Source of the DNA: a virus
Lineage: Duplodnaviria > Heunggongvirae > Uroviricota > Caudoviricetes
Reading direction: 5' to 3' (one strand)
DNA: 64,000 nucleotides
Virus record (IMG/VR): IMGVR_UViG_2576861193_000002
This document shows positions 1 through 64,000 of the stretch, in pieces. Numbering within the stretch: the stretch's first letter is position 1; each line of letters opens with the position of its first letter. The notes under the pieces are model-generated. The model did no database searches and was not told where the DNA came from. It was given only the letters and a program-made list of their open reading frames with translations. Both the position numbers and the translations under genes were made by a program.

Positions 1-69
1 AGCACCTCAAAAACACCATCATACACTAAATCAGTAAGTTGGCAGCATCACCATCGCGCCTGAGGCACA

Positions 70-1164
70 TTAAGCGTCGGAGAGATCATCTTCATCACTC
101 CTTACTCTGGCATCAACCACATTAATATTGATCGCCACAGGCTGGGGATGTTCATTATCTTCCACCGTTTCGATCTCTTTGCGCAGCTTCTGGTTTTCCA
201 TTCTGCGCCGTTCAATTTCCAGTTCCTGTAGCCGTTTATCTGCACATAAAGCCCCGCCAGCAGAAAACAAACGCAACAATTCACGCCGGGCGGCAGCCTT
301 ATCCTCCAGCAGGATCTCAACGCCGAATTTTCCGAATTTTGCCCCTGCATATAATTGCCGCGCATCCCCATCAAGCAGAGTGGTATCAGCCATATAAAGC
401 TGTCCCGTTCCCTCACCGCAGCACTTCGGGCAGTCCGGATTGGGTATGGCGTTATCAACAAAGCCGAGGCCTCCATATTCCGGTTCGGGTTTGCCATCTC
501 TGGAAGCCTGCGCCGCTGCCTTGTCGAATTCTGCTATATCGCGCCACTGGTAGAGATGATTCTCGCCCCAGCAATAACGGCAGTTAACACGGCGAAATTG
601 TGCAAGCTGATTGGGGTCGGCCAGGACAATAGCCATCAACTGACTCACTAGTAAATCCAGGTCTGCGGTATAGCGTTTCTGGTACTGATTGCGGAAGTAG
701 CTGATAGCGCGAAAAACCCTGGCATTTCTAAGCATACGACTGGCGTTGCTGTTAGCTGTCGCACCTTGCCCCTCATAACCGGCTAGTCGGTACGCCTCTG
801 TCGGCTTTTTACCCTGAGCAACAAGCATCGCAAACTTAGCCTGCTGGTCAGAAATGCCGAATTCATCGGGACAGAACGAAAATTCCTCCGCGTCGCCCTC
901 ATTCAGGCCCGCATCGAATACTGGCTTTTTTTCCTGAGATTTTTCGTTCCGCTTTTGTGCAGTCTGCGCAGATTTTTTCTGCGCACTTTTTTGCGCAGTT
1001 TTGCACATTTCTGTCTGCGCATTTTTCGGAGTTTTTTTGATGTAACGACGGGCTGTTGCGTAATTCAGTCCCCTTGCTTCACACCATGCCACCGGAGACA
1101 TACCGGAGCGGGTGTATTCAGCAATATACTCCTGCTGCAACGCCCCCCAGTCCGGTCTGCTCAT
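70..1164 (-). CDS. putative terminase small subunit / DNA-packaging protein (N-terminal HTH, Cys cluster, C-terminal coiled coil)
   Basis: 364 aa ORF; position downstream of lysis genes and trkG in the late operon; HTH-like N-terminus; CPKCCGEG motif. Confidence 0.45.
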   Translation of the reverse strand: MSRPDWGALQQEYIAEYTRSGMSPVAWCEARGLNYATARRYIKKTPKNAQTEMCKTAQKSAQKKSAQTAQKRNEKSQEKKPVFDAGLNEGDAEEFSFCPDEFGISDQQAKFAMLVAQGKKPTEAYRLAGYEGQGATANSNASRMLRNARVFRAISYFRNQYQKRYTADLDLLVSQLMAIVLADPNQLAQFRRVNCRYCWGENHLYQWRDIAEFDKAAAQASRDGKPEPEYGGLGFVDNAIPNPDCPKCCGEGTGQLYMADTTLLDGDARQLYAGAKFGKFGVEILLEDKAAARRELLRLFSAGGALCADKRLQELEIERRRMENQKLRKEIETVEDNEHPQPVAININVVDARVRSDEDDLSDA

Positions 1165-1167
1165 CAG

Positions 1168-1419
1168 TTAGTCCTGATTTTTATCCACCCTGAGTAGTTC
1201 GCGCAGAGCAAAGGCATCCCCTTTTCTGGCAAGCTTAAACAATGCCGCTCGTAACTCGGCTTCACCTTTCGCTCTGCCCTTACGGATGGCCGCATAAAAA
1301 TCTGTCATTGCTTCCCGATTTTCTTTCAGTCGGTTCAGATCAACATCCAGAACGTCAGCGATTTGTTGTGCAGTCATCCGGCACGCTGCCAGAGACTCGA
1401 CTTTCGAATACGGAATCAT
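1168..1419 (-). CDS. hypothetical phage protein, possible HTH
   Basis: 83 aa ORF upstream of putative small terminase; start uncertain (overlaps upstream ORF). Confidence 0.35.
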   Translation of the reverse strand: MIPYSKVESLAACRMTAQQIADVLDVDLNRLKENREAMTDFYAAIRKGRAKGEAELRAALFKLARKGDAFALRELLRVDKNQD

Positions 1420-2308
1420 TTGTCACCCCCATTGATATGCAGGGTGTCTTCTTCCTGTATTTTTCGTGAAGGATTTTTACTGCAGCGTTGTTCCAGGTGA
1501 CCTGATGGTGAATGCGTTTATGGCTGGCACCCATCAGTGAGATTTTTACGCACGACGGCGCATACATGACGGAGTAAAAACTTTTAACGTAGGTTCCGGA
1601 ATCCAGATACAGCTCGGTCATTCCGCCGCTGTTTTTCTGCGTCTGTTTCTGCCCTAACTGGACAGCACCGATCGTCATAAACAATTCACCACAGCGACCG
1701 AGATTCGTGTACGTATTCACATCCTCGTTAATGCGCCCCATGAATGAGAACGGTCGATCAACCGAACAGATAAAGCTGTTCATTGCCTTGCGTTTCACCC
1801 ACGAAGCATGGCCGCCATTGTCACCAAGAAAATCCCCGCCCTGCGACATAGCGATGGAAAGAGCAGGTATTGATTCGTAGTACGCCAGCATTTCAGAAAG
1901 GATCGCATCCAGTTTCCTTATCGGAAAATAGGCCTGGTCATAGTTGCGATCCACCCGAAACTGGAACTCGTGATAATCATCATCGAGCTGAATGAAGTAT
2001 TTACACCCGACCAGTTTTGCCAGGTCGAAACAGGCATTACGGGCGTAAAAAATTGAGCGGCGGTCACAGAAATTATCGGCTTCGTCAAAACGACTGGCGA
2101 TATCGGCTTTGGAAAACACCAGCACCTGTTCACCAAATTCAGCCATGTACTGATTTCGTGTCTTATCTTCATCATCAACAACGATAAAAATTTTCCCGGT
2201 ATAGCCAGCACGACGCAACGTCCGGTAAGTCAGAACTTTGTCCGGTCGCCCGTGAGTCAGAATAAAGGCGCAAAAATCATCACGCATATTCCTCCTCCTC
2301 ACCACCAT
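1355..2308 (-). CDS. uncharacterized phage protein (acidic DDED / LDDD motifs; possible nucleotide-sugar transferase-like fold)
   Basis: 317 aa ORF translationally coupled to ParB-like gene; not recognised as a known family. Confidence 0.5.
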   Translation of the reverse strand: MVVRRRNMRDDFCAFILTHGRPDKVLTYRTLRRAGYTGKIFIVVDDEDKTRNQYMAEFGEQVLVFSKADIASRFDEADNFCDRRSIFYARNACFDLAKLVGCKYFIQLDDDYHEFQFRVDRNYDQAYFPIRKLDAILSEMLAYYESIPALSIAMSQGGDFLGDNGGHASWVKRKAMNSFICSVDRPFSFMGRINEDVNTYTNLGRCGELFMTIGAVQLGQKQTQKNSGGMTELYLDSGTYVKSFYSVMYAPSCVKISLMGASHKRIHHQVTWNNAAVKILHEKYRKKTPCISMGVTNDSVFESRVSGSVPDDCTTNR

Positions 2309-3071
2309 GCATGATCTCCACCATGCGCTGCGTCATCCGGACAAATCCATTTTCAATAGCCTGCTGATAATCAATGATCACCAGCGCCGACTCCTCGAAA
2401 AAACACTGAATTTCAGAGGGGGCGTGAGCGTAATAGTCCGCAATTCTGCTGAAATTAAACACCGTGTGACGTTCTGCCGCACACAGGAGGAATTTCTCAA
2501 TATCAGGCTCAAGGGACGCCGAACGTATCCGGCTGATCAGCTCCTGAGTTTTCGTATCGTCGTACAGTTCACTGATATCCGGTTTACCGCCCGACGGCTC
2601 ATAAACAGGCGTATCAATTTTCGTCGTATACGGCTCCTCCTCATTTCCTGTACCGGGCAAAACATCCGTCAACAGTTCATCAATTTCTGTCGGGATGAAG
2701 CCTGTCAGGGAGACATCAAAATCAGCATTGATTAGGTCCGACAGCTCCATCCGCAACAGATCTTCATCCCAGCCAGCATTCATCGGCAGGCGATTATCTG
2801 CCAGGCGGTACGCCTTTTTCTGCTCATCCGTCAGGCCAGACAGAACAATGACCGGAACAGAATCCATTTTGAGCATTTCAGCCGCCATAACACGACCGTG
2901 ACCCGCAATAATTTCGCCCTTTTCGTCAATCAGCACCGGATTAGTCCAGCCGAATTGCTTAATACTTTCTACCAGTTGTGCCACCTGCTCAGGGCTGTGC
3001 GTCCTGGCGTTGTGCGCATACGGTGACAATTCTTGTAATGGGCGATAGACTATCTTTAATTTCTCGCTCAT
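2280..3071 (-). CDS. ParB-like nuclease domain protein
   Basis: 263 aa; N-terminal ParB/Srx-like motif (…EIIAGHGRVMAA…); phage late region between trkG and terminase. Confidence 0.7.
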   Translation of the reverse strand: MSEKLKIVYRPLQELSPYAHNARTHSPEQVAQLVESIKQFGWTNPVLIDEKGEIIAGHGRVMAAEMLKMDSVPVIVLSGLTDEQKKAYRLADNRLPMNAGWDEDLLRMELSDLINADFDVSLTGFIPTEIDELLTDVLPGTGNEEEPYTTKIDTPVYEPSGGKPDISELYDDTKTQELISRIRSASLEPDIEKFLLCAAERHTVFNFSRIADYYAHAPSEIQCFFEESALVIIDYQQAIENGFVRMTQRMVEIMHGGEEEEYA

Positions 3072-3208
3072 ACAGCCTTGCTTTATGAATAAAACGCACC
3101 CCAGCAGCCAGTGCTACTGGGGACGGAGGGGTTGCTGGTAAAGTTAGGTATTGGATCAATGAGTGAGTCAACATAATATTAAACTCACAATTATAAATCA
3201 GCCATATA

Positions 3209-4666
3209 TTAGGAGCGCCAAAAAAAACCTGAAAACAATATAATAACAGGATAAATTTCAAGGCGACCAAGAATCATAGCTATGCACATTAAACATTTTG
3301 CAATGTCATTAAGCACTCCGAATGACGATACAGTAGCCCCAAAACCTAATCCCATATTATTAATACATGCAGCCACTGTTGCAAATGATGTAAGAAAATC
3401 ATATCCCATACCATTTAACACCAGTATAAAAAACACCGTGAAGAGAGTATAAAGAAAAAAGAAACTCCATACAGACCTCATTACACGATCTGTAACTATC
3501 TTCCCTCCTACATTTACACTCAACAACGCTCTGGGATGAGAAAGCTGATTTATCTCGTGTTTGCTTTGTTTGAAAAGTATAAGAAATCGAAGTGACTTAA
3601 TTCCACCACAAGTTGAACCTATACATCCCCCAAAGAAACTTGACAACAGCAAAAACACTATCGTGTGCGTGGGCCAACTTGCATAATCCTGCGTAGCTAA
3701 ACCATTATCAGTGAGCATGGAGCTGGCAAGAAAAAACGAATGAATAAAACTTCCATGCAAGTCATACATACCTATATGCCAGACCTGGAAAGAGGTAACA
3801 ATGATCACCCCTAAGGCTATTAACAGAAAGAAACGAAGTTCAATATCTCTGATTAAAGGTTTTATCGTTTTCCTGCTAATAACAATATACCAAAGAGTGA
3901 AGTTGAAAGCCGATAGCAGGGAAAAAGAACCAGCCACCAGCTCAACCAAATAGTTATTAAAATATCCGATACTCTCGCTATGAGTTGAGAAACCACCAAG
4001 CGAAACTGTGGAAATCCCGTGACAAATAGCATCAAACAAAGGCATTCCTGCAAGTCTATAACAGACAATACAAGCAATACCTAATAAAGAATAAGTTATC
4101 CACAGTGTCCGTGACGTATCGGCCAGGCGGGGAGTGAGTTTGTCATCCTTAAATGGCCCCGGCATTTCTGACTGATAAAGCTTTGCACCACCAATACCCA
4201 ATAATGGCAATACAGCAACCGCCAGAACAATAACTCCTAAACCACCTATAAAATTTAACTGTGACCGATAGTACAAATATGCCCGAGGTAATGAACTAAC
4301 ATCATCAATTACAGTTGCTCCTGTTGTTGTTATTCCAGAAACCCCTTCAAACAGAGCATCAATGAACGTTAAATTAAGTTCTGAGTCAATCCATAAAGGG
4401 AATGCACTAATAACAGAAAACAAAATCCAAAACATTACAATTATAATAAACCCATCACGGGTACGTAATTGAATGCCAGATTTCTTAGTTGTATACCACG
4501 CTCCGCCACCAATGCAAAAAAATATAACGAAAGTTATAAAGAAAACGAACAGGCTTTTTTCTTTATAAAACAATGCTACAACCATTGGTGGCAACATTGA
4601 AAGACTATAGAGCCAAACCAGGAACCCACACATATGAGTAACAACTCTTACATGAGATGTATTCAT
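3209..4666 (-). CDS. trkG: Trk potassium uptake protein TrkG (prophage-borne TrkH paralog)
   Basis: Polytopic membrane protein; N-terminus MNTSHVRVVTHMCGFLVWLYSL recognised as TrkG; AT-rich gene inside Rac, as in E. coli K-12. Confidence 0.9.
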   Translation of the reverse strand: MNTSHVRVVTHMCGFLVWLYSLSMLPPMVVALFYKEKSLFVFFITFVIFFCIGGGAWYTTKKSGIQLRTRDGFIIIVMFWILFSVISAFPLWIDSELNLTFIDALFEGVSGITTTGATVIDDVSSLPRAYLYYRSQLNFIGGLGVIVLAVAVLPLLGIGGAKLYQSEMPGPFKDDKLTPRLADTSRTLWITYSLLGIACIVCYRLAGMPLFDAICHGISTVSLGGFSTHSESIGYFNNYLVELVAGSFSLLSAFNFTLWYIVISRKTIKPLIRDIELRFFLLIALGVIIVTSFQVWHIGMYDLHGSFIHSFFLASSMLTDNGLATQDYASWPTHTIVFLLLSSFFGGCIGSTCGGIKSLRFLILFKQSKHEINQLSHPRALLSVNVGGKIVTDRVMRSVWSFFFLYTLFTVFFILVLNGMGYDFLTSFATVAACINNMGLGFGATVSSFGVLNDIAKCLMCIAMILGRLEIYPVIILFSGFFWRS

Positions 4667-4803
4667 ATCTAAATATTCTTTCAATTATAACCACCTTGCT
4701 GCAATATTATGATTATACTGTATAAAATTTAACTCCTCTTAGATCTTACTTCACTGTTCCTTATGAAACAATCATCAAAATGAATCATATTGTAGTTAAG
4801 ATT

Positions 4804-5268
4804 TTACTTTAAACACTGCTCGGTTATGTATTGCTGAGCACCTTCAAGTTGGGCCTGCATCATTACCAGTCGTTCCCGGAGGGTGAAATAATCCCGTTCA
4901 GCGGTGTCTGCCAGTCGGGGGGAGGCTGCATTATCCACGCCGGAGGCGGTGGTGGCTTCACGCACTGACTGACAGACTGCTTTGATGTGCAACCGACGAC
5001 GACCAGCGGCAACATCATCACGCAGAACATCATTTTCAGCTTTCGCATCAGCTAACTCCTTCGTGTATTTTGCATCGAGCGCAGCAACATCACGCTGACG
5101 CATCTGCATGTCAGTAATTGCCGCGTTCGCCAGCTTCAGTTCTCTGGCATTTTTGTCGCGCTGTTCTTTGTAGGCGATGGCGTTATCACGGTAATGATTA
5201 ACACCCCATGACAGGCAGACGACGATGCAGATAACCAGAGCGGAGATAATCGCGGTTACTCTGTTCAT
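4804..5268 (-). CDS. Rz i-spanin (inner membrane spanin)
   Basis: Near-identical to lambda Rz by eye ([15 protein letters not shown]… [41 protein letters not shown]). Confidence 0.9.
4863..5048 (-). CDS. Rz1 o-spanin lipoprotein, embedded in Rz in another frame
   Basis: 61 aa, lipobox VVGC, proline-rich ([15 protein letters not shown]); classic embedded Rz1. Confidence 0.85.
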
Positions 5269-5762
5269 TGCTGACCCCACAAACAGATTTCACGCTCAAT
5301 CTCACGACGAGTCATGAGACCTTTCCATTGCTTACCGCCAGCATATGTCCAGCGACGTAGCTGATCACATGCGCCTTTGATATCGCCCTGGTTTATTTTG
5401 CGAAGAAGCGTCGATGTTCTGAAATTGCCAGCACCCACGTTGTAAACGAATGAGTAAAGAGCGCCGCGCGTTGTTTCCGGTATATCGACTTTGATGTACG
5501 GGTTAATTTGTCTGGCGACCGTGGCAAGGTCTTTATTCAGCAGGGCTTTGCATTCTGCTTTGGTATACGTTTTACCGAGCATGATGTCTTTTCCTGTATG
5601 CCCGTGACATACAGTCCATACACCAACAATATCTTTGTATGGTATGTAGCTGACACCTTCCAGACCATCGTTACCACTTGGGCCAGTGATTAACACTGAT
5701 GCTATAGCAATTGCTCCGCCACCAATAGCAGCAGCAACGACTTTTCGTAATGATGGAGGCAT
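5265..5762 (-). CDS. SAR endolysin (phage 21 R-like lysozyme)
   Basis: 165 aa; N-terminal SAR segment [16 protein letters not shown]; lysozyme-like core; directly downstream of holin. Confidence 0.9.
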
Positions 5763-5977
5763 TATTCACCTCTCGCAGCCTTGCGCTTATCTTCTTTAAT
5801 CTTGAAATAAAGGTTTGTCAGGTACGTCAGCAGGCCAAATACCAGACTACCCAGCACACCGATTGCAGCCCACTGTGACGGAGTTACTCTATCGAGCAAC
5901 TGTAAAAACCAGTAGCCAGCACTGCCTGCGGAGGTGCCGTAGGCAATGCCTGTTGAAATTTTGTCCATGGATTTCAT
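5762..5977 (-). CDS. pinholin (phage 21 S-like) with MKSM dual start
   Basis: [26 protein letters not shown]… matches S21; SD ggaggtga upstream; starts at 5977 and 5968. Confidence 0.85.
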
Positions 5978-6228
5978 AGCCTCACCTCCGCACGGAACGG
6001 ATGGCATAGTTATTATATGTAGGCTTTCAGACACATCAATCAGAGCCTTAATTGATATATATGCTGGAGACGATGCAATATAAAAAGCTCGCCGTAGCGA
6101 GCTAATAAAATGTATTTCTCTGATATTATGTTTATTTGTATTAGCTCAGACTTGACATCACAGGTTTCGTATATAGAACATCATCAAATCTGTCAGTTTG
6201 CTATGAATGAGATATAGTAATTGAAGAG

Positions 6229-6624
6229 CTAACCTCGCATGTCAAAGCCAGATTTCTGAAAATCTCTGTAGACTTCCGGATTGTTGAAGGCCGGAAATTT
6301 GGCTTTATGAGCTGCGGACTTTATCGCTTCGCAATAGGCTTTATCACCGTTACTGGTAGATATTTTTAACGCCGTGCCATCCTGAGAGAATTCCATATGC
6401 AACCTGCATTTTTTCCCTTTCCAGTTATGCGGCTCATCAAGTTTGGCATTAATTGCAGCTCTGATTCCCCGCGCTTGCGCCCCCCATTCATCCTGATCAT
6501 CCCAGCGTCCTGAACTGCAACTACCTGTAGCAGTAGTTTTGTGGCAATCTGAAGGGTGTAAAGGTGTGCATCCCGCAACAAAACCGACCCAAAAAGTCAA
6601 CATAACGATTTTCTTTAATCCCAC
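6229..6624 (-). CDS. prophage lipoprotein with divergent TolA domain III-like C-terminus
   Basis: 131 aa; signal peptide + lipobox (VAGC); C-terminal region alignable with the paralog at 6775-7203. Confidence 0.6.
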   Translation of the reverse strand: MGLKKIVMLTFWVGFVAGCTPLHPSDCHKTTATGSCSSGRWDDQDEWGAQARGIRAAINAKLDEPHNWKGKKCRLHMEFSQDGTALKISTSNGDKAYCEAIKSAAHKAKFPAFNNPEVYRDFQKSGFDMRG

Positions 6625-6774
6625 TTCTTGCTCCTCAATCCATTAAAATCTCAGCAATAGTAGTTGTTACGTCCGCCACTGGCTCAGAGCTGACTATCCG
6701 CTAAATTTAGCTCAGTGCCGTAGCTGTGTCAGAACAAACCTAAGCCGAAACCGTTTATTACAAAACAATAAATA

Positions 6775-7203
6775 TCAGGGTTTAAAATCCAGCACCCCAT
6801 TTTGAAATACTTTATATACTTCCGGCGAAGGGGGGGCAGGTATATCAGCATTCTTTATCGCATTCATCGCTTCACGACATAAATCGAGGTCTCCACTTTC
6901 TCTTTTAACCTCCAGTAGAAGGCCATTCGGGGCCATATGCATTCTCAGTGTACACTCTTTTCCTGAATACTTACTCGCATCCCCGAACTGTTTTTCGATG
7001 GCGCTCTTGATTTGATGGGCATACAGACGGATATCCTCACTAACATCAGAAGTACGTTCAGATGAACTCACATACTGTGTCTCTATTGCTTTATCGGAGT
7101 AATATGATGTACGGTCATGATAATTTGTCGATACAGCATCAGTGCACCCGATAATAATCCCACTAATAATCAACGTAAGAATTGATGCGCTACGAAAACC
7201 CAT
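6775..7203 (-). CDS. prophage lipoprotein carrying a TolA C-terminal domain (domain III)-like module
   Basis: 142 aa; lipobox IIGC; C-terminus …IKSAIEKQFGDASKYSGKECTLRMHMAPNGLLLEVKRESGDLDLCREAMNAIKNADIPAPPSPEVYKVFQNGVLDFKP closely resembles E. coli TolA C-terminus as recalled. Confidence 0.7.
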   Translation of the reverse strand: MGFRSASILTLIISGIIIGCTDAVSTNYHDRTSYYSDKAIETQYVSSSERTSDVSEDIRLYAHQIKSAIEKQFGDASKYSGKECTLRMHMAPNGLLLEVKRESGDLDLCREAMNAIKNADIPAPPSPEVYKVFQNGVLDFKP

Positions 7204-8140
7204 TTTTCCTCACATATGTCATATAGTAAAGGATTATATATACCGTTGTTTTGGACGCTCAAACAGCGAATCAGATCAAATAAAACGCACATTTGTTAAC
7301 ATTTACACAAAGTCTGCGTGGGATATTCTGAAAGAATATCCATAATGTGGAGAGAATCTATTGAAGTGCATGGTGCCGGGTGCCTCCCGGTGAACAAAAT
7401 GTTCGTGATACCTGTCGGCGACAGAAAAGGTTAATGGTATCACCCCACCGCACAGGGGGATTCACCATGCAGGAGTTTTCTTAGCAAACTCACTGCGCGC
7501 CCGGCAACTCCCAACCACATAAAATGCGGAGTTTGTGGTATTTATGCATATAACTCGCAGGAATTATCTTAAAAAACTGATGTCGATCCGGATTAAAAAG
7601 AAGCAGGTCATCATCAGATGACTGGAAAAAAGGAAAACAAAAAATACTCATCATACAGTTTTGATTGCAGGGATGAGCCTGCTATGCACAATATGCAGAA
7701 TATAAGCAAGATAAAAATATGCAGGCATATTATTTCGGATTTTGTTATTAACACAACCTTTTTAATAATCATTTGGCATACAATAAACCAGCCCAAAAAG
7801 AACCGCCTAAACAGGCGGTTGGTCAATACAAAGGATGCTTCGTCTTTATTATAGTAATCTGAGGCGTCGGGTGTCTTGTATCAGACAACATATTGTCCCG
7901 CTAAACAGCGAATTACAAACCACCCTGCAATGATCTCTCATCTCATTTTATATGAGTTGACGACATCAGGATAACGCATCATCAGCCCCTGCCAAGAAAT
8001 ATCAAAACTCCCGCCAGCAATGTGTTATCACAATAATGTAAAAAAAACACAGCACCGAAACTATAACTGGTCTCTGTTATAATTTGGAGCAGAAAGACCA
8101 GTTGCCCAACTAGCAGCATTCTCCCCTGCTTTCCTGACGT

Positions 8141-8167
8141 AAAAAAACCGCATTAAGCGGTTTTTTT
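8141..8167. terminator. bidirectional intrinsic terminator downstream of Q (tR'-like)
   Basis: A7-ccgc-attaa-gcgg-T7 perfect hairpin flanked by A and T runs. Confidence 0.6.
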
Positions 8168-8247
8168 ACGATGTCCATGTCTGCAATCCGCCTCGCGATA
8201 CAGCTTTGCGAAGCATAGCAAAATTGAAGCAGTTTATACGTAAGAAA

Positions 8248-8790
8248 TCAAGCCATTTTCTCAGCAAATGATTCACGCATGGGAATATATAGGGCATACT
8301 CAGCAACAGCTAACCAATTAGCAATCCGTTTTTCGCATGTGCTAAAACACCACTCTGGGTGTGCATCATTTAGCAATTCAGCCATTTTGCGCTTAGTCAT
8401 CCCCCGCCCTTCATAGCGTTGCCGGAGAATGCAAATCAATCCTGGATGCTCTGCCAGCACCTCACTTATGACTCGATCAATACATAACGCCTCTGCATCA
8501 GTACAATGCGCCAGCCAGCTCTTTTGCTTGCCGTTGATCATCTCTCGCAAAAACGCTTCCAGCTCAGCTTTCTCTATTCCCGCTTTTTTCATTCTGCGCA
8601 GGGCTTCATTAATGGCTGTTTTCGTCAGTTTTTTGGATGCCAACAACTGATTGAACATATTCCCTGACCTGCCACCGCCAATATACGACCAGCGCCCCCA
8701 CATACGTAGTTTTCCCTGAATCCAGACACTTTCCAGCGTGGTGAGGCGAAGGTGTTCTCCGCTTTTTCCTGTATTCGTTGGGTAAATCAT
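8248..8790 (-). CDS. late antiterminator Q-like protein
   Basis: 180 aa; position between nin-like genes and tR'/lysis cassette; Cys-containing Q-like C-terminus. Confidence 0.7.
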   Translation of the reverse strand: MIYPTNTGKSGEHLRLTTLESVWIQGKLRMWGRWSYIGGGRSGNMFNQLLASKKLTKTAINEALRRMKKAGIEKAELEAFLREMINGKQKSWLAHCTDAEALCIDRVISEVLAEHPGLICILRQRYEGRGMTKRKMAELLNDAHPEWCFSTCEKRIANWLAVAEYALYIPMRESFAEKMA

Positions 8791-9077
8791 AAATGACCTT
8801 TCTTTCTCCAGATTTCTTGTGTGCGAAAAACCCCTTCAGCATGCATCAGGCGCAATTCTTCTTTGGTGTAATCGCTGGTTTTTACCCGCCCGTCGATTAG
8901 ATCGTGGCATGAGCTACAGGCTATCGCCGCCTGCATATCGTGTGGTTTTGTCGCTGTTCCGCACGTCCCCGCCAGCCTGTAATGCGCCAGCACAGAGGTT
9001 TCGGGATTGTGATTGCAGTAGCCAGGGATTCTGATCTGGCACATCTGGCCTTTAGCCGCTTTACGTAAATTCACCAT
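8787..9077 (-). CDS. YbcO-like nin-region protein (DUF1364-like, Cys-rich)
   Basis: 96 aa with multiple CxxC/H motifs; translationally coupled to Q. Confidence 0.65.
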   Translation of the reverse strand: MVNLRKAAKGQMCQIRIPGYCNHNPETSVLAHYRLAGTCGTATKPHDMQAAIACSSCHDLIDGRVKTSDYTKEELRLMHAEGVFRTQEIWRKKGHL

Positions 9078-9676
9078 TACGCAAACTCCAGTAGTTGTGC
9101 GGCCACATTTTCAACTTCCTCCTGAGAGGAGAATTTACGGAACAGAATCCAGTTCCACAGCACATTCAGTACAGATTTATAAACCTGCTGAAACTCGACT
9201 TCGTCCACATTCGCAAAAGCGATGGATTTTGCCCGACGCCCACGGCTACCGTCCGGATAAATATGCTCGGTGTAAAATCCGGCCTGAATGGTTACCCACT
9301 CGCGGAAAGCCTCAAACGACTTTAGCAACGCCGTATCCCGGGTTCTACGAGTCGCAACGGTGTTAAGGTATTGCTCTGCGGCATCACTCAGGGCTGGCGT
9401 GTGTTCCCGACCAACTGATTCGCACAGGTAATCAACGAAACCAGACAGCAGTTCTCGTTCGCGAGGCGTGATCGCCCCACCGACCGGAGTCCAGTAATCG
9501 AATCCCAGTTGCAGGAGTTTGAAAAAACGCTTGTGGAATGCGTAGTTACGCACACGCTTAAAGTCTGCGTGTATCCACTCACCTATTTTGATTTGATGCA
9601 GAAAATCGCAACTCTCCGGCGTCGCCGGGAGAAGTAAACCAGAAGAAGTTTGTTTGACCAGTTGTATATGCGCCAT
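9077..9676 (-). CDS. YbcN-like nin-region protein (DUF1367-like)
   Basis: 199 aa; synteny with ybcN-ybcO-Q of lambdoid prophages. Confidence 0.65.
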   Translation of the reverse strand: MAHIQLVKQTSSGLLLPATPESCDFLHQIKIGEWIHADFKRVRNYAFHKRFFKLLQLGFDYWTPVGGAITPRERELLSGFVDYLCESVGREHTPALSDAAEQYLNTVATRRTRDTALLKSFEAFREWVTIQAGFYTEHIYPDGSRGRRAKSIAFANVDEVEFQQVYKSVLNVLWNWILFRKFSSQEEVENVAAQLLEFA

Positions 9677-9949
9677 TTCTCAATCTCTCGATGGCGCAGT
9701 GCAGCAGATGCCAGTTGTTCAGGCTGACGTATAAAGTATAAATAAACTGGTTCCAGTGTAAAGCCCCCACCTTAATGGAATAAAAACCAAACAACAGATT
9801 GCTGGGATACAAACAACGCTTATTATTAAAAGCGGTTAAACAAATTAAATTTTAATGTTATGCAAATTTGTCAGATCACCATAATATCTCATTTGAAAAC
9901 CGCTGAAATAACAATCCTATCAGGATTAATCATATTAAGGTGAGTAAAT

Positions 9950-10036
9950 ATGGAAAACAACAAATCTGCACATTACGCTCCTTTTTTATCTGTAATACTT
10001 TTTGTTTTTTGCTGTGTATGGGCATTATTTTTATAA
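9950..10036 (+). CDS. candidate 28-aa hydrophobic small protein
   Basis: ATG preceded by SD aaggtgag; MENNKSAHYAPFLSVILFVFCCVWALFL; AT-rich intergenic region next to hok. Confidence 0.3.
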   Translation: MENNKSAHYAPFLSVILFVFCCVWALFL

Positions 10037-10113
10037 AAATATTCACAGATAAAATAAACTCGCCGAATCAGGTTAAGTGTGGGTGCGTTGAGGATGCCTG
10101 ACACATCAGAGGC

Positions 10114-10135
10114 GGCGAGGGATTTCTCCCTCGCC
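10114..10135 (-). other. stable stem-loop at 3' end of hok transcript
   Basis: ggcgaggga-tttc-tccctcgcc perfect 9-bp stem just downstream of hok stop. Confidence 0.4.
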
Positions 10136-10144
10136 TAGTCACTC

Positions 10145-10300
10145 TTACTCCTCAGGTTCGTAAGCTGTGAAGACAGCGACCTCCGTCTGACCGGTTCGGA
10201 TTCGCACCTCGCAGAGGTCTTTCCTCGTTACCAGTGCCGTCACTATGACGGTTAAACAGATGACAATCAGTGCGACTAACATCGCCTTTTGCTGCTTCAT
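10145..10300 (-). CDS. hok: Hok/Gef family type I toxin (HokD/RelF-like)
   Basis: MKQQKAMLVALIVICLTVIVTALVTRKDLCEVRIRTGQTEVAVFTAYEPEE; SD aaggag upstream; in-frame upstream extension in the six-frame ORF. Confidence 0.85.
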   Translation of the reverse strand: MKQQKAMLVALIVICLTVIVTALVTRKDLCEVRIRTGQTEVAVFTAYEPEE

Positions 10301-10780
10301 AGCCTGCTTCTCCTTGCCTTCCGGCGCGTAAGAGGCTAACCTACATGTGCAAAGCATGAAATTGGCCTCAGATTAATGTTAAGCGTCTTGCCGGACGCGT
10401 AATGTTATCTGGGGCTTTTCTCTATCTGCCTTTGGTGTTCATGCCTGAGGCAGATAGCCTCAAGCACCCGCAGCAATTCTACTTAACTCCCGTCACCTCG
10501 CCAATATAAAATCAATCAGAAAGGCGATCCATAAGAACAACAGCAAGACAATAAATTGCCATTACAGCCGCAATAGCTAGCGCACATTTGAGAACCAGCA
10601 CGACAACCTCCTGTATTGGACGTACACCAGTTCTGATAAATATGAGGCTGTCTCATCATTGATTCAATATAACTATTGGGTATAGTTTCTGTGATTTTGT
10701 TCTGTAGAAATGGAACACAACAACCAGTCACCACCAGCACTTCTTTAAATACGCCAAGTCCGACGCAAGCTAACCTTCTA

Positions 10781-10804
10781 GTCCGCTTTGAGCGAGGAGC
10801 GGAC
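10781..10804. repeat. hairpin repeat R0 (GTCCGCT-10 nt-AGCGGAC)
   Basis: Same 7-bp stem as copies at 13847 and 17520. Confidence 0.55.
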
Positions 10805-11020
10805 CAAACCCGGCCAACTGACTCTTAAAGGGGCCGCAGGAATTTTTCGTCTGAACTTTCGAAGCTCCTCTCCCTGAAGACAGAAAACTTCTGTGTGCTG
10901 TGGGAATATTGAATCTTTGCCTTAGATATAAATAATTTTATCCCGCCTGAAGTTTACATTATTTTATTTATCTGTTTTTCTAAATCAGACTGCACTCCTT
11001 ACTTAAATCAGGAGCCAGTC

Positions 11021-12220
11021 ATGCCATTTGTTATTTATGTGTTTACTATCAGTGCCTTTGCGCTCGGACTCGCGGAATTTGTCCCCATTGGGCTGACAGA
11101 CGTTATGGCTCAGGGGTTGTGTGTGGGTGTGGAGCAGACCGGGGCAGCGGTTACAACCTATGCACTGGGGGCAACGTTCGCGGCACCCGTACTGTCTGCG
11201 CTGACAGCAAGCTGGAGCCGGAAAAATGTAATGCTTACAACTGCCGTTGTGTTTACTGCCGGTAGTCTGGCGGCCGCGTTTGCAGCCACATTACCTCAGC
11301 TCCTGTTAGCGCGGTTCATTGCTGGTCTGGGACACGGCCTGTTTCTGGCTGCGGCATCCAGTACCGCAGCTCGTCTTGCTGGACCGGGTAAAGCAGGCAG
11401 AGCGGTGGCTGTGGTATTTGGTGGCTTTACTCTGGCGATGGCAATCGGCGTACCGCTGAGTACATGGTTGGGGGGGGTGGTCTCATGGCGTCCAGTTCTC
11501 GGCGCTATTGCCGCTTTTGGCGCGTTCGGATTCCTTGGACTGTTGTTCGGTATGAAAGATCCCGTACGCAGCGTGCCCGGTGAACATAGTGACTCAGCAA
11601 TGCAGAATATCGGCATGCTGTTTAACCGTAAGTTGCTGGCCGGCGCGCTGGTTACGGTGCTGGCGTATGCAGGCTCGTTTACGGATTACACCTTTATCGC
11701 ACCTATTCTGACGCAGGTGACAGGGGTTACCGGAGCAACGGTGAGTCTGTTTATGCTGGTTTACGGTATTACAGCTGCGGTAGGTAATATTCTTGGTGGG
11801 AAACTTACCGACAGCATGGGGGTTAATCGTGCCAATATACTCATCATTAGCGGCATTGTTGTTGTCGTGCTTGGTATGTGGCTGCTGTCATCCTCACCGG
11901 TGAGCATGGGCATTCTGGTTGCGCTGCTGGGTATGGTGACATTTGCCGCAGTGCCGGCACTGCAGGCCCGTCTGATTGGTGTCGCTGAGCAACATGCTCC
12001 TCATGCGCATGGTGTTGCTGCCGGCCTGAATATTGCGGGCTTCAACTCAGGTATAGCGCTGGGATCAGTACTGGGCAGCATTACTATAAGCCACGCCGGT
12101 ATCGTGTATACCGGTATCAGCGGTGCGATTGTTTCTCTGCTCGGCCTGCTGTTGCTGCTTGCACAAATCCGTCGCAGCCACAGTCGTAAATTTCAACAGG
12201 TTAAAATCGTAGGCCAGTAA
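11021..12220 (+). CDS. MFS transporter (cargo gene)
   Basis: 399 aa, ~12 TM, Gly/Ala-rich MFS signature; GC-rich versus surrounding phage DNA. Confidence 0.85.
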   Translation: MPFVIYVFTISAFALGLAEFVPIGLTDVMAQGLCVGVEQTGAAVTTYALGATFAAPVLSALTASWSRKNVMLTTAVVFTAGSLAAAFAATLPQLLLARFIAGLGHGLFLAAASSTAARLAGPGKAGRAVAVVFGGFTLAMAIGVPLSTWLGGVVSWRPVLGAIAAFGAFGFLGLLFGMKDPVRSVPGEHSDSAMQNIGMLFNRKLLAGALVTVLAYAGSFTDYTFIAPILTQVTGVTGATVSLFMLVYGITAAVGNILGGKLTDSMGVNRANILIISGIVVVVLGMWLLSSSPVSMGILVALLGMVTFAAVPALQARLIGVAEQHAPHAHGVAAGLNIAGFNSGIALGSVLGSITISHAGIVYTGISGAIVSLLGLLLLLAQIRRSHSRKFQQVKIVGQ

Positions 12221-12231
12221 AGGGAGGTTAT

Positions 12232-12924
12232 ATGCTTACCCGTGAAAATATGCTTAATGGCACATTTGTCAGGGTGCATGAAGCGCTGCTCCCGGCGAAT
12301 ATGCTCTGGGACGCTGAAAAAATACGCGCATCAATGAACTCTACTCTGGAGGAGCGCCCGACGGGTGCTCCTGTCTGGATATTTGCCTACGGGTCATTGA
12401 TGTGGAATCCCGTGCTGGCGATTGAAGAAATGCAACGGGCCCGTCTGAAAGGATGGCAGCGCAGTTTCTGCATTCGTTTGATATCCGGACGAGCGACTCC
12501 TGATGTCCCCGGCAGGATGTTATCGCTCGACGAAGGTGGAATTACCGAAGGTATTGCGTTCAGACTGCCGGAATCGACTCTTATTAATGAGCTGGAAATT
12601 GTCTGGACGCGCGAGATGATAACCGGTCTTTACCGTCCGGTCTGGGCAGACGTTTCGCTAGGAAACGGTGAGGAAATTCAGGCGCTGGCTTTCGTATCAG
12701 ACAGACTGCATCCGCATTATGAACAGGACAATCTTACAGCGACCGTAGCGTTGAGCATCGCATCTGCCCGTGGAGACATTGGCACGAATGCAGATTATGT
12801 ATGGAAACTGCAGGCCACTCTGGGTGCGTTGGGAATACGGGATGATTACGTGAGTGAACTGGCCCTTGCTCTGCATGAGGCTCCCTGTAACGATAAACTT
12901 CATCAGCGAGGCGCTTCACTATGA
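12232..12924 (+). CDS. ChaC/gamma-glutamylcyclotransferase-like protein
   Basis: 230 aa; IFAYGSLMWNP motif typical of GGCT/ChaC fold. Confidence 0.7.
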   Translation: MLTRENMLNGTFVRVHEALLPANMLWDAEKIRASMNSTLEERPTGAPVWIFAYGSLMWNPVLAIEEMQRARLKGWQRSFCIRLISGRATPDVPGRMLSLDEGGITEGIAFRLPESTLINELEIVWTREMITGLYRPVWADVSLGNGEEIQALAFVSDRLHPHYEQDNLTATVALSIASARGDIGTNADYVWKLQATLGALGIRDDYVSELALALHEAPCNDKLHQRGASL

Positions 12925-13802
12925 GCCATCTGAGCCATCTGCGAACGTTTCTTGAGGCCTATCGCTCTGGCTCCTTTTCAAAGGCGGCAGAACTACTGGG
13001 CATCACTCAGCCCGCGGCGTCACAGCATATCCAGTCTCTTGAGACTCTGGTTGGTAAGCGTCTGTTTATCAGGCAGGCCAGAGGCGTGACGGCAACCGAA
13101 GCTGCGGATGAGCTTGCCCGCTCAGTTTCACCCTTCATTGATGGTCTGGAAGAAAAGCTGTCCTCTTTCCGGTCAGGCTCTGTACGCGGGGGAACAATTA
13201 ATCTGGCAGGACCGCCAGATTTTATTCATTCCCGGCTTGGGACAGTAATGGCTCCACTAATGAAGGAGGGGTATCGCCTACGCTTTCATACCGGCAATAA
13301 GCAACGTATTTATTCCCTTTTGCATGACGGGAGCGCCGATCTCGCTGTTACCGCATCTATGCCTGATGACCGTCTGTACGGCTATGCACATCTACTGACT
13401 GAACGCATGCTCCTTGTTCATGCTCCCGCCATGTCAGAGATCATCGGATCAGAACCTGGTGCTGAAACGCTTGCCTCATTACCGCTGATTGCTTATGACG
13501 AAGAGTTGCCACTGATTAGAGCGCTCTGGGCCTCCATGTTTCAGAGAGCCCCTGAGATGCAGGCTACATTCACCATTCCGGATTTACGTATTATCCGCGA
13601 CTTGGTCTGTGACGGCCACGGGTGGACAGTGCTGCCGGATTATCACTGTGACAATGACCTGAAAAGTGGTCGCCTGATTTCAGTGACACCTGCAGACCTC
13701 GCTCCGACTAATCATCTTTATCTGGTCTGGAACAAAAGGACGGCTAATAACAGCCGAACCGCCTATGTTCGGGATTACATTCTTAAAACGTTTCCGCGTT
13801 GA
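12921..13802 (+). CDS. LysR-family transcriptional regulator
   Basis: 293 aa; N-terminal HTH (…FSKAAELLGITQPAASQHIQSLE…); overlaps previous gene by 4 nt. Confidence 0.85.
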   Translation: MSHLSHLRTFLEAYRSGSFSKAAELLGITQPAASQHIQSLETLVGKRLFIRQARGVTATEAADELARSVSPFIDGLEEKLSSFRSGSVRGGTINLAGPPDFIHSRLGTVMAPLMKEGYRLRFHTGNKQRIYSLLHDGSADLAVTASMPDDRLYGYAHLLTERMLLVHAPAMSEIIGSEPGAETLASLPLIAYDEELPLIRALWASMFQRAPEMQATFTIPDLRIIRDLVCDGHGWTVLPDYHCDNDLKSGRLISVTPADLAPTNHLYLVWNKRTANNSRTAYVRDYILKTFPR

Positions 13803-13846
13803 TGTTTGAAACGGATGATTGGCGATGCGTATCATAAGTTACGTAT

Positions 13847-13870
13847 GTCCGCTTCTGGCACAAAGCAGAC
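13847..13870. repeat. hairpin repeat R1 (GTCCGCT-tctggcacaa-AGCAGAC)
   Basis: 24/30 identical to R2; sits between the LysR and DUF2254-like genes. Confidence 0.55.
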
Positions 13871-13932
13871 GCCCACTCTCACGCGAATGCTTTGCCCTTG
13901 ACTTGCCAACAACCGTATCGCTTGCTCCGCAA

Positions 13933-15225
13933 CTATGGTTTTTTATTAGAATCTTCGCCACTAAATAAATTATAATAAATTGATTTTATTAGATATCTGT
14001 CAGAATCTATATGGTCAGCACGAGTAGCATGCTCTAATGTTTCAAATGCTAGGGTTTGTGCGGCTTCAGCAAAAATTCCAGGCCAACCCTTACTCAGCAT
14101 CGACAGTCCTTTAAGTACCCTTATCTGAATTTCCCTCATACTGGCACCATCGCGCGCAACAGGTGAGAAAAAGTCTTCAAGTAGATCGTTATTCTGAAGT
14201 GGTGCAACATGTACAGAAGGATATTTCACTTCTATTTCATCAGATTTATTCTGCGCGTAAGCGGAAAGTATACGTACACCTCTGCCAATGACATCAATGG
14301 CGGTTCCAGGATCGTTCACTGCGGGGGAAAGGGCTCGGCAGGCTATTTCGGCCATGACGCTAAGACAAAATCGGGGGTCCTGAGCAAATGAACGTACATC
14401 CGAGACAATAATCGTCTCAAGTAAATCGGTGCTGATTGATGACTCCTGGCCCTGACTCAGGTACAAAACTGGCGTGGACGGATGTATGAAACTGCCCGGC
14501 TGCGCCACGAGGTATACATGACGGGGATCATTGGTCAGCAGCTTGCTGAGTTTCACCATATCAACATATTCAACATAGCCAATCTTTTTCGGATAAACTG
14601 CAACCGTTCCTTTCGGCTGTTCATTGTTCTCAAGCCATGGATATCCGCCGAGACAGGGATTTCTTGCTCTCGCAATAAATGTTTCGATGGCCGCCTGTTC
14701 TACTTTTGCCGTTGTCTCACCAACCCTCCCCAGAGAGGTCAAATGCTGTATCCAGCGAAGCAATGTGATGAGGATTAAGGCAATGACAACCAGTGTTACA
14801 ATGAATAAAATGACTCTCCCCCTTTCTCCATAAGCTCCCATATTGAGGGCAATAATCCCTACCAGACTGAAGAGAAAAGAACCGATGAAGGTGGCCAGTA
14901 CATTTTGTGTGGTGACGTCTTCAACAACTAAACGAGTAGCTCTGGGAGTCACATTAGTAGTGGCTGAACCGTAGGCTGTGACCATGATGCTCAGCGAAAA
15001 TGTGGTCACTGCCAGCATACTCGATGCCAGTATGTTCAGAATGTTATCGACTGCTTCCGCACCAACCTTCACGGAAACCGACTCAGGTATCATTGATTTA
15101 AAAAGAATTGATAAAAGGGCCGTTATTATTGCGACAATTGCGAATAACGTTGCCCTGAACCATAGTTTTTTAAATGTCTGCTTCAGCATCCATTTCCAGC
15201 GTGAAATCATTCTGCATTCCCTCAT
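13933..15225 (-). CDS. DUF2254-like membrane protein
   Basis: 430 aa; N-terminal TM helices then soluble domain. Confidence 0.55.
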   Translation of the reverse strand: MRECRMISRWKWMLKQTFKKLWFRATLFAIVAIITALLSILFKSMIPESVSVKVGAEAVDNILNILASSMLAVTTFSLSIMVTAYGSATTNVTPRATRLVVEDVTTQNVLATFIGSFLFSLVGIIALNMGAYGERGRVILFIVTLVVIALILITLLRWIQHLTSLGRVGETTAKVEQAAIETFIARARNPCLGGYPWLENNEQPKGTVAVYPKKIGYVEYVDMVKLSKLLTNDPRHVYLVAQPGSFIHPSTPVLYLSQGQESSISTDLLETIIVSDVRSFAQDPRFCLSVMAEIACRALSPAVNDPGTAIDVIGRGVRILSAYAQNKSDEIEVKYPSVHVAPLQNNDLLEDFFSPVARDGASMREIQIRVLKGLSMLSKGWPGIFAEAAQTLAFETLEHATRADHIDSDRYLIKSIYYNLFSGEDSNKKP

Positions 15226-15273
15226 ATTGCAGCCGGGATAAATAAATGCCGCCTCTGTGGCGGCATGTTGCTG

Positions 15274-17277
15274 TTAACGAACCAGATGCAGGAAGTGCAG
15301 GTGTTTTTCGTACTGGTCCAGTATGTCATTAATCAGCTGTTCCTGATTCCAGCCCATTACATCATAATTTTGGCCGCCCTCTTTGAGATAGACTTCAGCG
15401 CGATAATATCGATGTTGTTCACTCTGCTGCTCATCATTATCCAGCGCAGCGAGCGCGAAGGTCGGTGAGTTATACCCGCGAAGCCTCACTTCATATATAT
15501 AATTCAGCTCGTTGCCCAAATCGACTTCAAGGCGAATACGATCCTCGGCGGCGTCACTGATGTGGCTTATCGTTCCCTGCTTGTTAAGTTCCTCCTGAAC
15601 CAGCGTCATGGCGGGTTGGATAATGTCGTCCATAAAACGTTTCACAAGAGAGCGCTTCGGCAAATACGCGATATTGCGTAACCTTCTCTGCCAGGGAATT
15701 GGGTTACGTGCAGCCGTAGGAGCAATAGTCGCCATGCTAAGGCTTTCACGCTTGGTCAAATCCCGACGCAGGGCTTTTAACAGTCCGTATATGGATATTA
15801 ATAAGATAACTGAGAAGGGCAATGCACTCGCTATCGTTACGGTTTGCAACGCACTCAGCCCCCCTGCGATCAGCAGGGCAATAGCAACAACGCCCATGAG
15901 CGATGCCCAGAAAATTCGCTGCCAGACGGGCGTGTTTGCCACCCCACCTGATGCCAGAGTATCCACAACCATTGCCCCCGAATCAGCAGACGTTACAAAG
16001 AAGACGATGACCATCGCCATTGCAATGAATGACAGCACGGAAGAGAACGGGAAATGCTCCAGGAAATTAAACAGGGCAAGCGCAACATCCTGCTGAACGG
16101 TATTGGCGAGGTCAGTGGCGCCCTGGTTCATGATGAGATAGATGGCGCTGTTTCCAAACACCGTCATCCACATGAGCGTAAAGCCGGCGGGAACAAACAA
16201 CACGCCAGTCACGAACTCACGAATTGTCCTGCCGCGGGAAACGCGTGCAATGAACATACCTACAAACGGCGACCATGAAAGCCACCATCCCCAGTATAAT
16301 AATGTCCAGCCCCCCAGCCAGTTGCTCGACTTGGGTTCATACGCGTAAAGGTTGAACGTTTTACTCACCAGTTCCGACAGATAACCACCCGTATTTTCCA
16401 CAAATGACTTCAGCAGAAGCACAGTGGGACCCAGGCACAAGACCAGCGCCAGGAGCAACACCGCCAGGCCCAGATTAAGCTCAGACAGGATGCGTATTCC
16501 CTTGTCCAGGCCGGACACCACCGAAATCGTCGCTAACCCCGTGATGACCACGATCAAAATGACCTGTACCGTTTCATTGATGGGCACGCCGAAAAGATGG
16601 TTCAAACCGGCATTCACCTGCAATACACCGTAACCCAGCGATGTTGCAACGCCAAAGACAGTGCCTATCACGGCGAAGATATCAACCGCGTGGCCTATAG
16701 GCCCGTAAATGCGATCGCCGATAATGGGATAGAGCGCAGAACGCAGCGTTAAAGGCAGACCGTGACGGTAACTGAAAAAGGCCAGAATCAGCGCCACGAT
16801 GGCATAAATTGCCCATGCGTGCAGACCCCAGTGGAAGAACGTCAGGCGCATGGCTTCCTTCGCTGCCGCAACGGTCTCTGGAGTGCCGACAGGTGGCGAA
16901 AGATAATGCATCACAGGTTCGGCAACGCCAAAGAACATCAGGCCGATCCCCATCCCTGCCGAAAAAAGCATCGCGAACCAGGAGTGGTAGCTGAAATCAG
17001 GCTGCGCATGGTCTGGGCCCAGCTTTATATCACCGTAACGTGAGAGTCCAAGGAACGTGACGCTCAGTAAAATCAGGGCCACAGCAAGTATGTAGAACCA
17101 GCTGGCATTCGTGAAGATTTGTTGCTGAAGTAGTTTAAAATTTTTGTCGGCGACATCCGGGAATACGGCGGCAAAGGCGACAAGAAGGAAAATTAGCAAA
17201 GCAGATGTAAAGAATACCGCTTTGTTAATCTGGCTTGTAGACTTCTTTGGGGTTGTATCATTTTCACTCATAATCAT
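15274..17277 (-). CDS. BCCT-family (betaine/carnitine/choline) transporter
   Basis: 667 aa; 12-TM BCCT-like core with Trp-rich signature (…GGWTLLYWGWWLSWSPFVGMFIARVSRGRTIREF…). Confidence 0.85.
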   Translation of the reverse strand: MIMSENDTTPKKSTSQINKAVFFTSALLIFLLVAFAAVFPDVADKNFKLLQQQIFTNASWFYILAVALILLSVTFLGLSRYGDIKLGPDHAQPDFSYHSWFAMLFSAGMGIGLMFFGVAEPVMHYLSPPVGTPETVAAAKEAMRLTFFHWGLHAWAIYAIVALILAFFSYRHGLPLTLRSALYPIIGDRIYGPIGHAVDIFAVIGTVFGVATSLGYGVLQVNAGLNHLFGVPINETVQVILIVVITGLATISVVSGLDKGIRILSELNLGLAVLLLALVLCLGPTVLLLKSFVENTGGYLSELVSKTFNLYAYEPKSSNWLGGWTLLYWGWWLSWSPFVGMFIARVSRGRTIREFVTGVLFVPAGFTLMWMTVFGNSAIYLIMNQGATDLANTVQQDVALALFNFLEHFPFSSVLSFIAMAMVIVFFVTSADSGAMVVDTLASGGVANTPVWQRIFWASLMGVVAIALLIAGGLSALQTVTIASALPFSVILLISIYGLLKALRRDLTKRESLSMATIAPTAARNPIPWQRRLRNIAYLPKRSLVKRFMDDIIQPAMTLVQEELNKQGTISHISDAAEDRIRLEVDLGNELNYIYEVRLRGYNSPTFALAALDNDEQQSEQHRYYRAEVYLKEGGQNYDVMGWNQEQLINDILDQYEKHLHFLHLVR

Positions 17278-17519
17278 TTATTCCATTAATTAAATCCGCA
17301 CTGGATAGAAGGTACTACCTCTCACAGAGTAGCAAAGTTCAACTGGCTATGCGGGGTTAATCGGAATGCATGGTGGAATGAGTGCCGATACAAATCATCC
17401 TATATTCTAAGGAGTTTTAAGTTACTCAGCCTGCCAATTACTGGGGCATTTAATTTGTATGATCTGTATCAAAGCTGGGATATAAGTTAAGTGAAGTATA
17501 TTAGGCACGAATTACCAGC

Positions 17520-17543
17520 GTCTGCTCTTGGCACAAAGCGGAC
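17520..17543. repeat. hairpin repeat R2 (GTCTGCT-cttggcacaa-AGCGGAC)
   Basis: Related to R0/R1; lies just beyond the BCCT gene. Confidence 0.55.
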
Positions 17544-17611
17544 AACCACGCTAGCTCTACCCTGTGCCACAAAATGTCAATTTGCATCTGAACTAATGCA
17601 CTTTAATCTCG

Positions 17612-18034
17612 TCACTTCAATAAATACCGAACATCCCCCTGATAAAACGACAATATGCGCTGCATAACTTCGCTCTTCCGGCACTCGCGACAGATTATGT
17701 TTAGGCGACTGTCGTAGCGACGTATTTCTCCGTCAGGTAATGACCAGATAAGGTCCGGATCAACCACAACCGGTTTCTTCAGCTTTGCCCTCGATAATTT
17801 TTTGCGGGCATTTTGCCAGTCTTTACGAGCCTGTTCAGACGGGAATAACCCGTAGCCAGAATTGTATACATCGCCACTGGCAACCAGCTCTCTGGCCAGA
17901 ACGCTCATCAGATATCTTGTTGCCCCAGTTTTAGCTTCCAGTTGTCGTAACGTCTCGCGCCCACTCTGGCGTACGAGTTCAAGAACCTGCCCTTTAATTT
18001 TTTCCCGCTCTTCTTGTGTAAAAACTTTTGCCAC
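17612..18034 (-). CDS. hypothetical phage replication-region protein
   Basis: 140 aa ORF immediately downstream of O-like initiator; no recognised helicase-loader motifs. Confidence 0.45.
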   Translation of the reverse strand: MAKVFTQEEREKIKGQVLELVRQSGRETLRQLEAKTGATRYLMSVLARELVASGDVYNSGYGLFPSEQARKDWQNARKKLSRAKLKKPVVVDPDLIWSLPDGEIRRYDSRLNIICRECRKSEVMQRILSFYQGDVRYLLK

Positions 18035-18074
18035 AAGCCCTCCTGAAAATTACCTCATGACCAGAAATTAACAC

Positions 18075-19151
18075 TTACCCCCTGAAGCCCGGCGGAATTT
18101 CGTTATCCGGTTCAGAAATATGATTCACACAACGCTGGTTGTTCGTGCCGCTTACCGGGAGCAACCAGGGGTTCTCAAAATTCCGGTCCGGTCCAAAAAA
18201 CGTCGTCGCTCGCTGAACAAATTCCGTTCCCGTTTTCCCGGTAGCCGCCAAGTATCTTGCGTAACGCCTCACGCCATCCAGCATGGCCTCTGGTGGCACC
18301 CCCTCGCGTAATCTGGCCTTCCAGGCACTGAAAGCGGATTTCTTCGGGTTTGCCCCAGCACGCAACGGGTACTCCCGCCAGACCTGTTCGAACACATCCG
18401 GATAATCCACTCGTCCCACAGACTGCCCGGTGTTTTCCGGGACTACCCGATCGGCTTCCCGCTGAATGGCGGAATCGGCTTCAGGCTGCTGCAGTTGGTG
18501 TGATTGCTCCGCCCTTGCGGTCATCACCTGCTGCACAGCGCCCGAATCGGCTTTCAGCGCATACGCTGAATCGGCTTCCGGTGTCGTGCCTGCTGGCTGA
18601 CCAAGATTGACGGTCTGAACATCCCCTGCCTGGTTCGTGGCGTTTTTTACGCCATGGACCATAGTGTTTTGATCTTCTTGATCTGTATCTTTATCTGTAT
18701 CTTTATCTGTCGTGACTCGTCGTGACATGTGCGTGACATTTCGTGACGCGCCGTGACAATCGCCATTTTGTTCCCGCTTTCTTTCCCTCTCTCGCTGCGC
18801 CCTCTTGCGCTCTGCAGGAGATTTTGCGGTTTGCGAAATATTGCCGTTGTCCTCTTTAAGCACCTGGCGTTTTTCCCATCCAGTGATTAAATCACCATCA
18901 AGTACCCGCCCCTGCATCGTCTGCAAAATTGAATCAATTACCTCTTCTGTCACGTCGAGCGCACTTGCCAAATCTTCTGTCGTGACATCAATGTGACCTC
19001 GCGTGACATTTCGTGACGCGCTCACCAGGAGGTGGATATACACTGCCATCACTGTTGCAATTGGCTGTCCTGACACCCTGGCAATTGTTCGCCACTTAGG
19101 GTCATTTGGCATGTCATGCCATAATCTGAGCCAGGCGTTAGCCATACTCAC
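18075..19151 (-). CDS. replication initiator (O-like N-terminus, YdaU/DnaT-like DUF1376-type C-terminus)
   Basis: 358 aa; encloses two iteron clusters; acidic DKDTDKDTD linker; position after ydaS/ydaT. Confidence 0.65.
   Translation of the reverse strand: MSMANAWLRLWHDMPNDPKWRTIARVSGQPIATVMAVYIHLLVSASRNVTRGHIDVTTEDLASALDVTEEVIDSILQTMQGRVLDGDLITGWEKRQVLKEDNGNISQTAKSPAERKRAQRERERKREQNGDCHGASRNVTHMSRRVTTDKDTDKDTDQEDQNTMVHGVKNATNQAGDVQTVNLGQPAGTTPEADSAYALKADSGAVQQVMTARAEQSHQLQQPEADSAIQREADRVVPENTGQSVGRVDYPDVFEQVWREYPLRAGANPKKSAFSAWKARLREGVPPEAMLDGVRRYARYLAATGKTGTEFVQRATTFFGPDRNFENPWLLPVSGTNNQRCVNHISEPDNEIPPGFRG
18682..18757. repeat. candidate replication origin: AT-rich tandem repeats plus five CGTGAC iterons at ~10-bp spacing
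   Basis: CGTGAC at 18711, 18721, 18732, 18742, 18752 preceded by atctgtatcttt tandem repeats, inside the initiator gene. Confidence 0.55.
18981..19017. repeat. second iteron cluster (4 x C/TGTGAC at 10-bp spacing)
   Basis: Motif starts at 18981, 18992, 19002, 19012. Confidence 0.5.
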
Positions 19152-19216
19152 CTCTTTTGATACCGAATCTTTTTACTCACAAATTGCCGGAAGTGATCCG
19201 GTATGAATATTGCGAG

Positions 19217-19642
19217 TCAATGCACAGCCACAATATTTCCTGCAGGGCCACCACGATTCATCTGGTTGAAACCAGCGATCGCCACTGCGACAAAATCATC
19301 AGCGTCTCTCACCAGTCGTTCCCGCGTCTCCACTAGTTCCCGAAAATAGGCTGAGCTATGGCTGCGCATTCGGGCCACCAGCAGAGGTGGCATTGCTTTT
19401 TCGATAGCTGGTAACAACGCCTGAATTTTTTCAACTGCATCAGGGGTGTCTTTCTCTACCCAGCGGAAAATTTTCTGGGTATTGCGAGCCAGGGCTTCCG
19501 GATGGCTGTCGTCATACAGTTCTGGGAACGTCATACCCAGTTCAAAATAAGCCCTGGTTATTTCAGCTGCCGGAACTTTTTCACCGTCCGGATGCGCCCA
19601 GGCATTCATCGCCATGCGGATGTGTTCATGCTTGATTTTCAT
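19217..19642 (-). CDS. ydaT: YdaT-like protein (CII-like regulator / putative toxin domain)
   Basis: 141 aa; synteny racR - ydaS - ydaT - initiator as in Rac. Confidence 0.65.
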   Translation of the reverse strand: MKIKHEHIRMAMNAWAHPDGEKVPAAEITRAYFELGMTFPELYDDSHPEALARNTQKIFRWVEKDTPDAVEKIQALLPAIEKAMPPLLVARMRSHSSAYFRELVETRERLVRDADDFVAVAIAGFNQMNRGGPAGNIVAVH

Positions 19643-19907
19643 GAATCAAGCTCCTAGAAAGTGGTTGTGTTAACATTTTGGTATCTTCCAGCTCGGGCCA
19701 AATATTCATCCAATCAAAAGGCCTTAGTTGCTGACGTGTAACTTCACCATTACTGGCTCGCTCAATAAGGACACATAACGATGCCCCTAACACTTGACCT
19801 TTACTCAATGCCTTTCTTAGATAACCGATGCTGGTACCACACTCGCATGCAAACATACGCTGTTCATCTGACGAAAGAGAATTGAGAAATATTCTTAATT
19901 CTTCCAT
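19626..19907 (-). CDS. ydaS: YdaS-like Cro/C1-type HTH protein
   Basis: 93 aa; divergent from repressor gene; HTH (…ECGTSIGYLRKALSKGQ…). Confidence 0.65.
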   Translation of the reverse strand: MEELRIFLNSLSSDEQRMFACECGTSIGYLRKALSKGQVLGASLCVLIERASNGEVTRQQLRPFDWMNIWPELEDTKMLTQPLSRSLIHENQA

Positions 19908-20007
19908 AGCTACTCCTTAGTAAACACAGCAAAGAATACCCATAGGTAAACAAAAGTCAATACCCACAGGTTGTTTACCTTGCAGTAATCGCATCTATTA
20001 TTTACCT
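19908..20007. promoter_or_regulatory. divergent immunity promoter/operator region (pR/pRM-like)
   Basis: Three related dyad sites of the TACCCAT(A/G)GGTA family (aatacccataggtaaaca, tacccacaggttgtttacc, tttacctatgg). Confidence 0.55.
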
Positions 20008-20427
20008 ATGGACAAATATGAATTTAGACGACAGCAACTCATCAAAATTCGTGATGAGAAATGCGATGGTAAAGCGGTTAACGTGGCCAGAAAGATCGGG
20101 CGCGAGCCTTCTTATGTATCAAGAATGTTGTACCCAGAGGGGAAAAAGGGAAAAAAACGGATCGCTGATGATATGGTGGAGATTATCGAAGAGTCCTTTG
20201 GGTTACCCCGGGGATGGATGGATGGTATCGTTTCATCATCAACGAACACAGCCTCCAGTTATGAAACAAGGGTTCTAACGCCACGACAACGTATTTTTTT
20301 AGATCTCTTAGACGAACTGCCAGAAAGTGAAGCGGATAACTTATTAAAAACTCTTGAAGAGAAAAAACAGTATTACAATATGATCTACGAAGAAATCCGT
20401 AAAAAGAAAGCACAAAACGCATCATAG
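20008..20427 (+). CDS. racR: prophage repressor RacR-like
   Basis: 139 aa; N-terminal HTH (…AVNVARKIGREPSYVSRML…); divergent from cro-like ydaS. Confidence 0.7.
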   Translation: MDKYEFRRQQLIKIRDEKCDGKAVNVARKIGREPSYVSRMLYPEGKKGKKRIADDMVEIIEESFGLPRGWMDGIVSSSTNTASSYETRVLTPRQRIFLDLLDELPESEADNLLKTLEEKKQYYNMIYEEIRKKKAQNAS

Positions 20428-20468
20428 CTCACCAAACAACTAGTCACCAGTTAAGACACCGCAAAAAG

Positions 20469-20507
20469 TTACCCATGGGTATTTACCTTTTAAATACCTA
20501 TGGGTAT
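20469..20507. promoter_or_regulatory. oL-like operator pair
   Basis: Palindrome ttACCCATGGGTat and aaatACCTATGGGTAt, same family as sites at 19935-20012. Confidence 0.5.
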
Positions 20508-20681
20508 CCTTCTTTTCATACCAACCCACCCCGCCCCACAGAATGCAGGGCAATACTTCGAGTTACCAGGCAGTGGTCAGGGGTTAAGTAGCCAGCCCGA
20601 GGCGTAAGAACATGACGGCGGGATTCAAATTTTGCAGTGCAGCAGTTAGTTCCGCCACCCGGCGTTAAGGGGAGAGATAAG

Positions 20682-20816
20682 ATGGTGCATTACGAAGTAG
20701 TTCAGTATTTGATGGATTGTTGCGGTATCACTTACAACCAGGCTGTGCAGGCTTTACGCAGCAACGACTGGGATCTCTGGCAGGCAGAAGTCGCTATACG
20801 TAGCAACAAGATGTGA
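20682..20816 (+). CDS. ydaG: small Rac protein YdaG-like (44 aa)
   Basis: Below the ORF-track cutoff; MVHYEVVQYLMDCCGITYNQAVQALRSNDWDLWQAEVAIRSNKM; synteny. Confidence 0.55.
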   Translation: MVHYEVVQYLMDCCGITYNQAVQALRSNDWDLWQAEVAIRSNKM

Positions 20817-20826
20817 GATTCGCAAA

Positions 20827-20982
20827 ATGCAAAAAATCGACCTCGGCAACAACGAATCCCTGGTGTGCGGCGTGTTCCCCAACCAGGATGGAACGTTCAC
20901 TGCCATGACGTATACCAAAAGCAAAACATTTAAAACCGAAACTGGTGCGCGCCGATGGTTGGAGAAGCACACAGTAAGCTAA
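20827..20982 (+). CDS. ydaF: small Rac protein YdaF-like (51 aa)
   Basis: MQKIDLGNNESLVCGVFPNQDGTFTAMTYTKSKTFKTETGARRWLEKHTVS; synteny. Confidence 0.55.
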   Translation: MQKIDLGNNESLVCGVFPNQDGTFTAMTYTKSKTFKTETGARRWLEKHTVS

Positions 20983-21467
20983 CGATTAAAACGTCTACTC
21001 CTGCTGTTCCAGAATAACTTCATAAAATGGGAGTATTTTTCGGTGACGAGATAATAAGAACAGTTTGCGCTATCACTCTGATGTTGAATGATGCCCTTCC
21101 GTTCTAATTTTTTCATAACCGGGTTACGGCAAGGAGAAGTGATAATAAGATTTCCTGTTTTAAGGAAATCTTTAAATACAGCGATTTCTTTCTCAGATAA
21201 ACGAAGCAATACTCGTTGCTCTGGTAGTAATGAATAATGCTTTTGAATATGTGCTCGCAATCTTGAGAAGGAAATGGCGACCACGAAAGAAAAGGCAAAA
21301 ACGATAATCTGAAAGAGCCAAGGTATTTCAGTATAAGCATTGAATGCGTCAGTAAACTCTTTCGGTATCAGCCAGAGAGTGAGACCAAAAATGATAATCG
21401 TATACATAAGTCTTTCGAGTGGCTCGTTAGCAAAAAGTTTCAACAATGGAGTAAATACATCCAACAT
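20979..21467 (-). CDS. sieB: superinfection exclusion protein SieB
   Basis: 162 aa from internal Met (MLDVFTPLLKLF…); two TM helices; Rac synteny. Confidence 0.75.
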   Translation of the reverse strand: MLDVFTPLLKLFANEPLERLMYTIIIFGLTLWLIPKEFTDAFNAYTEIPWLFQIIVFAFSFVVAISFSRLRAHIQKHYSLLPEQRVLLRLSEKEIAVFKDFLKTGNLIITSPCRNPVMKKLERKGIIQHQSDSANCSYYLVTEKYSHFMKLFWNSRSRRFNR

Positions 21468-21908
21468 ATCAATAACTCTCAACTGTAAGGGTATTGAAAT
21501 GTTAACACAAGCTCTCGCTGTAGGGGTATAGCCGAGACCACCGAAGCCCGGAGGTGGTGAAATAAAACCGGGCACAACACGAAGGCGCATTTCCGATATC
21601 CATAAAGAGTCGGTCTTGTCTGTTAAATTTAAATGGTGGGAGTGCGCCTCCGGTTGTAAATAACGACATTGCTGTGTGTAGTCCTGGCGGCATCAGTTTT
21701 TTTCTTGAAGTTCGGCTGATGTCCGCCCTTTTTAAAGTGAATTTTGTGATGCGGTGAATGCGGCTAAGCGCACGTGGCACAGTTAAAAGTCATGTTAGTC
21801 CTTATTGGTTTGGGTGGGAAAGCCGACTGTAATTGTTAACTGGTTGCAGTCACCTGGAGGCACCAGGCACCGCATCAACAAAGTTCATTTGTAAAAATGG
21901 AGATAATT

Positions 21909-22130
21909 ATGATTGCACATCACTTCGGAACTGATGAAATACCACGTCAGTGTGTGACTCCTGGCGATTATGTTCTTCATGAAGGCCGGACATATATTGC
22001 CTCGGCAAACAATATTAAAAAGCGAAAACTATATATTCGTAACCTGACCACAAAAACATGCATTACTGACCGCATGATTAAAGTCTTCCTCGGTCGTGAT
22101 GGTTTACCTGTAAAGGCGGAGTCATGGTGA
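21909..22130 (+). CDS. kilR: FtsZ-inhibiting killing protein KilR
   Basis: 73 aa ([14 protein letters not shown]…); Rac synteny. Confidence 0.75.
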
Positions 22131-22300
22131 TGACTAAGAAAATAAAATGTGCTTACCACCTTTGCAAAAAAGACGTTGAAGAAAGCAAAGCTATTGAAAG
22201 AATGCTTCACTTCATGCACGGGATTTTATCAAAAGACGAACCGAGAAAATATTGCAGTGAAGCTTGTGCCGAAAAAGACCAGATGGCACATGAACTTTAA
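22130..22300 (+). CDS. ydaE: YdaE-like small Cys-rich protein (56 aa)
   Basis: [14 protein letters not shown]…CSEACAEKDQMAHEL; start overlaps kilR stop. Confidence 0.6.
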   Translation: MTKKIKCAYHLCKKDVEESKAIERMLHFMHGILSKDEPRKYCSEACAEKDQMAHEL

Positions 22301-22374
22301 TTAATTGACTATTCGAAACTGAATTTATGCCAGAAATGGCAGGTATTCGCTCAACCTTAATTAAGGAGAAAAAC

Positions 22375-22650
22375 ATGATTACCAATTATGAAGCCACTGT
22401 TGTAACTACCGATGACATTGTTCACGAGGTGAATCTGGAAGGAAAGCGCATTGGCTACGTAATTAAAACAGAAAATAAAGAAACCCCATTCACTGTGGTT
22501 GATATCGATGGTCCATCAGGCAACGTAAAAACACTTGATGAAGGTGTCAAAAAAATGTGCCTGGTGCATATCGGAAAGAATCTGCCCGCAGAAAAAAAAG
22601 CCGAATTTCTGGCAACTCTAATTGCAATGAAATTAAAAGGTGAAATCTGA
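22375..22650 (+). CDS. racC: RacC
   Basis: 91 aa from ATG with SD aaggag; precedes recE. Confidence 0.7.
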   Translation: MITNYEATVVTTDDIVHEVNLEGKRIGYVIKTENKETPFTVVDIDGPSGNVKTLDEGVKKMCLVHIGKNLPAEKKAEFLATLIAMKLKGEI

Positions 22651-22750
22651 AAGAAATAGCCTGCGTATGGCGCAGGCTATGAACAGTGTGTATCCGGCAA
22701 GATCATTCACTGAACAAAACGAATTTTAATCTGAGTTGAGGTTAAAAAAA

Positions 22751-25351
22751 ATGAGCACAAAACCACTCTTCCTGTTACGGAAAGCGAAAAAATCATCCGG
22801 TGAACCTGACGTCGTCCTGTGGGCAAGCAACGATTTTGAATCGACCTGTGCCACTCTGGACTACCTGATCGTTAAGTCAGGTAAAAAACTGAGCAGCTAT
22901 TTTAAAGCTGTTGCCACGAATTTTCCTGTCGTTAATGACCTGCCCGCTGAAGGTGAGATCGATTTTACCTGGAGTGAACGCTATCAACTCAGCAAAGACT
23001 CCATGACATGGGAACTAAAACCGGGAGCAGCACCAGACAACGCTCACTATCAAGGCAATACCAACGTCAACGGCGAAGACATGACTGAGATTGAGGAGAA
23101 TATGCTACTCCCAATTTCTGGCCAGGAACTGCCCATTCGTTGGCTTGCTCAACACGGCAGCGAAAAACCGGTAACGCACGTTTCACGCGACGGACTCCAG
23201 GCATTACACATTGCTCGGGCTGAAGAACTACCGGCTGTTACTGCCCTGGCTGTTTCCCACAAAACCAGCCTGCTCGACCCGCTGGAAATTCGCGAACTCC
23301 ACAAACTGGTTCGTGACACTGACAAAGTTTTCCCTAATCCTGGTAATTCAAACCTGGGACTGATAACTGCTTTTTTCGAAGCATACCTGAACGCTGACTA
23401 CACCGATCGAGGACTGCTGACAAAAGAGTGGATGAAGGGTAATCGTGTTTCACACATCACTCGCACGGCTTCCGGTGCTAATGCTGGCGGCGGAAACCTC
23501 ACCGATCGCGGCGAAGGTTTCGTACACGATCTGACGTCACTGGCGCGCGACGTAGCCACTGGCGTACTGGCCCGTTCAATGGATCTGGACATCTATAACC
23601 TTCATCCGGCACACGCTAAACGCATTGAGGAAATTATCGCTGAAAATAAACCGCCCTTTTCTGTTTTCCGCGACAAATTCATCACCATGCCTGGCGGGCT
23701 GGATTATTCCCGCGCCATCGTGGTTGCGTCCGTAAAAGAAGCACCAATTGGGATCGAGGTCATCCCCGCGCACGTCACTGAATATCTGAACAAAGTACTG
23801 ACTGAAACCGATCATGCCAACCCTGATCCGGAAATCGTGGATATTGCCTGCGGTCGCTCCTCTGCCCCGATGCCGCAGCGAGTAACAGAAGAAGGAAAAC
23901 AGGATGATGAAGAAAAACCGCAACCATCTGGAACAACGGCAGTTGAACAGGGAGAGGCTGAAACAATGGAACCGGACGCAACTGAACATCATCAGGACAC
24001 GCAGCCGCTGGATGCTCAGTCACAGGTAAATTCTGTTGATGCGAAATATCAGGAACTGCGGGCAGAACTCCATGAAGCCCGGAAAAACATTCCATCAAAA
24101 AATCCTGTCGATGCCGATAAATTGCTTGCTGCATCACGTGGTGAATTTGTTGACGGAATTAGCGACCCGAACGATCCGAAATGGGTAAAGGGGATCCAGA
24201 CTCGCGATTGTGTGTACCAGAACCAGCCAGAAACGGAAAAAACCAGCCCAGATATGAATCAACCTGAGCCAGTAGTGCAACAGGAACCGGAAATAGCCTG
24301 CAATGCCTGCGGCCAGACTGGCGGGGATAACTGCCCTGACTGTGGTGCGGTGATGGGCGACGCAACATACCAGGAAACATTCGCTGAAGAGAGTCAGGTT
24401 GAAGCTAAGGAAAATGATCCGGAGGAAATGGAAGGCGCTGAACATCCGCACAATGAGAATGCTGGCAGCGATCCGCATCGCGATTGCAGTGATGAAACTG
24501 GCGAAGTCGCAGATCCCGTAATCGTAGAAGACATAGAGCCAGGTATTTATTACGGAATTTCGAATGAGAATTACCACGCGGGTCCCGGTATCAGTAAGTC
24601 TCAGCTCGATGACATTGCTGATACTCCGGCACTATATTTGTGGCGTAAAAATGCCCCCGTGGACACCACAAAGACAAAAACGCTCGATTTAGGAACTGCT
24701 TTCCACTGCCGGGTACTTGAACCGGAAGAATTCAGTAACCGCTTTATCGTAGCACCTGAATTTAACCGCCGTACAAACGCCGGAAAAGAAGAAGAGAAAG
24801 CGTTTCTGATGGAATGCGCAAGCACAGGAAAAACGGTTATCACTGCGGAAGAAGGCCGGAAAATTGAACTCATGTATCAAAGCGTTATGGCTTTGCCGCT
24901 GGGGCAATGGCTTGTTGAAAGCGCCGGACACGCTGAATCATCAATTTACTGGGAAGATCCTGAAACAGGAATTTTGTGTCGGTGCCGTCCGGACAAAATT
25001 ATCCCTGAATTTCACTGGATCATGGACGTGAAAACTACGGCGGATATTCAACGATTCAAAACCGCTTATTACGACTACCGCTATCACGTTCAGGATGCAT
25101 TCTACAGTGACGGTTATGAAGCACAGTTTGGAGTGCAGCCAACTTTCGTTTTTCTGGTTGCCAGCACAACTATTGAATGCGGACGTTATCCGGTTGAAAT
25201 TTTCATGATGGGCGAAGAAGCAAAACTGGCAGGTCAACAGGAATATCACCGCAATCTGCGAACCCTGTCTGACTGCCTGAATACCGATGAATGGCCAGCT
25301 ATTAAGACATTATCACTGCCCCGCTGGGCTAAGGAATATGCAAATGACTAA
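22751..25351 (+). CDS. recE: exodeoxyribonuclease VIII RecE
   Basis: 866 aa from MSTKPLFLL; acidic middle region; C-terminal nuclease domain; followed by recT. Confidence 0.9.
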
Positions 25352-26153
25352 GCAACCACCAATCGCAAAAGCCGATCTGCAAAAAACTCAGGGAAACCGT
25401 GCACCAGCAGCAGTTAAAAATAGCGACGTGATTAGTTTTATTAACCAGCCATCAATGAAAGAGCAACTGGCAGCAGCTCTTCCACGCCATATGACGGCTG
25501 AACGTATGATCCGTATCGCCACCACAGAAATTCGTAAAGTTCCGGCGTTAGGAAACTGTGACACTATGAGTTTTGTCAGTGCGATCGTACAGTGTTCACA
25601 GCTCGGACTTGAGCCAGGTAGCGCCCTCGGTCATGCATATTTACTGCCTTTTGGTAATAAAAACGAAAAGAGCGGTAAAAAGAACGTTCAGCTAATCATT
25701 GGCTATCGCGGCATGATTGATCTGGCTCGCCGTTCTGGTCAAATCGCCAGCCTGTCAGCCCGTGTTGTCCGTGAAGGTGACGAGTTTAGCTTCGAATTTG
25801 GCCTTGATGAAAAGTTAATACACCGCCCGGGAGAAAACGAAGATGCCCCGGTTACCCACGTCTATGCTGTCGCAAGACTGAAAGACGGAGGTACTCAGTT
25901 TGAAGTTATGACGCGCAAACAGATTGAGCTGGTGCGCAGCCTGAGTAAAGCTGGTAATAACGGGCCGTGGGTAACTCACTGGGAAGAAATGGCAAAGAAA
26001 ACGGCTATTCGTCGCCTGTTCAAATATCTGCCCGTATCAATTGAGATCCAGCGTGCAGTATCAATGGATGAAAAGGAACCACTGACAATCGATCCTGCAG
26101 ATTCCTCTGTATTAACCGGGGAATACAGTGTAATCGATAATTCAGAGGAATAA
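25344..26153 (+). CDS. recT: recombinase RecT
   Basis: 269 aa from [12 protein letters not shown]; overlaps recE stop. Confidence 0.9.
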
Positions 26154-26209
26154 TTCAGGCTGGCGGTGTAATGCACCGCCAACTTGAAATATTTTTTATG
26201 AGAAAAATT

Positions 26210-26404
26210 ATGAGATATGACAATGTTAAACCATGTCCATTTTGTGGTTGTCCATCAGTAACGGTGAAAGCCATTTCAGGATATTACCGAGCGAAGTGTA
26301 ACGGATGCGAATCCCGAACCGGTTATGGTGGAAGTGAAAAAGAAGCACTCGAAAGATGGAATAAACGAACCACTGGAAATAATAATGGAGGTGTTCATGT
26401 ATAA
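26210..26404 (+). CDS. ralR: restriction alleviation protein RalR (Lar)
   Basis: 64 aa, MRYDNVKPCPFCGCPS… zinc ribbon. Confidence 0.8.
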   Translation: MRYDNVKPCPFCGCPSVTVKAISGYYRAKCNGCESRTGYGGSEKEALERWNKRTTGNNNGGVHV

Positions 26405-26606
26405 AATTACCGCCACTATTGAAAAGGAAGGTGGCACTCCTACTAACTGGACAAGATATTCAAAATCTAAACTAACGAAATCAGAATGCGAAAAAATGCT
26501 CTCAGGTAAAAAAGAAGCAGGCGTTTCCAGAGAGCAGAAAGTAAAACTGATAAATTTTAATTGCGAGAAACTTCAGTCCTCGAGAATTGCATTGTATTCA
26601 AATTAA
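26397..26606 (+). CDS. ydaC: YdaC-like protein
   Basis: 69 aa, MYKITATIEKEGG…; Rac synteny. Confidence 0.7.
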   Translation: MYKITATIEKEGGTPTNWTRYSKSKLTKSECEKMLSGKKEAGVSREQKVKLINFNCEKLQSSRIALYSN

Positions 26607-26684
26607 AACTTCATAGCTGATTATTAATAATCAACATCGGGCGTCAATTTCAGTCTAACATTGGCGCCTGCCAGAGGTGATGCG

Positions 26685-26900
26685 ATGGCACAAGTAATCT
26701 TTAATGAAGAGTGGATGGTTGAATACGGCCTGATGCTTCGCACTGGTCTGGGGGCCAGACAAATTGAAGCATACCGCCAGAACTGTTGGGTGGAGGGCTT
26801 CCACTTCAAACGAGTATCTCCTTTAGGTAAGCCAGACAGCAAACGAGGGATTATCTGGTACAACTATCCAAAGATAAATCAGTTTATCAAAGACTCATGA
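26685..26900 (+). CDS. xisR: excisionase XisR
   Basis: 71 aa immediately upstream of integrase. Confidence 0.75.
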
Positions 26901-26901
26901 T

Positions 26902-28137
26902 ATGTCTAAATTACCAACAGGTGTCGAGATTAGAGGTAGATACATTCGCATCTGGTTCATGTTTCGAGGAAAACGATGTCGGGAAACATTAAAAGGCTGG
27001 GAGATTACAAACAGTAATATTAAAAAGGCCGGAAATTTAAGAGTGCTGGTAGTTCATGAAATAAACTCCGGTGAATTTGAGTATTTAAGACGTTTTCCCC
27101 AGTCCAGCACTGGGGCAAAAATGGTGACAACGAGAGTCATAAAAACGTTCGGAGAGCTTTGTGATATCTGGACAAAAATTAAAGAGACAGAGTTAACAAC
27201 AAACACAATGAAGAAAACGAAATCACAATTAAAAACACTCAGAATAATAATTTGTGAAAGTACCCCGATATCACATATTCGTTATAGCGATATCTTAAAC
27301 TACCGGAATGAACTGCTGCATGGAGAAACGCTTTACCTGGATAATCCAAGATCCAACAAAAAAGGAAGAACCGTGCGCACAGTTGATAACTATATCGCCC
27401 TGCTCTGTTCGCTGTTGCGTTTTGCGTATCAGTCGGGATTTATATCAACCAAACCATTTGAAGGAGTAAAAAAATTACAGCGAAACAGAATAAAGCCTGA
27501 TCCGTTATCTAAAACAGAATTCAATGCATTAATGGAAAGTGAAAAAGGACAGAGCCAGAACTTGTGGAAATTTGCCGTTTACTCAGGACTTCGTCACGGG
27601 GAACTGGCAGCTCTGGCGTGGGAGGATGTGGATCTCGAAAAGGGAATAGTGAATGTCAGAAGAAACCTGACGATACTTGATATGTTCGGTCCCCCAAAAA
27701 CAAATGCCGGGATCCGAACAGTAACACTACTGCAGCCTGCTCTTGAAGCACTGAAGGAGCAATACAAACTGACCGGGCATCATCGCAAAAGCGAAATCAC
27801 CTTTTATCATCGGGAGTACGGCAGAACCGAAAAGCAAAAACTGCATTTTGTTTTCATGCCCAGGGTGTGTAACGGAAAACAAAAACCTTATTACTCGGTA
27901 AGCAGTTTGGGGGCAAGGTGGAATGCAGCAGTAAAACGTGCTGGTATTCGCCGCCGTAATCCGTACCATACGCGGCATACTTTTGCCTGCTGGCTGTTGA
28001 CGGCAGGAGCGAACCCGGCATTTATAGCCAGCCAAATGGGGCATGAAACTGCGCAGATGGTGTATGAAATTTACGGTATGTGGATTGATGACATGAACGA
28101 CGAACAGATAGCCATGTTGAATGCGCGGTTATCGTAG
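26902..28137 (+). CDS. intR: tyrosine integrase IntR
   Basis: 411 aa; C-terminal catalytic region; adjacent to ttcA. Confidence 0.9.
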   Translation: MSKLPTGVEIRGRYIRIWFMFRGKRCRETLKGWEITNSNIKKAGNLRVLVVHEINSGEFEYLRRFPQSSTGAKMVTTRVIKTFGELCDIWTKIKETELTTNTMKKTKSQLKTLRIIICESTPISHIRYSDILNYRNELLHGETLYLDNPRSNKKGRTVRTVDNYIALLCSLLRFAYQSGFISTKPFEGVKKLQRNRIKPDPLSKTEFNALMESEKGQSQNLWKFAVYSGLRHGELAALAWEDVDLEKGIVNVRRNLTILDMFGPPKTNAGIRTVTLLQPALEALKEQYKLTGHHRKSEITFYHREYGRTEKQKLHFVFMPRVCNGKQKPYYSVSSLGARWNAAVKRAGIRRRNPYHTRHTFACWLLTAGANPAFIASQMGHETAQMVYEIYGMWIDDMNDEQIAMLNARLS

Positions 28138-28188
28138 TTGCAAAGTTTGCCCCCAATTTGCCCCACTTAGTACCAGAGAACTGAAATA

Positions 28189-29124
28189 ATGCAAGAAAAT
28201 CAACAAATTACAAAGAAAGAACAATACAACCTGAACAAATTACAAAAACGTCTGCGTCGTAACGTGGGCGAAGCCATTGCTGACTTCAATATGATTGAAG
28301 AAGGCGATCGCATCATGGTTTGCCTCTCCGGGGGTAAAGACAGCTATACCATGCTGGAGATTCTGCGCAATTTGCAGCAAAGCGCGCCAATCAATTTTTC
28401 GCTGGTGGCTGTTAACCTCGATCAAAAGCAACCGGGCTTCCCGGAACACGTTCTGCCCGAGTATCTTGAAAAGCTGGGCGTTGAGTACAAGATTGTTGAA
28501 GAGAATACTTACGGTATCGTGAAAGAGAAGATTCCAGAGGGCAAAACCACTTGCTCACTGTGTTCTCGCCTTCGTCGCGGTATCCTTTATCGTACCGCAA
28601 CGGAACTGGGGGCGACGAAGATCGCGTTGGGTCACCATCGTGACGATATCCTGCAAACGTTGTTCTTAAATATGTTCTACGGCGGTAAGATGAAAGGTAT
28701 GCCTCCGAAACTGATGAGCGATGATGGCAAACATATCGTTATTCGTCCGCTGGCCTACTGCCGCGAGAAAGATATTCAGCGATTTGCCGATGCAAAAGCG
28801 TTCCCGATTATTCCGTGCAACCTGTGCGGTTCACAGCCTAACCTGCAACGTCAGGTGATTGCTGACATGTTGCGTGACTGGGATAAACGTTATCCAGGGC
28901 GTATCGAGACGATGTTCAGCGCGATGCAGAATGTGGTGCCGTCGCATCTGTGCGATACCAACCTGTTCGATTTCAAAGGCATCACCCACGGTTCTGAAGT
29001 GGTTAACGGGGGTGATCTGGCGTTTGATCGCGAAGAGATCCCACTACAACCGGCGTGCTGGCAGCCAGAAGAAGATGAAAATCAGTTGGATGAGTTACGG
29101 CTGAATGTGGTTGAAGTGAAATAA
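28189..29124 (+). CDS. ttcA: tRNA 2-thiocytidine(32) synthetase TtcA
   Basis: 311 aa; PP-loop SGGKDS; CxxC pairs; Rac attachment locus. Confidence 0.9.
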
Positions 29125-29252
29125 CCAGGATAGCGCCCGATGCGCAAGCGTATCGGGCTACTCTTATGGAGGCCGGATAAGACGCGGCCAGCGTCGCATC
29201 CGGCAATCCCGAATAAGATGTTTACTCTTGCACCCGGCAATTCAACATTTCA

Positions 29253-30626
29253 TTATTTTAATAACCGCACCCGGCACGTTTTTCCTTTAATCTTCCCGCC
29301 CTGTAACTGTTTCCATGCTTTATGAGCAACAGCCTGACGGACCGCGACATAGACATGCGCCGGATGCACGGCGATTTTGCCAATATCTGCGCCATCAAGC
29401 CCGATATCTCCTGTCAGTGCACCTAATACATCACCCGGGCGCATTTTGGCTTTTTTCCCGCCATCGATACACAACGTTGCCATTTCTGCTTCCAGCGTCG
29501 CAATGGAACTATTAGCTGGCGGCGTTTGCCAGTTAAGTTTTATCTGCAACATGTCAGAAATGATATTGGCCCGCTGTGCTTCTTCCGGAGCACAGAAACT
29601 GATCGCCAGACCGCTATTTCCTGCACGAGCTGTACGACCGATGCGATGTACATGAACTTCAGGGTCCCACGCCAGCTCAAAGTTCACCACCAGCTCAAGC
29701 GATTTAATATCCAGACCACGCGCAGCAACATCAGTCGCGACCAGTACACGGGCGCTACCGTTAGCAAAACGTACCAGGGTCTGATCGCGATCGCGTTGCT
29801 CCAAATCGCCGTGTAATGACAATGCACTTTGCCCTACTTCATTCAGCGCGTCGCAGACAGCCTGGCAATCTTTTTTGGTATTGCAAAACACCACGCAAGA
29901 GGATGGCTGATGCAAGCTTAATAACCGTTGCAACAGAGGAATTTTGCCTTTGCTGGATGTCTCATAAAATTGTTGTTCAATGGGTGGCAAAGCATCTGTT
30001 GAGTCAATTTCAATCGCCAAAGGATCGCGTTGCACTCGTCCGCTGATTGCAGCGATGGCTTCCGGCCAGGTTGCCGAAAACAGAAGCGTCTGTCGAGATG
30101 CAGGCGCAAAACGGATGACATCATCAATGGCATCGCTAAATCCCATATCCAGCATGCGGTCGGCCTCATCCATCACCAGCGTATTCAACGCATCCAGTGA
30201 TACCGTGCCTTTTTGCAGGTGATCCAGCAAACGCCCCGGCGTTGCCACGATAATATGCGGCGCATGTTGCAACGAATCACGCTGCATACCGAACGGTTGA
30301 CCACCGCACAACGTCAAAATTTTGGTATTTGGCAGAAAACGCGCCAGCCGACGCAATTCACCTGCCACCTGATCCGCCAGTTCACGCGTAGGACACAGCA
30401 CTAAAGCCTGGGTTTGAAATAGCGACGCATCAATTTGCTGTAACAAGCCGAGGCCAAAAGCCGCCGTTTTGCCGCTGCCGGTTTTCGCCTGCACGCGAAC
30501 ATCTTTTCCGGCAAGGATCGCCGGAAGCGCGGCGGCCTGCACCGGCGTCATGGTTAAATAACCCAACTCATTAAGGTTCGTGAGTTGGGCGGGAGGCAAA
30601 ACATTCAGGGTAGAAAAAGCGGTCAC
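29253..30626 (-). CDS. dbpA: ATP-dependent RNA helicase DbpA
   Basis: 457 aa DEAD-box helicase (Walker A GSGKT, DEAD motif); GTG start. Confidence 0.9.
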   Translation of the reverse strand: MTAFSTLNVLPPAQLTNLNELGYLTMTPVQAAALPAILAGKDVRVQAKTGSGKTAAFGLGLLQQIDASLFQTQALVLCPTRELADQVAGELRRLARFLPNTKILTLCGGQPFGMQRDSLQHAPHIIVATPGRLLDHLQKGTVSLDALNTLVMDEADRMLDMGFSDAIDDVIRFAPASRQTLLFSATWPEAIAAISGRVQRDPLAIEIDSTDALPPIEQQFYETSSKGKIPLLQRLLSLHQPSSCVVFCNTKKDCQAVCDALNEVGQSALSLHGDLEQRDRDQTLVRFANGSARVLVATDVAARGLDIKSLELVVNFELAWDPEVHVHRIGRTARAGNSGLAISFCAPEEAQRANIISDMLQIKLNWQTPPANSSIATLEAEMATLCIDGGKKAKMRPGDVLGALTGDIGLDGADIGKIAVHPAHVYVAVRQAVAHKAWKQLQGGKIKGKTCRVRLLK

Positions 30627-30655
30627 AATCTATTCTCGTGGTCATCGACGCAAAG

Positions 30656-30829
30656 TTAGCAGGCGCGTATCCTCGCAGATCTACGCTCACGATGCGACAA
30701 TTTAATCGGTTCTTCATCGGGTGGTGGGTCAGGCATGGGTTGCGGGCGAGGGATCGGATCGGGCACTGGAACAGGATCGCCAGGAATCGGTTCAGGGACA
30801 GGAATTTGCAAATAAATAAGTGTCGTCAT
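30656..30829 (-). CDS. candidate 57-aa proline-rich upstream ORF
   Basis: SD gaggga + ATG; MTTLIYLQIPVPEPIPGDPVPVPDPIPRPQPMPDPPPDEEPIKLSHRERRSARIRAC; ends 30 nt before dbpA start. Confidence 0.3.
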   Translation of the reverse strand: MTTLIYLQIPVPEPIPGDPVPVPDPIPRPQPMPDPPPDEEPIKLSHRERRSARIRAC

Positions 30830-30886
30830 ATTTCCCTCTGGTCATTGGGTGGACTCTTAAAGGGTAGACGCTGATAAATAACAGGC

Positions 30887-30998
30887 AAAAAAAAGCCGAC
30901 TCATCAAAGTCGGCGTCGTACGAATCAATTGTGCTATGCAGTAATTCAAAAAAGGAAGTAAGACAATATGGAGCGCAACGCCCATCGCTTGACGTTGC
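30887..30998 (-). ncRNA. fnrS: FnrS small RNA
   Basis: Reverse complement reads GCAGGTGAATGCAACGTCAAGCGATGGGCG…GCCGACTTTGATGAGTCGGCTTTTTTTT, matching FnrS as recalled; terminal hairpin + U-run. Confidence 0.8.
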
Positions 30999-31043
30999 AT
31001 TCACCTGCAAGAGAGATATTGCCCTGAATGGGTAGAGAGTTTA

Positions 31044-31057
31044 TTGACTTCGCTCAA
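31044..31057. promoter_or_regulatory. FNR box upstream of fnrS
   Basis: TTGAG-cgaa-GTCAA close to FNR consensus TTGAT-N4-ATCAA. Confidence 0.6.
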
Positions 31058-31103
31058 ACTTTGCGGCGTTTTTGTATACAGACAGCCGGAAAAATTGCTT
31101 TTG

Positions 31104-32108
<1,005 letters not shown>

Positions 32109-32482
32109 TTATTTTGTAGTCTAGCCTTCTGGCCCTGTTACGCAACATCTCATCACCCCATTACCCTGAAATGATTAATAAAATTCTGTCTAAATTGAAT
32201 ACAAAAAGCAAAATGCTTTTCCGTATACAAACCGTGTGAAGTGTTAAATAGCGTCTATCATTATCAGAATTATCTGATCATATGACGTGGCTTTTTTGCG
32301 ATCGGATAGCAACAAAAATTGATAAAAATAACGGGATCTCAATGATTACGCACAACTTCAATACCCTGGACTTACTCACCAGTCCTGTCTGGAATGGTTA
32401 GCACTATTAATAATAATTTATAAAACAGTATGTTATAGTGCTTTTGTTTTTGGTTTTGGATATTTGGTCACTATTTGGTACA

Positions 32483-32510
32483 CAAAAAGAAACGAGGCGT
32501 TAGCCTCGTT
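32483..32510 (-). terminator. intrinsic terminator after tail fibre gene
   Basis: Hairpin aacgaggc-gtta-gcctcgtt followed by U-run on minus strand. Confidence 0.55.
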
Positions 32511-32541
32511 TCGCGCGGCGATGTTCTTCGCACATCACCTC

Positions 32542-34731
32542 TTATTCTTCGCTTCCGGTCAACTGCCGGACAAGCTCTTCAAGTTTTGTGATCCGTTCAT
32601 CCATGACGGCAATGTTAGCTCGTAGGCTGGCATTCTCCCCTTCCAGTTCGGTGACGCGGTTATCTGTTTCGTGTGCCACCTGGACAAGTAAGCCAGTCAC
32701 TGCGGCATAATCAACATTGAGGTAACGCGATTCTTCGCGTAGCTCGTTGCCATCAATGGTCGGCCCCTGCAACTCTTTGCCGTAATGAGTAAACGATCCA
32801 ACAGCCTCCGGTAGCGCCTCCATAACCTCCTGAGCGATAACACCAGCGTAAGGCAGGCCGTTTTCCTTAAGGGTATAAGTGTACCCGTTCATTTTGCGGA
32901 TGGCTTCAGTTGCGTTATTTATAACCTGAATGTTGTCTTTAAGGTCGCGATCAGATGATTGATTTACTGATAAGCAAGTAACGCTTCCAGACGCTTTAAT
33001 ATTTGTCACATCAAGTCTGTCGTTTGCAAAATTATATGAGATTGCTGTGCTTGTGCTTCCGGCATCATCATAATTGCTTTTATGAATAAACCAGTTTCCG
33101 CCATTAGCAATAAGGGTATAAGCTGGCGTGTTAGCCGGGCGATCTGTTTCATCAAATCTTATTGCAGGGTTAGCACTATTTATTTGCAAAGGTTTTTCAA
33201 GCGTTGATTTCAGTATCGCACTATCTACAATTAAATTACCTTCTGAGTTAAGGTTTAGATATTTTGAATCACCAGTTGAACCATTGTATACAAACCTTAT
33301 TGTTAATTGACTTTTCCCTTCTGATAAAGTCTGAGCATACATATAAGCTGCAAGACGCAAATCGTCGTTAGTTGACAATAGTCTTGTGCGGAGGATTCCA
33401 CTAGATGTGCCTACGTCTGTCGAATCACTATATTTATCAAGAAATAGACTATTAAGCTGAGGGCTATTATCCCTGCCCAACCCTAGATTAGTTCTGGCAT
33501 TATCAAGGCTTGTCGCACCAGTGCCGCCTTGAGCAACGGCTAACGGTATCCATTTTTTTTGCGTATCGCTGTAACAACCCCACGATGAGGCAGATAAACC
33601 AAGTCGCATAGAGTTGTCAGCGTTATATATCCATGTTTCGCTGCCCCACTCACTAACCCTTTCGGTTGATACCATTTTTTTCCATGCGCTCCAACCTTGC
33701 CCGCCATACGACCTTCTGTAACTAATTTTCATATCGTTAAACAAATAATAGGTCTGCATGCACCCTTCTGAATCACCTGCGCCAGTTTTTTGCACTAACA
33801 ATGAACCAGCAATCTGTATGGGGTAATTTAATTCAGGTTTTGCGTTTGCTGATAATACTTGATGATAAAATCCTGCTGCGCTTCCTTTTAAGTCATCAAG
33901 ATTCTGTCTATCGCTAAGGGTAGTTTTTGCATCATGCATAACCATTAGGTTTTTTCTGGCTTCTGCTGCGTTTCCAGCACCAGTACCGCCATACATAACG
34001 CCTAACTTAAGTGCCCCGGCGGTTGAATAAGCACCCCACCCAGCGTTATTAACGAAGATGTAATTTTTATTTTCTCCGTCCCGCAACTGAGTTTCTTTTG
34101 AGGAACCACCATTTTGAAGCAAGCGATTTACTTCATCCTTGCGTGCGTGGCGTGTCCAGTTCTGGCCTGATGCTGCGACCCATGTATAAGTATAAAGTGA
34201 TCGCGTAGACCAACCGACAAAGACGCCAGCATATGAAGGCGACGCATCCCGCTGACAGATAAATCCACTCAAAAATGATTCGCCAGCCGCTACGGAAGGA
34301 AAGCCCTTAGTCGTTTCCTTTATGCGCAAAAAGCCAACGTAAGAAGACGGATCGCCTGATATATCGACGCAATCTCGCGGCTCTGGACCCAAGCCAATAT
34401 TGCTGCCATCTATTGCGCTTGATATTTCATCTTCCTTTTCCTGATAAAAACGAAGTGTTTCAGCTACATCCTGGGCAAGCCCATCAACTGAGATCGAATC
34501 AGAAAGCAGAATACTAAATTTTGTTCCGGCAGGGATGGCGGGGTTAGCCGCTGGCGTTACTGACAGTTCAGTACCGCTTTTAATTTCTGTGATGGTAAAG
34601 ATCTGCACCGGATTGCCGATTGCAATGAGCGTGCAACCTACACGAATGAGAGAAAGCGGCGCGGAAAAGTTTGTTCCCGTGCCTGTAACAGTATTGCCAT
34701 TAATGGCAATTGTTCCAGTTGTGTAAATCAT
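32542..34731 (-). CDS. tail fibre/tailspike with C-terminal intramolecular chaperone (peptidase S74-like) domain
   Basis: 729 aa; C-terminus …DLKDNIQVINNATEAIRKMNGYTYT… with coiled-coil tail, typical of autoproteolytic fibre chaperone domains. Confidence 0.75.
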   Translation of the reverse strand: MIYTTGTIAINGNTVTGTGTNFSAPLSLIRVGCTLIAIGNPVQIFTITEIKSGTELSVTPAANPAIPAGTKFSILLSDSISVDGLAQDVAETLRFYQEKEDEISSAIDGSNIGLGPEPRDCVDISGDPSSYVGFLRIKETTKGFPSVAAGESFLSGFICQRDASPSYAGVFVGWSTRSLYTYTWVAASGQNWTRHARKDEVNRLLQNGGSSKETQLRDGENKNYIFVNNAGWGAYSTAGALKLGVMYGGTGAGNAAEARKNLMVMHDAKTTLSDRQNLDDLKGSAAGFYHQVLSANAKPELNYPIQIAGSLLVQKTGAGDSEGCMQTYYLFNDMKISYRRSYGGQGWSAWKKMVSTERVSEWGSETWIYNADNSMRLGLSASSWGCYSDTQKKWIPLAVAQGGTGATSLDNARTNLGLGRDNSPQLNSLFLDKYSDSTDVGTSSGILRTRLLSTNDDLRLAAYMYAQTLSEGKSQLTIRFVYNGSTGDSKYLNLNSEGNLIVDSAILKSTLEKPLQINSANPAIRFDETDRPANTPAYTLIANGGNWFIHKSNYDDAGSTSTAISYNFANDRLDVTNIKASGSVTCLSVNQSSDRDLKDNIQVINNATEAIRKMNGYTYTLKENGLPYAGVIAQEVMEALPEAVGSFTHYGKELQGPTIDGNELREESRYLNVDYAAVTGLLVQVAHETDNRVTELEGENASLRANIAVMDERITKLEELVRQLTGSEE

Positions 34732-34865
34732 CGCAATGACTCCATTTTGTTAATTAACGGAATAATTCTACCATTTTGTGATCTGTGTTGCATTTTATGC
34801 TTATACAAAATGTATATTATAATAAACAAAGCAACAAATACACACAATCTGAGTGGGGTGTACTA

Positions 34866-35084
34866 ATGAAAATGGTAACAATTATCGCTGTTGCGGCTAT
34901 TCTGGTTGGTTGCGCTGACACTAATCGACACAACGGTCATTGTGCAACTAGCGCATACGGTGTCTGCTATGAAAGATGGGTTGATGGTGTAATGGTTCCT
35001 GCCGGGGAAATTTGTCGGGTGTATGATGGCACTGATGGCCATAGTGGCAAGACTAGAGATTGCGGAAGTAAGGAGTGGTATTAA
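34866..35084 (+). CDS. Cys-rich small lipoprotein (candidate receptor-masking / superinfection exclusion)
   Basis: 72 aa; signal peptide + lipobox LVGC; 6 Cys; counter-oriented between tail fibre and J. Confidence 0.55.
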   Translation: MKMVTIIAVAAILVGCADTNRHNGHCATSAYGVCYERWVDGVMVPAGEICRVYDGTDGHSGKTRDCGSKEWY

Positions 35085-36019
35085 TGGGTGCAGGTATATA
35101 TATTGGGCTGAATGACGGACGCCCTGCAATGGAAATAACAAGCGGGTTGCGTGCGTTCTCACACGCTGGAGATTTCAATATTCAAAAGGCCGGGTTTTTG
35201 CAAAGTTTTTCCATAAAGGATTTAACTGGCGGAGATAAGTTTTTAATCCCAAAGGCAGGCGCTTACGCGTTTGAGCTTGACCGGGGCGTTGAAACATATT
35301 TTATATCAGGCTTTAGTGCTTCTGGTGGCACGGCAAGGATTTCAATTAGTGGTGAGAACGCATATTCTGATAGGATCACTAATTTTAGCGGTAGCGTGTT
35401 TGAGATAGCAAAGGCGTCTACTGGTGAGGGTATATTAGTTGCAGATAGCACAGGTTTTGCATCGATAACGACTAACGATACATTGATGTCATGTTTATGG
35501 GTTGGAAGTGTTAGCTTTACTGGGTCTTACACTATGCCAGTTGCTGGCGTTCCTTTCGGTAACTGGAGCAATAGCGGAGTTTCAGTTGAGTTTGACGGAA
35601 ACAATAAATTGATCTGTACAAACACAAACACCTCTTCCACTGGTGACACATATGGATCTGTGGCGATGAATTTGGCTATTTTTAGCAAATCACCGCCATC
35701 ACCTGGCGACGGAATAACCATCATCAATAAAAATAATCAATGCGTGTTTTCAACAAAACAAAGGCCATTGGTTGTTAAGGGATTTATAACGTTATCTAAT
35801 AGTTATCAGAATATTGGTGACGCATTCTTCCCAATATTGAGATGCGGCTTTAATACCAGAGCCATTAAAGCATACAAGGAGCTAAGATACAAAGGCATTA
35901 TGATGTACAATGGGCAGGTGAAAAGCGGAACAGGATCAAGGATTGTCAGGTATGAAATAGGTAACAGGCCGGATTTCTGTATAGGTATGAAGCTACCTTA
36001 TTTGCCAGCAATTTATTAA
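35084..36019 (+). CDS. hypothetical Ser/Thr/Gly-rich protein
   Basis: ~311 aa; ATG overlaps lipoprotein stop, SD aaggag; no recognisable family. Confidence 0.5.
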   Translation: MGAGIYIGLNDGRPAMEITSGLRAFSHAGDFNIQKAGFLQSFSIKDLTGGDKFLIPKAGAYAFELDRGVETYFISGFSASGGTARISISGENAYSDRITNFSGSVFEIAKASTGEGILVADSTGFASITTNDTLMSCLWVGSVSFTGSYTMPVAGVPFGNWSNSGVSVEFDGNNKLICTNTNTSSTGDTYGSVAMNLAIFSKSPPSPGDGITIINKNNQCVFSTKQRPLVVKGFITLSNSYQNIGDAFFPILRCGFNTRAIKAYKELRYKGIMMYNGQVKSGTGSRIVRYEIGNRPDFCIGMKLPYLPAIY

Positions 36020-36059
36020 TAAAATTAGTTGCCCCAACCATTTGGCGGGGCAACAGTTA

Positions 36060-39000
36060 TTACCAAACACCAATAATAATTTTACCACCACTAGGAAGAT
36101 TTACCGTAATGCCGTTATTGTTAATAATTACCCGTCCGTCACTATTGCGTACATCGAAATTTTGATTGCCTTTAACAATGACGTTACCCCTTACGGTGAC
36201 TTCGTTGAATTGCGCCCATCCATCTTTGTTAATCATCCAACCTTTTGAGTCTTGAACAAATACGGTTGACTGGATTTGCTGCGCTATTTTTGCAGTACCG
36301 ATAGATCCGTCTTTAATAAACGCTTCTTTAACATACATTGCATCATTGGTGGTATAGAAAGGTGATGTGTATGTGCCGTTTGCTGCGGTCATCAACACGA
36401 AGCGGTCAACGAGGAAAATACACTGCGATTGAACGTTAGTGCCGCTACCAGTCAGCCCAAGAGACATACCTGTTGCATACTTCATGCCGTTGTTGTCGGT
36501 TGCCAGCTTGATAGAGTACGTCGCATCAACATTACCTTTGAAGTCGGTTAACGCTTTCGACGTCGTCTGTATCGCTGTTGTGTTCCCGTTAACGGTCACT
36601 GTTAGCTGATCGATTTTGCTTGATAATGCCTCGTCAGCCGTCGCCATTGCCTGCGACCATTCTGTAATATTTGAGTTTACAGAATCGAAAGACGCTGAGA
36701 TCTGGCCAAATTTTTCCGCGCTTGATGCTTCATGCGTAGAAAGTGCCGTTGACACCTCTGATACCTTCGAATTAATCGTACTGGTAAGCGATGAGTTAAG
36801 ACTACTGATTGCGTCAGTACGGGCCTTCGTTTCGTCTGCAATAGCCTTATCAATACGGGTTACGTTACTTGTCACCTTACTATCAAGCGTGGAAATTGAT
36901 GCGTTCACTCCGCTGATAGCCTGGGCGCGGGCGCTTGATTCGTCGGCAATAGCCTGATCCAGCCTGCTAACTTCAGATTCAGTGTTGTTTTCAAGCGTGC
37001 TAATACTTGCATTCACTCCACTGATAGCTTCAGTTCTTGCGCTTGTCTCATCTGCAATGGCTTTATCAAGACGGCTTATTCTTGAATCCGTTTTCTTGTC
37101 TAGCGCTGACACTGAGGCATTTACTCCGCTGATAGCCTCGCTGCGTGCGCTGGTTTCGTCTGCAATTGCCCTATCAAGGCGGTTGACGCTTGCTTCCGTC
37201 TTCCTATCAAGATCGGTGATCGATGCGTTTACGGAGCTAATGGCTTCCGCTGTGGCTTTTTTCTCCTCTGCTATAACATTGTCAATACGGTCAATTTGCG
37301 CGTTGGTTTCTTTGCGGCCTTTCTTGTATTGGGCCGTGAGAGTAACCCGCGTGTTGGTTTGAGCAATAGAGTTGTTGATAAGTGCGATTGAGGCGTTTTG
37401 CAGACTTGCTTTAGTCTGATTTATTTCGTCGCTGTTTTTGTCAACGTTATTTTCAACAGTGCCAAGCTCCGCGCTGATGCCCGATATTGCCTGTGCACGG
37501 GCGCTTGATTCATCTGCAATTGCCTGATCAAGACGTTTAACGCTGGCGTTTGTGCTATTTTCAAGCGTTGTTAAATCAGCTTTAACCTCTGTTATTGCGG
37601 CGCTTCTTGCCTGCGTTTCATCTGATATTGCTTTATCAAGACGGGAAACGCTCGCGTCAGTTTTGCTTTCAAGATTGCTTATTGAGGCGTTAACGTCGCT
37701 AATGGCCTGGGTGCGGGCACTGGTTTCATCTGCAACCGCTTGATCCAGTCTGCTTACTTCTGATTCTGTATTGTTTTCAAGTGTGCTAATACTTGCATTC
37801 ACGCTACTGATAGCGTCTGTGCGTGCTTTTGTTTCGTCTGCTATCGCTTTATCAATGCGGTTAATGTTGCTTGTAACTTTGCCGTCAAGCGTGGAAATTG
37901 AGGTATTCACGCCGCTGATGGCTTCAGTTCTTGCACTGGTTTCATCTGCAATTGCCTGATCCAAGCGTTTTACGCTGGCGTCAGTTTTCTTGTCTAGCGT
38001 TGAAATACTTGCATTTACGTCGCTGATGGCTTGAGTCCGCGCGCTAGTCTCGTCAGCGATTGCTTGATCAAGGCGGTTAACGCTTGCGTCAGTTTTCTTA
38101 TCAAGATTGCTTATTGAAGCGTTTACACCGTTAATAGCTTCAGCGCGGGCGCTGGCCTCGTCAGCTACTGCGCGCTGCACGTTAGAAATCTGACCTTTAA
38201 GGTTGGAGTCCATCGTATTCATTTCTGCTGTGATGGTTTCCAGTGATTCCGCTGTCGCTTTTTTCTCTTCAGCGATAACGTTGTCAATGCGGTCGATTTC
38301 CGCTTTAGTCTCTGTCCTGCCTTTCTTGTACTGAGCGGTAAGAGTTACGCGCGTGTTTGTCTGTGCAAGTGAGTTATTAATAAGAGCAAGTGACGCGTTT
38401 TGCAGGCTTGCTTTTGCTTGCGCCAGTTCGCTGCCAACTTTTTCGCTGGACACTTCTAATGAGTCAATTCTTGCCTCATGCTGTCCAATATCATCGGCGT
38501 TTTCCTCAACCTTTTTATAAAGATCTTCCGTTTCTTTTTTCAGTGTGTCCGTATCAGCTTTTATGGCCCCTGTTTCTGTGATTAGGCCGTCCGTATCAAT
38601 CCTCAAATCGTCAGTGATGTTTGTCAGGTTGTCCGTGTCAACCCTCAAATCGTCAGTGATGTTTGTCAGGTTATCAGTTGCAGTTTTGAGGTTGTCGGTA
38701 GCAGTTTTAAGGTCATTTGTAGCGCTTTCGATAAGATCAGCGCGGTCGCCAAGATCTTTAATGTCGCTAATCATCCCCTTAAACTGTTCTGAATTAATTA
38801 CGTCTTTTGTGACGTAGTCGCTAATTTCATCGAAGTTTTCAGTTGGTTTGCCTGATGCCTCAACGAAATCTGACACGCCAAAAGCGTTACGTGTACGAAT
38901 ATAAACGTAATAGGTGTGCCCCGTGTTCATGCCGCCAAAAGTCCACTGATAGCCGCGCCCGGTAAACTGCGCTGATGTGGTTACTTTTGATGGATCTGTG

Positions 39001-41243
39001 ATCTGGTTTTCACCTGCGAAGTAAAATTCGTATGCTGTATCAGTGGTCAGGGTTGTTTTGCTAATCGGATACACTGTTGCCTGGAAAACACCAGGAACCC
39101 AATTAACGCCGACCGGGGCCGCTGGTGCACCAATAACCAGGTCCACAATACTTTCCGCACCCTTCATGCCAGTGTCATTACGCCCGCGAATACCAAGCGT
39201 GTAGCTGCCAGTATCAAGGCCATAAAACTCATAGCGGTAATTCGTTGTTTCATAAGTTGCCACCACGCGGCCTTCGGCGTTATATACGCGTATTTCAAAG
39301 GTCAGGCGATGCGTTGTCGTCTGTGTTTCCCATGTAGCGCGACATTGAACAGTTTCAGAACCAACATTTAACACCTTCAGGTTTTCAATGTTCGGCACGC
39401 GGAAGTGATTAAGCGTGTCGTTGTTTACCTCAAAGATTGCGCCTTCATCGACTACAGCCTGTTTATGTGGGTCATGCTGTGCTGCCTCGATGGTGTACAC
39501 GCTGTTGTTTTCAGTTTCTGCTACGCTGATGATTCGGCACAGGACGGGTTTTGCTGCGTCAGTTGATACAGCAAAAACAGTTCCGTTACGAATCCACGCG
39601 GGGGCGGCTGCAAGGGTGATATTGTTTCCGTTAACTCCGGTGATCTGGTGTTTTTTAAACTTGCCATCACTATCAAGTAAACTAATGGTATCGCCTGCGG
39701 CGATGTATTCCGAATCAACCTTATCTACCGTTATCACCTTGCCATTATTCGCCACGATACGACCGCCAAAACGAGCGCCTGCGCGGTTATTGTCGAGTAT
39801 CTCGATAATATCCCCAGGGGTGAAGTGAATTGCGTCGCGGGCCATTTTAAACGTGAATTTTGATGGTTCGCGTTTTGCTGTTTCTATCAGCCACTTGCCA
39901 GCGCGGTATGCCTGCCCGCGTGAAGTGCAACCGAAAGCCTCTAGCGTGGTTTCGTTATAACCATCGCGGGCGATCAATTCATCATCTGCCACGTATTCTT
40001 TTGATTGCTCCCAACCGTTTTCCGGGTCAGTCCATGACACGATAACTGCGTTGTAAGATTCTGCACGGGCAATACTTGAACGAGTAAACGCGCCATCAAC
40101 AACGTTAGCATTCGTGATGGTAGCAATTGGATCTTGCGGTGCATCAATCATCACCGTAAGGCGCTGCCCATCCCATAACGCGATACCACGGAACATGCCT
40201 GCGATATTGTCCAGTAAGTCGCGGGCGCTCATTTGCTCAGTTATGTAAGCATTAAGCGTCATGCGAGGTTCAAAGCCGCCGTAACCGTCGTTTACCAACT
40301 GGTCGCAGTATTGAGAAAGCGTATATAATGCGCCGTCGTCAACATCAATGTAACCAGCATGACGTGCAAGCCCGAAACGTTCATTTTTAACCAGATACCG
40401 GAATAGCCACGCAGGGTTATTGGTGTACGCTTTTTTAAATCCACCTAGCCATAAACCTGAATACGTGCGCGTTTCAGGGTTATAGTTGTCAGGCACATCA
40501 ACAATCAGTCCGCGCAGATGATAGGTGCGGGTAGGTGTATCAGTATACTGGTCATGGTCAATTACAGCACCAGCTACAGCGGTATGAGGGTAAGACAGGT
40601 TATCGTCGATTATTTCGCTGTAGCTACTCCACCGCGTATCATTACGAAGAAGATCGCTTTTGCTGTCTGCTGTTACGCGACGAACGCGAATATCAAACGG
40701 CTTTTCATCCGGCGCTTTGATAATGTGAGCTTCCAGATATTCACCGCTTTGTTTACCGGGACCAATGTGTATACCTTTAACCGGCGACCACGTAGAAGAT
40801 GATGACGGTTTAACATCAACCACCAACATAACGGATGTATTATATTGATTGCCCTCATCATCTGACTGAACAAGAGCATCAACGCCAAGATTTAACCTTA
40901 CGCGGGTAACGTTTGGATCTGAAACAGTCCTTATTATTGGCGTGTCGTGAGTTACCTTTGCGTTGACAATAACGGTTGATTCGATGGCATTAAAACCATT
41001 AATCGGCGATTGGTCAGCCGTGCCGTTGCGCCAGGCTATACTAATCCCAGGAATTGATGTGTTTCCGTTTGCGTCAGTGATAGGCGTGTCATTAAGCATT
41101 ACGTTGTTTAATGGCGCATTCTGGTTAACTACTCCAAAAATTGGTCCTTCACTTAGAATATCTAAAACCCGATAAAATTGTTTATGAAACAAATTATCAT
41201 TAAGCAAAGTTGGTGTTTTTGCTTTACCGCCGCCACTAGACAT
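36060..41243 (-). CDS. J-like host specificity / central tail fibre protein with long coiled-coil repeat insert
   Basis: 1727 aa; follows L-K-I; middle third is tandem ~35-aa repeats (…DETSARTQAISDVNASISTLDKKTDASVKRLDQAIA…). Confidence 0.85.
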   Translation of the reverse strand: MSSGGGKAKTPTLLNDNLFHKQFYRVLDILSEGPIFGVVNQNAPLNNVMLNDTPITDANGNTSIPGISIAWRNGTADQSPINGFNAIESTVIVNAKVTHDTPIIRTVSDPNVTRVRLNLGVDALVQSDDEGNQYNTSVMLVVDVKPSSSSTWSPVKGIHIGPGKQSGEYLEAHIIKAPDEKPFDIRVRRVTADSKSDLLRNDTRWSSYSEIIDDNLSYPHTAVAGAVIDHDQYTDTPTRTYHLRGLIVDVPDNYNPETRTYSGLWLGGFKKAYTNNPAWLFRYLVKNERFGLARHAGYIDVDDGALYTLSQYCDQLVNDGYGGFEPRMTLNAYITEQMSARDLLDNIAGMFRGIALWDGQRLTVMIDAPQDPIATITNANVVDGAFTRSSIARAESYNAVIVSWTDPENGWEQSKEYVADDELIARDGYNETTLEAFGCTSRGQAYRAGKWLIETAKREPSKFTFKMARDAIHFTPGDIIEILDNNRAGARFGGRIVANNGKVITVDKVDSEYIAAGDTISLLDSDGKFKKHQITGVNGNNITLAAAPAWIRNGTVFAVSTDAAKPVLCRIISVAETENNSVYTIEAAQHDPHKQAVVDEGAIFEVNNDTLNHFRVPNIENLKVLNVGSETVQCRATWETQTTTHRLTFEIRVYNAEGRVVATYETTNYRYEFYGLDTGSYTLGIRGRNDTGMKGAESIVDLVIGAPAAPVGVNWVPGVFQATVYPISKTTLTTDTAYEFYFAGENQITDPSKVTTSAQFTGRGYQWTFGGMNTGHTYYVYIRTRNAFGVSDFVEASGKPTENFDEISDYVTKDVINSEQFKGMISDIKDLGDRADLIESATNDLKTATDNLKTATDNLTNITDDLRVDTDNLTNITDDLRIDTDGLITETGAIKADTDTLKKETEDLYKKVEENADDIGQHEARIDSLEVSSEKVGSELAQAKASLQNASLALINNSLAQTNTRVTLTAQYKKGRTETKAEIDRIDNVIAEEKKATAESLETITAEMNTMDSNLKGQISNVQRAVADEASARAEAINGVNASISNLDKKTDASVNRLDQAIADETSARTQAISDVNASISTLDKKTDASVKRLDQAIADETSARTEAISGVNTSISTLDGKVTSNINRIDKAIADETKARTDAISSVNASISTLENNTESEVSRLDQAVADETSARTQAISDVNASISNLESKTDASVSRLDKAISDETQARSAAITEVKADLTTLENSTNASVKRLDQAIADESSARAQAISGISAELGTVENNVDKNSDEINQTKASLQNASIALINNSIAQTNTRVTLTAQYKKGRKETNAQIDRIDNVIAEEKKATAEAISSVNASITDLDRKTEASVNRLDRAIADETSARSEAISGVNASVSALDKKTDSRISRLDKAIADETSARTEAISGVNASISTLENNTESEVSRLDQAIADESSARAQAISGVNASISTLDSKVTSNVTRIDKAIADETKARTDAISSLNSSLTSTINSKVSEVSTALSTHEASSAEKFGQISASFDSVNSNITEWSQAMATADEALSSKIDQLTVTVNGNTTAIQTTSKALTDFKGNVDATYSIKLATDNNGMKYATGMSLGLTGSGTNVQSQCIFLVDRFVLMTAANGTYTSPFYTTNDAMYVKEAFIKDGSIGTAKIAQQIQSTVFVQDSKGWMINKDGWAQFNEVTVRGNVIVKGNQNFDVRNSDGRVIINNNGITVNLPSGGKIIIGVW

Positions 41244-41802
41244 ATAGACCCCCTGTTTCGTGTAATTTCGTGTATCCTGCGCCAGCTTTATTTAGCTCTT
41301 CAATCATGAATGACCGCCACGCGACGGCGGCATTAATAGCCATTTCAAGTCCACCGCACGCTATAACGCTAAATGATTTACTAACTCTTTTGTCGTTATC
41401 AGCGGTGATACGTGCTCTAATAGATCTCCCTTCTGCGTGCCAACATATCCCAAATGGCAATCCGCTCTCCCTTGTCGCGCGACCTATGGTCATATTTCTG
41501 GCGTTACCTTTTTTATCTGTTACGCGTATGTTATTGAATTTATTATTAAGCCCATTACCATCAATGTGATCGATGATCTCACTGCGTTTTAATTTTCTGC
41601 CACTGCATAATTCGTAAACAATCCGGTGAGCATAATAGCGACGGCCCTTCCATGTGATTTTCCAGTACTTATTGCCGCTTTTTGCCGCTACTATTTTTCC
41701 TGCCGCATCGCCAGTCCTCGCCGTTCTGCTGTTAGCGGTGACTTTCCACCTTAAACATGAAGGAGAATCTTCATCATAAACAAACAATTCAGACCAGTTC
41801 AC
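41236..41802 (-). CDS. HNH homing endonuclease (HNH_3-type)
   Basis: 188 aa; motif IDHIDGNGLNNKFNNIR; inserted between tail genes I and J. Confidence 0.75.
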   Translation of the reverse strand: MNWSELFVYDEDSPSCLRWKVTANSRTARTGDAAGKIVAAKSGNKYWKITWKGRRYYAHRIVYELCSGRKLKRSEIIDHIDGNGLNNKFNNIRVTDKKGNARNMTIGRATRESGLPFGICWHAEGRSIRARITADNDKRVSKSFSVIACGGLEMAINAAVAWRSFMIEELNKAGAGYTKLHETGGLYV

Positions 41803-41814
41803 TGTAACCCCCTA

Positions 41815-42345
41815 TTAACTTACAACGTCTAAGGCGTCTCTGTTGTTACTTGTATCTATGCCTAACGATCCGACGTTTGAACCTATTTTCATTTCACCCA
41901 ACAGGATCGGCACTGGCCTACCCTGGCCTACCTTGTTTTCAATGCTGGTGTAGGTGTTGTTAGATATGGTGTTATCTTGTGCGCTTTCTGCTGATGTCTT
42001 TATCTTCATATTGCGAGACATGAAGATCGAGAACGCAACACTAACAACCGAAACACCGATCAAAATCCAGCCTACAACGCCAATTCCTGCAATACCACCT
42101 TCCACCACTGGCGCAACAATGACTGTAGTCCCATCCGGGTATTTACTGTTAACCGCTGCTGGCGCGGTCTTTTCGTCATAATCTTTCCCGGCAATTCGTA
42201 AGCGCAATGGTGTGTTTAAAAACGCCTTCTTGAACTCCTGATTCTGTGCGGTCAATAAGCCAAGTCCCTGCGCTGGCGTATCAACGTTTAAACACACCTT
42301 GCCGTAATATCTTCGAAGATTGCCCGTAAATCTAAATTTGAGCAT
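41815..42345 (-). CDS. tail assembly protein I-like
   Basis: 176 aa; position between K and J; hydrophobic central segment. Confidence 0.7.
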   Translation of the reverse strand: MLKFRFTGNLRRYYGKVCLNVDTPAQGLGLLTAQNQEFKKAFLNTPLRLRIAGKDYDEKTAPAAVNSKYPDGTTVIVAPVVEGGIAGIGVVGWILIGVSVVSVAFSIFMSRNMKIKTSAESAQDNTISNNTYTSIENKVGQGRPVPILLGEMKIGSNVGSLGIDTSNNRDALDVVS

Positions 42346-43019
42346 TTGTCAGATCTCCATATTGAATGCGTTTGTCTAACATAAGCGGGCCGCATTTGCT
42401 CGCGGCGGCTTAATAGTCCGGCATTGTCATGATGCAAAACGGTGTTATCTCCCAGGTAAATCATCGCGTGACATGGGTCAGCACCCTTAAACGGCTGACG
42501 GATAATCACGTCACCCGGCTGAATGCTTTGCGCGTCAACCATGAAAAACCCGTTCAATGGCAGGTTTTTTATATACAGGTTTTCCCCACGCAGCCACCAC
42601 CCATCGTGGCGTTCAAAGTCCGGTAGATCCACGCCGCAAAGGTGATAGGCGTCACGGAAAAGCGAGTAGCAGTCTGTTTTACCGTGCTCAAATTTACGAC
42701 CTAACAGGTGAGCTACAGGGCGGAACTTTCTTACCCTGCCACCGGAACATAAAAACCACGGCAGGCCGGAAATAACTTGCTGTTGTCGATCCCGTGCTGA
42801 CAATACTAATGAATTGTCAGTATGGGAGTGAAAAACTGCAGTTATAACGCCTAATTCGTCAGCTTTGATATAATCGTCAGGCGAGATTTTAAAGCTGTTG
42901 TGAGGCGTTTCAGACACGTTTAAGCATGGGTAAAAATAATCGTTATCTATCACCAGCCCGCACACCTCCTCTTCCTGGTGGGCTGCTGCATAGCGAATCA
43001 TTTTATCTTCAAGTGCCAT
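42288..43019 (-). CDS. tail assembly protein K-like (JAB/MPN + NlpC/P60-type)
   Basis: Start set at internal Met MALEDKMIRYAAAH; EVCGLV motif; C-terminal Cys/His region. Confidence 0.7.
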   Translation of the reverse strand: MALEDKMIRYAAAHQEEEVCGLVIDNDYFYPCLNVSETPHNSFKISPDDYIKADELGVITAVFHSHTDNSLVLSARDRQQQVISGLPWFLCSGGRVRKFRPVAHLLGRKFEHGKTDCYSLFRDAYHLCGVDLPDFERHDGWWLRGENLYIKNLPLNGFFMVDAQSIQPGDVIIRQPFKGADPCHAMIYLGDNTVLHHDNAGLLSRREQMRPAYVRQTHSIWRSDKCSNLDLRAIFEDITARCV

Positions 43020-43021
43020 AA

Positions 43022-43726
43022 TTAACCCACCTTGCTCGATCCAGGAAAACATGAAATTGGTAACGGATTCGGGCGCGGAAAACGCAAACGGCAACCGCTT
43101 AGGCGGTGGCTGCATTTGTCCATCCTTGGATCGTTGGTTGATTCGTCTTTATCGGTAGCTACAGGGCCGCCACTATATCCGCAACCGTCGCCGCGATACT
43201 GCCACTGGCAAACGTCAGCGAGAATTGTGCGCCCAGGGATAACAGCTTTATCAGCATCAATTGGCGTTGACAGTTCATATTGCACCTGGTCGGCTGTTTC
43301 TTCGCTCATCGCCTCAACGACGTAAAAAGATACAGCCTCAATAGATGGATCTGCATCTGGGTTGCCGTTGGGGAAGTTGATAGCGTCCAGGTATTTTACT
43401 TCCACCTGGCGGCGCGTAACCTTCATTCCTCGAAGGTCGTTAAAATCGTTATTCATCCCAGTGATTAGCCCGCCAATGTTGGCTACTACCATTTGGGGGC
43501 GTGAGTAAACGCCTTCGTTTTTCATTTCGAAGCCAGTCGCCTCGATTGGGTAGCTGTTGTAGGCCACTCCCTTCCAGATAACCGGGCCGTAATAGCCATT
43601 CGCGCCGGAATGGAAGCGGATAATCTCGCCACCCAGGGGCGTGAGGTCTAATTCAAACAAGTCAATTACCGCACCGACTCCGGCATCCACGGAATCAATA
43701 ATCATTTCTGTAGGTATGCTGCGCAT
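43022..43726 (-). CDS. minor tail protein L-like
   Basis: 234 aa; synteny M-L-K-I-J; C-terminal Cys cluster. Confidence 0.75.
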   Translation of the reverse strand: MRSIPTEMIIDSVDAGVGAVIDLFELDLTPLGGEIIRFHSGANGYYGPVIWKGVAYNSYPIEATGFEMKNEGVYSRPQMVVANIGGLITGMNNDFNDLRGMKVTRRQVEVKYLDAINFPNGNPDADPSIEAVSFYVVEAMSEETADQVQYELSTPIDADKAVIPGRTILADVCQWQYRGDGCGYSGGPVATDKDESTNDPRMDKCSHRLSGCRLRFPRPNPLPISCFPGSSKVG

Positions 43727-43743
43727 TTTATCACCTTGTAATT

Positions 43744-43807
43744 TGTGATCGACGTCACGCTAAATCATACCAAAACGGTTGATAGCGCTTTTTACAATAT
43801 GTATATT
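43744..43807 (+). promoter_or_regulatory. sigma70-type promoter with upstream CRP-like site for the moron cassette
   Basis: TGTGA-tcgacg-TCACg (43744-43759) centred ~62 bp upstream of predicted TSS; -35 TTGATA (43779-84), 17-bp spacer, -10 TATATT (43802-07). Confidence 0.5.
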
Positions 43808-43853
43808 GTACTCAAAAGGAAGCATGGTTAACAAAATGGCGCGGAGGTGTGAG

Positions 43854-44009
43854 ATGGTTGATAAGGTGTGGAGGTTGAAGGTATTCCTGGCGGATGGCAG
43901 GGAAATGACTGTAGCTCTGTATAAGGATGAAGGCGAGGCACTTACTGACGCGCTTTTACTCGCTGAAGACGAACGCGTTTTGGGGTACAGGATCGAACCC
44001 GTCAAATGA
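43854..44009 (+). CDS. hypothetical small protein (moron cassette gene 1)
   Basis: SD ggagg + ATG at 43854 (51 aa); the longer track ORF starts at 43779 inside the promoter. Confidence 0.45.
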   Translation: MVDKVWRLKVFLADGREMTVALYKDEGEALTDALLLAEDERVLGYRIEPVK

Positions 44010-44021
44010 GGGTTTAACAAA

Positions 44022-44372
44022 ATGCAAAAATACAGCTTAGATGTGTGGACTGATAAATGTGAATGGGAATGCATGGGCCTATTTGACACATATGCTGCGG
44101 CGCGTGATGAAGGTCGCGAATTACTTCTCTGTTGGTCTAACGCTCGTGATTTTGATATTACTCCGGTCCAAGTACCGGATAAGGTGGAAGAGATGAACCC
44201 TAAAGATATTGATGTTAGCTTCAATGTTAACTTTGCTGACTCTATGGATCAGTCTTGCCCTGGTGAAATACACGCAAAAGGTTTCCCCGCTGACGATCCA
44301 GAAGCAAAACGCGAATACGAAAAAGCGGCAAAAGATTTCTGTATCGACAATTTGTCTGCGTTCGATAAATAA
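44022..44372 (+). CDS. hypothetical acidic protein (moron cassette gene 2)
   Basis: 116 aa, rich in D/E, 5 Cys; no recognised family. Confidence 0.5.
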   Translation: MQKYSLDVWTDKCEWECMGLFDTYAAARDEGRELLLCWSNARDFDITPVQVPDKVEEMNPKDIDVSFNVNFADSMDQSCPGEIHAKGFPADDPEAKREYEKAAKDFCIDNLSAFDK

Positions 44373-44381
44373 GGCGGCAAC

Positions 44382-44630
44382 ATGGGGCGGCGCAATCACG
44401 GTGATTATGTGTACACGTTGAAACAGGCCGCCCGCCTCATCGGTTATCATGAGCACGAATTTATTGATTTGCTGATCGAGCGCGGGATTTTGTATCAGGT
44501 TTGTTTAACGCTGTACCCGAAAGCTAAGTACCTACAAGAAAAGTTATTCATCATTATGACGGATGAAAACCAGGTCAATCACTCATTCGTCACTGATAAA
44601 GGCGTTAATTATCTGCGTGATAACTTATAG
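44382..44630 (+). CDS. hypothetical protein with HTH-like segment (moron cassette gene 3)
   Basis: 82 aa; …YTLKQAARLIGYHEHEFIDLLIERGIL…. Confidence 0.5.
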   Translation: MGRRNHGDYVYTLKQAARLIGYHEHEFIDLLIERGILYQVCLTLYPKAKYLQEKLFIIMTDENQVNHSFVTDKGVNYLRDNL

Positions 44631-44781
44631 GTGACAGATTATAAAATAGAAGTTTTGGCGCTAATAATAATGGGACTGATAGTATTTGGCGTTCACGCTG
44701 TCGATTGGGACTGGGCGGCGATAGCCAATAACATGGCGCACGCTCACCCAATGAGTTTGATGTACATTAACTACTGACAAG

Positions 44782-44811
44782 AAAAACCCCGCACGAAGCG
44801 GGGTTGTTTTT
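44782..44811. terminator. bidirectional intrinsic terminator
   Basis: aaccccgc-acgaa-gcggggtt flanked by A-run and T-run. Confidence 0.65.
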
Positions 44812-44995
44812 ATACATCATCAACCAAAAATAAAACTTCCTTCCCTTCCCTGGATCTGCACCCCACGTACCCATCACCCATATCATGTAGATACCAGGTA
44901 TCGCCATTGTCAGCCTTTACAGTAAGGTCGTTGATCTCGTAGTCGTCAAATAATGTAAAAGCGTCAGTTTTGTCCACTACACAAGTCCCGTACAT
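44810..44995 (-). CDS. hypothetical small protein downstream of M
   Basis: 61 aa from MYGTCVV with SD gggggt; acidic. Confidence 0.4.
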   Translation of the reverse strand: MYGTCVVDKTDAFTLFDDYEINDLTVKADNGDTWYLHDMGDGYVGCRSREGKEVLFLVDDV

Positions 44996-45006
44996 ATTAA
45001 CCCCCA

Positions 45007-45360
45007 CTAGCTGACAACTTGCTCAAATGTTGCGTTTAGCGTGTATACAGGCCCGTCCTTTGTCATACTCCAGCTACGGCAAACAAAAAGCCTTTGCACG
45101 CCATCCATAGACGGCGACCAGTAAAAAGCCTCGACAGCGCCGCGCGCCCTCAAGAATGCTTCTGCCTGGATCGCTACGTTCCCACCATCACCGCATCCTG
45201 CACTACTGCCTTTAAAGACCAGGGTGTAGCTATCAAGCAACGTGTTAATCCCTTTCGCCTGGCGCTGTTCATAACCATCACCAAGTTTAATGACAGATAC
45301 GTTTGGTTCCCTGGTCACGCTGTAGCTTCTTTGCGGCGTCCATCTGAAAACTTCTGGCAT
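45007..45360 (-). CDS. minor tail protein M-like
   Basis: 117 aa; between tape measure and L. Confidence 0.65.
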   Translation of the reverse strand: MPEVFRWTPQRSYSVTREPNVSVIKLGDGYEQRQAKGINTLLDSYTLVFKGSSAGCGDGGNVAIQAEAFLRARGAVEAFYWSPSMDGVQRLFVCRSWSMTKDGPVYTLNATFEQVVS

Positions 45361-45529
45361 GATTCCCCCTATAAGTTACATATTGCATACATCTTTACGC
45401 GCTTCTACGCGAAAAATGAGAAATTCATCACAAGAATTATAACCAGTTTACAAAATGGCTTCACATAAGGCGTGACAAGATGTATATAGTAAGCAAGAAG
45501 AAAAAGCAGTACCGACAAAGGGGGGCAAT

Positions 45530-45685
45530 ATGGAACGCTATGTGGTTGTGATGCTGAACAAAGCATTCGAACAGGTGGAAGTTGCGATTGTGAAGGGCTT
45601 TGATGATGCATTCAAATACGGTCAATTTATGATGAATGCGAAGGAAAATGAGTACCGTGATTTCTTCCTAAAAGTAGTCAACTGA
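45530..45685 (+). CDS. hypothetical 51-aa protein (first gene of T5orf172 cassette)
   Basis: Strong SD aaagggggg then ATG; MERYVVVMLNKAFEQVEVAIVKGFDDAFKYGQFMMNAKENEYRDFFLKVVN. Confidence 0.45.
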   Translation: MERYVVVMLNKAFEQVEVAIVKGFDDAFKYGQFMMNAKENEYRDFFLKVVN

Positions 45686-45705
45686 TTGATTGCGTGGGGT
45701 GAGTT

Positions 45706-45960
45706 ATGAAATTGGTAATGATTGGCAAAAACCTGAAAGCTCAGAAAAACGCGCCGGAACATGTAGTTAAAAAAGCAAAGGAACTTTTGAACGCGTTTTT
45801 AAACAAGAATGCGTCACCCAAAAAATTGAAAGACGGTTACGGCTACGCCTTCCGCGCCAATTTAGACTGGCGAGTCTATAGCCAGGATCTGAAGGAGTGG
45901 GTGATTGTTGAACACCATAAATTCAATGAATTGTCTGGCGTTCGCGGTTGCCATAAGTAA
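45706..45960 (+). CDS. hypothetical 84-aa basic protein (weak RelE/ParE-like C-terminal pattern)
   Basis: SD ggggtgag; …GYGYAFRANLDWRVYSQDLKEWVIVEHHKF… is reminiscent of RelE-fold toxins but unconfirmed. Confidence 0.45.
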   Translation: MKLVMIGKNLKAQKNAPEHVVKKAKELLNAFLNKNASPKKLKDGYGYAFRANLDWRVYSQDLKEWVIVEHHKFNELSGVRGCHK

Positions 45961-46047
45961 GGCGGGATATGGATGACGATAAATTCACCCGGCGGGAGAT
46001 CTGGAATATTTAGTTGGTGATTTTCGTGAGGGGATATATCTCGCGGA

Positions 46048-47007
46048 ATGGTCGGATATAAAATGGGTGTGATTATGGCGCGAAAAATGACACATGAAGA
46101 ACATATTGCAGATATAGCAAATGTCAATCCTCGTGTTGATATTTTAGGAGAAATTACAGGCTGCAATGATAAGGTGTCGTGTCGTTGCAGAGTTTGTAAC
46201 CACAAATGGCGTACTACGCCGCACAGCCTTAAGGCTGGCAGGGGCTGCCCCGAATGTAAAAGAACAAAGATAGCACGAATAAAACAACTATCACATAACG
46301 ATCATGTTGCTGCAATTGCTAATGTTAATCCATTTGTTGAAGTGCTAGAAAAAATTGTTAATGTAAAGAAAAAGATCGCATGTCGTTGTAATAATTGCAA
46401 AAACATATGGATGACTACGCCAAATGATCTCAAAAACGGTCACGGCTGTCCGAAATGCTCTGGCGTAGCGAAGCTGTCACATGAAGAGCAGATTGCAGCT
46501 ATTGCGAAAGTTAACCAAAATGTTGATGTAATAGGCAATATTGTTAATGACAAAACAAAAGTATCATGCCGCTGCAAGGCTTGCGGTCATGTGTGGTCGG
46601 CTACGCCTAACGACCTTAAAAATGGGCGCGGCTGCCCGAAATGCGCGAAACGAGGGTTTTTATCCCACGAACACGGAAAACTTTACATCATGGTTGATGA
46701 TCTTGAAGTGCCAACAATGATGAAAATCGGCGTGAGCGTTAAGGAGAACGAGCGAAGAAATAAAGTATTAAAAAGCGCACATAAAGCAGGTGTCAGAATC
46801 CCTGATTTGTATGTCGTGAAAACGTGGGTGGGGCCAACTGAAAAAGTACAAGAATTAGAAAGCACGATGCATAAGGCTTTTAGCAATTATAAAATTAACT
46901 TCCCTGTAAAATTTGATGGCAGTAATGAATTTTTCTACTACAGGCCGGAAGTATTCAGCATGGTAGAAAGTACATACAGTGATATTGTAAATAAAAATGC
47001 GGCATGA
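46048..47007 (+). CDS. T5orf172 / GIY-YIG-like domain protein with three tandem zinc-ribbon repeats
   Basis: 319 aa; three ~60-aa repeats each with CRCxxC…GCPxC; C-terminal LYIMVDD…MMKIGVS GIY-YIG-like motif. Confidence 0.6.
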   Translation: MVGYKMGVIMARKMTHEEHIADIANVNPRVDILGEITGCNDKVSCRCRVCNHKWRTTPHSLKAGRGCPECKRTKIARIKQLSHNDHVAAIANVNPFVEVLEKIVNVKKKIACRCNNCKNIWMTTPNDLKNGHGCPKCSGVAKLSHEEQIAAIAKVNQNVDVIGNIVNDKTKVSCRCKACGHVWSATPNDLKNGRGCPKCAKRGFLSHEHGKLYIMVDDLEVPTMMKIGVSVKENERRNKVLKSAHKAGVRIPDLYVVKTWVGPTEKVQELESTMHKAFSNYKINFPVKFDGSNEFFYYRPEVFSMVESTYSDIVNKNAA

Positions 47008-47047
47008 ATATTCAGCCCACCACCATTAGTGACGGGCTTATTCTTAG

Positions 47048-49255
47048 TTATCTTTTTCGTGGCTGTATAATCCCCCCGGGGCGCGTGCTCTGCTCCCTCA
47101 CAACACCCATAGCAACCTTCTTCATCGTCTCTTGCAGTTTGGCGCTGTCCTGCTCGGTCCATCCGTTCTCGGCTGTTATGTTGATGGTAACAGGCATGTT
47201 GATGCCGCCACCGCCGCCAATGTCGCGATTTGGTATTACCCTGCCGTTGTCACCCGGAATCATGTACTGCTCGCCGTTTCGAGATTGGAAGATCTCTGGC
47301 TTGCCGTGCTCGCCAACCCTATAAAGATTATTGCTATTAACCGCACCGCCGTTATAACGAGCGCCAGCAAGCCCAAGCGCCTTAGCCCCAGCCACACCAG
47401 TGGCAAGACTCGTGCCCCCCACGGTCGCCGCTCCGCCCATCGTGGCAACGTTTGCCAGGTATGCAGGAGTGGCCCACGCAGATCCTAATGCAGTAGCCTC
47501 GGCTAGTGCTTTAGCTGTTGCCGCAGCGCTGGCGGCCTCACCGATCAATTGCTGTTTAACCCATTCAGCCCCCATTTGAACAAGTGTACCGATAACGGAG
47601 GAAAGGATTGTATTGCCAATGTTAGCCAGCGCCTGCTGCCAACTTTGAGTGCCGTTAACCAGGCCCACAAGCGCATTTGTTGCAGATCCTCCCATTGCAT
47701 CAACGGTATCACCCAATAGTTTGTAGCTCATTGACTGTGCTTTATATCGCTCCCATTCAATGGAGATCATTTCTTGTGCGTGCGCTCTTTCTTGCTCCTT
47801 CATGTATTGCTCGGTAGCGCCAAGATCTTCCAGCATTTGCTTGCGTATGGTCCATTCATTTTGCGCCTGCTGTATTGGGTCCAGCTCGCCGCGCTTCTGA
47901 TCCAGTGATGAAATCATTTTGTCCCATTTTTCTTGCAGCCTATTGATCGGGTCGTTAATTTCTGCTAGAGTTTCGCGCAATTCATCACCAATTCCCTTCA
48001 TTGCGCCTTTGTATTCAAGCATGGTTATTTTCCCGGCTTTAAAGGCTGCATCTATGGCTTTTTGTGATTCAAGCGCTTTGCGCATTGCTGCTGAATCTTC
48101 GTTGTATGCATCTGAAATGCGCACACCCTGTTCCGCAAGGCGCTCGGCTTCTGATTTGCCGGATTTTTTACCTTTGCCTTTATTACCCTTGCCACCAGGT
48201 TGAGGCTTAAATGTTATGCGACTTACACCAGCTTGCCCCGTGGGGAGAGTGGAAACAAATGGCTGTTCTCCATCGCCAAACCATCCAACCTGTTTTGCTT
48301 GAGCGCGGAACAAACTAAGCCCAGGCACTATACCCTCAAACGCCCCAGCCAATAGCCACAATTTGTCAGTTAATGACGTGCTGTCGCTCGCCAGGGACTT
48401 AAACCAGCCGGATAATATTTGGACTTCACTAGAGATAGCTTGTATACCAGTAACCACCAAATCGGACACGCCAAGCGTTTGATTTAGCGTGTCGATTAGC
48501 AGATCGAAGTTGTTTTTTAGCTCGTTAAATGCCTGATCTGTTGTTGTTGGCAGCTTTGCGAAGTCCTTCTCTATGTCTTCTGCGCCAGCAAGAATTGCGT
48601 TGGTAACATCCTCAGCGGTGAGCTTACCATCAAGCATTCTTGCGCGAAGTTCACCCATCGAGATTCCCATTTGTTTGGATACGCGCCGCCACACCTCTGG
48701 CATGTTTTCAAGTACAGAGTTGTATTCTTCCGCGCGAACAATGCCGCCCGTCAGTGACTGCCCTAACTGGCGAAGTGCGTTTGACATTTCATCTGATGAG
48801 CTACCACCGATACGCCCTATTTTTTGAAGCGAGTCGGTAAGCTGCAATACCTGCTGACTTGTCGCACTGGTATCCTGAAGGCTGGCCTTCAGGCTTTCCC
48901 ACAGCTTCCCGGTGCTTTGAACGCTCATCCCTGTACGATTCGATATCTGAATAATCCCGTCAAAATTCGATTTTGCGTCAGCAATGCCACTCGACAGGCG
49001 CGTCACCCTGGCACGAAGCAGATTTACGTTATCCGCGATCTCCAGGAATTTTTTTGCAGCCATAACCATCATCCCAATGTTCACAGCTTTAGATAAATTA
49101 CTTATTGTGGTGTTAAGTGACTTTACTGATTTATCGGTGCGTTTAGCGCCTTGCTCGATTTTATCAAACGAGTCTTCAGCCTTGCGTTGAGCTACAAGTA
49201 ACCGTTCGGTTTTTGCGTCAACGGTATATTCGATCGTGCCTACATTTGTGGTCAT
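47048..49255 (-). CDS. tail tape measure protein
   Basis: 735 aa, coiled-coil rich, Gly-rich C-terminal region; between tail chaperone and M. Confidence 0.85.
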   Translation of the reverse strand: MTTNVGTIEYTVDAKTERLLVAQRKAEDSFDKIEQGAKRTDKSVKSLNTTISNLSKAVNIGMMVMAAKKFLEIADNVNLLRARVTRLSSGIADAKSNFDGIIQISNRTGMSVQSTGKLWESLKASLQDTSATSQQVLQLTDSLQKIGRIGGSSSDEMSNALRQLGQSLTGGIVRAEEYNSVLENMPEVWRRVSKQMGISMGELRARMLDGKLTAEDVTNAILAGAEDIEKDFAKLPTTTDQAFNELKNNFDLLIDTLNQTLGVSDLVVTGIQAISSEVQILSGWFKSLASDSTSLTDKLWLLAGAFEGIVPGLSLFRAQAKQVGWFGDGEQPFVSTLPTGQAGVSRITFKPQPGGKGNKGKGKKSGKSEAERLAEQGVRISDAYNEDSAAMRKALESQKAIDAAFKAGKITMLEYKGAMKGIGDELRETLAEINDPINRLQEKWDKMISSLDQKRGELDPIQQAQNEWTIRKQMLEDLGATEQYMKEQERAHAQEMISIEWERYKAQSMSYKLLGDTVDAMGGSATNALVGLVNGTQSWQQALANIGNTILSSVIGTLVQMGAEWVKQQLIGEAASAAATAKALAEATALGSAWATPAYLANVATMGGAATVGGTSLATGVAGAKALGLAGARYNGGAVNSNNLYRVGEHGKPEIFQSRNGEQYMIPGDNGRVIPNRDIGGGGGINMPVTINITAENGWTEQDSAKLQETMKKVAMGVVREQSTRPGGIIQPRKR

Positions 49256-49381
49256 GATTGCTACTCCAGTTTTGTGATCTGTGTCTCTATTTTATACAAA
49301 ATGGCTTTACTTCAGCGACTCCATTTTGTATAAGGAAGCCATAGGGAACAGTTAAGAAATCAAACAAAAACGAGGTGAATT

Positions 49382-49561
49382 ATGAAAAGTTTAATCAACA
49401 AAATTCTGGTGGTTGCCATTGCTCTTGCAATCTGTGTGCACATGACCGTGCTTTACTGGCAAGCTCCAAATGCAATGCTCATGATGCAGATCGCAGGTCA
49501 AAAGGCGTTCATCCCTGGCTGGGGTGCGCTGGATGCTTTAATCCGCTGGTTTATGGCTTAA
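49382..49561 (+). CDS. small membrane protein (59 aa)
   Basis: SD gaggtg + ATG; MKSLINKILVVAIALAICVH… with one TM helix. Confidence 0.5.
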   Translation: MKSLINKILVVAIALAICVHMTVLYWQAPNAMLMMQIAGQKAFIPGWGALDALIRWFMA

Positions 49562-49572
49562 AGGTGCTAATT

Positions 49573-49947
49573 ATGAAAAACGTATTAAAAGCCGCGCTGA
49601 TTGGTGTTATTGCTCTGTCGCTCGCTGGGTGTGCAAGATCAACTGATTTTGTTAGGTTGGCTGATAATAAGTTGCAGGCTGGAATGACTTGCGAGCAGGT
49701 TACTAAAATCATGGGTGAGCCTCAAAGGATTGAGTATGACGGTAAGTACAGCTATCACGTATGGTGGTCGGTAACAAGTACGGTAGGTTTTACATACATG
49801 GATGTTGAAGAGTTATCCCCTTCAAGGGTTATAGCGAAGTTTGATAATTGTATTCTGAAAGAATGGAAAGATCGCAGCAAGGCGAAGACTGTATATGGCA
49901 CAATTACTCACAGCTCACCAGGCGCTGCCGTCAAAGATTTCAATTAA
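49573..49947 (+). CDS. lipoprotein (124 aa)
   Basis: Signal peptide + lipobox LAGC; translationally coupled to preceding small ORF. Confidence 0.6.
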   Translation: MKNVLKAALIGVIALSLAGCARSTDFVRLADNKLQAGMTCEQVTKIMGEPQRIEYDGKYSYHVWWSVTSTVGFTYMDVEELSPSRVIAKFDNCILKEWKDRSKAKTVYGTITHSSPGAAVKDFN

Positions 49948-49976
49948 AGAAAGGCCCGGCTAATTCCGGGCTTTTT
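49948..49976. terminator. bidirectional intrinsic terminator
   Basis: gcccgg-ctaatt-ccgggc followed by T5, preceded by A-rich run. Confidence 0.55.
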
Positions 49977-50652
49977 GTTCTTTGGATTTTTTTAGTCTTT
50001 CCAGCACCTCCATAGCCTCCCTCATTCCATCGTCATAAGCCTTTTTATCAAGCAATACATTTGGTCGTTTTTGTTTGTTTCTTGCTTCTTGCGGCGTTTT
50101 GGCGCGTACTGCGGCCCTGTATCCGGTCATTGTCATGCCCCATGCTTCTGATTCAGATAGCCCCAGGTGAGCAACGGCGGAGTAAACATATTCAAGGATG
50201 TCGAATGTTGGCTTGTACTCGCCTTCCTGGGTTGTGACCGTGTCTTCTTCTGGACCGTCACCAATTAAACCGTGATACATACAGTGTTGCGCCAGTGTGA
50301 TAACGTCGCTGGTGGGCATCAACCCAGGTTTTAGTCTCAACTTACCCGAAGGAGTGAAGCTGCATTCGCCCAATAACGGGCCTATTTCGTCCTCTGAGCA
50401 ACATTTCAGGACGTGGATGGACGTTTGCACTAACTCACCATAACAACGCGCCATAATGCGATTGCGGAGGTCTGGATCCGTTGGCAAACGCTGTGGGTAT
50501 TTACCACCGTGCACAGTTGCGAAGTATTCAACTAATTCCCTGTCACTGCCGACCTTAGCCATTGCAGCAAAGCAGGGGTTAAACACATACCGCCTGCCAT
50601 CAACCACAACCGCAAATTGTCCTGTTCGAACATGGATCATAACTGTCACCAT
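49960..50652 (-). CDS. tail assembly chaperone (G/GT-like)
   Basis: 230 aa between major tail and tape measure genes. Confidence 0.5.
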   Translation of the reverse strand: MVTVMIHVRTGQFAVVVDGRRYVFNPCFAAMAKVGSDRELVEYFATVHGGKYPQRLPTDPDLRNRIMARCYGELVQTSIHVLKCCSEDEIGPLLGECSFTPSGKLRLKPGLMPTSDVITLAQHCMYHGLIGDGPEEDTVTTQEGEYKPTFDILEYVYSAVAHLGLSESEAWGMTMTGYRAAVRAKTPQEARNKQKRPNVLLDKKAYDDGMREAMEVLERLKKSKEQKARN

Positions 50653-50693
50653 AAAATAAAGGGGCCAAATGGCCCCGATGTTAATATTTACTG

Positions 50694-51170
50694 TTACACT
50701 GACGGAACGTCACCTACCGTGACCTTGCCAGCGCTTTCGCATTCAATGGACCAGGTGGACACATCATCGTTAGGGTCTTCTTCTTTGAATGAAGTGCAAA
50801 GGAACGGACCCTCAGTTACGTCAACCGGGGAAACAAGTTTAAGCCACACATAAGGTTGTGATCCGGTAGTTTCACCGGGGCTGACAACGTGGCGCTTCAG
50901 TTCTTTTTGGTTGTGGATTGCTTCGGTGCGGGATACGCCGTCACCAGAGAAAGAAACAGATTTGTAAGTTACCAATGATTCTTTCGTGTAGTCTGCTGAT
51001 TTGTCAGCGGTGGCGTCTGCGGTTTCCCATTCTACGGAAAGCGATTTACCACGCATCATGCCTAACGCTTTATATGCTTCGTCATTAGGTTTCGCATTAG
51101 GGCAAGCGATAGCAAAGAATACAGCCACGTCGCGGCCCAAGAATGCGCCTTTTTCGCAAGTCTGAGACAT
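50694..51170 (-). CDS. major tail (tube) protein
   Basis: 158 aa; position upstream of chaperone and tape measure. Confidence 0.65.
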   Translation of the reverse strand: MSQTCEKGAFLGRDVAVFFAIACPNAKPNDEAYKALGMMRGKSLSVEWETADATADKSADYTKESLVTYKSVSFSGDGVSRTEAIHNQKELKRHVVSPGETTGSQPYVWLKLVSPVDVTEGPFLCTSFKEEDPNDDVSTWSIECESAGKVTVGDVPSV

Positions 51171-51182
51171 GTTTGTTACCTC

Positions 51183-51569
51183 TTATCTGGATATAATGGT
51201 TTGGAAAGCTACGGTAAAAATAAAGCGCCCTTCTCTCGTCTGCATTGCAGGAATAGCGCCAACTGGCTTCATGTGTGTAATTTTATCAGTTTTATACTCT
51301 GTTATCATACTTTGCCGTATTGCGTCGGCGAGATCTTCCACTTCACTGATATTTGCGTCATTGCGCGCTGAAATAACCAGGATGCGGAAGTAGTCACGGG
51401 TTACCGCTTCTTCACCAGCCGCGCCGCCGTTTTGCTGTATGACAATATATCTGCTGTTATTCGAATTGGATCGCTCATTCCAGAAACGGGCCTGCAAAAT
51501 ATAACCTTCGTCGTACCCGTGGGATTTAATCCAATCCCTTATTTCGTCGTATACTTCGCTGCGTTTCAT
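51183..51569 (-). CDS. tail terminator / tail completion protein
   Basis: 128 aa, synteny. Confidence 0.5.
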   Translation of the reverse strand: MKRSEVYDEIRDWIKSHGYDEGYILQARFWNERSNSNNSRYIVIQQNGGAAGEEAVTRDYFRILVISARNDANISEVEDLADAIRQSMITEYKTDKITHMKPVGAIPAMQTREGRFIFTVAFQTIISR

Positions 51570-52045
51570 GATTGTTTCGTCCAGTACCCAAGTTTAATCG
51601 TGTTCCAGATTTCATTGAAATTATCTGGTTCCTCGAACGCCTTGCGCAAAAATTCCGGTTCCGCGTTCGGATCCCAGTAATAACCTTTCCCAGTACCGCC
51701 GCCGAACTCAATTACCTGTTTCGGTCCGAAATCTGAAAGGTTATTGGTTTTCCCGAAATGCTCGCGCGGCTGTCCCATTAATGTACCTGGCATGTCATGC
51801 ACCCACTCAGCATAGCGGGCGGTATATCCAACCCTGAGACAAAGGCCGTTACCGTTTTTCTCAACTGTCTGGTACATACTGTTAATTAAAAACCCTGTAT
51901 CAACTGGAGTCATTCCAGACGCAAGGCCAGAGGCAACATTGCCAACCATCCATAGCACTTCATAAGTTTTTTTATCTGCTATATTCCTGATCTCTTCCGT
52001 CATTTTCATGCGGACGCGCCTGACGCCTTTTAGCGGCATAATCAA
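51566..52045 (-). CDS. HK97 gp10-like neck protein
   Basis: 159 aa, synteny. Confidence 0.5.
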   Translation of the reverse strand: MIMPLKGVRRVRMKMTEEIRNIADKKTYEVLWMVGNVASGLASGMTPVDTGFLINSMYQTVEKNGNGLCLRVGYTARYAEWVHDMPGTLMGQPREHFGKTNNLSDFGPKQVIEFGGGTGKGYYWDPNAEPEFLRKAFEEPDNFNEIWNTIKLGYWTKQS

Positions 52046-52431
52046 CCCCCTGTCACGATCTTATAATCCGGCGTGTCGTTAAACATGCTCATGTCCCATT
52101 CAACGACTCCGGTTATAAAGTTGGCCCCAGCCGCCAGCGGGTCAGCAATAGTAGTGGTGTCACCAGTGGCAAGCATCCAGCCTTTTTCCGGGCGCTGTAC
52201 TGGCTGCATATCGTGAAGCAGTTCGGTATATACGGTTATTGTGTTGCTAACCTCATTCCCGTTTGCGTCTGTTGCGGTTCCGTCAGTGCGTTCCCATGCA
52301 CAATCAATCAGGTATGGCGTTCCGTATACGTCGGAGTTTGTCCAGTCGTCACGCGTCACGGGGTAAATGGTGGCCAACGCTTTGTAGCTGAATCTCGCGA
52401 TCTTACTCATAGCCATAGCTCCATTTAACAA
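52042..52431 (-). CDS. head closure / head-tail adaptor protein
   Basis: 129 aa, synteny. Confidence 0.5.
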   Translation of the reverse strand: MLNGAMAMSKIARFSYKALATIYPVTRDDWTNSDVYGTPYLIDCAWERTDGTATDANGNEVSNTITVYTELLHDMQPVQRPEKGWMLATGDTTTIADPLAAGANFITGVVEWDMSMFNDTPDYKIVTGG

Positions 52432-52588
52432 TTTTCGGATGGGTTTTCGCCACGCGCGGGCAAAGAATCACCCATTCTCCAGCGTCATTAAGATATGCCG
52501 CCACCTGTCGCCCGGTATCAGTCTGCACCCATACGCGGGTAAACAGTTTTGGTAATAGCGGATCCGGTAATGTCAGGTCATTCCACAT
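52403..52588 (-). CDS. hypothetical small protein
   Basis: 61 aa ORF between connector genes. Confidence 0.3.
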   Translation of the reverse strand: MWNDLTLPDPLLPKLFTRVWVQTDTGRQVAAYLNDAGEWVILCPRVAKTHPKIVKWSYGYE

Positions 52589-52590
52589 TG

Positions 52591-52977
52591 TTACATCCTC
52601 CCGCTTTTACCTATCCACAGCCCAGCGTGTGCGGTGTTTTCTGGATCCGGCGGAATCAGTTCTGCTGTGCAATGGTGTTTGTCCAGTGAGTAAAGCAACG
52701 AATAGGCTGCCTTCCATTTCTTATTGAAATCGACATAGCGGTAAGACTGGCTTGCACCGTTCGTGCCTGTGTGTGAGGAAACGTATTTATTCGCCTGTGT
52801 GAGTCCTAACAGTCCGATCAGATAAAGTTGAATTAATGTTGCAGTGGGGGCCGGATAGTTAGCATCAAGGCATTCGTTAACGCTGTTTGCCTGCTCCACC
52901 AGCAAGGATAAAACCACGTCTGGTATTTCAATTCCCTGACTTTCAAGATATTCCCGCGCCTGTTGTGTAGTAACCAT
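52591..52977 (-). CDS. head-tail connector (gp6-like) protein
   Basis: Start at MVTTQQAREYL; directly downstream of major capsid gene. Confidence 0.55.
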   Translation of the reverse strand: MVTTQQAREYLESQGIEIPDVVLSLLVEQANSVNECLDANYPAPTATLIQLYLIGLLGLTQANKYVSSHTGTNGASQSYRYVDFNKKWKAAYSLLYSLDKHHCTAELIPPDPENTAHAGLWIGKSGRM

Positions 52978-53042
52978 TTTGTTTTCTCCACATACAAAAA
53001 AAATCCCCGGCATTGCGCCGGGGAGTTACAGGAAACGTTATA

Positions 53043-54095
53043 TTAGGAATTTTTGCCGTAAACGACTCCGGAACGGCCCAGCATGTCGCAGGTGATTTGT
53101 AAACCTTCGGCAGACATGATTTTGAAATTGTAGTTATCGGTAGGCATGGTGCGCGGTACAGGTACTACGCCAGTAGTCATACCGATCAGCGGGGTGATAA
53201 CGTCACGACGGCGCTGATAAGCAATGATTTCGTTGCCTTTCAGTGCAAAGGTCTGGCGGATTTCACCAACCGGGGCGAACGGCATAACCGTATTGAGCAC
53301 GCTGCCAACTACAGCACCGTTAACGATGTGCGGGCGGGCCAGGTTAGCCATGATTTCAGGTGATACCCACATAACATCATATTTAGCAACGAAGTTATTG
53401 CGGGCCAGAACACCAAATTCACCAATGGTGAAGAAGTCGATCAGTGCGTCAAATTTTGCAGTGGTCAGGTCAGTGGTCATGGTTAGTTGTTGGGTGTTTT
53501 TGTGGTTTTTAATACCCATAGCTTTATGACCATCAACCGCGATGTTTTCGTTACCTTCCAGGTAGAAGTTAACGCGTTTTTTGTTGAATTTTTTCAGTTT
53601 CAGGCGCTGACTGTCCAGGGCGAGGTCAATACCTACAGTATTTAAGCCCTGAGCTAAACGCCAGTTAACACCGTAACCAGCTGCGAACATCGGGATCGGG
53701 TCGCCATCGCTGCCGTATTCGGTGTGATCAAAGCCGTGTGGCGCCTGACCATCCATAGACATTACGACTTCATCGTTGATGTCGCCGGATACGCTGTACA
53801 TTTTCAGCGTTTTACCGATAGGCAGTACGGTTTGCACACCCATCAGGTCGTTGACGATCTCAATACCGATTTCCTCGGTGTTCAGTTCGATGATCTGGTT
53901 ATCAATTTCTTTCCAGAACTCTTTTGCGAAGCCACCAACAGCGTTACAGGCAAGCATTTCAGAAGTCATGTTTGCTTTGTTTGCTGCAATCATGGCGTCA
54001 TGCTGAGCGTTGAAGATATTGCGCTGCGCCCACAGTTCGCTCCAATGACCCTGCATACGGGCGTTGGTAGCAAGGTTTTCTTTAGTAAAGTACAT
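53043..54095 (-). CDS. major capsid protein (lambda E-like)
   Basis: 350 aa; preceded by decoration protein gene. Confidence 0.8.
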   Translation of the reverse strand: MYFTKENLATNARMQGHWSELWAQRNIFNAQHDAMIAANKANMTSEMLACNAVGGFAKEFWKEIDNQIIELNTEEIGIEIVNDLMGVQTVLPIGKTLKMYSVSGDINDEVVMSMDGQAPHGFDHTEYGSDGDPIPMFAAGYGVNWRLAQGLNTVGIDLALDSQRLKLKKFNKKRVNFYLEGNENIAVDGHKAMGIKNHKNTQQLTMTTDLTTAKFDALIDFFTIGEFGVLARNNFVAKYDVMWVSPEIMANLARPHIVNGAVVGSVLNTVMPFAPVGEIRQTFALKGNEIIAYQRRRDVITPLIGMTTGVVPVPRTMPTDNYNFKIMSAEGLQITCDMLGRSGVVYGKNS

Positions 54096-54112
54096 GTTTT
54101 TCCCCTTTTAAA

Positions 54113-54535
54113 TTAAGCGACGCGAACGCGGATAAAGTCTTCCGCTTCCAGTCTTACGTCTTCCTGGCAGAATGCAATGGTTTTTGCCGATCCGCCGTCC
54201 ACAGCAGAAGACAATTTAGCGCCATCTGACGCAAGGGCAATGGCTGCGCCTTTGGTGTAGGTTGCAGCAGGAACACGAAGAGCAAACTCACGCCCCTGTT
54301 CCACATAATCAGCAACAACCGTAGCATTAGCTGCGATTGCATCTGCAATGGTTTTACCTTCATGGAATGCTGGGTTAACGATATACAACTGCTCATTGTC
54401 AACATCAGCAGTGACCGCTTTAACGAATTTACCGCCCTGCAGTTTAACCAGTTCACCTGGTTTTAATTCAGCACCAGCGAGGCGGGTTTCGGTGATGGAC
54501 TTGCCATCAATATTTACACGACGAAAACGAAACAT
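54113..54535 (-). CDS. head decoration protein (gpD-like)
   Basis: 140 aa immediately upstream of major capsid gene. Confidence 0.65.
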   Translation of the reverse strand: MFRFRRVNIDGKSITETRLAGAELKPGELVKLQGGKFVKAVTADVDNEQLYIVNPAFHEGKTIADAIAANATVVADYVEQGREFALRVPAATYTKGAAIALASDGAKLSSAVDGGSAKTIAFCQEDVRLEAEDFIRVRVA

Positions 54536-54551
54536 TGTGATCCCCTTTTAA

Positions 54552-55835
54552 TTAGAAATAAGTGTTAAAGTCCGGGACTTCGCCTTTTTTACCTTCGCTT
54601 GCTGCGTTGGCTGCCATCGGCGCGGCTTTGCCCAGGGATTTAAACATTGCTTCTAACGCTTCACCATTTAATGCGTTAGCAACAATTTCGCCGTGAACTT
54701 TTGCTACTGCGGCGCGTTTTTCTGCTTCTTCTTTATTTGCGTTTGCTGCGATCTCTTCTTTGATCGCTTTCTGGTTGGTCTGTAATTCTTCAACGCTTGC
54801 CTGTACTGGTTTTAATGCCTCTGCTACTGCATTAGCGATATTAGCGGCTAAACCTTCGTTAATTTCTTTTACCAGTTCGGCGCGTTCTTCTTTGGTCAAA
54901 GGCATGGGTTCACCCTCCGATTTATTGGCCTTAATTTTTTCATTCAGGGAGAAAAGATTAGATAAGTGTTCAGCGAACTGAGCGAACCACGATTTGCTTT
55001 CCTCATTGGTTGCAAGCTCGCCATTATTGAGAACAATTTTATCAGCCTGTTTTTGGTAGTTGTATTTTTCCGCGTAATTTTTATTGGTGGCGATCGTCAC
55101 TTCTTTATCAGTGAAGTCCACGACATAGACATAATCGGCATCAGGAAGCAATTCACGCGCAGCTTCAGCAAGTTGTCTTTCAAGCGTGCGATAGCTGTTT
55201 TCTTTCATTGCCACCGCCATTAACGGTTTTGCCTGGTCAGTGTTAACCATCAGGCCAACGCCCTGCTCTGGTGATGCGGCTGGCGGCTCATGCAGCAAAA
55301 TAGCGTCATGATCAATCGACATGATTTTGACAACGCTGTCAGCACCCTGGGCTTTCATCTCTTCAGTAGCTGGCATACGTTGACGGTATACGGCTACGGA
55401 TGACCAGATCGGATCTTTGCTTTCGCCTTTTTCCAGCGCTTCCAGTCGGCTTAATAATTCGCGTCCTTGTTCTGAATGGCTGGCAGTTTCAACATCCACC
55501 CATTTTTCCACATAAACACGGTTCCCACGCAATTCAACATTCCTGTTCCATGCACCACAAAAACCAATATTTAGTCCTTCAGGGCTAAATGCGGAAACAA
55601 ATTCACCGTCAACCGTAGGATGGCCCAACGGTGCGAGTGTTCCTTCCAGCGACTGATAATTAGCGATAATTTCAGCTTCCGGGTAATATTCCCGATTCAT
55701 AACGATATTGAAGGGCAACGTATAGGACGGGACTACAATGTGTTCACGCCCGTTATATGTTTCCCGACGGATGGTATTAGCGGTTAATTTGGTATTAACC
55801 TGAATCAATTCTTTATTCACGGTTTTTACTCCCAA
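54552..55835 (-). CDS. prohead protease / scaffolding protein
   Basis: 427 aa; C-terminal half Ala/Glu/Lys-rich coiled coil typical of scaffold. Confidence 0.55.
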   Translation of the reverse strand: MGVKTVNKELIQVNTKLTANTIRRETYNGREHIVVPSYTLPFNIVMNREYYPEAEIIANYQSLEGTLAPLGHPTVDGEFVSAFSPEGLNIGFCGAWNRNVELRGNRVYVEKWVDVETASHSEQGRELLSRLEALEKGESKDPIWSSVAVYRQRMPATEEMKAQGADSVVKIMSIDHDAILLHEPPAASPEQGVGLMVNTDQAKPLMAVAMKENSYRTLERQLAEAARELLPDADYVYVVDFTDKEVTIATNKNYAEKYNYQKQADKIVLNNGELATNEESKSWFAQFAEHLSNLFSLNEKIKANKSEGEPMPLTKEERAELVKEINEGLAANIANAVAEALKPVQASVEELQTNQKAIKEEIAANANKEEAEKRAAVAKVHGEIVANALNGEALEAMFKSLGKAAPMAANAASEGKKGEVPDFNTYF

Positions 55836-56770
55836 TCTTCGCCATATTTAGCGTGCGCAACCTTATAATTTTCTTGCGCTCGCTCTAATATTCGTTTGTT
55901 TAATATGTTACCAGACTCATCAACCATCACGGTAATAGTGCTACATTTGCAGTTAATTGAATTTGGCGATCTGCTCCACCATTCGCGCTGCTCTTCTATG
56001 GTGTACGTTTTCCCGTGCCGCTGTGCGTGTGACAGCCTGGTAGTCGGTGACAATGCTGAAATGTGCATTTGCATAGTGCGCAAATTAAGCTCTTCCGTCG
56101 CCGCTTCTGCCTCATCCATACGCGCTGTGCGTAACGCTGTGCATATTTCAGTGCGGGCAATACGTTTGCACCTGTATAGCGGTAATTGCGTTTCCTGCTG
56201 CAATGTGCGCGCTATTTCAAGTGGATTTAAACCACGGGCCATGCCTTCAGTTAATCGGCGGGCCATATCCTTCTTGATCTGTGCGGTCAGCCCGCGCATC
56301 TCTTCAAATACACGGGTACGGACCAGGGCAAGGCGCGTGCGATAGGTCTGGCTGGTTAATACCGCCGACACTTCAGGGTAAGCCCTGGAATATGTGACTG
56401 ACTGATTAGCGAGGTTGGCGTATTCCTGAGAAGTGCCGCGTTGATATGCCACCTTTACATATTCTTGCCAGAACCAGAAGTTTTCCGGGTCTGTTAACTC
56501 GAATATTTCATCAATCATGTCGCTGGCGTCTTCCAGCAAGTCATGTAATTCGTCAATGTAGATCTGAAAGGTGTATTTTTTATTAACAGCCAGGCTATAT
56601 TGCATTCTGTCCAGTATGGCAATATACGGATCCGCAACTTTCTTCAGGCAGGCTTTAAAACGCTTGATAGCGCCAGACCGTAACTTCCCTGTCATGGTCG
56701 GGTCTTCGGTGTTAGATGGCATTATCGCGGCGGGAGGTATTCGCCTGATTATTTTCTTCACCTTCATCAT
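55826..56770 (-). CDS. head morphogenesis protein (SPP1 gp7 / Mu F-like)
   Basis: 314 aa immediately after portal. Confidence 0.65.
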   Translation of the reverse strand: MMKVKKIIRRIPPAAIMPSNTEDPTMTGKLRSGAIKRFKACLKKVADPYIAILDRMQYSLAVNKKYTFQIYIDELHDLLEDASDMIDEIFELTDPENFWFWQEYVKVAYQRGTSQEYANLANQSVTYSRAYPEVSAVLTSQTYRTRLALVRTRVFEEMRGLTAQIKKDMARRLTEGMARGLNPLEIARTLQQETQLPLYRCKRIARTEICTALRTARMDEAEAATEELNLRTMQMHISALSPTTRLSHAQRHGKTYTIEEQREWWSRSPNSINCKCSTITVMVDESGNILNKRILERAQENYKVAHAKYGEDWE

Positions 56771-58085
56771 CGTTTTCCTCGTCTTCCAGTTCTACTTCAC
56801 TAGCTGGGCCATCGTATCCGGCAGCTTCGCGGATCTCGTCACCGCTAAATATTTCCTCACCAGTAGCAAGACAAGCCTGATTGATTTGCGCCATTTTGTG
56901 TGCCGCTTCCAGTAGCTCGGCTTTTGTCATGGCGTTAAGGTCATCCCATAAAACTGATACATCGACTGGCATACTGATAAGGCGGAGATCTGCCATCTTG
57001 CGGAATAGTTCCTCAAGCTCGCCTCCAATTTCCTCACGGCGGGTCATACAGCGATTATTGAAGTAGCGTAGGTCTTCAGTTGATGCGCGTTCGCCCTGCT
57101 GATTCCCTACCAGGATACGCGTCGGAATGTCGATACCAGCGGCGGCAGTTTGCAGGTTGACGTCATAGGTTGCAGATGGATCGGCTACGGCAGTTACCAG
57201 CGGGCTAACACTTGCCCCTTGTAATGCCATCATCACATCATTACCCCTATTCATTTCTGCTGCTGCCTCGTTGAATTTCTCGCGTAGCTCTGTAACGTCG
57301 CAATCGTATGTTGCAGCCAGGGAACGGAAATCAATCTCTTTATCGAACGAGATAGCCAGTTGACGAGCGGCATTTTTCAGGAATGACTCACCGCTACCGC
57401 CTTCCACTTTCTCCAGCGAAACGAAAGCGTTATAGGACGGCTCAAGGAAAGCGATAGCATCATCAGAATAATCACCGAAAATAAAGATACGGTCTGGATG
57501 AATCTTTCTTGCTATGGTCTTACTGTTGATGCGCTCCTTGTATTCCCACCATGTCGGCAGGCCATAGTTTTCTTTATCCGGGTTTTCTTCGAAGTCCTTC
57601 GGCGTAAGAGCACCAGCCCACACAGGGGTGAATTTGGCAATGCCTACGCCTTTTGTTACTGGCTGATCCCACGGCTGATTATCTCTGACATGAATTAACA
57701 GGCCCGCATAACGACCGATGAGGCGGCGGCGATCGCATTCAGCTATGACGCGCCAGAAACGATTATCAAATTGCTTTTTAATTTCTCTTTCCCACGGCGT
57801 TTCCGTTTCTGCTTTCTCGTCTTCCGTACCTTCAATCAGCGTTGGCCTGGTGCGCCAGCACGTAGTGATGATCTTCTCAATGGCACCGTGAGCGATACCA
57901 CCGCGACGATACAGCTTGTAAAGATCTTCATAGGTGATTTCTTCTTTGAATCCGTATTCACTCCACGCAGCGTCACGTTTTGCGTCAATACCCATTGAGA
58001 ATGGGTTAGCGGCTGCATAGCGGGCAAAGGCCGCCTGGCGTTGTGACAAGGCAGCATTAACCGCCAATTCTAAATTGGATGGCAT
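56712..58085 (-). CDS. portal protein
   Basis: Start at MPSNLE with SD aggag; acidic C-terminus; downstream of large terminase. Confidence 0.75.
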   Translation of the reverse strand: MPSNLELAVNAALSQRQAAFARYAAANPFSMGIDAKRDAAWSEYGFKEEITYEDLYKLYRRGGIAHGAIEKIITTCWRTRPTLIEGTEDEKAETETPWEREIKKQFDNRFWRVIAECDRRRLIGRYAGLLIHVRDNQPWDQPVTKGVGIAKFTPVWAGALTPKDFEENPDKENYGLPTWWEYKERINSKTIARKIHPDRIFIFGDYSDDAIAFLEPSYNAFVSLEKVEGGSGESFLKNAARQLAISFDKEIDFRSLAATYDCDVTELREKFNEAAAEMNRGNDVMMALQGASVSPLVTAVADPSATYDVNLQTAAAGIDIPTRILVGNQQGERASTEDLRYFNNRCMTRREEIGGELEELFRKMADLRLISMPVDVSVLWDDLNAMTKAELLEAAHKMAQINQACLATGEEIFSGDEIREAAGYDGPASEVELEDEENDDEGEENNQANTSRRDNAI

Positions 58086-58163
58086 AATGTTTACTCCTGA
58101 ATACATGTTTACGCGTTGCTACGCGAAAAATAGAAAAATTCGTGATGGGTTGTGAGGCAGATT

Positions 58164-59648
58164 TTAAAATCCGCGCAGGCGCTTAGGTAACATAAGGCCT
58201 ATAGCTTGAGGCTGACTCAATTCAGTGATGCCCCACACCATAGCGTCGAGTCGGTCCGGGGATTTTTTGGCGGTAGCTGGCACGTATTCCATCATTTGAT
58301 TTTCCAGCGTGTACAGTTCGCCAGTGTGAGCGACCTTGCCTTGCGCATACAATGCGGATATTGGTTCCGCGCGGGCAAACTTACCCTTACTGGCGTGAAC
58401 CTTAACGATACGACCATCAAAGCGAGCATTGCGTAAGGTTGCCTCCGCCATGTCGCCGCCCTGGTTGGTTTCGATAACTATCGCATCAGCTTCGTGGATC
58501 TTGTAAGCGCGTATTGCAGTTTGCGCCCAATCGTTAGGCGACATGCGGCCTGAATAGTCACCATCAACAGAATACTGAGCATTCTTGCCGCCACCATAGG
58601 CGGAACATGCCACGATCCCGGTTTCGTCAGACTCATCAGATGACGTTGTCGCCGGGTCGATGGCTATCACAGTGCGGATCTTGTCCTGCGTTATCTGCAT
58701 CCGGTGCGCTGCGGTTATCATGGCTTCAGTCCACAATGCACCATCTTCGTCGAATTTACGCGGGCGCTGCATGTACTGGGCTTCAAATGACCGCCTGTGT
58801 GCTTTCAGTCCAGCTTCATGGGCGTCATTGTGCTTTTTAGGCCATAGCCAGCCATCTGGCAGGTTGTGAGCGATAGGGATGGCGAACTCGTTTTCAGGGT
58901 ACAGATCCCAGTAGTCCAGGCTATTGTCTATCTTCACTGGCAGGTTAAGGTGATACCATTTCTCACCACTCCCACCGCGTAGCAGGTAGCCGGACAAATC
59001 ATCATAGTGGATGCGCTGCATGATGACGATGACAGGCGTTGTTTGCACTGCCAGACGTGAAGCAAGTGTGTCGTTATAATTGGTGTTTACCTGCTTTCTC
59101 ACCACGTCAGAGTAAGCGTCAGCGGGTTTCAATGGGTCGTCTATGATTAACGCGCCGTTAAATCCTGATTCCATGTACCCAGCACGGAACCCAGTTACCT
59201 GGCCAAGCGATGACGTTGCATACACGCCGCCACCGTATTCAGTCCACCACATCGATTTACTGTTGGCATCGTTGCGGATCTTCATGGGCCACATTGCCTG
59301 ATATTCAGGCGTACAGATCATGTTTCTTACAGTCGAGGAGTTGAGTAGCGCCAGGTTGTTGGAATAGGAAACGTGAAGGAATCTTGTGCGGGGATTTATT
59401 GCGAGGGACCGCGCCATCATGTTGATAGTCGCGATCATGGTTTTACCGTACCCTGGGGGAATATTAATGATGAGGCGGGTGATCTCACCATTAATAACGC
59501 GTTGCAGTGCATCACGGATGGCTAAATGATGGCCTGAGATTAACATCTTCGTTCCGTTCGCTTGTTTATAGAAATAGCGATTGAAAAACAGGCCATCGTT
59601 TTCACATTTGGACTGAATAACTCGTTCTTTGATTGTCAGCATAATCAC
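58164..59648 (-). CDS. terminase large subunit
   Basis: 494 aa; Walker A-like PPGYGKT; C-terminal nuclease acidic motifs. Confidence 0.9.
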   Translation of the reverse strand: MIMLTIKERVIQSKCENDGLFFNRYFYKQANGTKMLISGHHLAIRDALQRVINGEITRLIINIPPGYGKTMIATINMMARSLAINPRTRFLHVSYSNNLALLNSSTVRNMICTPEYQAMWPMKIRNDANSKSMWWTEYGGGVYATSSLGQVTGFRAGYMESGFNGALIIDDPLKPADAYSDVVRKQVNTNYNDTLASRLAVQTTPVIVIMQRIHYDDLSGYLLRGGSGEKWYHLNLPVKIDNSLDYWDLYPENEFAIPIAHNLPDGWLWPKKHNDAHEAGLKAHRRSFEAQYMQRPRKFDEDGALWTEAMITAAHRMQITQDKIRTVIAIDPATTSSDESDETGIVACSAYGGGKNAQYSVDGDYSGRMSPNDWAQTAIRAYKIHEADAIVIETNQGGDMAEATLRNARFDGRIVKVHASKGKFARAEPISALYAQGKVAHTGELYTLENQMMEYVPATAKKSPDRLDAMVWGITELSQPQAIGLMLPKRLRGF

Positions 59649-60130
59649 ACCTCATCTTCTACTTCCTGAACGATGCGGGCGATCTCTTCTTTCGTGACTT
59701 CAACCCGGACGGGTGCTTCTTCCCTGTTGCCGACGATCTCCTGTGTGACGCGTTCACCATATTTACGCGGTTGCAGTTTTGCCAGTAGCCATTTACGCGT
59801 TTCAATCATCAGTTGATGGCGGCGGCACTCATCTTTGTCGATGTTCTCCGCTGCGTCGGCTATGTCGATAATCTCATCAGCTAATACCTCAAAACCGATC
59901 TCTTTCGCGCGTATGTACATGTCCGAGAACTCTGGCACGTCTCTGAACCATTTAAGAATTGTTGAACGCGCAGGCATATCAGGCATCTTAGAAATTTTGT
60001 TAATGCTCTGACCGTCCGCAACCAGCTCACAGATCTCTAATGCCTTTTCTTCGGTATAACCATGCGGACGGCCCACCTTTTTAGCTGCTGGCTTTTTATC
60101 GTCAGCCTTTGCCTTTTTAGTGCGGGCCAT
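59645..60130 (-). CDS. terminase small subunit
   Basis: 161 aa; N-terminal HTH (…LEICELVADGQSINKISKM…); overlaps large subunit start. Confidence 0.7.
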   Translation of the reverse strand: MARTKKAKADDKKPAAKKVGRPHGYTEEKALEICELVADGQSINKISKMPDMPARSTILKWFRDVPEFSDMYIRAKEIGFEVLADEIIDIADAAENIDKDECRRHQLMIETRKWLLAKLQPRKYGERVTQEIVGNREEAPVRVEVTKEEIARIVQEVEDEV

Positions 60131-60293
60131 AATTCACCTCTTAAAATTTATTCACTATATATAAACACTCGATTAATGTTGCGAAGTATATTGATACACC
60201 CAACCAACTTGATGGATATTTCATTGTCTGCCATTCTCTTTCTTTGGCTTACTAAGTTTAGGAAGCGCATAAAATGCGCGTCCAAGCCATAAC

Positions 60294-60362
60294 CTATTGA
60301 GTCAGCGCGGCCATGGTAAGAACAATCGCAACGATCAGGAAAAAGAAATCAAGCCATTTCAT
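60294..60362 (-). CDS. mini-ORF 1 (22 aa hydrophobic peptide)
   Basis: MKWLDFFFLIVAIVLTMAALTQ; SD aggtga. Confidence 0.4.
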   Translation of the reverse strand: MKWLDFFFLIVAIVLTMAALTQ

Positions 60363-60378
60363 TTTAATCACCTGCGAT

Positions 60379-60450
60379 TCAACTAAGATTTAAAATCACC
60401 GCAATAACAACGATCACTACAATCATGCAAAAGAAGTCTGCTTCTTTCAT
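60379..60450 (-). CDS. mini-ORF 2 (23 aa hydrophobic peptide)
   Basis: MKEADFFCMIVVIVVIAVILNLS; SD gaggg. Confidence 0.4.
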   Translation of the reverse strand: MKEADFFCMIVVIVVIAVILNLS

Positions 60451-60455
60451 CTTTT

Positions 60456-60527
60456 TAACCCTCGATAGAAATCAACGGCAATGACTGCAATAACAGCCAC
60501 CAGCAAAAGCATTTCGTATGCGTTCAT
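60456..60527 (-). CDS. mini-ORF 3 (23 aa hydrophobic peptide)
   Basis: MNAYEMLLLVAVIAVIAVDFYRG; SD gaagg. Confidence 0.4.
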
Positions 60528-60537
60528 GTGAATACCT

Positions 60538-60612
60538 TCAGCTTTCGATGAATATCATTATCGCCAGCCATACAGCGACGCATAAAGAAAGGATAACGAG
60601 CGGGTCAATCAT
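60538..60612 (-). CDS. mini-ORF 4 (24 aa hydrophobic peptide)
   Basis: MIDPLVILSLCVAVWLAIMIFIES; starts 2 nt after stop of HExxH gene. Confidence 0.4.
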   Translation of the reverse strand: MIDPLVILSLCVAVWLAIMIFIES

Positions 60613-60614
60613 AA

Positions 60615-61157
60615 TCAGCCTCGTTTAAAGCTCATAACACGCGGTACAAGCGCCTCTTTTGCTTTCTGCTTACGTTTGCCTTTCTTCGCTGGTTTTTCTT
60701 CTTCCTTCGGCTGCTCTGCCTGCTCTAATGCCTGATCGACGACTTCAGCCGCCTGCATTGCCGCCACCCGTGCTTCATTTGATTCTGCCAGGATGGGGAA
60801 GAAAGCATCAAAGATACGGCCTACCATGTAAGCGTATGTCTCATTTGCAGGGTGGCTCGGATCTGTAGTGGCAACGACGCCTACATCACTTAATACGTGA
60901 AACGTCGTGTGGGCCGCCTCATGTACCAGCGTTCCTAACTCATTGTCGAATACTGCGATCACGTAGAAGTTACCGCCTTTCTCGCCAGTGCAAGTAAGCG
61001 TCAATCCTCCTGCCAGTTCGAAATCAGGTTCGATTGGTACTCCTGCCTTTTCGCAAAATTCATAAAACATCTCGCGGGTCGGGCAAAAGAAAACTGTTGT
61101 ATGCTCAAAGAGCGGGACTTTGAATTGAGGCAACTTAATGCCTTTAGCCTTAGCCAT
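60615..61157 (-). CDS. hypothetical protein with HExxH motif (putative zinc metallopeptidase-like)
   Basis: 180 aa; …GTLVHEAAHTTFHVL…; Lys-rich C-terminal tail. Confidence 0.5.
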   Translation of the reverse strand: MAKAKGIKLPQFKVPLFEHTTVFFCPTREMFYEFCEKAGVPIEPDFELAGGLTLTCTGEKGGNFYVIAVFDNELGTLVHEAAHTTFHVLSDVGVVATTDPSHPANETYAYMVGRIFDAFFPILAESNEARVAAMQAAEVVDQALEQAEQPKEEEKPAKKGKRKQKAKEALVPRVMSFKRG

Positions 61158-61436
61158 CAGAATATTCCTCTATCCTGAAAAATATAACCCCCGCAAAACT
61201 CGACACCGCAGGGAGTGAAAACAGCTATAAAACACTGAAAACGGCGCTGTGTGAGTACCGTTTACAGAATTTTATAAAACTGTAGAATGGCGCTTTCTTC
61301 TACCCAGGTAGCGCCTGACCTGTTAATGGGACTGTTGATCCGGTATTACGTGTTTTTGACTTTTCCGCCGTCGCTCGCGGGAAGGATTGGCCCGGTTATG
61401 GCTGGCTGGCAGAAACGGCGACACGTCCACGCGCTG

Positions 61437-61907
61437 TTATTCTTTGCGTAAGCACTGCGTTTTGATGTAGTCCTGTAGCCCTACGATCTGAGCGTCTTTC
61501 GTTTTTAGTTGTTCTCTGAGGGATAGATAAGCCGATTCAGCGTCGGGAGTGAGTCTACAGGCGGCTCTATCAATGCTGCTGGCGGTTCCGGAGGAGTCTG
61601 ACACTCGCACGGGTATTGCGTTGACGCGCAGCCTGATAGTGCCGTTATCAATGCCAGTGCGCAGATCGGCAATGTCAGATCTGATAGCTTTAATCTCATC
61701 GTGATACCTCTTATCAAGTTTTGACAGTTCGGCGTTTCGCTCCTTCATCTGCTGAATAGTGTTACTTGCTGTTTTCAGTGCGCCTTGCGTGGTCGTTAAT
61801 TCTTCCTGTAACCTTGTCGCCTCACTCTGGTAATGGCATGTCACGGCTGTAAGACTGGCAATGATGCAAACAACAGCGGCGATAATTAACGCCTTCACCT
61901 TGTCCAT
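61437..61907 (-). CDS. Rz-like i-spanin
   Basis: N-terminal TM + coiled coil periplasmic domain; embedded Rz1. Confidence 0.75.
   Translation of the reverse strand: MDKVKALIIAAVVCIIASLTAVTCHYQSEATRLQEELTTTQGALKTASNTIQQMKERNAELSKLDKRYHDEIKAIRSDIADLRTGIDNGTIRLRVNAIPVRVSDSSGTASSIDRAACRLTPDAESAYLSLREQLKTKDAQIVGLQDYIKTQCLRKE
61505..61699 (-). CDS. Rz1-like o-spanin lipoprotein (embedded)
   Basis: Lipobox LSGC; proline-rich (PPEPPAALIEPP). Confidence 0.7.
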   Translation of the reverse strand: MRLKLSDLTLPICALALITALSGCASTQYPCECQTPPEPPAALIEPPVDSLPTLNRLIYPSENN

Positions 61908-62416
61908 GTTCCCCCCTCGCAACCCATCGAAGGTGCATATTCACCATAGAAAAAGTTTTCCGCCAAAATGCGAGCCGCGATCGCTTCGTCCAGTGAATAA
62001 AACAAGCCAATACATATGCGTTTACCGTCATTGTCGGTAATCCTTACCCGCCATTTAGGCTTGCTCCGCTCTGTTTTGTGGTAGGTAACACCCCTAAATC
62101 CAGATGATGTATGAGGGGTAAGGTGTTTTTTATTCATGCTGTTATGCGTATCGTCTACTTCTCGCAAGTTTATAATCCTGTTATCGTGTTTTATCCCATT
62201 GATATGATCGATATCCTTTTCAGGCCATACTCCATAATGGAAAAACCACGCAAGGCGATGCGCTTTATATCTTCCTATGTATATATATCCGCTTTTATGC
62301 TTAAACCCTGCCACACTACCAGCCTTAATCCTCCCGTGAGGACTAATCTTATAGGTAAAAACACCTGTTTCTGGATCATAGTGCAGCTTTCGTTTTAGCT
62401 CATCATCACTTTTCAT
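61895..62416 (-). CDS. HNH homing endonuclease (HNH_3-type), paralog of 41236-41802
   Basis: 173 aa; motif IDHINGIKHDNRIINLR; inserted between endolysin and Rz. Confidence 0.75.
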   Translation of the reverse strand: MKSDDELKRKLHYDPETGVFTYKISPHGRIKAGSVAGFKHKSGYIYIGRYKAHRLAWFFHYGVWPEKDIDHINGIKHDNRIINLREVDDTHNSMNKKHLTPHTSSGFRGVTYHKTERSKPKWRVRITDNDGKRICIGLFYSLDEAIAARILAENFFYGEYAPSMGCEGGTWTR

Positions 62417-62897
62417 TAGTTACGCCCCATTCACAAACAGCGCGTTCAATATCGCGTCGATTTTTTAATCCCTGTATATATCGCCCATTATCATATACCC
62501 AGCGATCCAACTCCTTACACGCCCCCATAAAGTCGCCTTTATTTATTTTTTTTAACAAGGTTGATTTTTTGAAAGCGTCAACCCCGATATTGTATGAAAA
62601 GCTAATTAGCGCGGCGCGTTGGTAGTCATTCATGTCAACTTTTACATAACGATCGACCGCCTTTTTGTAAACGGCTAAGTGTTTTTGTAAAAGTCTCTCG
62701 CATTCATCAGGTGTGTATCTCTTACCAGGGACAACATCAGGGCCGGTTATGCCATTGCATACAGTTAGCACGCCTCCGGTATCGTAATAAGGCTCGTAAG
62801 CCGTACCCTCAACCCATACAAGCAAAACAGATGCAATGGCTAACGTTCCACCAGCCGCCGCCTTAGTTAGTCGGTTTTTCAGCGATTGGCTAATCAT
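62406..62897 (-). CDS. endolysin (lysozyme-like, N-terminal signal-anchor)
   Basis: 163 aa from MISQSLKN; hydrophobic N-terminus then lysozyme-like core resembling the prophage-1 endolysin. Confidence 0.8.
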   Translation of the reverse strand: MISQSLKNRLTKAAAGGTLAIASVLLVWVEGTAYEPYYDTGGVLTVCNGITGPDVVPGKRYTPDECERLLQKHLAVYKKAVDRYVKVDMNDYQRAALISFSYNIGVDAFKKSTLLKKINKGDFMGACKELDRWVYDNGRYIQGLKNRRDIERAVCEWGVTNEK

Positions 62898-62898
62898 G

Positions 62899-63099
62899 TT
62901 ACTTATTCCCCATTCGCGCGTCGTGTTCCTCTTGCGCTCGCTTGTTCTCCTGTGATTTGAAATAATAGTTAACGGCAAATGTGCCAATGGTTGATAAGAT
63001 ACCCACAAAGACGGCAACGTCATTGATGGTTATCGCGCCGAAAAAAGCAGTTACGGCCCCAGTCACATACGCACACGCCGCCCGTATTCTGTCGAACAT
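62899..63099 (-). CDS. holin
   Basis: 66 aa, two TM segments, charged C-terminus; SD ggagg; stop overlaps endolysin start. Confidence 0.7.
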   Translation of the reverse strand: MFDRIRAACAYVTGAVTAFFGAITINDVAVFVGILSTIGTFAVNYYFKSQENKRAQEEHDARMGNK

Positions 63100-63113
63100 A
63101 GATTTACCTCCAA

Positions 63114-63141
63114 CAAAGCAAAAACCCGGCGCGGGGCCGGG
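63114..63141 (-). terminator. intrinsic terminator just upstream of holin (tR'-like)
   Basis: acccggc-gcgg-gccgggt hairpin followed by U-rich run on minus strand. Confidence 0.5.
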
Positions 63142-63565
63142 TAGTTACAGTTTCGCATTGTTAGATAATATTTTAATCTGTTTGTTTACGCCCTACAAAT
63201 ACGGCTTTACGGCTTTCTATATATCAGGCCATTATCAAGCAATCTTTGCATATGCCACCGATCCATGTCGCTTGATTCCCAATACGGAACATCATCAGGT
63301 CTTATCATCACCGCTTCACCTCTAACCAAATAAGCGATGTTGAATACCTTGTGTAAATAGATACCGTCTTCAATCTCGTTCATAGGTCGCTAACCTTCAC
63401 CAGCCATCTTCCGCCACATAGGGATAGATTCATCAAAATATGTATTTTCCATTCCATCATTGTATGCCAGTTCATAAAAACGCCCACGATTTACATCTTC
63501 AATCACGCGGCTGTACGTGCCATCGGTACGACTAACACCGCGCCATAGCCTGAACACAACCATAA

Positions 63566-63865
63566 TTAAAACTCCGCACCAGGTAAGCTACGCGCTTTAT
63601 TTACCGCATCGTGCTTTAAACATAGGCAGGCGTGGTAGTTCATAATCCCCATATTACCAACTGGTATTTCATTATTTTCTGCCTTTATTCTTAACAACTG
63701 GTTTTTAGTGAAGATCCTGTCACCATCAGTGATATATAACCAGTCGCCGCGCTTGCCAACTACAACATGAGTTCCGCCCCAACTGTCTTTAAATTCATAA
63801 TTGTAGAAAACATCATCATTAGGAACTTCGACAAAACAGCACGCAATGAATTTATCGCTTTTCAT
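63566..63865 (-). CDS. hypothetical phage protein
   Basis: 99 aa ORF upstream of lysis cassette. Confidence 0.35.
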   Translation of the reverse strand: MKSDKFIACCFVEVPNDDVFYNYEFKDSWGGTHVVVGKRGDWLYITDGDRIFTKNQLLRIKAENNEIPVGNMGIMNYHACLCLKHDAVNKARSLPGAEF

Positions 63866-64000
63866 GATCCCACCCCTTCTGGTTTAATGGGGCCATTTGG
63901 CCCCTGTTTCGCGCATCTTCCAGGAAAGTAACATTAATCAGAAAACCCCTTTATAATCGACCGTGTATTTTGCTACTAATTTCCATTCACAATAGTTTTC

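What the first reader, a model, noticed from the sequence alone, without database searches (positions are those of the whole stretch)
36560..38640. J-like tail tip protein expanded to 1727 aa by a tandem ~35-aa coiled-coil repeat array with two super-repeats
About twenty ~105-bp repeats (…DETSARTQAISDVNASISTLDKKTDASVKRLDQAIA…) plus a duplicated ~400-aa block (both starting ASLQNAS(L/I)ALINNS(L/I)AQTNTRVTLTAQYKKGR) lengthen the central fibre by hundreds of residues. Such arrays are prone to recombinational length variation. The repeat also creates long antisense pseudo-ORFs.
Basis: seen in the sequence. Interest (0 to 1): 0.45.

Follow-up and report, generated by a model that had tools for sequence, protein, structure and literature searches.

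The report
Repeat-lengthened phage central tail fibre
This is the J-type tail-tip/central-fibre gene of an mEp021-like E. coli prophage, whose shaft is lengthened by twelve 36-residue helical repeats; the repeat number differs between related phages, and the repeats have already been noted in the literature, so it is real but ordinary.

Summary
The ORF is real: window 36060-41243 (-), 1727 aa. It is a lambda-J-like tip attachment/central fibre protein. It has the same length as the J protein of phage mEp021 and is 90.4% identical to it in DNA.

The repeat description is only partly right.
- The unit is 36 aa (108 bp), not about 105 bp.
- There are 12 recognisable units plus one degenerate unit, not about twenty. 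They form two arrays of 7 and 5.
- The "super-repeat" has a 334-aa period. Its second copy matches the first over only about 216 aa, not about 400.

Residues about 840-1544 contain no proline and have a 3.5-3.6-residue hydrophobic period. AlphaFold2 modelled residues 1281-1544 as one unbroken helix. The region is best read as a greatly expanded trimeric alpha-helical shaft. It sits between the Ig/FNIII domains and a beta-prism "tail tip" domain that carries an mEp021-type (OmpA-dependent) tip.

Among 48 related J genes the unit count runs from 0 to 14, and mEp515 lacks exactly 334 aa in register. The units are old: 72-79% DNA identity between copies, each matching its positional counterpart in mEp021. 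An assembly artefact is therefore unlikely.

A 2025 paper on the mEpimmI phages already notes these repeats. [quoted passage not shown]

The parts
36060..41243 (-). J-type tip attachment / central tail fibre gene, 1727 aa plus stop codon
   Evidence: ORF list and translation. Pfam and PHROG J-family domains. Same length as mEp021_79 and 90.4% nt identity to it. Lambda gpJ (8iyk) aligns to aa 1-851, E 2.8e-179.
39420..41243 (-). N-terminal hub region, aa 1-608 (FNIII-A_GpJ 88-214, Phage-tail_3 335-496)
   Evidence: Pfam; alignment to lambda gpJ.
38811..39419 (-). Two Ig/FNIII-like domains, aa 609-811 (Ig_J, Ig_J_second)
   Evidence: Pfam E 8.9e-16 and 6e-32.
36612..38726 (-). Predicted alpha-helical shaft, aa ~840-1544: no proline, hydrophobic period 3.5-3.6
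   Evidence: 0 Pro in aa 812-1560 against 34 in aa 1-811. Fourier peak at 3.60 in the arrays and 3.52 in aa 840-944. AF2 gives a single helix for aa 1281-1544, with pLDDT >90 using the alignment and ~80 using a single sequence. Upstream of aa 1279 the helix is inferred from sequence only.
38544..38681 (-). Short heptad-based repeats, aa 855-900 (TDNLKTA x2-3; TDNLTNITDDLRxD x2)
   Evidence: TRF 42-bp x2 at 95% match and 21-bp rows. 30-nt exact repeat. Relatives lack 14 or 35 aa here, which are multiples of 7.
37410..38411 (-). Super-repeat 1, aa 945-1278: ~80-aa head (ASLQNASLALINNS...) plus array 1
   Evidence: Motif positions; self-comparison at offset 1002 nt.
37416..38171 (-). Array 1: seven 36-aa units, aa 1025-1276
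   Evidence: HMM hits of 55-71 bits, all exactly 36 aa apart.
36741..37409 (-). Super-repeat 2, aa 1279-1501: head (ASLQNASIALINNS...) plus array 2
36741..37274 (-). Array 2: five 36-aa units, aa 1324-1501 (first and last imperfect)
   Evidence: HMM hits of 38-73 bits.
36171..36575 (-). Phage_Tail_Tip (PF09327) domain, aa 1557-1691; probable beta-prism part of the central fibre
   Evidence: Pfam E 2.7e-36. phmmer to the F2-pyocin central fibre 25vf_A (E 2.1e-28), to 23gd_D 'J-like tail tip protein gp24' (E 2.2e-31), and weakly to lambda J 837-934. Foldseek to the lambda closed central fibre 8xck_F, prob 0.98 but E 1.7e-2.
36063..36170 (-). C-terminal tip, aa 1692-1727 (...LPSGGKIIIGVW); mEp021/mEp515 type
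   Evidence: The last 90 aa are 98.9% identical to mEp021 and mEp515. Those two phages need OmpA (PMC11893012, section 3.6). The same ending occurs in 23gd_D (...VGTW).

Best explanation
The gene encodes the J-type tail-tip hub and central fibre protein of an mEp021-like (mEpimmI group) temperate siphophage. The prophage is integrated in the E. coli chromosome.

The N-terminal ~810 residues build the conserved hub and two Ig/FNIII domains, as in lambda gpJ. Lambda has a short alpha-helical shaft at the next position. This protein has about 700 proline-free residues there, and they most likely form a long parallel three-stranded alpha-helical coiled coil. The shaft consists of:
- a heptad-based segment with 7- and 14-aa repeats;
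- two 'super-repeats', each an ~80-aa head followed by an array of 36-aa units (7 units and 5 units). Thirty-six residues equal ten helical turns at 3.6 residues per turn, so adding or removing whole units keeps the hydrophobic seam in register.

The shaft ends in a beta-prism 'tail tip' domain and a small C-terminal tip almost identical to that of the OmpA-dependent phages mEp021 and mEp515.

The array therefore works as a modular spacer. It sets how far the receptor-binding tip projects beyond the tail tip: roughly 100 nm if fully extended, which is an inference. Its length changes over evolutionary time by in-register unequal recombination between units or between the two heads, independently of which receptor-binding tip is attached.

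Shown here: gene identity, repeat anatomy, helix prediction for aa 1281-1544, and copy-number variation among relatives. Inferred: the trimeric state, the extended length, the spacer role and OmpA as receptor.
For: - Identity: J-family domains and the lambda gpJ match. Gene order is TMP-L-K-I-(HNH)-J-DUF6453-lipoprotein-S74 fibre, the same as in mEp021. DNA identity to mEp021 J is 90.4% with equal length. The mEp021 J protein was found in virions by mass spectrometry (PMC11893012).
- Anatomy: 12 units at exact 36-aa spacing, heads at aa 945 and 1279, and an offset-1002-nt self-match.
- Helix: no Pro in aa 812-1560 and periods of 3.60 and 3.52. AF2 gives an unbroken helix for aa 1281-1544 both with and without an alignment. 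The F2 pyocin central fibre has a solved long three-stranded alpha-helical shaft at the same position (PMC13455828), and its C-terminal part aligns with window aa 1404-1677 at E 2.1e-28.
- Length variation: units per gene range from 3 to 14 in 16 phages and prophages and from 0 to 11 in 32 IMG/VR genomes. mEp515 equals mEp021 minus 334 aa, with the junction in register inside a unit. The same tip type occurs with different unit numbers.
- Selection on the protein: 58% of the aa positions that are identical between units use different codons.
Against: - No oligomer model could be made, so trimeric coiled-coil packing is inferred from homology and periodicity.
- The repeat array on its own has no significant sequence match to any solved structure (best E 0.021, generic coiled coils).
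- AF2 was run only on aa 1279-1727. Helicity of aa 840-1278 rests on sequence features and on the similarity of its units to those modelled.
- A rigid fibre of ~100 nm would be nearly as long as the ~130-nm tail reported for these phages, and the text I read does not mention one. The shaft may be bent, folded back at the heads, or shorter than calculated.
- No experiment links shaft length to host range or adsorption.
Confidence: 0.7

Rival explanations
1. Fold-switching spring. The repeat array is a metastable coiled coil. On receptor binding it refolds into a beta-prism, seeded by the C-terminal beta-prism domain. That would shorten the fibre by tens of nanometres, pull the tail tip to the outer membrane and power opening of the tip. 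This has been shown for a 163-residue segment of the F7 pyocin central fibre and, on a small scale, for the lambda alpha-helical shaft.
For: - The C-terminal region is homologous to an F-type pyocin central fibre (25vf_A, E 2.1e-28). In the F7 preprint, 21 of 24 phage central fibre proteins related to the last 400 residues of the F7 pyocin fibre were predicted to switch fold (PMC12874032).
- Every 36-aa unit contains one forward match (A8-A18, e.g. ARTQAISDVNA) and one reverse match (A29-A3', e.g. ASVKRLDQAIA) to the published strand motif SxSxxMxxLxS. That gives 41 matches in aa 840-1560 against 11 +/- 3 in shuffles, and 4 in aa 1-839. Alternating orientation at about 18-aa spacing is what antiparallel prism strands would need.
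- The units are rich in Ala, Ser, Thr, Val, Ile and Asn, which is unusual for a stable coiled coil.
- In lambda, residues 841-861 of the shaft convert to beta-sheet on LamB binding (PMC11101478).
Against: - AF2 gave only the helix, with high confidence, both with a 58-sequence alignment and with a single sequence. This was monomer mode, which cannot build an intertwined trimeric prism, so the test is weak.
- The motif matches are not independent, because the units are copies of each other. At this composition about 0.5 chance matches per unit are expected.
- The array alone shows no significant sequence similarity to the pyocin shaft. The pyocin alignment score comes mostly from residues downstream of the array.
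- The F7 work is a preprint, and it states that lambda and T5 do not show an extensive switch.
Confidence: 0.25
2. Docking platform. The two heads and/or the repeats serve mainly as attachment sites for side fibres or accessory proteins, such as the S74-chaperone tail fibre or the DUF6453 virion protein encoded just downstream. In the F2 pyocin, three side-fibre trimers attach to a kink in the alpha-helical shaft.
For: - F2 pyocin side fibres bind the shaft of the central fibre (PMC13455828).
- The head segment modelled by AF2 (the head of super-repeat 2) has lower pLDDT (61-84) than the units (>90).
- A side-fibre gene (32542-34731) and a DUF6453 gene follow J. The mEp021 counterpart of the DUF6453 gene is annotated as a virion structural protein.
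Against: - No glycine kink or insertion domain is predicted in the modelled part; AF2 runs the helix straight through the head.
- Relatives with a single head and 2-5 units, including mEp515, which was isolated and characterised as a phage and has 4 units, carry the same kind of downstream genes. Extra units are therefore not needed for assembly.
Confidence: 0.1
3. Assembly artefact. The repeat region is a mis-assembly, with copies collapsed or expanded.
For: None beyond the general risk that repeats carry.
Against: - Units differ by 21-28% in DNA, and no exact match of 20 nt or more exists between 108-bp units. Reads therefore place uniquely.
- The same 7+5 layout at identical positions is present in three independently sequenced phages: mEp021, mEp044 and mEp554.
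- Each window unit is 78-96% identical to its positional counterpart in mEp021.
- The reading frame is intact over 5184 nt.
Confidence: 0.02

Closest known systems
J protein of phage mEp021 (mEp021_79, AXN54198.1) and the other mEpimmI phages
   Same: - Same length (1727 aa) and 90.4% nt identity over the whole gene.
- Same 7+5 unit layout and the same heads at aa 945 and 1279.
- The last 90 aa are 98.9% identical.
- Same flanking HNH, DUF6453 and lipoprotein genes.
- The 2025 paper already states that these J proteins differ in size and contain 'repeats of different length (positions 950-1,475)'.
   Different: - About 10% nucleotide divergence, concentrated in aa 1000-1200 (82-85% identity).
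- The downstream side-fibre gene is longer here: 729 aa with an S74 chaperone, against 450 aa for mEp021_82.
- The integration site is inside dgcM.
Bacteriophage lambda gpJ (PDB 8IYK, 8XCK, 8XCJ)
   Same: - Hub domains, FNIII-A and two Ig/FNIII domains align over aa 1-851, E 2.8e-179.
- Same overall order: hub, FNIII, alpha-helical shaft, beta-prism, receptor-binding tip (PMC11101478).
- Weak similarity between the beta-prism regions.
   Different: - Lambda is 1132 aa with a short shaft and contains none of the 36-aa units.
- The receptor-binding domain is unrelated: LamB for lambda, OmpA inferred here.
F-type pyocin central fibre proteins (F2: PDB 25VF; F7: bioRxiv 2026.01.28.702463)
   Same: - J-like N-terminus (E 1.1e-122).
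- A long three-stranded alpha-helical shaft after the FNIII domains.
- The C-terminal ~270 residues align with window aa 1404-1677, E 2.1e-28.
- The SxSxxMxxLxS-type pattern is present.
   Different: - The pyocin shaft is about 160-250 residues and is not described as a regular 36-aa tandem array; here the shaft is about 700 residues.
- The fold switch has been demonstrated for F7 only and is untested here.
- The pyocin fibres lack a canonical receptor-binding domain.
Stalks of trimeric autotransporter adhesins and other repeat-built fibre coiled coils
   Same: - Distant hits to the array include P0128, a protein with a YadA membrane anchor and 36- and 18-residue periodicity (E 4.5e-24).
- Both are built as a fibre lengthened by tandem units.
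   Different: - No common ancestry is shown. Matches between coiled coils are prone to compositional bias.
- The cellular context is entirely different.

Membership tests
Lambda-J-like tip attachment / central tail fibre protein (TipJ) | N-terminal hub domains (Phage-tail_3, FNIII-A_GpJ) homologous to lambda gpJ | tested here: met
   Pfam E 1.2e-28 and 4.2e-35. phmmer to 8iyk_J gives E 2.8e-179 over aa 1-851.
Lambda-J-like tip attachment / central tail fibre protein (TipJ) | Two tandem Ig/FNIII domains after the hub | tested here: met
   Ig_J 609-707 and Ig_J_second 709-811.
Lambda-J-like tip attachment / central tail fibre protein (TipJ) | Position at the end of the tail module, after the tape measure, L, K and I genes | tested here: met
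   TMP_3 47048-49255; Phage_tail_L 43022-43726; NlpC/P60+JAB 42288-43115; the counterpart of mEp021 protein I at 41815-42345.
Lambda-J-like tip attachment / central tail fibre protein (TipJ) | C-terminal tail tip fibre domain (PF09327) | tested here: met
   aa 1557-1691, E 2.7e-36.
Lambda-J-like tip attachment / central tail fibre protein (TipJ) | Trimer at the tail tip of the virion | not testable with these tools
   Only monomer prediction was available. The mEp021 orthologue was detected in virions by MS (PMC11893012).
mEpimmI phage group (mEp021-like) | High nucleotide identity and shared gene order with the sequenced mEp phages | tested here: met
   J gene 83-91% identical to 7 phage records. 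Same neighbours as mEp021. Only the tail arm of the prophage lies in the window, so whole-genome criteria were not checked.
Parallel trimeric alpha-helical coiled coil | Continuous helix with a hydrophobic seam at 3.5-3.6-residue period and no helix breakers | tested here: met
   Periods of 3.60 and 3.52 and 0 Pro in 749 aa. AF2 helix for aa 1281-1544.
Parallel trimeric alpha-helical coiled coil | Three-stranded packing | not testable with these tools
   Inferred from the trimeric state of lambda gpJ and from the solved F2 pyocin shaft.
Fold-switching central fibre (F7-pyocin type) | Homology of the C-terminal ~400 residues to the F-pyocin central fibre | tested here: met
   25vf_A residues 917-1185 align with window aa 1404-1677, E 2.1e-28.
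Fold-switching central fibre (F7-pyocin type) | SxSxxMxxLxS strand motif in alternating orientation | tested here: inconclusive
   One forward and one reverse match per unit; 41 matches against 11 +/- 3 in shuffles. The units are copies of one another, and the composition makes chance matches likely.
Fold-switching central fibre (F7-pyocin type) | Both coiled-coil and beta-prism conformations obtainable (by prediction or experiment) | tested here: inconclusive
   Only the helix was obtained with a 58-sequence alignment and with a single sequence. Monomer mode cannot form a trimeric prism.

The most novel reading that the evidence does not exclude
The ~700-residue repeat shaft is a giant version of the F7-pyocin fold switch. 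Each 36-aa unit would be a pre-formed beta-hairpin 'cassette': one forward and one reverse SxSxxMxxLxS strand. In the resting virion it is stored as ten turns of coiled coil. OmpA binding would then zip the shaft into a beta-prism, shortening it from about 100 nm to about 20 nm. Unit number would set both the reach and the stored energy.
Probability: 0.2. Interest if true: 0.65.

Novelty: new member of a known kind. Interest (0 to 1): 0.28.

Why it matters
As it stands, this is a correctly identified but ordinary prophage tail gene. Its close relatives have been sequenced and characterised, and the repeats are mentioned in print.

The modest added value is a precise anatomy: a 36-aa unit equal to ten helical turns, two arrays behind duplicated heads, and heptad-multiple indels upstream. 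There is also a survey showing 0-14 units in 48 related genes, independent of the receptor-binding tip. This makes the mEp phages a convenient natural series for testing how central-fibre length affects adsorption through O-antigen or capsule.

If the fold-switch reading were true, the array would be a tunable mechanical element. It would extend a very recent pyocin finding to a common group of gut coliphages.

Tried and rejected
- Assembly artefact: rejected. The units are 21-28% divergent in DNA, and the same layout occurs in three independent phage genomes.
- Recent slippage or concerted evolution: largely rejected. Units match their positional counterparts in mEp021 better than their paralogues. 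The one exception is unit 1133 against unit 1395.
- Antisense ORFs as genes or as a repeat-specific effect: rejected. Equally long stop-free antisense stretches occur outside the repeats, and none is annotated in the mEp genomes.
- Direct sequence match of the array to a solved structure: only generic coiled-coil noise.
- Foldseek of the AF2 model against the PDB: no hit with E <= 0.001, only weak matches to the lambda central fibre. The C-terminal beta part of the monomer model has low confidence.
- Deep-versus-shallow AF2 comparison as a fold-switch test: both runs gave a helix, which is uninformative in monomer mode.
- Literature search for the PDB entry 23gd ('J-like tail tip protein gp24'): nothing useful.
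- Promoter and terminator scan of the gene: fewer promoter-like sites than in shuffles (2 against a mean of 9.5) and no excess of terminator-like sites.
- The search for homologous proteins returned only relatives of 1376 aa or shorter (0-5 units), although longer ones exist in GenBank, RefSeq and IMG/VR. Copy-number statistics were therefore taken from the DNA collections instead.
Full report
**What is there.**
The window carries a single 1727-codon ORF on the minus strand at 36060-41243. Pfam finds these J-type domains:
- FNIII-A_GpJ, aa 88-214
- Phage-tail_3, aa 335-496
- Ig_J, aa 609-707
- Ig_J_second, aa 709-811
- Phage_Tail_Tip, aa 1557-1691

PHROGs places the protein in phrog_31, 'central tail fiber J'. 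Lambda gpJ (PDB 8IYK) aligns to aa 1-851 at E 2.8e-179 and not beyond. The gene order is that of a lambda-like tail module: tape measure (47048-49255), L, K (NlpC/P60+JAB), I, a small HNH ORF, J, then a DUF6453 gene, a phage lipoprotein gene and a side-fibre gene with an S74 chaperone domain.

**Where it comes from.**
Window 53-32393 is 99.95% identical to an E. coli chromosome: a Rac-type prophage with recE/recT/intR, then ttcA, dbpA and zntB. The match stops 52 nt into dgcM. From there to the end of the window runs one arm of a prophage.

The J gene is 90.4% identical over its full length to J of phage mEp021, with identical length. It is 83-91% identical to J of mEp044, mEp554, mEp515, mEp010, mEp013 and MagusPhagus. 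The neighbours match the mEp021 annotation. These phages form the 'mEpimmI' group described in Front Microbiol 2025 (PMC11893012). [quoted passage not shown] It also reports that mEp021 and mEp515 need OmpA, while the other four need LamB.

**Checking the observation.**
The reported span 36560-38640 corresponds to aa 868-1562 and does contain the repeats.
- *Unit size and number.* The unit is 36 aa = 108 bp (TRF period 108; anchors A[IV][AS]DE exactly 36 aa apart). An HMM built from eleven clear units finds seven contiguous units at aa 1025-1276 and five at aa 1324-1501, plus a degenerate one at aa 990-1020. That is 12-13 units, not 'about twenty'.
- *Super-repeat.* ASLQNAS occurs at aa 945 and 1279. 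The 334-aa offset is the super-repeat period. Similarity at that offset extends only over aa 945-1160 against aa 1279-1494. The first 52 aa of the two heads are 90% identical in protein and 79% in DNA. The 'duplicated ~400-aa block' is therefore overstated.
- *Second repeat system.* Upstream, at aa 855-900, lies a separate heptad-based system: TDNLKTA and TDNLTNITDDLRxD (42-bp and 21-bp TRF rows).
- *Antisense ORFs.* These exist in the repeats (stop-free stretches of 91-134 aa). Equally long ones (113-139 aa) lie in the non-repeat part of the gene.

**Age and stability of the array.**
Copies share 72-79% DNA identity. No exact match of 20 nt or more exists between 108-bp units; only the 42-bp repeat has a 30-nt exact match. 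Of the aa positions that are identical between units, 58% use different codons. That pattern points to selection on the protein rather than recent duplication.

Each unit is 78-96% identical to the unit at the same position in mEp021, but only 52-82% identical to its best paralogue. The one exception is unit 1133, which is 82% identical to unit 1395 and 80% to its positional counterpart; this hints at gene conversion. The 7+5 layout is identical in mEp021, mEp044 and mEp554. Together these results make an assembly artefact very unlikely. They also show that the array is not in rapid flux in this lineage.

**Length variation among relatives.**
- *Sixteen phage and E. coli prophage genes.* J ranges from 1393 to 1935 aa. 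Array 1 has 3, 4, 7, 8 or 11 units and array 2 has 0, 3, 4 or 5 (total 3-14).
- *mEp515.* It equals mEp021 minus exactly 334 aa, with the junction in register inside a unit (...AIADETSARTE|AISGVNASISTLDSKV...). That is the expected product of unequal crossing-over between units of the two super-repeats.
- *Thirty-two full-length genes from IMG/VR.* These have 0-11 units in thirteen different layouts. The same C-terminal tip type occurs with different unit numbers.
- *Heptad segment.* Relatives differ here by 14 or 35 aa, both multiples of seven.
- *Shorter homologues.* 115 homologues of 1211-1376 aa have 0-5 units, most often 2.

The window, with 12 units, sits near the top of the range.

**Structure.**
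Residues 812-1560 contain no proline, against 34 in the first 811 residues, and are 96% A/S/T/D/E/N/I/L/K/R/Q/V. Hydrophobicity has its strongest Fourier peak at 3.60 residues in both arrays and at 3.52 in aa 840-944. Thirty-six residues at 3.6 per turn make exactly ten turns. Gaining or losing a whole unit therefore keeps the seam in register.

AlphaFold2 was run on aa 1279-1727. It gave one unbroken helix for aa 1281-1544 with a 58-sequence alignment (pLDDT >90 over the units). Without an alignment it gave aa 1280-1551 (pLDDT ~80). Beta structure follows in the tail-tip domain, at low confidence for a monomer.

In lambda the corresponding position holds a short three-helix 'alpha-helical shaft', followed by a beta-prism and the receptor-binding domain (PMC11101478). 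In the F2 pyocin the shaft is long and has been solved as a three-stranded coiled coil (PMC13455828). The window's aa 1404-1677 align with F2 residues 917-1185 at E 2.1e-28. Its aa 1488-1727, including the very C-terminus, align with PDB 23gd_D at E 2.2e-31.

The repeat region is therefore best described as a greatly expanded alpha-helical shaft. Trimeric packing and an extended length of about 100 nm (about 700 residues at 0.15 nm each) are inferences. The array alone has no significant match among solved structures.

**Receptor.**
The last 90 aa are 98.9% identical to those of mEp021 and mEp515. These are the two OmpA-dependent phages of the group. OmpA is thus the inferred receptor.

**Mechanism and rivals.**
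The best-supported reading is a modular spacer that sets the reach of the receptor-binding tip and is resized by in-register recombination, independently of tip type.

A more interesting rival comes from a 2026 preprint (PMC12874032). It shows that a 163-residue coiled coil in the F7 pyocin central fibre refolds into a beta-prism on target binding. It predicts the same for 21 of 24 related phage fibres, with a strand motif SxSxxMxxLxS.
- *For.* Every 36-aa unit here carries one forward match (A8-A18) and one reverse match (A29-A3') to that motif: 41 matches in aa 840-1560 against 11 +/- 3 in shuffles. The composition is unusually rich in small and beta-branched residues.
- *Against.* The matches are copies of one another, and chance matches are frequent at this composition. 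The array itself is not detectably homologous to the pyocin shaft. My two AF2 runs gave only the helix, though monomer mode cannot form a trimeric prism.

I rate this reading at about 0.2-0.25. A docking-platform role, as for F2 pyocin side fibres, is possible but has little support. Artefact and antisense-gene readings are rejected.

**How widespread.**
An exhaustive HMMER search of 1.84 billion representatives with aa 945-1510 found only 178 proteins at E <= 1e-3, and 6 at E <= 1e-30. Of the 149 representatives examined, 15 share the J N-terminus and 34 share the tail-tip C-terminus. Many distant hits also show a 36-residue period, including a protein with a YadA membrane anchor. The 36-residue coiled-coil unit is thus a recurring building block of fibrous proteins. 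This particular sequence family, however, is narrow.

**Verdict.**
The feature is real and correctly assigned to a J-like protein, but several numbers in the finding are wrong. The gene is a close relative of a published, characterised phage protein whose repeats have been noted before. Novelty: a new member of a known kind. Interest is low to moderate. The fold-switch hypothesis and the natural copy-number series are the only parts worth following up.

Noticed in passing
window 41236-41802 (-): A 188-aa ORF with an HNH_3 endonuclease domain sits between tail assembly gene I and J and overlaps the J start by 8 nt. The same insert is present in mEp021 (mEp021_78) and mEp515 (mEp515_105). It is absent from mEp044, mEp554, mEp010, mEp013, MagusPhagus and the E. 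coli prophages fetched, where J follows I directly. Among the phages and prophages fetched, it was seen only in genes with the ...GVW (OmpA-type) tip. It may be a homing endonuclease travelling with that J allele.
   Followed up: partly
window 32393 (junction); 1-28137: Host synteny with E. coli strain 2017.17.01CC (99.95% identity) ends at window 32393, 52 nt into dgcM (ydaM). The mEp021-like prophage is therefore inserted in the 5' end of dgcM. A separate Rac-type prophage (recE, recT, kilR, sieB, intR at 26902-28137) with inserted cargo genes (MFS transporter, BCCT transporter) occupies the left part of the window.
   Followed up: partly
window 32542-34731 (-): The last prophage gene before the junction encodes a 729-aa fibre protein with a Peptidase_S74 intramolecular chaperone domain (aa 593-644). 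In mEp021 the gene at this position (mEp021_82) is only 450 aa, and other relatives carry 1100-aa 'tail fiber domain-containing' or 'pyocin knob/S74' proteins. The side-fibre module is swapped independently of J.
   Followed up: no
window 37740-37847 (unit at aa 1133) and 36954-37061 (unit at aa 1395): These two units, one in each array, are 92% identical in protein and 82% in DNA. That is closer than unit 1133 is to its positional counterpart in mEp021 (80%). It is the only sign of gene conversion between the two arrays.
   Followed up: partly
proteins P0122-P0145: Many distant hits to the array also have a 36-residue (sometimes 18-residue) self-repeat period. Examples are a 2921-aa J-like protein (P0123) and a 1834-aa protein with a YadA membrane anchor (P0128). 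A 36-residue, ten-turn unit may be a general building block of long trimeric fibres.
   Followed up: partly
output (relatives of the window protein): Precomputed domain lists of some relatives include PF28217, a Pfam family newer than the local Pfam copy. It could not be identified here and may cover part of the shaft. The word-indexed protein search also returned no relative longer than 1376 aa, although proteins of 1393-1935 aa exist in GenBank, RefSeq and IMG/VR.
   Followed up: no
window 34785-35084 (+) and 35075-36019 (+): A phage lipoprotein gene (PF24052) and a DUF6453 gene lie on the opposite strand immediately downstream of J. The lipoprotein gene may belong to the Lpp superinfection-exclusion lipoproteins that the mEpimmI paper describes for this phage group. 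The mEp021 counterpart of the DUF6453 gene is annotated as a virion structural protein.
   Followed up: no

What the first reader, a model, noticed from the sequence alone, without database searches (positions are those of the whole stretch)
41236..41802. HNH homing endonuclease inserted between tail genes I and J
An HNH_3-type endonuclease (IDHIDGNGLNN…) lies in the I-J junction with overlapping stop/start on both sides. This is a free-standing homing endonuclease insertion into the tail module and is paralogous to the second copy at 61895-62416.
Basis: partly seen in the sequence, partly recalled or inferred. Interest (0 to 1): 0.5.

Follow-up and report, generated by a model that had tools for sequence, protein, structure and literature searches.

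The report
Mobile HNH nuclease gene between tail genes
A small selfish nuclease gene (an HNH-AP2 homing endonuclease) is inserted exactly between two tail genes of an E. coli prophage, and comparison with sister phages shows the clean empty site and the footprint of its transfer; it is a good natural example of a well-known kind of element, not a new kind.

Summary
A 188-codon ORF (41236-41802, minus strand, GTG start) lies between tail genes I (41815-42345) and J (36060-41243). It has an HNH_3 nuclease domain whose catalytic residues align with those of I-HmuI, and a C-terminal AP2-fold DNA-binding domain. One detail is wrong: it overlaps J by 8 nt (ATGTCTAG), but a 12-nt ribosome-binding spacer separates it from I.

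The homing interpretation is well supported by comparative evidence:
- The gene is in mEp021 and mEp515. It is precisely absent from mEp044, mEp013, mEp010 and mEp554, and from all 20 matching prophages in 5,426 complete E. coli genomes.
- The first 117 nt of J travel with it. They carry 22 fixed, mostly synonymous differences from empty-site alleles.
- The window matches mEp021 across the HNH gene and this tract (5 differences in 761 nt). It then switches to the HNH-less mEp044 type at J nt 117-123.
- Homologs of 48% identity or more occupy the same I-J junction in Escherichia, Salmonella, Cronobacter, Atlantibacter and Pseudocitrobacter. The Salmonella lineage has its own empty-site relatives (ES18, phage 29485).
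- The ORF is under purifying selection.

Cleavage was not tested. The second copy (61895-62416) belongs to the same family at only 28% identity and is a separate insertion. Verdict: new member of a known kind, moderate to low interest.

The parts
41236..41802 (-). Free-standing HNH-AP2 homing endonuclease gene (188 aa, GTG start, TAG stop)
   Evidence: ORF. Pfam HNH_3 E=1.6e-9. 99.5% identical to mEp021 gp78 'putative HNH endonuclease'. pN is far below pS against all clade members, with omega 0.06-0.17 where measurable.
41497..41637 (-). HNH_3 (beta-beta-alpha-metal) nuclease domain, residues 56-102, with D78, H79, N87, N91, N100 and N103
41293..41469 (-). AP2-fold DNA-binding domain, residues about 112-170 (three strands plus a long helix)
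41803..41814 (-). 12-nt spacer TAGGGGGTTACA with the Shine-Dalgarno sequence for the HNH gene; left end of the insert, directly after the I stop codon
   Evidence: Sequence. Alignment with empty sites, where CAGGAGAAAAGCC takes its place.
41127..41243 (-). First 117 nt of J, which travel with the HNH gene (co-converted, recoded tract). It includes ATGTCTAG, which supplies the HNH stop codon
   Evidence: 22 of 40 fixed HNH+/HNH- differences in about 4.1 kb fall at 41127-41226. They are mostly synonymous; the amino-acid changes are Y19F, Y36F and P38V. Identical in the window, mEp021 and mEp515 apart from one base.
41127..41156 (-). Position corresponding to the proposed (inferred) recognition/cleavage region of empty-site alleles: J nt 88-117, TCAGCGAGGGGCCGATATACGGTCCGGTA in HNH- phages
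   Evidence: Densest cluster of differences, with the only recurrent non-synonymous change: codon 36 is Y in 10 of 10 HNH- alleles and F, A or V in the three HNH+ lineages. The linked tract ends here. This is inference only.
41121..41127 (-). Right recombination breakpoint: the window switches from mEp021-like (HNH+) to mEp044-like (HNH-) sequence
   Evidence: 33 of 34 discriminating sites match mEp021 over 41887-41127. About 75 of 79 match mEp044 over 41121-40551.
41887..42016 (-). Interval holding the left recombination breakpoint, inside the 3' third of gene I
   Evidence: Run of mEp044-type sites ends at 42016 and the run of mEp021-type sites starts at 41887.
41815..42345 (-). Tail assembly protein I (upstream flank); its last 45 nt or so are almost invariant in HNH+ and HNH- phages
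36060..41243 (-). Tip attachment / host specificity protein J (downstream flank)
   Evidence: Pfam FNIII-A_GpJ, Phage-tail_3, Ig_J, Ig_J_second, Phage_Tail_Tip.
61895..62416 (-). Second, distantly related HNH_3+AP2 gene, inserted between endolysin and Rz/Rz1
   Evidence: Pfam HNH_3 E=5e-14. 28% identity to the first copy. Absent from that junction in mEp013 and mEp021, and not covered in any of the 7 related phages.

Best explanation
The ORF is a free-standing homing endonuclease gene of the HNH_3 + AP2 class, carried in the late tail operon of an mEp021-type (immunity-I) prophage in an E. coli chromosome.

Shown:
- It is an intact, selectively maintained nuclease-plus-DNA-binding protein.
- It is a precise insertion that replaces the 13-14-nt I-J spacer.
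- It is sporadic among close relatives.
- It is always linked to a recoded version of the first 117 nt of J.
- In this window the unit made of the last 70-200 nt of I, the HNH gene and J nt 1-117 is essentially identical to mEp021. The rest of J is of the type found in HNH-less mEp044.

Inferred mechanism:
- The protein is made late in infection or after induction, from the tail-operon transcript, using its own Shine-Dalgarno sequence. Its 3' end supplies a new Shine-Dalgarno (GGGGG) and overlaps the J start, so J expression is kept.
- When an HNH-less relative is in the same cell (a co-infecting phage or a resident prophage), the AP2 domain binds a conserved sequence in the 5' end of its J gene. 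The best guess is J nt about 88-117.
- The HNH domain nicks or cuts there. I-HmuI-type enzymes are nickases.
- Recombinational repair from the HNH+ genome copies the stretch from the break through J nt 1-117 and the HNH gene into gene I.
- The HNH+ allele is protected from its own enzyme by the substitutions in that tract.
For: Protein:
- HNH_3 at E=1.6e-9.
- D78, H79, N100 and other motif residues are invariant in 22 homologs and align with the I-HmuI catalytic residues.
- pN is far below pS in every pairwise comparison.

Sporadic distribution with a clean empty site:
- 2 of 6 mEp phages carry the gene and 4 of 6 are empty.
- None of the 20 matching prophage junctions in 5,426 complete E. coli genomes carries it.
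- Ten empty alleles share one spacer and a near-identical J 5' end.

Linked recoded tract:
- 22 fixed differences fall within 100 nt, against about 1 per 200-300 nt elsewhere.
- All three E. coli HNH+ lineages (100%, 83% and 71% protein identity) have the same cassette ends, but each has its own recoded J 5' end. All three change J codon 36.

Transfer footprint:
- Window versus mEp021: 5 differences in 761 nt across the unit, but 107 in 1893 upstream and 89 in 576 just downstream.
- Window versus mEp044: 16 in 576 just downstream, but 36 in 203 in the shared part of the unit.

The same picture appears independently in Salmonella. An HNH+ prophage is 96-100% identical to HNH-less ES18 over L, K, I and J, except for about 100 nt on each side of the insert.

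Site fidelity:
- All seven clade members of 48% identity or more that have context lie between I and J, in five genera.
- Relatives at 42% identity or less lie in other places typical of homing endonuclease genes.

The class is established. HNH+AP2 proteins are a recognised homing endonuclease family, and nuclease genes are known to sit at boundaries of genetic exchange in phages (PMC10448857).
Against: - No cleavage, nicking or homing assay exists for this protein or any clade member. The target site and self-immunity are inferred from polymorphism patterns only.
- These phages are heavily mosaic (many short alternating patches), so ordinary homologous recombination could create breakpoints near the gene without nuclease help.
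- The AP2 assignment for the window protein itself is below Pfam's cut-off (17.4 versus 33.3 bits). It rests on homologs and on a predicted fold.
- The low frequency in complete genomes (0 of 20) shows the element is not sweeping. A very efficient homing element might be expected to be commoner.
Confidence: 0.77

Rival explanations
1. The gene is a former homing endonuclease that no longer homes. It is a passenger, perhaps kept for another role such as excluding or damaging competing phages' J genes, or acting as a DNA-binding regulator through AP2. Its patchy distribution would then reflect only the general mosaic recombination of these phages.
For: - The background is highly mosaic.
- The gene is rare in complete genomes (0 of 20).
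- Domestication of homing endonuclease DNA-binding domains is documented (PMC10448857).
Against: - The catalytic residues are invariant and the ORF is under purifying selection across a clade that has diverged to 48% identity.
- The tight, repeated linkage to a recoded flank has the same boundary in independent lineages, and the same occurs in Salmonella. Passive hitch-hiking does not predict this.
- The unit is nearly identical between phages whose flanks differ by 6-15%.
Confidence: 0.15
2. The HNH protein is a functional accessory of the virion-assembly or packaging machinery, like the HNH proteins that assist terminase at cos sites in HK97-like phages, or a tail-module component.
For: It lies in the late structural operon and is translationally coupled to J.
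Against: - Most close relatives with the same tail genes lack it, and those that were isolated as phages are viable.
- It is not next to the terminase genes.
- It is of the HNH_3+AP2 type, not a terminase-associated HNH type.
- Related proteins lie in unrelated modules such as ribonucleotide reductase and ligase/helicase.
Confidence: 0.03
3. HNH+ is the ancestral state, and the empty sites arose by repeated deletion of the gene rather than by insertion or homing.
For: The clade is old and faithful to the I-J junction across genera.
Against: - Empty alleles are uniform, with the same 13-14-nt spacer. They differ from HNH+ alleles at about 21-24 positions in the adjacent 117 nt of J, which a deletion cannot produce.
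- The HNH unit in the window is nearly identical to mEp021's while the flanks are not, which indicates recent lateral transfer of the unit.
Confidence: 0.05

Closest known systems
I-HmuI (Bacillus phage SPO1 HNH homing endonuclease, PDB 1u3e)
   Different: I-HmuI is encoded inside a group I intron and has a C-terminal helix-turn-helix domain. This protein is free-standing between two genes and has an AP2-fold C-terminal domain. Identity is only 15-21%.
HNH-AP2 homing endonucleases (Magnani et al. 2004; 'IPA-HNH' genes of ICP1-like phages in Barth et al. 2023, PMC10448857)
   Same: They share the two-domain architecture of an N-terminal HNH and a C-terminal AP2. They are free-standing genes next to essential or structural phage genes, located at boundaries of genetic exchange.
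   Different: The ICP1 IPA-HNH domains are too divergent for the Pfam HNH_3 profile, whereas this one matches it directly. This clade lives in temperate siphophage tail operons of Enterobacteriaceae at one fixed junction (I/J). I found no description of this in the papers searched.
T4 free-standing endonucleases SegF, SegG and MobE (intronless homing with co-conversion from a distant cut; Liu et al. 2003, cited in PMC10448857; otherwise my own knowledge)
   Same: The endonuclease gene lies between two conserved genes. The presumed target is in a neighbouring gene of the endonuclease-less relative. Flanking polymorphisms are co-inherited and protect the carrier.
   Different: The Seg proteins are GIY-YIG enzymes of lytic T-even phages. 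Here the enzyme is HNH-AP2 in a temperate prophage, and cleavage and marker exclusion have not been measured.
mEp021 gp78 (AXN54197.1, 'putative HNH endonuclease') and mEp515_105 ('hypothetical protein')
   Same: They encode the same protein, identical apart from the way the GTG start codon is translated, at the same junction.
   Different: Nothing substantive. The group's genome paper (PMC11893012) does not mention HNH or homing.

Membership tests
HNH_3 nuclease family (PF13392; I-HmuI-like) | Match to the family profile above the curated threshold | tested here: met
   37.7 bits against a cut-off of 24.8, E=1.6e-9, covering the full profile 1-46.
HNH_3 nuclease family (PF13392; I-HmuI-like) | Catalytic His (general base) preceded by Asp, and a metal-binding Asn in the beta-beta-alpha-metal motif | tested here: met
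   D78-H79 and N100 align to I-HmuI positions 74-75 and 96. They are invariant in 22 homologs.
HNH_3 nuclease family (PF13392; I-HmuI-like) | Fold resembles a solved member | tested here: met
HNH-AP2 homing endonucleases | C-terminal AP2 DNA-binding domain | tested here: inconclusive
Free-standing homing endonuclease gene (mobile element) | Sporadic presence among otherwise collinear close relatives, with a precise empty site | tested here: met
   2 of 6 mEp phages carry it. 4 of 6 mEp phages and 20 of 20 matching prophages in complete E. coli genomes are empty. Salmonella ES18 and phage 29485 are empty, against HNH+ prophages.
Free-standing homing endonuclease gene (mobile element) | Not inside an intron or intein; its own translation signals | tested here: met
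   A 12-nt spacer with a Shine-Dalgarno sequence lies upstream, and the gene overlaps J by 8 nt. There is no room for a ribozyme, and I and J are intact ORFs.
Free-standing homing endonuclease gene (mobile element) | Co-conversion of flanking markers, with target-site polymorphism in the carrier | tested here: met
   22 fixed differences lie in J nt 18-117. A breakpoint falls at J nt 117-123. The same pattern is seen in two other E. coli lineages and in Salmonella.
Free-standing homing endonuclease gene (mobile element) | Site-specific cleavage or nicking of the endonuclease-less allele, and resistance of the carrier allele | not testable with these tools
   This needs purified protein and DNA substrates.
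Free-standing homing endonuclease gene (mobile element) | Super-Mendelian inheritance in mixed infection that depends on the nuclease | not testable with these tools
   This needs phage crosses.
Terminase-associated HNH (HK97 gp74-like packaging factor) | Adjacent to the terminase/portal genes and conserved in all members of the phage group | tested here: not met
   It is located between tail genes I and J and is absent from most relatives.

The most novel reading that the evidence does not exclude
This HNH-AP2 clade is a long-lived specialist of the I/J boundary of lambda-type tail-tip modules across Enterobacteriaceae.
- By forcing breaks in the conserved 5' end of J, it may act as a recombination driver that reshuffles the host-range gene J between temperate phages and prophages.
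- The swap of the AP2 recognition segment between sub-lineages, together with lineage-specific recoding of the J target (including recurrent replacement of J codon 36), would then record an arms race between nuclease specificity and target immunity.
Probability: 0.25. Interest if true: 0.55.

Novelty: new member of a known kind. Interest (0 to 1): 0.33.

Why it matters
Homing endonucleases have been studied mostly in lytic phages such as T4, T7-like phages, SPO1 and ICP1. This case is in temperate, gut-associated coliphages and prophages, and it comes with ready-made natural pairs of carriers (mEp021, mEp515) and empty-site phages (mEp044, mEp013, mEp010, mEp554) that all grow on E. coli K-12. 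Homing, co-conversion and any effect on exchange of the host-range gene J can therefore be tested directly by crosses. For genome annotation, it explains a length polymorphism and a local divergence spike at the start of J. Otherwise it is an ordinary selfish element.

Tried and rejected
- I looked for a separate promoter or terminator for the HNH gene. The scan gave one weak promoter-like site inside the ORF, fewer than in shuffled sequence, and no minus-strand terminator. The gene is therefore treated as part of the tail operon.
- Base composition: the HNH gene is only slightly lower in G+C (about 43-45%) than its flanks (47-51%). This is not informative on its own.
- The PDB sequence search gave a spurious top hit, a designed Kelch-repeat protein (7ong), through six weak repeated matches of 5.6-5.8 bits each (independent E about 1e+2). 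I disregarded it.
- The Pfam hit to DUF2914 in the second copy is below the cut-off and was ignored.
- The idea that the GCC-box-like GGCGGCGG at J nt 9-17 is the discriminating AP2 target was dropped, because HNH+ alleles retain it.
- The terminase-cofactor role and the 'ancestral gene, repeated deletion' scenario were considered and rejected (see the rival explanations).
- The genome-contig scan found only one further clade member among species representatives (Pseudocitrobacter). The other hits, at 38% identity or less, are other family members. None of them showed I, K or J homologs in the 3-kb flanks.
- The literature search found no description of an HNH gene at an I-J junction.
Full report
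**What is there.**
- The window opens in E. coli chromosomal DNA: the first 4 kb match the Rac prophage region (trkG, ynaK) at 99.9%. It also holds a prophage of the mEp021 / immunity-I group.
- On the minus strand the tail-tip genes run L (43022-43726), K (42288-43115), I (41815-42345), then a 188-codon ORF (41236-41802), then J (36060-41243).
- The ORF starts with GTG, six bases after AGGGGG, in a 12-nt spacer that follows the I stop codon.
- Its TAG stop overlaps the J start in ATGTCTAG.
The statement that start and stop overlap on both sides is right only for the J side.

**What the protein is.**
- Pfam HNH_3 matches residues 56-102 above threshold.
- In an alignment of 22 homologs the residues Y9, H59, D78, H79, N87, N91, N100, N103, G118, A159, R163 and I167 are invariant.
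- The phmmer alignment to I-HmuI (1u3e) puts D78/H79 and N100 on positions 74/75 and 96. From my own knowledge of Shen et al. 2004, these are the catalytic Asp-His and the metal-binding Asn.
- An AlphaFold model built on that alignment is confident (pLDDT 87, pTM 0.74).
- Pfam AP2 is found in 18 of the 22 homologs. The window protein's own C-terminus reaches it only weakly (E=0.0055, below the cut-off).
- The architecture is therefore HNH_3 plus AP2, a recognised homing endonuclease class (PMC10448857, which cites Magnani et al. 2004).
- Nonsynonymous differences are far fewer than synonymous ones in every comparison within the clade: omega is 0.06-0.17 where synonymous sites are not saturated. 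The gene has been kept as a working protein.

**Presence and absence.**
- Phages mEp021 and mEp515 carry the same gene. The protein is identical apart from the way the GTG start is translated, and it is annotated 'putative HNH endonuclease' in mEp021.
- Phages mEp044, mEp013, mEp010 and mEp554 do not carry it.
- In 5,426 complete E. coli genomes, 20 prophages match both flanks and all lack the insert.
- At the empty site the I stop codon is followed by CAGGAGAAAAGCC (13-14 nt) and the J ATG. In carriers this spacer is replaced by 571 nt.

**The footprint of transfer.**
- I compared three carriers and four empty phages over about 4.1 kb. Of the 40 positions fixed between the two groups, 22 lie at 41127-41226, that is J nt 18-117.
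- Most are synonymous. The amino-acid changes are Y19F, Y36F and P38V.
- The gene I side is almost identical in both groups right up to the stop codon.
- Sites that distinguish mEp021 from mEp044 show where the window switches:
  - It follows mEp021 at 33 of 34 sites from 41887 to 41127.
  - It follows mEp044 at about 75 of 79 sites from 41121 to 40551.
- In counts:
  - Window versus mEp021: 5 differences in 761 nt across the unit, 107 in 1893 upstream, and 89 in 576 in the next stretch of J.
  - Window versus mEp044: 16 in 576 in that stretch, but 36 in 203 in the alignable part of the unit.
- The HNH gene, J nt 1-117 and roughly 70-200 nt of I have therefore moved recently as one piece between phages whose surrounding genes differ.

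**Other lineages.**
- The protein search found relatives at 92, 83, 71, 60, 57, 55, 52 and 48% identity.
- Every one whose context I could read lies between I and J:
  - E. coli and gut metagenome contigs for the 83% and 71% lineages.
  - Salmonella.
  - Cronobacter.
  - Atlantibacter.
  - Pseudocitrobacter.
- Relatives at 41% and 38% identity lie in nucleotide-metabolism or replication modules of other phages.
- The three E. coli lineages share the same cassette ends (TAA TAGGGGGTTAC... and ...GGGGGTYTATATGTCTAGTGG). Each has its own set of 21-24 substitutions in J nt 1-117 that are never seen in ten empty alleles. All three replace J codon 36, which is Y in every empty allele, by F, A or V.
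- In Salmonella an HNH+ prophage is 96-100% identical to the HNH-less phage ES18 across L, K, I and J. The exceptions are the last 100 nt or so of I (65-80% identity) and the first 120 nt or so of J (70-83%). Identity returns to 100% at the same place in J.

**Mechanism.**
- The pattern matches intronless homing with obligatory co-conversion between the cut site and the endonuclease gene, as described for T4 SegG (Liu et al. 2003, listed in PMC10448857; details from my own knowledge).
- My inference has three parts:
  - The enzyme recognises the conserved 5' end of J in empty alleles, most likely around nt 88-117. The differences are densest there and the linked tract ends there.
  - Carriers are immune because that stretch is recoded.
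  - Repair from a carrier genome copies everything from the break back through the HNH gene.
- I-HmuI-type enzymes nick one strand, so a nick converted to a break by replication is as likely as a direct double-strand cut.
- No separate promoter or terminator is evident. Expression is presumably late, with the tail operon. The cassette carries a replacement ribosome-binding site for J.
- None of the biochemical steps has been tested.

**The second copy.**
- The gene at 61895-62416 is also HNH_3 plus an AP2-like domain, but it shares only 28% identity with the first.
- It lies between the endolysin (62406-63023) and Rz/Rz1 (61437-61922).
- It is missing from that junction in mEp013 and mEp021, and none of the seven related phages covers it.
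- Upstream of it the endolysin 3' end is a diverged allele. Downstream, Rz is conserved from its start codon.
- It is an independent insertion of the same family, again at a boundary between differently related segments.

**Novelty and score.**
- The gene is already annotated as a putative HNH endonuclease in GenBank, and the class and mechanism are textbook.
- The paper on this phage group does not mention it, and I found no report of an HNH gene at an I-J junction.
- New here are the documented empty sites, the co-converted tract with a mapped breakpoint, and the junction-specific clade across five genera.
- I rate it a new member of a known kind, of moderate to low interest. It has practical value as an easily testable homing system in temperate coliphages.

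Noticed in passing
window 61895-62416 (minus strand), with flanks 61437-63023: A second HNH_3+AP2 gene is inserted between the endolysin and Rz/Rz1 of the lysis cassette. It is absent from that junction in mEp013 and mEp021, and none of the 7 related phages covers it. The endolysin 3' end upstream is a diverged allele, while Rz is conserved from its ATG, so this copy also sits at a mosaic boundary.
   Followed up: partly
window about 41355-41505 (HNH residues about 104-150); L010:3001-3564: Between the window HNH and the 83%-identical lineage (P0002), the AP2 beta-sheet segment is only about 53% identical in DNA (pN 0.34). The N-terminal 100 codons are nearly identical (pN 0.009). The DNA-recognition part seems to have been swapped by recombination, and the two lineages also carry different recoded J 5' ends.
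   Followed up: partly
window 41136-41138 (J codon 36); L007, L010, L013, L024: J codon 36 is Tyr in 10 of 10 empty-site E. coli alleles, but Phe, Ala or Val in the three HNH+ lineages. In Salmonella it is Phe in HNH-less ES18 and Ala in HNH+ prophages. This recurrent non-synonymous change next to the end of the linked tract is a candidate immunity-determining position.
   Followed up: partly
L013:3903-4000 and 4556-4599 (Salmonella prophage); similar in L016 and L018: The Salmonella, Atlantibacter and Cronobacter versions are not tightly packed. There is a hairpin (CCGGAGAGATG...CATCTCTCCGG) in the spacer after I. A terminator-like hairpin plus T-run (GGTCAGCAGAAGCTGGCC TTTTTT) lies between the HNH gene and J, inside a late operon.
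   Followed up: no
window 37009-38165 and 38589-38723 (inside J): The 1727-aa J protein holds a long coiled-coil-like repeat region. There are 108-nt (36-aa) repeats (...ISTLD.KTDASV.RLD.AIADETSAR...) and 42-nt and 21-nt tandem repeats. J length varies widely among the related phages, from 4182 to 5487 nt.
   Followed up: no
window 43779-44630 (plus strand): A block of small ORFs (76, 116 and 82 aa) lies on the opposite strand between tail genes M and L. It looks like a moron-type insertion. Homologous blocks in related loci carry a weak ANT-domain hit.
   Followed up: no
window 1-4000: The start of the window is E. coli chromosome from the Rac prophage region (trkG, ynaK and terminase remnants, 99.9% identity). 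The mEp021-type prophage is therefore integrated near, or follows, a defective prophage region. The attachment site was not mapped.
   Followed up: no

Follow-up and report, generated by a model that had tools for sequence, protein, structure and literature searches.

Among the described systems that lie closest to the locus considered here, the classical morons of the lambdoid phages are exemplified by gp15 of HK97, located inside the tail gene cluster. A second point of reference is provided by proteins with a KilAC (ANT) domain. The KilAC domain of AriS inhibits the SOS response (PMC9043618), and CreP, a stand-alone KilAC protein, has a bacteriostatic effect, induces E. coli cells to form filaments and brings down FtsZ in co-precipitation; the motifs AKxLxL and TxKG are conserved in both CreP and the KilA protein of P1 (bioRxiv 10.1101/2024.01.05.574328). 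For phi11 Gp07, a KilA-type domain is reported to inhibit growth in E. coli. As for the mEpimmI phages, they are reported to equal lambdoid phages in frequency within a collection from human faeces (PMC11893012), and the paper on the group mentions only a "KilAC-like" core gene, with no promoter, regulation or function given.

Here we describe the KilAC identity, predicted promoter and probable regulation of a cassette that is fixed across the mEpimmI members examined. Our preferred reading, which we hold tentatively and at somewhat less than an even chance, is that of a host-transcribed, probably CRP-modulated module that is expressed by the prophage and has either the host or competing phages as its target.

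Placement, conservation and composition of the cassette

The window, meaning the entire 64,000-nucleotide stretch of DNA that was analyzed, holds a prophage of an mEp021-group (mEpimmI) phage in E. coli. A compact operon on its plus strand, at positions 43744-44811, consists of a CRP-like site, a promoter, four ORFs (orfA, orfB, orfC and orfD, of 51, 116, 82 and ~45 aa, respectively) and a bidirectional terminator. It is flanked on one side by the gene for minor tail protein L (43022-43726, minus strand; PF05100, E = 6e-71) and on the other by a 65-aa ORF of the late strand (44810-45007, minus strand; phrog_3249), which adjoins the gene for minor tail protein M (45007-45360, minus strand; PF05939, E = 9e-29). 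The cassette is antisense to the tail operon, and its original placement between L and M holds on the L side, whereas the immediate neighbor on the M side is the 65-aa ORF. In lambda, genes M and L are adjacent. The original prediction also counted three genes; there are four, as orfD is a real gene in relatives.

The window, seven sequenced phages and no fewer than 35 prophages of E. coli all show the same placement. All 52 of the complete related loci examined possess the cassette, conserved as a unit, and no empty M-L site was found among these relatives; a scan of genome contigs with orfC returned no relevant locus. Presence in all members of the group that were examined would suit a core function of the phage better than an optional lysogenic-conversion gene. 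The GC content of the cassette is 0.44 versus 0.51 for L and M, a modest difference in base composition. Together with a promoter and a bidirectional terminator of its own, both of which were recovered where predicted along with the conserved CRP-like site, this supports, at the level of sequence, the view of the cassette as a moron and an autonomous transcription unit.

Variation among relatives is considerable in other respects. Additional small ORFs, variably present, accumulate at the 3' side of the cassette, which makes the site a hot spot, some relatives have an additional gene or an HNH endonuclease between orfB and orfC, and the types of orfA and orfB are combined mosaically across loci. 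A second moron lies in the neighborhood, where a gene for a ParE-like toxin is found behind a 51-aa ORF.

Across 49 loci, dN/dS values of 0.11-0.36 for orfA, orfB and orfC demonstrate purifying selection and identify the three as real genes, ruling out spurious ORFs. Searches of Pfam and PHROGs matched L and M, but none of the cassette's proteins, to tail families, which rules out ordinary tail-assembly genes. Known defense systems were also discarded as an identity, with no PADLOC match for any of the four proteins at E values up to 1 and no support from NCBIfam for any specific function.

Promoter, CRP-like site and terminator

The predicted sigma-70-type promoter, TTGATA-17-TATATT, occupies positions 43779-43807 of the plus strand (-35 at 43779-84, -10 at 43802-07), with a predicted start at ~43813-43815. 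It scores 10/12 against the consensus and is the top plus-strand match in the local scan, although the eight promoter-like matches found, compared with 7.4 expected from shuffles, are not a significant count. Likewise, the four CRP-like matches in the window versus 2.25 expected are not significant, and the decisive evidence for both promoter and CRP-like site is comparative. This evidence comes from 38 distinct upstream sequences from relatives, compared by mean pairwise difference, which amounts to 0.000 for the -10 hexamer and 0.046 for the -35 hexamer; TTGAT and TATATT never vary, and such variation as there is falls within the 5 nt after the -35. At the level of sequence, the near-consensus promoter of the original prediction is upheld by these figures.

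The CRP-like palindrome, TGTGATCGACGTCACG, lies at 43744-43759 and fits TGTGA-N6-TCACA at nine of ten core positions. Among the same 38 distinct sequences its half-sites are invariant or nearly so, with a mean pairwise difference of 0.016, while the central spacer, in which four positions vary freely, reaches 0.364; third codon positions of the neighboring genes, which serve as the neutral reference, give 0.30-0.39. Half-sites that are essentially invariant around a spacer evolving at the neutral rate constitute a footprint rather than a chance match, and by this pattern the TGTGA-N6-TCAC site is conserved as a regulatory element. The neighboring ParE-like moron is preceded by comparable CRP-like sites, again with invariant half-sites and a variable spacer. 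Moreover, the GTGA-N6-TCAC core is enriched in mEp021 (four found, 0.41 expected) and mEp013 (three found, 0.57 expected), and two early-region promoters of these phages also bear CRP-like sites.

The conserved site is most probably bound by cAMP-CRP, which would modulate the output of the cassette. The typical class I position claimed for it is approximate. With the predicted start taken as 7 nt after the -10, the center of the site falls at about -62.5 here and at -63.5 in the 22 of 38 variants with one extra base; this is close to the canonical -61.5, from which class I optimum it deviates by 1-2 bp. The distance from site to -10 also differs from that of the neighboring moron by 8 bp, which is not a whole helical turn, and a near-consensus promoter may need no activator. 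A search of the literature on morons with CRP yielded nothing useful.

As the extended motif recurs in the phage genome, a regulator encoded by the phage, and not CRP, could conceivably use it as its operator; alternatively, the palindrome may belong to an internal promoter system serving the oppositely oriented tail genes. This explanation, which pertains to the regulatory part only, seems rather unlikely, though it deserves serious consideration. The extended motif occurs at conserved intergenic sites in the early regions of mEp021 and mEp013, far above expectation, and the sites are accompanied by a second phage-wide motif, CC[AG]TTTTGT, facing L, M and the tape-measure gene. One copy of it, GTTAACAAAATGG, is found in the 5'-UTR of the cassette at 43827-43839 (minus-strand copy, facing L), where it is conserved in the upstream alignment, and further copies are found in regulatory regions of the window as well as of mEp021 and mEp013. 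A promoter-like TTGTTA-18-TACAAT is also present on the minus strand at 43834-43805. On the other hand, the invariant positions are exactly those of the CRP core (TGTGA and TCAC), one half extends to GATCACA in the manner of the CRP consensus, and the sites lie upstream of sigma-70-like -10 elements, with spacings close to those of class I or class II promoters. To our knowledge, there is no phage protein with CRP-like site specificity. A structured RNA or nut site was rejected for the palindrome, whose stem would be only 4 bp and which is without the A-rich boxB loop described for the nut sites of mEp021; there was no Rfam match in 43000-47200.

The -10 of the promoter is itself embedded in an imperfect inverted repeat, TACAATATGTATATTGTA, at 43793-43810. 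Related 18-mers occur at two other promoters, one belonging to the second moron (45474) and the other to the lpp exclusion gene (34804), where, by our estimate, ~0.04 such extra matches would be expected. The palindrome is not strictly kept: at position 43808, 16 of the 38 variants have G and the other 22 have T. Lpp is an experimentally characterized exclusion lipoprotein (PMC11893012), and a -10 box common to the cassette and Lpp promoters points to the same expression regime as that of a gene that must act in the lysogen. Expression from the lysogen had originally been deduced from the antisense orientation, which by itself is no proof; the sigma-70 promoter and the box shared with lpp form the better argument. 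Host sigma-70 RNA polymerase would most likely transcribe the cassette from its own promoter, and we infer that this would take place in lysogens as well as when infection begins.

At the other end of the operon, the predicted strong bidirectional terminator was borne out. Located at 44785-44805, this intrinsic terminator, common to the cassette and the opposing late transcript, has an 8-bp stem with six GC pairs and T-runs on both strands, and the folding energies of the two strands are -16.7 and -16.6 kcal/mol (z = -4.6 and -3.9). The hairpin is kept in most relatives, with loop variants, and is annotated as a terminator in the mEp013 and mEp021 records. It would end the cassette transcript, while oncoming late transcription would presumably pass it via Q-type antitermination; mEp021 has an annotated Q-like late regulator.

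The cassette proteins and their possible roles

The first gene, orfA (43854-44009, plus strand; ORF open from 43779), most likely encodes the 51-aa form out of the 51-76 aa initially proposed, with GGAGG 6 nt upstream of the ATG at 43854. The product has a pI of 4.7 and matches phrog_29559. The name "transporter" given to it by NCBI is unsupported for a soluble, acidic protein of this size without a family match. Its homologs are limited to E. coli and its phages, and it has a dN/dS of 0.36 and a dN of 0.20 (49 loci). By profile alignment, orfA is a paralog of the N-terminal domain of orfB (hhalign probability 87%, E = 4.5e-6).

The second gene, orfB (44022-44372, plus strand), encodes the 116-aa acidic protein that was initially unrecognized. 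It is indeed acidic (pI 4.3), and it matches phrog_38567 with no Pfam family. A hypervariable beta-beta-alpha-beta N-domain (residues 1-57) is followed by a nearly invariant C-module (58-116), with dN/dS values of 0.33 and 0.15 for the respective halves. In the AlphaFold2 model, residues 1-50 have pLDDT >90 and the remainder is of low confidence, with a helix at 93-111. The fold of the N-domain resembles many viral proteins of 50-70 aa (target-normalized TM 0.7-0.84), some of them labeled DUF7336 or DUF2188; a literature search on DUF7336 found nothing useful, and Foldseek found no match for orfB in the PDB. All 57 clusters of orfB homologs are from E. coli or its phages, and an exhaustive profile search of 1.84 billion representatives produced only 14 matches. 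Two large repeat proteins were set aside as homologs, as their similarity is at the level of a motif only (a short GHAKGxPADDNEAKR in OmpA-like repeats).

The C-module of orfB is probably also made alone, by internal initiation. A Shine-Dalgarno sequence, AGGTGG, lies 5 nt from the Met58 ATG (44182-44195, plus strand) and offers a possible separate start for a 59-aa product. The ATG is present in all 49 loci, and GGTGGAA in 46 of them, within an otherwise variable linker, and stand-alone homologs of 56-60 aa begin exactly at Met58. The C-module was absent from a plasmid collection.

A disparity exists between the rates of evolution of these domains and those of the tail genes. The dN of orfA and the orfB N-domain is 0.20-0.35, compared with 0.03-0.06 for L and M, corresponding to 6-10x faster evolution, and this suggests that orfA and its paralogous domain may form an arms-race interface. 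The acidic 59-aa C-module, for its part, probably docks on a conserved host target.

The third gene, orfC (44382-44630, plus strand), encodes an 82-aa protein of pI 6.9. It had been considered unrecognized but is a stand-alone KilAC/ANT domain, with 29.9 bits against PF03374 (cut-off 25.3; E = 7e-7) over profile positions 23-105 of 108. Precomputed PF03374 matches were found for six of seven clusters of orfC homologs, and the NCBI annotation likewise reads KilAC. The TDKG at residues 71-74 corresponds to TxKG, with T71, D72 and G74 invariant, and AARLIG at 16-21 approximates AKxLxL. Identity is 89-100% across the 52 complete loci, and dN/dS is 0.11. Outside the group, orfC matches only the C-termini of Rha, Bro and Ant antirepressors, at 30-38%. 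By analogy with CreP, phi11 Gp07 and AriS, orfC most likely binds a host protein and would thereby restrain division or the SOS response.

An early description of orfC as HTH-like received weak backing. Its AlphaFold2 model (pLDDT 75) found MerR-type winged helices as its best Foldseek matches in the PDB, at E = 0.19 and TM 0.42, which is not significant; its pI is neutral, and sequence searches of solved structures gave nothing significant. From this weak resemblance to a MerR-type DNA-binding domain, orfC may be a regulator and not an effector. It is conceivable, but on balance unlikely, that the cassette is an anti-defense locus built like an anti-CRISPR operon, in which orfA, orfB and the extra ORFs inhibit host immunity early in infection and orfC is an Aca-like winged-helix autorepressor that acts on the inverted repeat at the -10, closing the strong promoter before opposing late transcription arrives. 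Variable small acidic genes beside one highly conserved small gene, a strong promoter, an insertion hot spot and the overlap of repeat and -10 would all be in keeping with such a locus, as would best matches of the MerR-type, BldC and Xis winged helices, and convergence with the late operon would make a shut-off useful. However, those matches lack significance, the protein is neutral and not basic, and in proteins that combine KilAC with a KilA-N, Bro or Rha domain, KilAC is usually the partner that does not bind DNA. Furthermore, 22 of the 38 variants have a disrupted palindrome, the -10 box occurs at two other promoters without an orfC-like gene nearby, and no Acr or Aca family was matched in Pfam, PHROGs, NCBIfam or PADLOC.

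A growth-inhibiting KilAC protein, if constitutive in the lysogen, would be costly unless neutralized, a point against the preferred reading. Another reading is a toxin-antitoxin-like module through which the prophage achieves abortive infection or stabilization. Here orfC would be the toxin and orfB, perhaps with orfA, the antitoxin, whose disordered but conserved tail would wrap orfC while the variable N-domains would detect proteins from phages that invade. A bacteriostatic effect is on record for stand-alone KilAC proteins, and orfB, directly upstream and acidic, with a folded N-domain and a conserved, low-confidence tail containing one helix, has the usual layout of a type II antitoxin. 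The ParE-like toxin behind a 51-aa ORF in the neighboring moron is in line with this idea, and hypervariable sensor domains occur in fused toxin-antitoxin defenses such as CapRel. The idea is nonetheless improbable as a whole. In two unrelated phage contexts, the orfB C-module is found with no KilAC gene nearby, making orfC unlikely to be its partner; in some relatives, the two genes are separated by an extra gene or an HNH endonuclease; PADLOC gave no match; and the toxicity of orfC is only putative.

The last gene, orfD (44631-44777, plus strand), was first listed as a possible hydrophobic ORF of 35-47 aa. It is a real gene in relatives, where it begins MKIEVLALI behind AGGTG and has 45 aa or a 38-aa form, but in the window a 1-nt deletion removes the normal ATG. 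The remaining starts are a GTG at 44631 without a Shine-Dalgarno sequence, a TTG at 44655 and an ATG at 44670. Absent in 14 of 42 distinct variants, orfD probably represents an optional, small, single-pass membrane protein. In an unrelated viral contig of 121 kb, a homolog of orfD comes after a stand-alone C-module of orfB.

Returning to the preferred reading of a host-transcribed module, the cassette would be an accessory operon fixed in the mEp021-group (mEpimmI) temperate coliphages, antisense between M and L; its protein targets and its role, whether against the host or against competing phages, are proposals. A more specific and quite unlikely version is a conflict system gated by cAMP-CRP, which combines paralogous hypervariable recognition domains, a 59-aa effector and a KilAC protein that arrests growth or the SOS response. 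The effector may arise from the internal start, and the role may be prophage defense or anti-defense. In this version, mEpimmI phages would have a CRP regulon that spans the whole phage and ties its members to the carbon status of the host, and the cassette would form one part of it, alongside the ParE-like unit, the gene for Lpp exclusion and two early promoters.

If the site does bind CRP, prophages would couple several accessory units to the nutritional state of their host, including a KilAC protein able to restrain cell division or SOS-driven induction, and this would provide a testable link between carbon supply in the gut and prophage behavior. Concrete candidates are also at hand, in the rapidly evolving paralogous domains and the mobile module of 59 aa, for new proteins of phage-host or phage-phage interaction. 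Should none of this be true, the cassette would be an ordinary moron with uncharacterized cargo.

Comparison with described systems

The same cassette is present in mEp021 (gp74-gp71) and mEp013 (gp99-gp96), with 91-94% nucleotide identity and the same L-M position and gene order, and mEp021 has an extra 77-aa gene between orfB and orfC. In both records, the genes are listed simply as "hypothetical" or "putative antirepressor".

Much like the classical lambdoid morons, the cassette is apparently extra DNA between tail genes that are adjacent in lambda, with its own predicted promoter and terminator, a lower GC content and possibly a small membrane protein, here orfD. Unlike them, it runs antisense to the late operon and comprises several genes, none of the group members examined lacks it, and its cargo is unrelated to gp15. 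Operons of the acr-aca type exhibit the same pattern of variable small acidic genes, a conserved small gene and a strong promoter with an inverted repeat, but the conserved gene of the cassette is a KilAC domain for which DNA binding is only putative. Class I CRP promoters such as lac also possess TGTGA-N6-TCAC, which is found here ~62 bp before the predicted start; promoters of the lac type have little strength in the absence of CRP, whereas the core promoter of the cassette is near consensus and its candidate site is 1-2 bp off -61.5.

AriS and the KilAC-containing Ant, Bro and Rha proteins share a Pfam domain with orfC, which is 30-38% identical to their C-termini, but they have an N-terminal regulatory domain that orfC is without. 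Finally, CreP of Acinetobacter baylyi, like orfC, is a single KilAC domain (~100 aa), a likeness drawn from motif descriptions; CreP is repressed by the CRISPR-guided CreA RNA within a cas locus, whereas orfC resides in a phage operon behind a sigma-70 promoter.

Gene order around an antisense cassette

The window is E. coli chromosome joined to a prophage: its left part matches the dbpA-intR-zntB-ttcA region in thousands of E. coli genomes, and a prophage of the mEp021 group (mEpimmI) spans ~34.7 kb to the window end. Within 26000-36100, the J/Lpp end of the prophage (~34.7-36 kb) adjoins the dbpA-intR-zntB-ttcA DNA, which is the location of the Rac prophage in K-12. Positions 43000-45400 are 91-94% identical to phages mEp013, mEp021, mEp515, mEp554, mEp044 and mEp010 and 88% identical to MagusPhagus. 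Among 5,426 complete E. coli genomes, at least 35 carry a prophage matching this stretch at 83-93% identity; no exact match was found among the sequenced phages or the 5,426 genomes compared. For comparison, 52 complete related loci were used, comprising 8 annotated records and 44 IMG/VR contigs.

On the minus strand, the late operon includes the tape measure gene (47048-49255), minor tail gene M (45007-45360; PF05939), a 65-aa ORF (44810-45007; phrog_3249), tail gene L (43022-43726; PF05100) and, after L, K, I, an HNH endonuclease ORF and J. The HNH endonuclease ORF (188 aa, 41236-41802), lying between I and J, is the counterpart of the annotated HNH endonuclease gp78 of mEp021; mEp013 has none at this position, and such a presence/absence pattern is consistent with a mobile, homing-type insertion.

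The cassette itself (43744-44811) has the apparent anatomy of a moron, with a predicted promoter and terminator of its own, a lower GC content (0.44 vs 0.51 in the flanks) and an orientation opposite to the late operon. The original prediction of three ORFs and a possible fourth held for all of them, which are best described as four plus-strand ORFs: orfA (43854-44009), orfB (44022-44372), orfC (44382-44630) and orfD (44631-44777). A Q-like late regulator is annotated in mEp021, so late transcription can plausibly extend to L through the terminator hairpin and an antisense cassette of ~1.1 kb.

A promoter design that recurs across the phage

The regulatory features first proposed were all recovered: a CRP-like site, TGTGATCGACGTCACG, at 43744-43759; a promoter, TTGATA-17-TATATT, at 43779-43807, locally the best plus-strand promoter-like site; and a bidirectional terminator, formed by a hairpin at 44785-44805 with T-runs on both strands (folding energies of -16.7 and -16.6 kcal/mol on the two strands; z = -4.6 and -3.9). 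By count, neither promoter-like matches (8 vs 7.4 expected) nor CRP-like matches within the window (4 vs 2.25 expected) exceed chance, and the case therefore depends on comparison with relatives. The 52 loci yielded 38 distinct sequences for the stretch between L and orfA, in which mean pairwise difference was 0.016 in the half-sites TGTGA and TCAC[G], 0.364 at the five central positions, 0.000 in the -10 hexamer and 0.046 in the -35 hexamer, and third codon positions of L, M, A and B differed by 0.30-0.39. The arms are thus frozen while the spacer changes at the neutral rate, the pattern expected as the footprint of a dimeric DNA-binding protein reading TGTGA/TCAC, the core positions of the CRP consensus. 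Other variation in the promoter region is concentrated in the 5 nt directly 3' of the -35 hexamer, and the terminator hairpin persists in most variants; inversions of its loop and one alternative hairpin also occur.

With the predicted start set 7 nt past the -10 hexamer, the CRP-like site is centred at about -62.5, or at -63.5 in 22 of the 38 variants owing to one added base. The class I CRP position is -61.5, and the site would lie near that position but off it. Since the core promoter is already near consensus, CRP would modulate it and not be required.

The same design is found elsewhere in the phage. A second antisense moron, located between M and the tape measure gene (45361-47047), carries a CRP-like site of the form TGAGA-N6-TCACA, TGAGAAATTCATCACA, at 45417-45432; across 45 distinct relatives its arms do not vary while its spacer does. 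A promoter (TTCACA-17-TATATA, 45460-88) is located ~58 nt past this site. This unit encodes a 51-aa ORF (45530-45685; phrog_29810), a protein with a ParE-like toxin domain (45706-45960; PF24732) and, at 46048-47007, a protein of 319 aa that combines CapR/DUF4379 zinc ribbons with a T5orf172 domain. The unit's 3' content varies among relatives. The promoter of the Lpp (Cor-like) exclusion lipoprotein gene (34866-35084; lipobox LVGC; mEp021 gp81) carries TGTGATCTGTGTTGCA at 34777-34792, at roughly the class II distance. The cassette, the ParE-like unit and lpp have in common an 18-nt box, ACAAnATGTATATnnTA, that surrounds the -10; the Lpp version, TACAAAATGTATATTATA (34804-21), equals the cassette box at 16 of 18 positions. 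When expressed, Lpp excludes superinfecting phage (PMC11893012), and it must therefore act in the lysogen. The common promoter design is therefore the best available argument for expression of the cassette, too, from the prophage.

The early region has two conserved intergenic CGTGAT-N4-ATCACA sites, one ahead of gp26 and one ahead of ninF (16520 and 20097 in mEp021; 14142 and 17725 in mEp013), each lying 39 nt upstream of a TG-TAAACT or TG-TATACT element. Within the first 28 kb of mEp021 there are 4 copies of the GTGA-N6-TCAC core where 0.41 would be expected; in mEp013, 38.8 kb contain 3, against an expectation of 0.57. These sites suggest that CRP-like control may extend to early genes as well. 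The ninF site stands directly upstream of GCTCTTTAAAAA, which is read as boxA of nutR2.

Recurrence of the site design across the phage supports a function, but it also allows another reading, in which the cassette site is an operator bound by a phage-encoded regulator and not a CRP site. We consider this somewhat unlikely, the arms being those of the CRP core.

A 9-mer, CC[AG]TTTTGT, also recurs in regulatory regions of the window (34742, 34771 and 49321, and on the minus strand 43831, 45450 and 49296) and of mEp021 and mEp013, often followed by TATACT, TAAACT or TATAAA. Copies are oriented toward L, M and the tape measure gene on the late strand, and an inverted pair, TATACAAAATGG-N16-CCATTTTGTATA (49293-49332), adjoins a half CRP-like site, TGTGATCTGTGTCTCT (49273-88). 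The copies may act as promoters within the tail genes or as an operator for a phage regulator.

Fast-evolving domains and a mobile module

Pairwise dN/dS across 49 loci was 0.36 for orfA (dN 0.20), 0.22 for orfB and 0.11 for orfC, compared with 0.04 for L and 0.07 for M, values which indicate that orfA, orfB and orfC are genuine genes. Within orfB, the N half (0.33; dN 0.345) contrasts with the C half (0.15; dN 0.08), and protein change in orfA and the orfB N half is 6-10 times faster than in the tail genes. Across loci, the types of A and of B are combined as a mosaic: relative to the window, one locus (L030) has 94% identity in A and 72% in B, and another (L007) 71% and 91%.

The orfA product is most likely 51 aa, starting at the ATG at 43854 after GGAGG; an upstream ATG (43836) is in frame in some variants only. 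NCBI labels orfA homologs "transporter", a name that does not suit a 51-aa acidic soluble protein without a family match and that is probably a propagated misannotation. The orfB product (116 aa, pI 4.3) matched no Pfam family, and its homologs, in 57 clusters, occur in E. coli or its phages only. Its variable N half is followed by a near-invariant C half, M58...DSMDQSCPGEIHAKGFPADDPxAKREYEKAAKDFCIDNL. The AlphaFold2 model gives residues 1-50 as beta-beta-alpha-beta (pLDDT above 90) and is of low confidence thereafter, with a single helix at 93-111. The modelled N-domain fold is similar to many 50-70-aa viral proteins of unknown function (target-normalised TM 0.7-0.84), some labelled DUF7336 or DUF2188; no structural match was found in the PDB. 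The orfA product is a paralog of this N-domain, with which it aligns over its full length in profile-profile comparison (probability 87%, E = 4.5e-6). A 172-aa relative, P0051, has two tandem N-domains ahead of the C-module.

The C-module behaves as an independent unit. It also occurs solo, as 56-60-aa proteins starting at the Met58 equivalent: in a 121-kb viral contig (L053) an orfD homolog comes immediately after it, and in a 58-kb phage with a Mu-type portal (L054) it lies within a small-gene cluster; no KilAC gene was found near it in either context. Within the otherwise variable orfB linker, 46 of 49 loci retain GGTGGAA and all 49 the Met58 ATG, from which we infer that a 59-aa module is probably translated separately too. 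Two large proteins with OmpA-like repeats, P0068 and P0070, carry GHAKGxPADDNEAKR, similar to the invariant IHAKGFPADDPEAKR of the C-module, probably a motif-level coincidence.

The 3' part of the cassette is an insertion hot spot, where small genes come and go. The small, hydrophobic orfD product begins MKIEVLALI in relatives (45-aa or 38-aa form, preceded by AGGTG), and the gene is missing from 14 of 42 distinct variants. In the window its usual ATG is lost through a 1-nt deletion at 44640-44645 (from ATGAAAATA in relatives to ATAAAATA), and orfD may be poorly translated here. Extra ORFs in some relatives lie between B and C (77-81 aa, or HNH-like), downstream of C (67 aa) or downstream of D (58 aa); no family match was found for them.

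A stand-alone KilAC protein and its known counterparts

The orfC product (82 aa) is a complete, stand-alone KilAC/ANT domain (PF03374, above threshold), 89-100% identical over the 52 complete loci, with homologs in only 7 clusters at 90% identity. Beyond the group, its only matches are to the C-terminal ends of Rha-, Bro- and Ant-type antirepressors (30-38%). Its dS of 0.29 is unusually low next to 0.72-0.87 for L, M and B, reflecting either recent recombinational spread or nucleotide-level constraint. The model (pLDDT 75) is strand-helix-helix-hairpin-helix; as to the HTH-like character first ascribed to it, the best PDB matches are indeed MerR-type winged helices, but at a non-significant E = 0.19 (TM 0.42). 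The charge is neutral (pI 6.9). An acr-aca-like anti-defence operon, with orfC as autorepressor, would fit the architecture well; the evidence that a KilAC domain binds DNA is weak, and we regard this reading as unlikely.

Our tentative preference is for an operon transcribed by host RNA polymerase, both in the lysogen and as infection begins, and modulated by cAMP-CRP. Its orfC product would act on a host protein, in the division machinery or the RecA/SOS pathway; orfB would use its invariant C-module to act on a conserved target in the host, and the fast-evolving paralogous domains (orfA and the orfB N-domain) would form an interface under conflict.

GenBank records already include the cassette, its genes annotated as hypothetical or as a "putative antirepressor", and a KilAC-like core gene receives one sentence in the mEpimmI group paper. 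What is new is the cassette promoter with its CRP-like footprint, the recurrence of this promoter design across the phage, the paralogy of orfA and the orfB N-domain, a mobile 59-aa module with a probable internal start, and the contrast in evolutionary rate among the genes. Interest in the cassette is moderate, and would be greater if CRP control or a defence/anti-defence role proved true.

Several KilAC or related proteins affect the host cell. In Listeria, AriS suppresses the SOS response through its KilAC domain (PMC9043618), and phi11 Gp07 has a KilA-type domain that inhibits growth in E. coli. CreP, a stand-alone KilAC protein, is bacteriostatic, causes filamentation in E. coli and co-precipitated FtsZ (bioRxiv 10.1101/2024.01.05.574328). 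Such toxicity, and likewise the layout of orfB, would suit a toxin-antitoxin or abortive-infection module, yet the orfB C-module exists without any KilAC gene, and we judge this unlikely as well. For the preferred host-directed reading of orfC, CreP is a known counterpart, and the TxKG motif of the CreP preprint (bioRxiv 10.1101/2024.01.05.574328) is present in orfC as TDKG.
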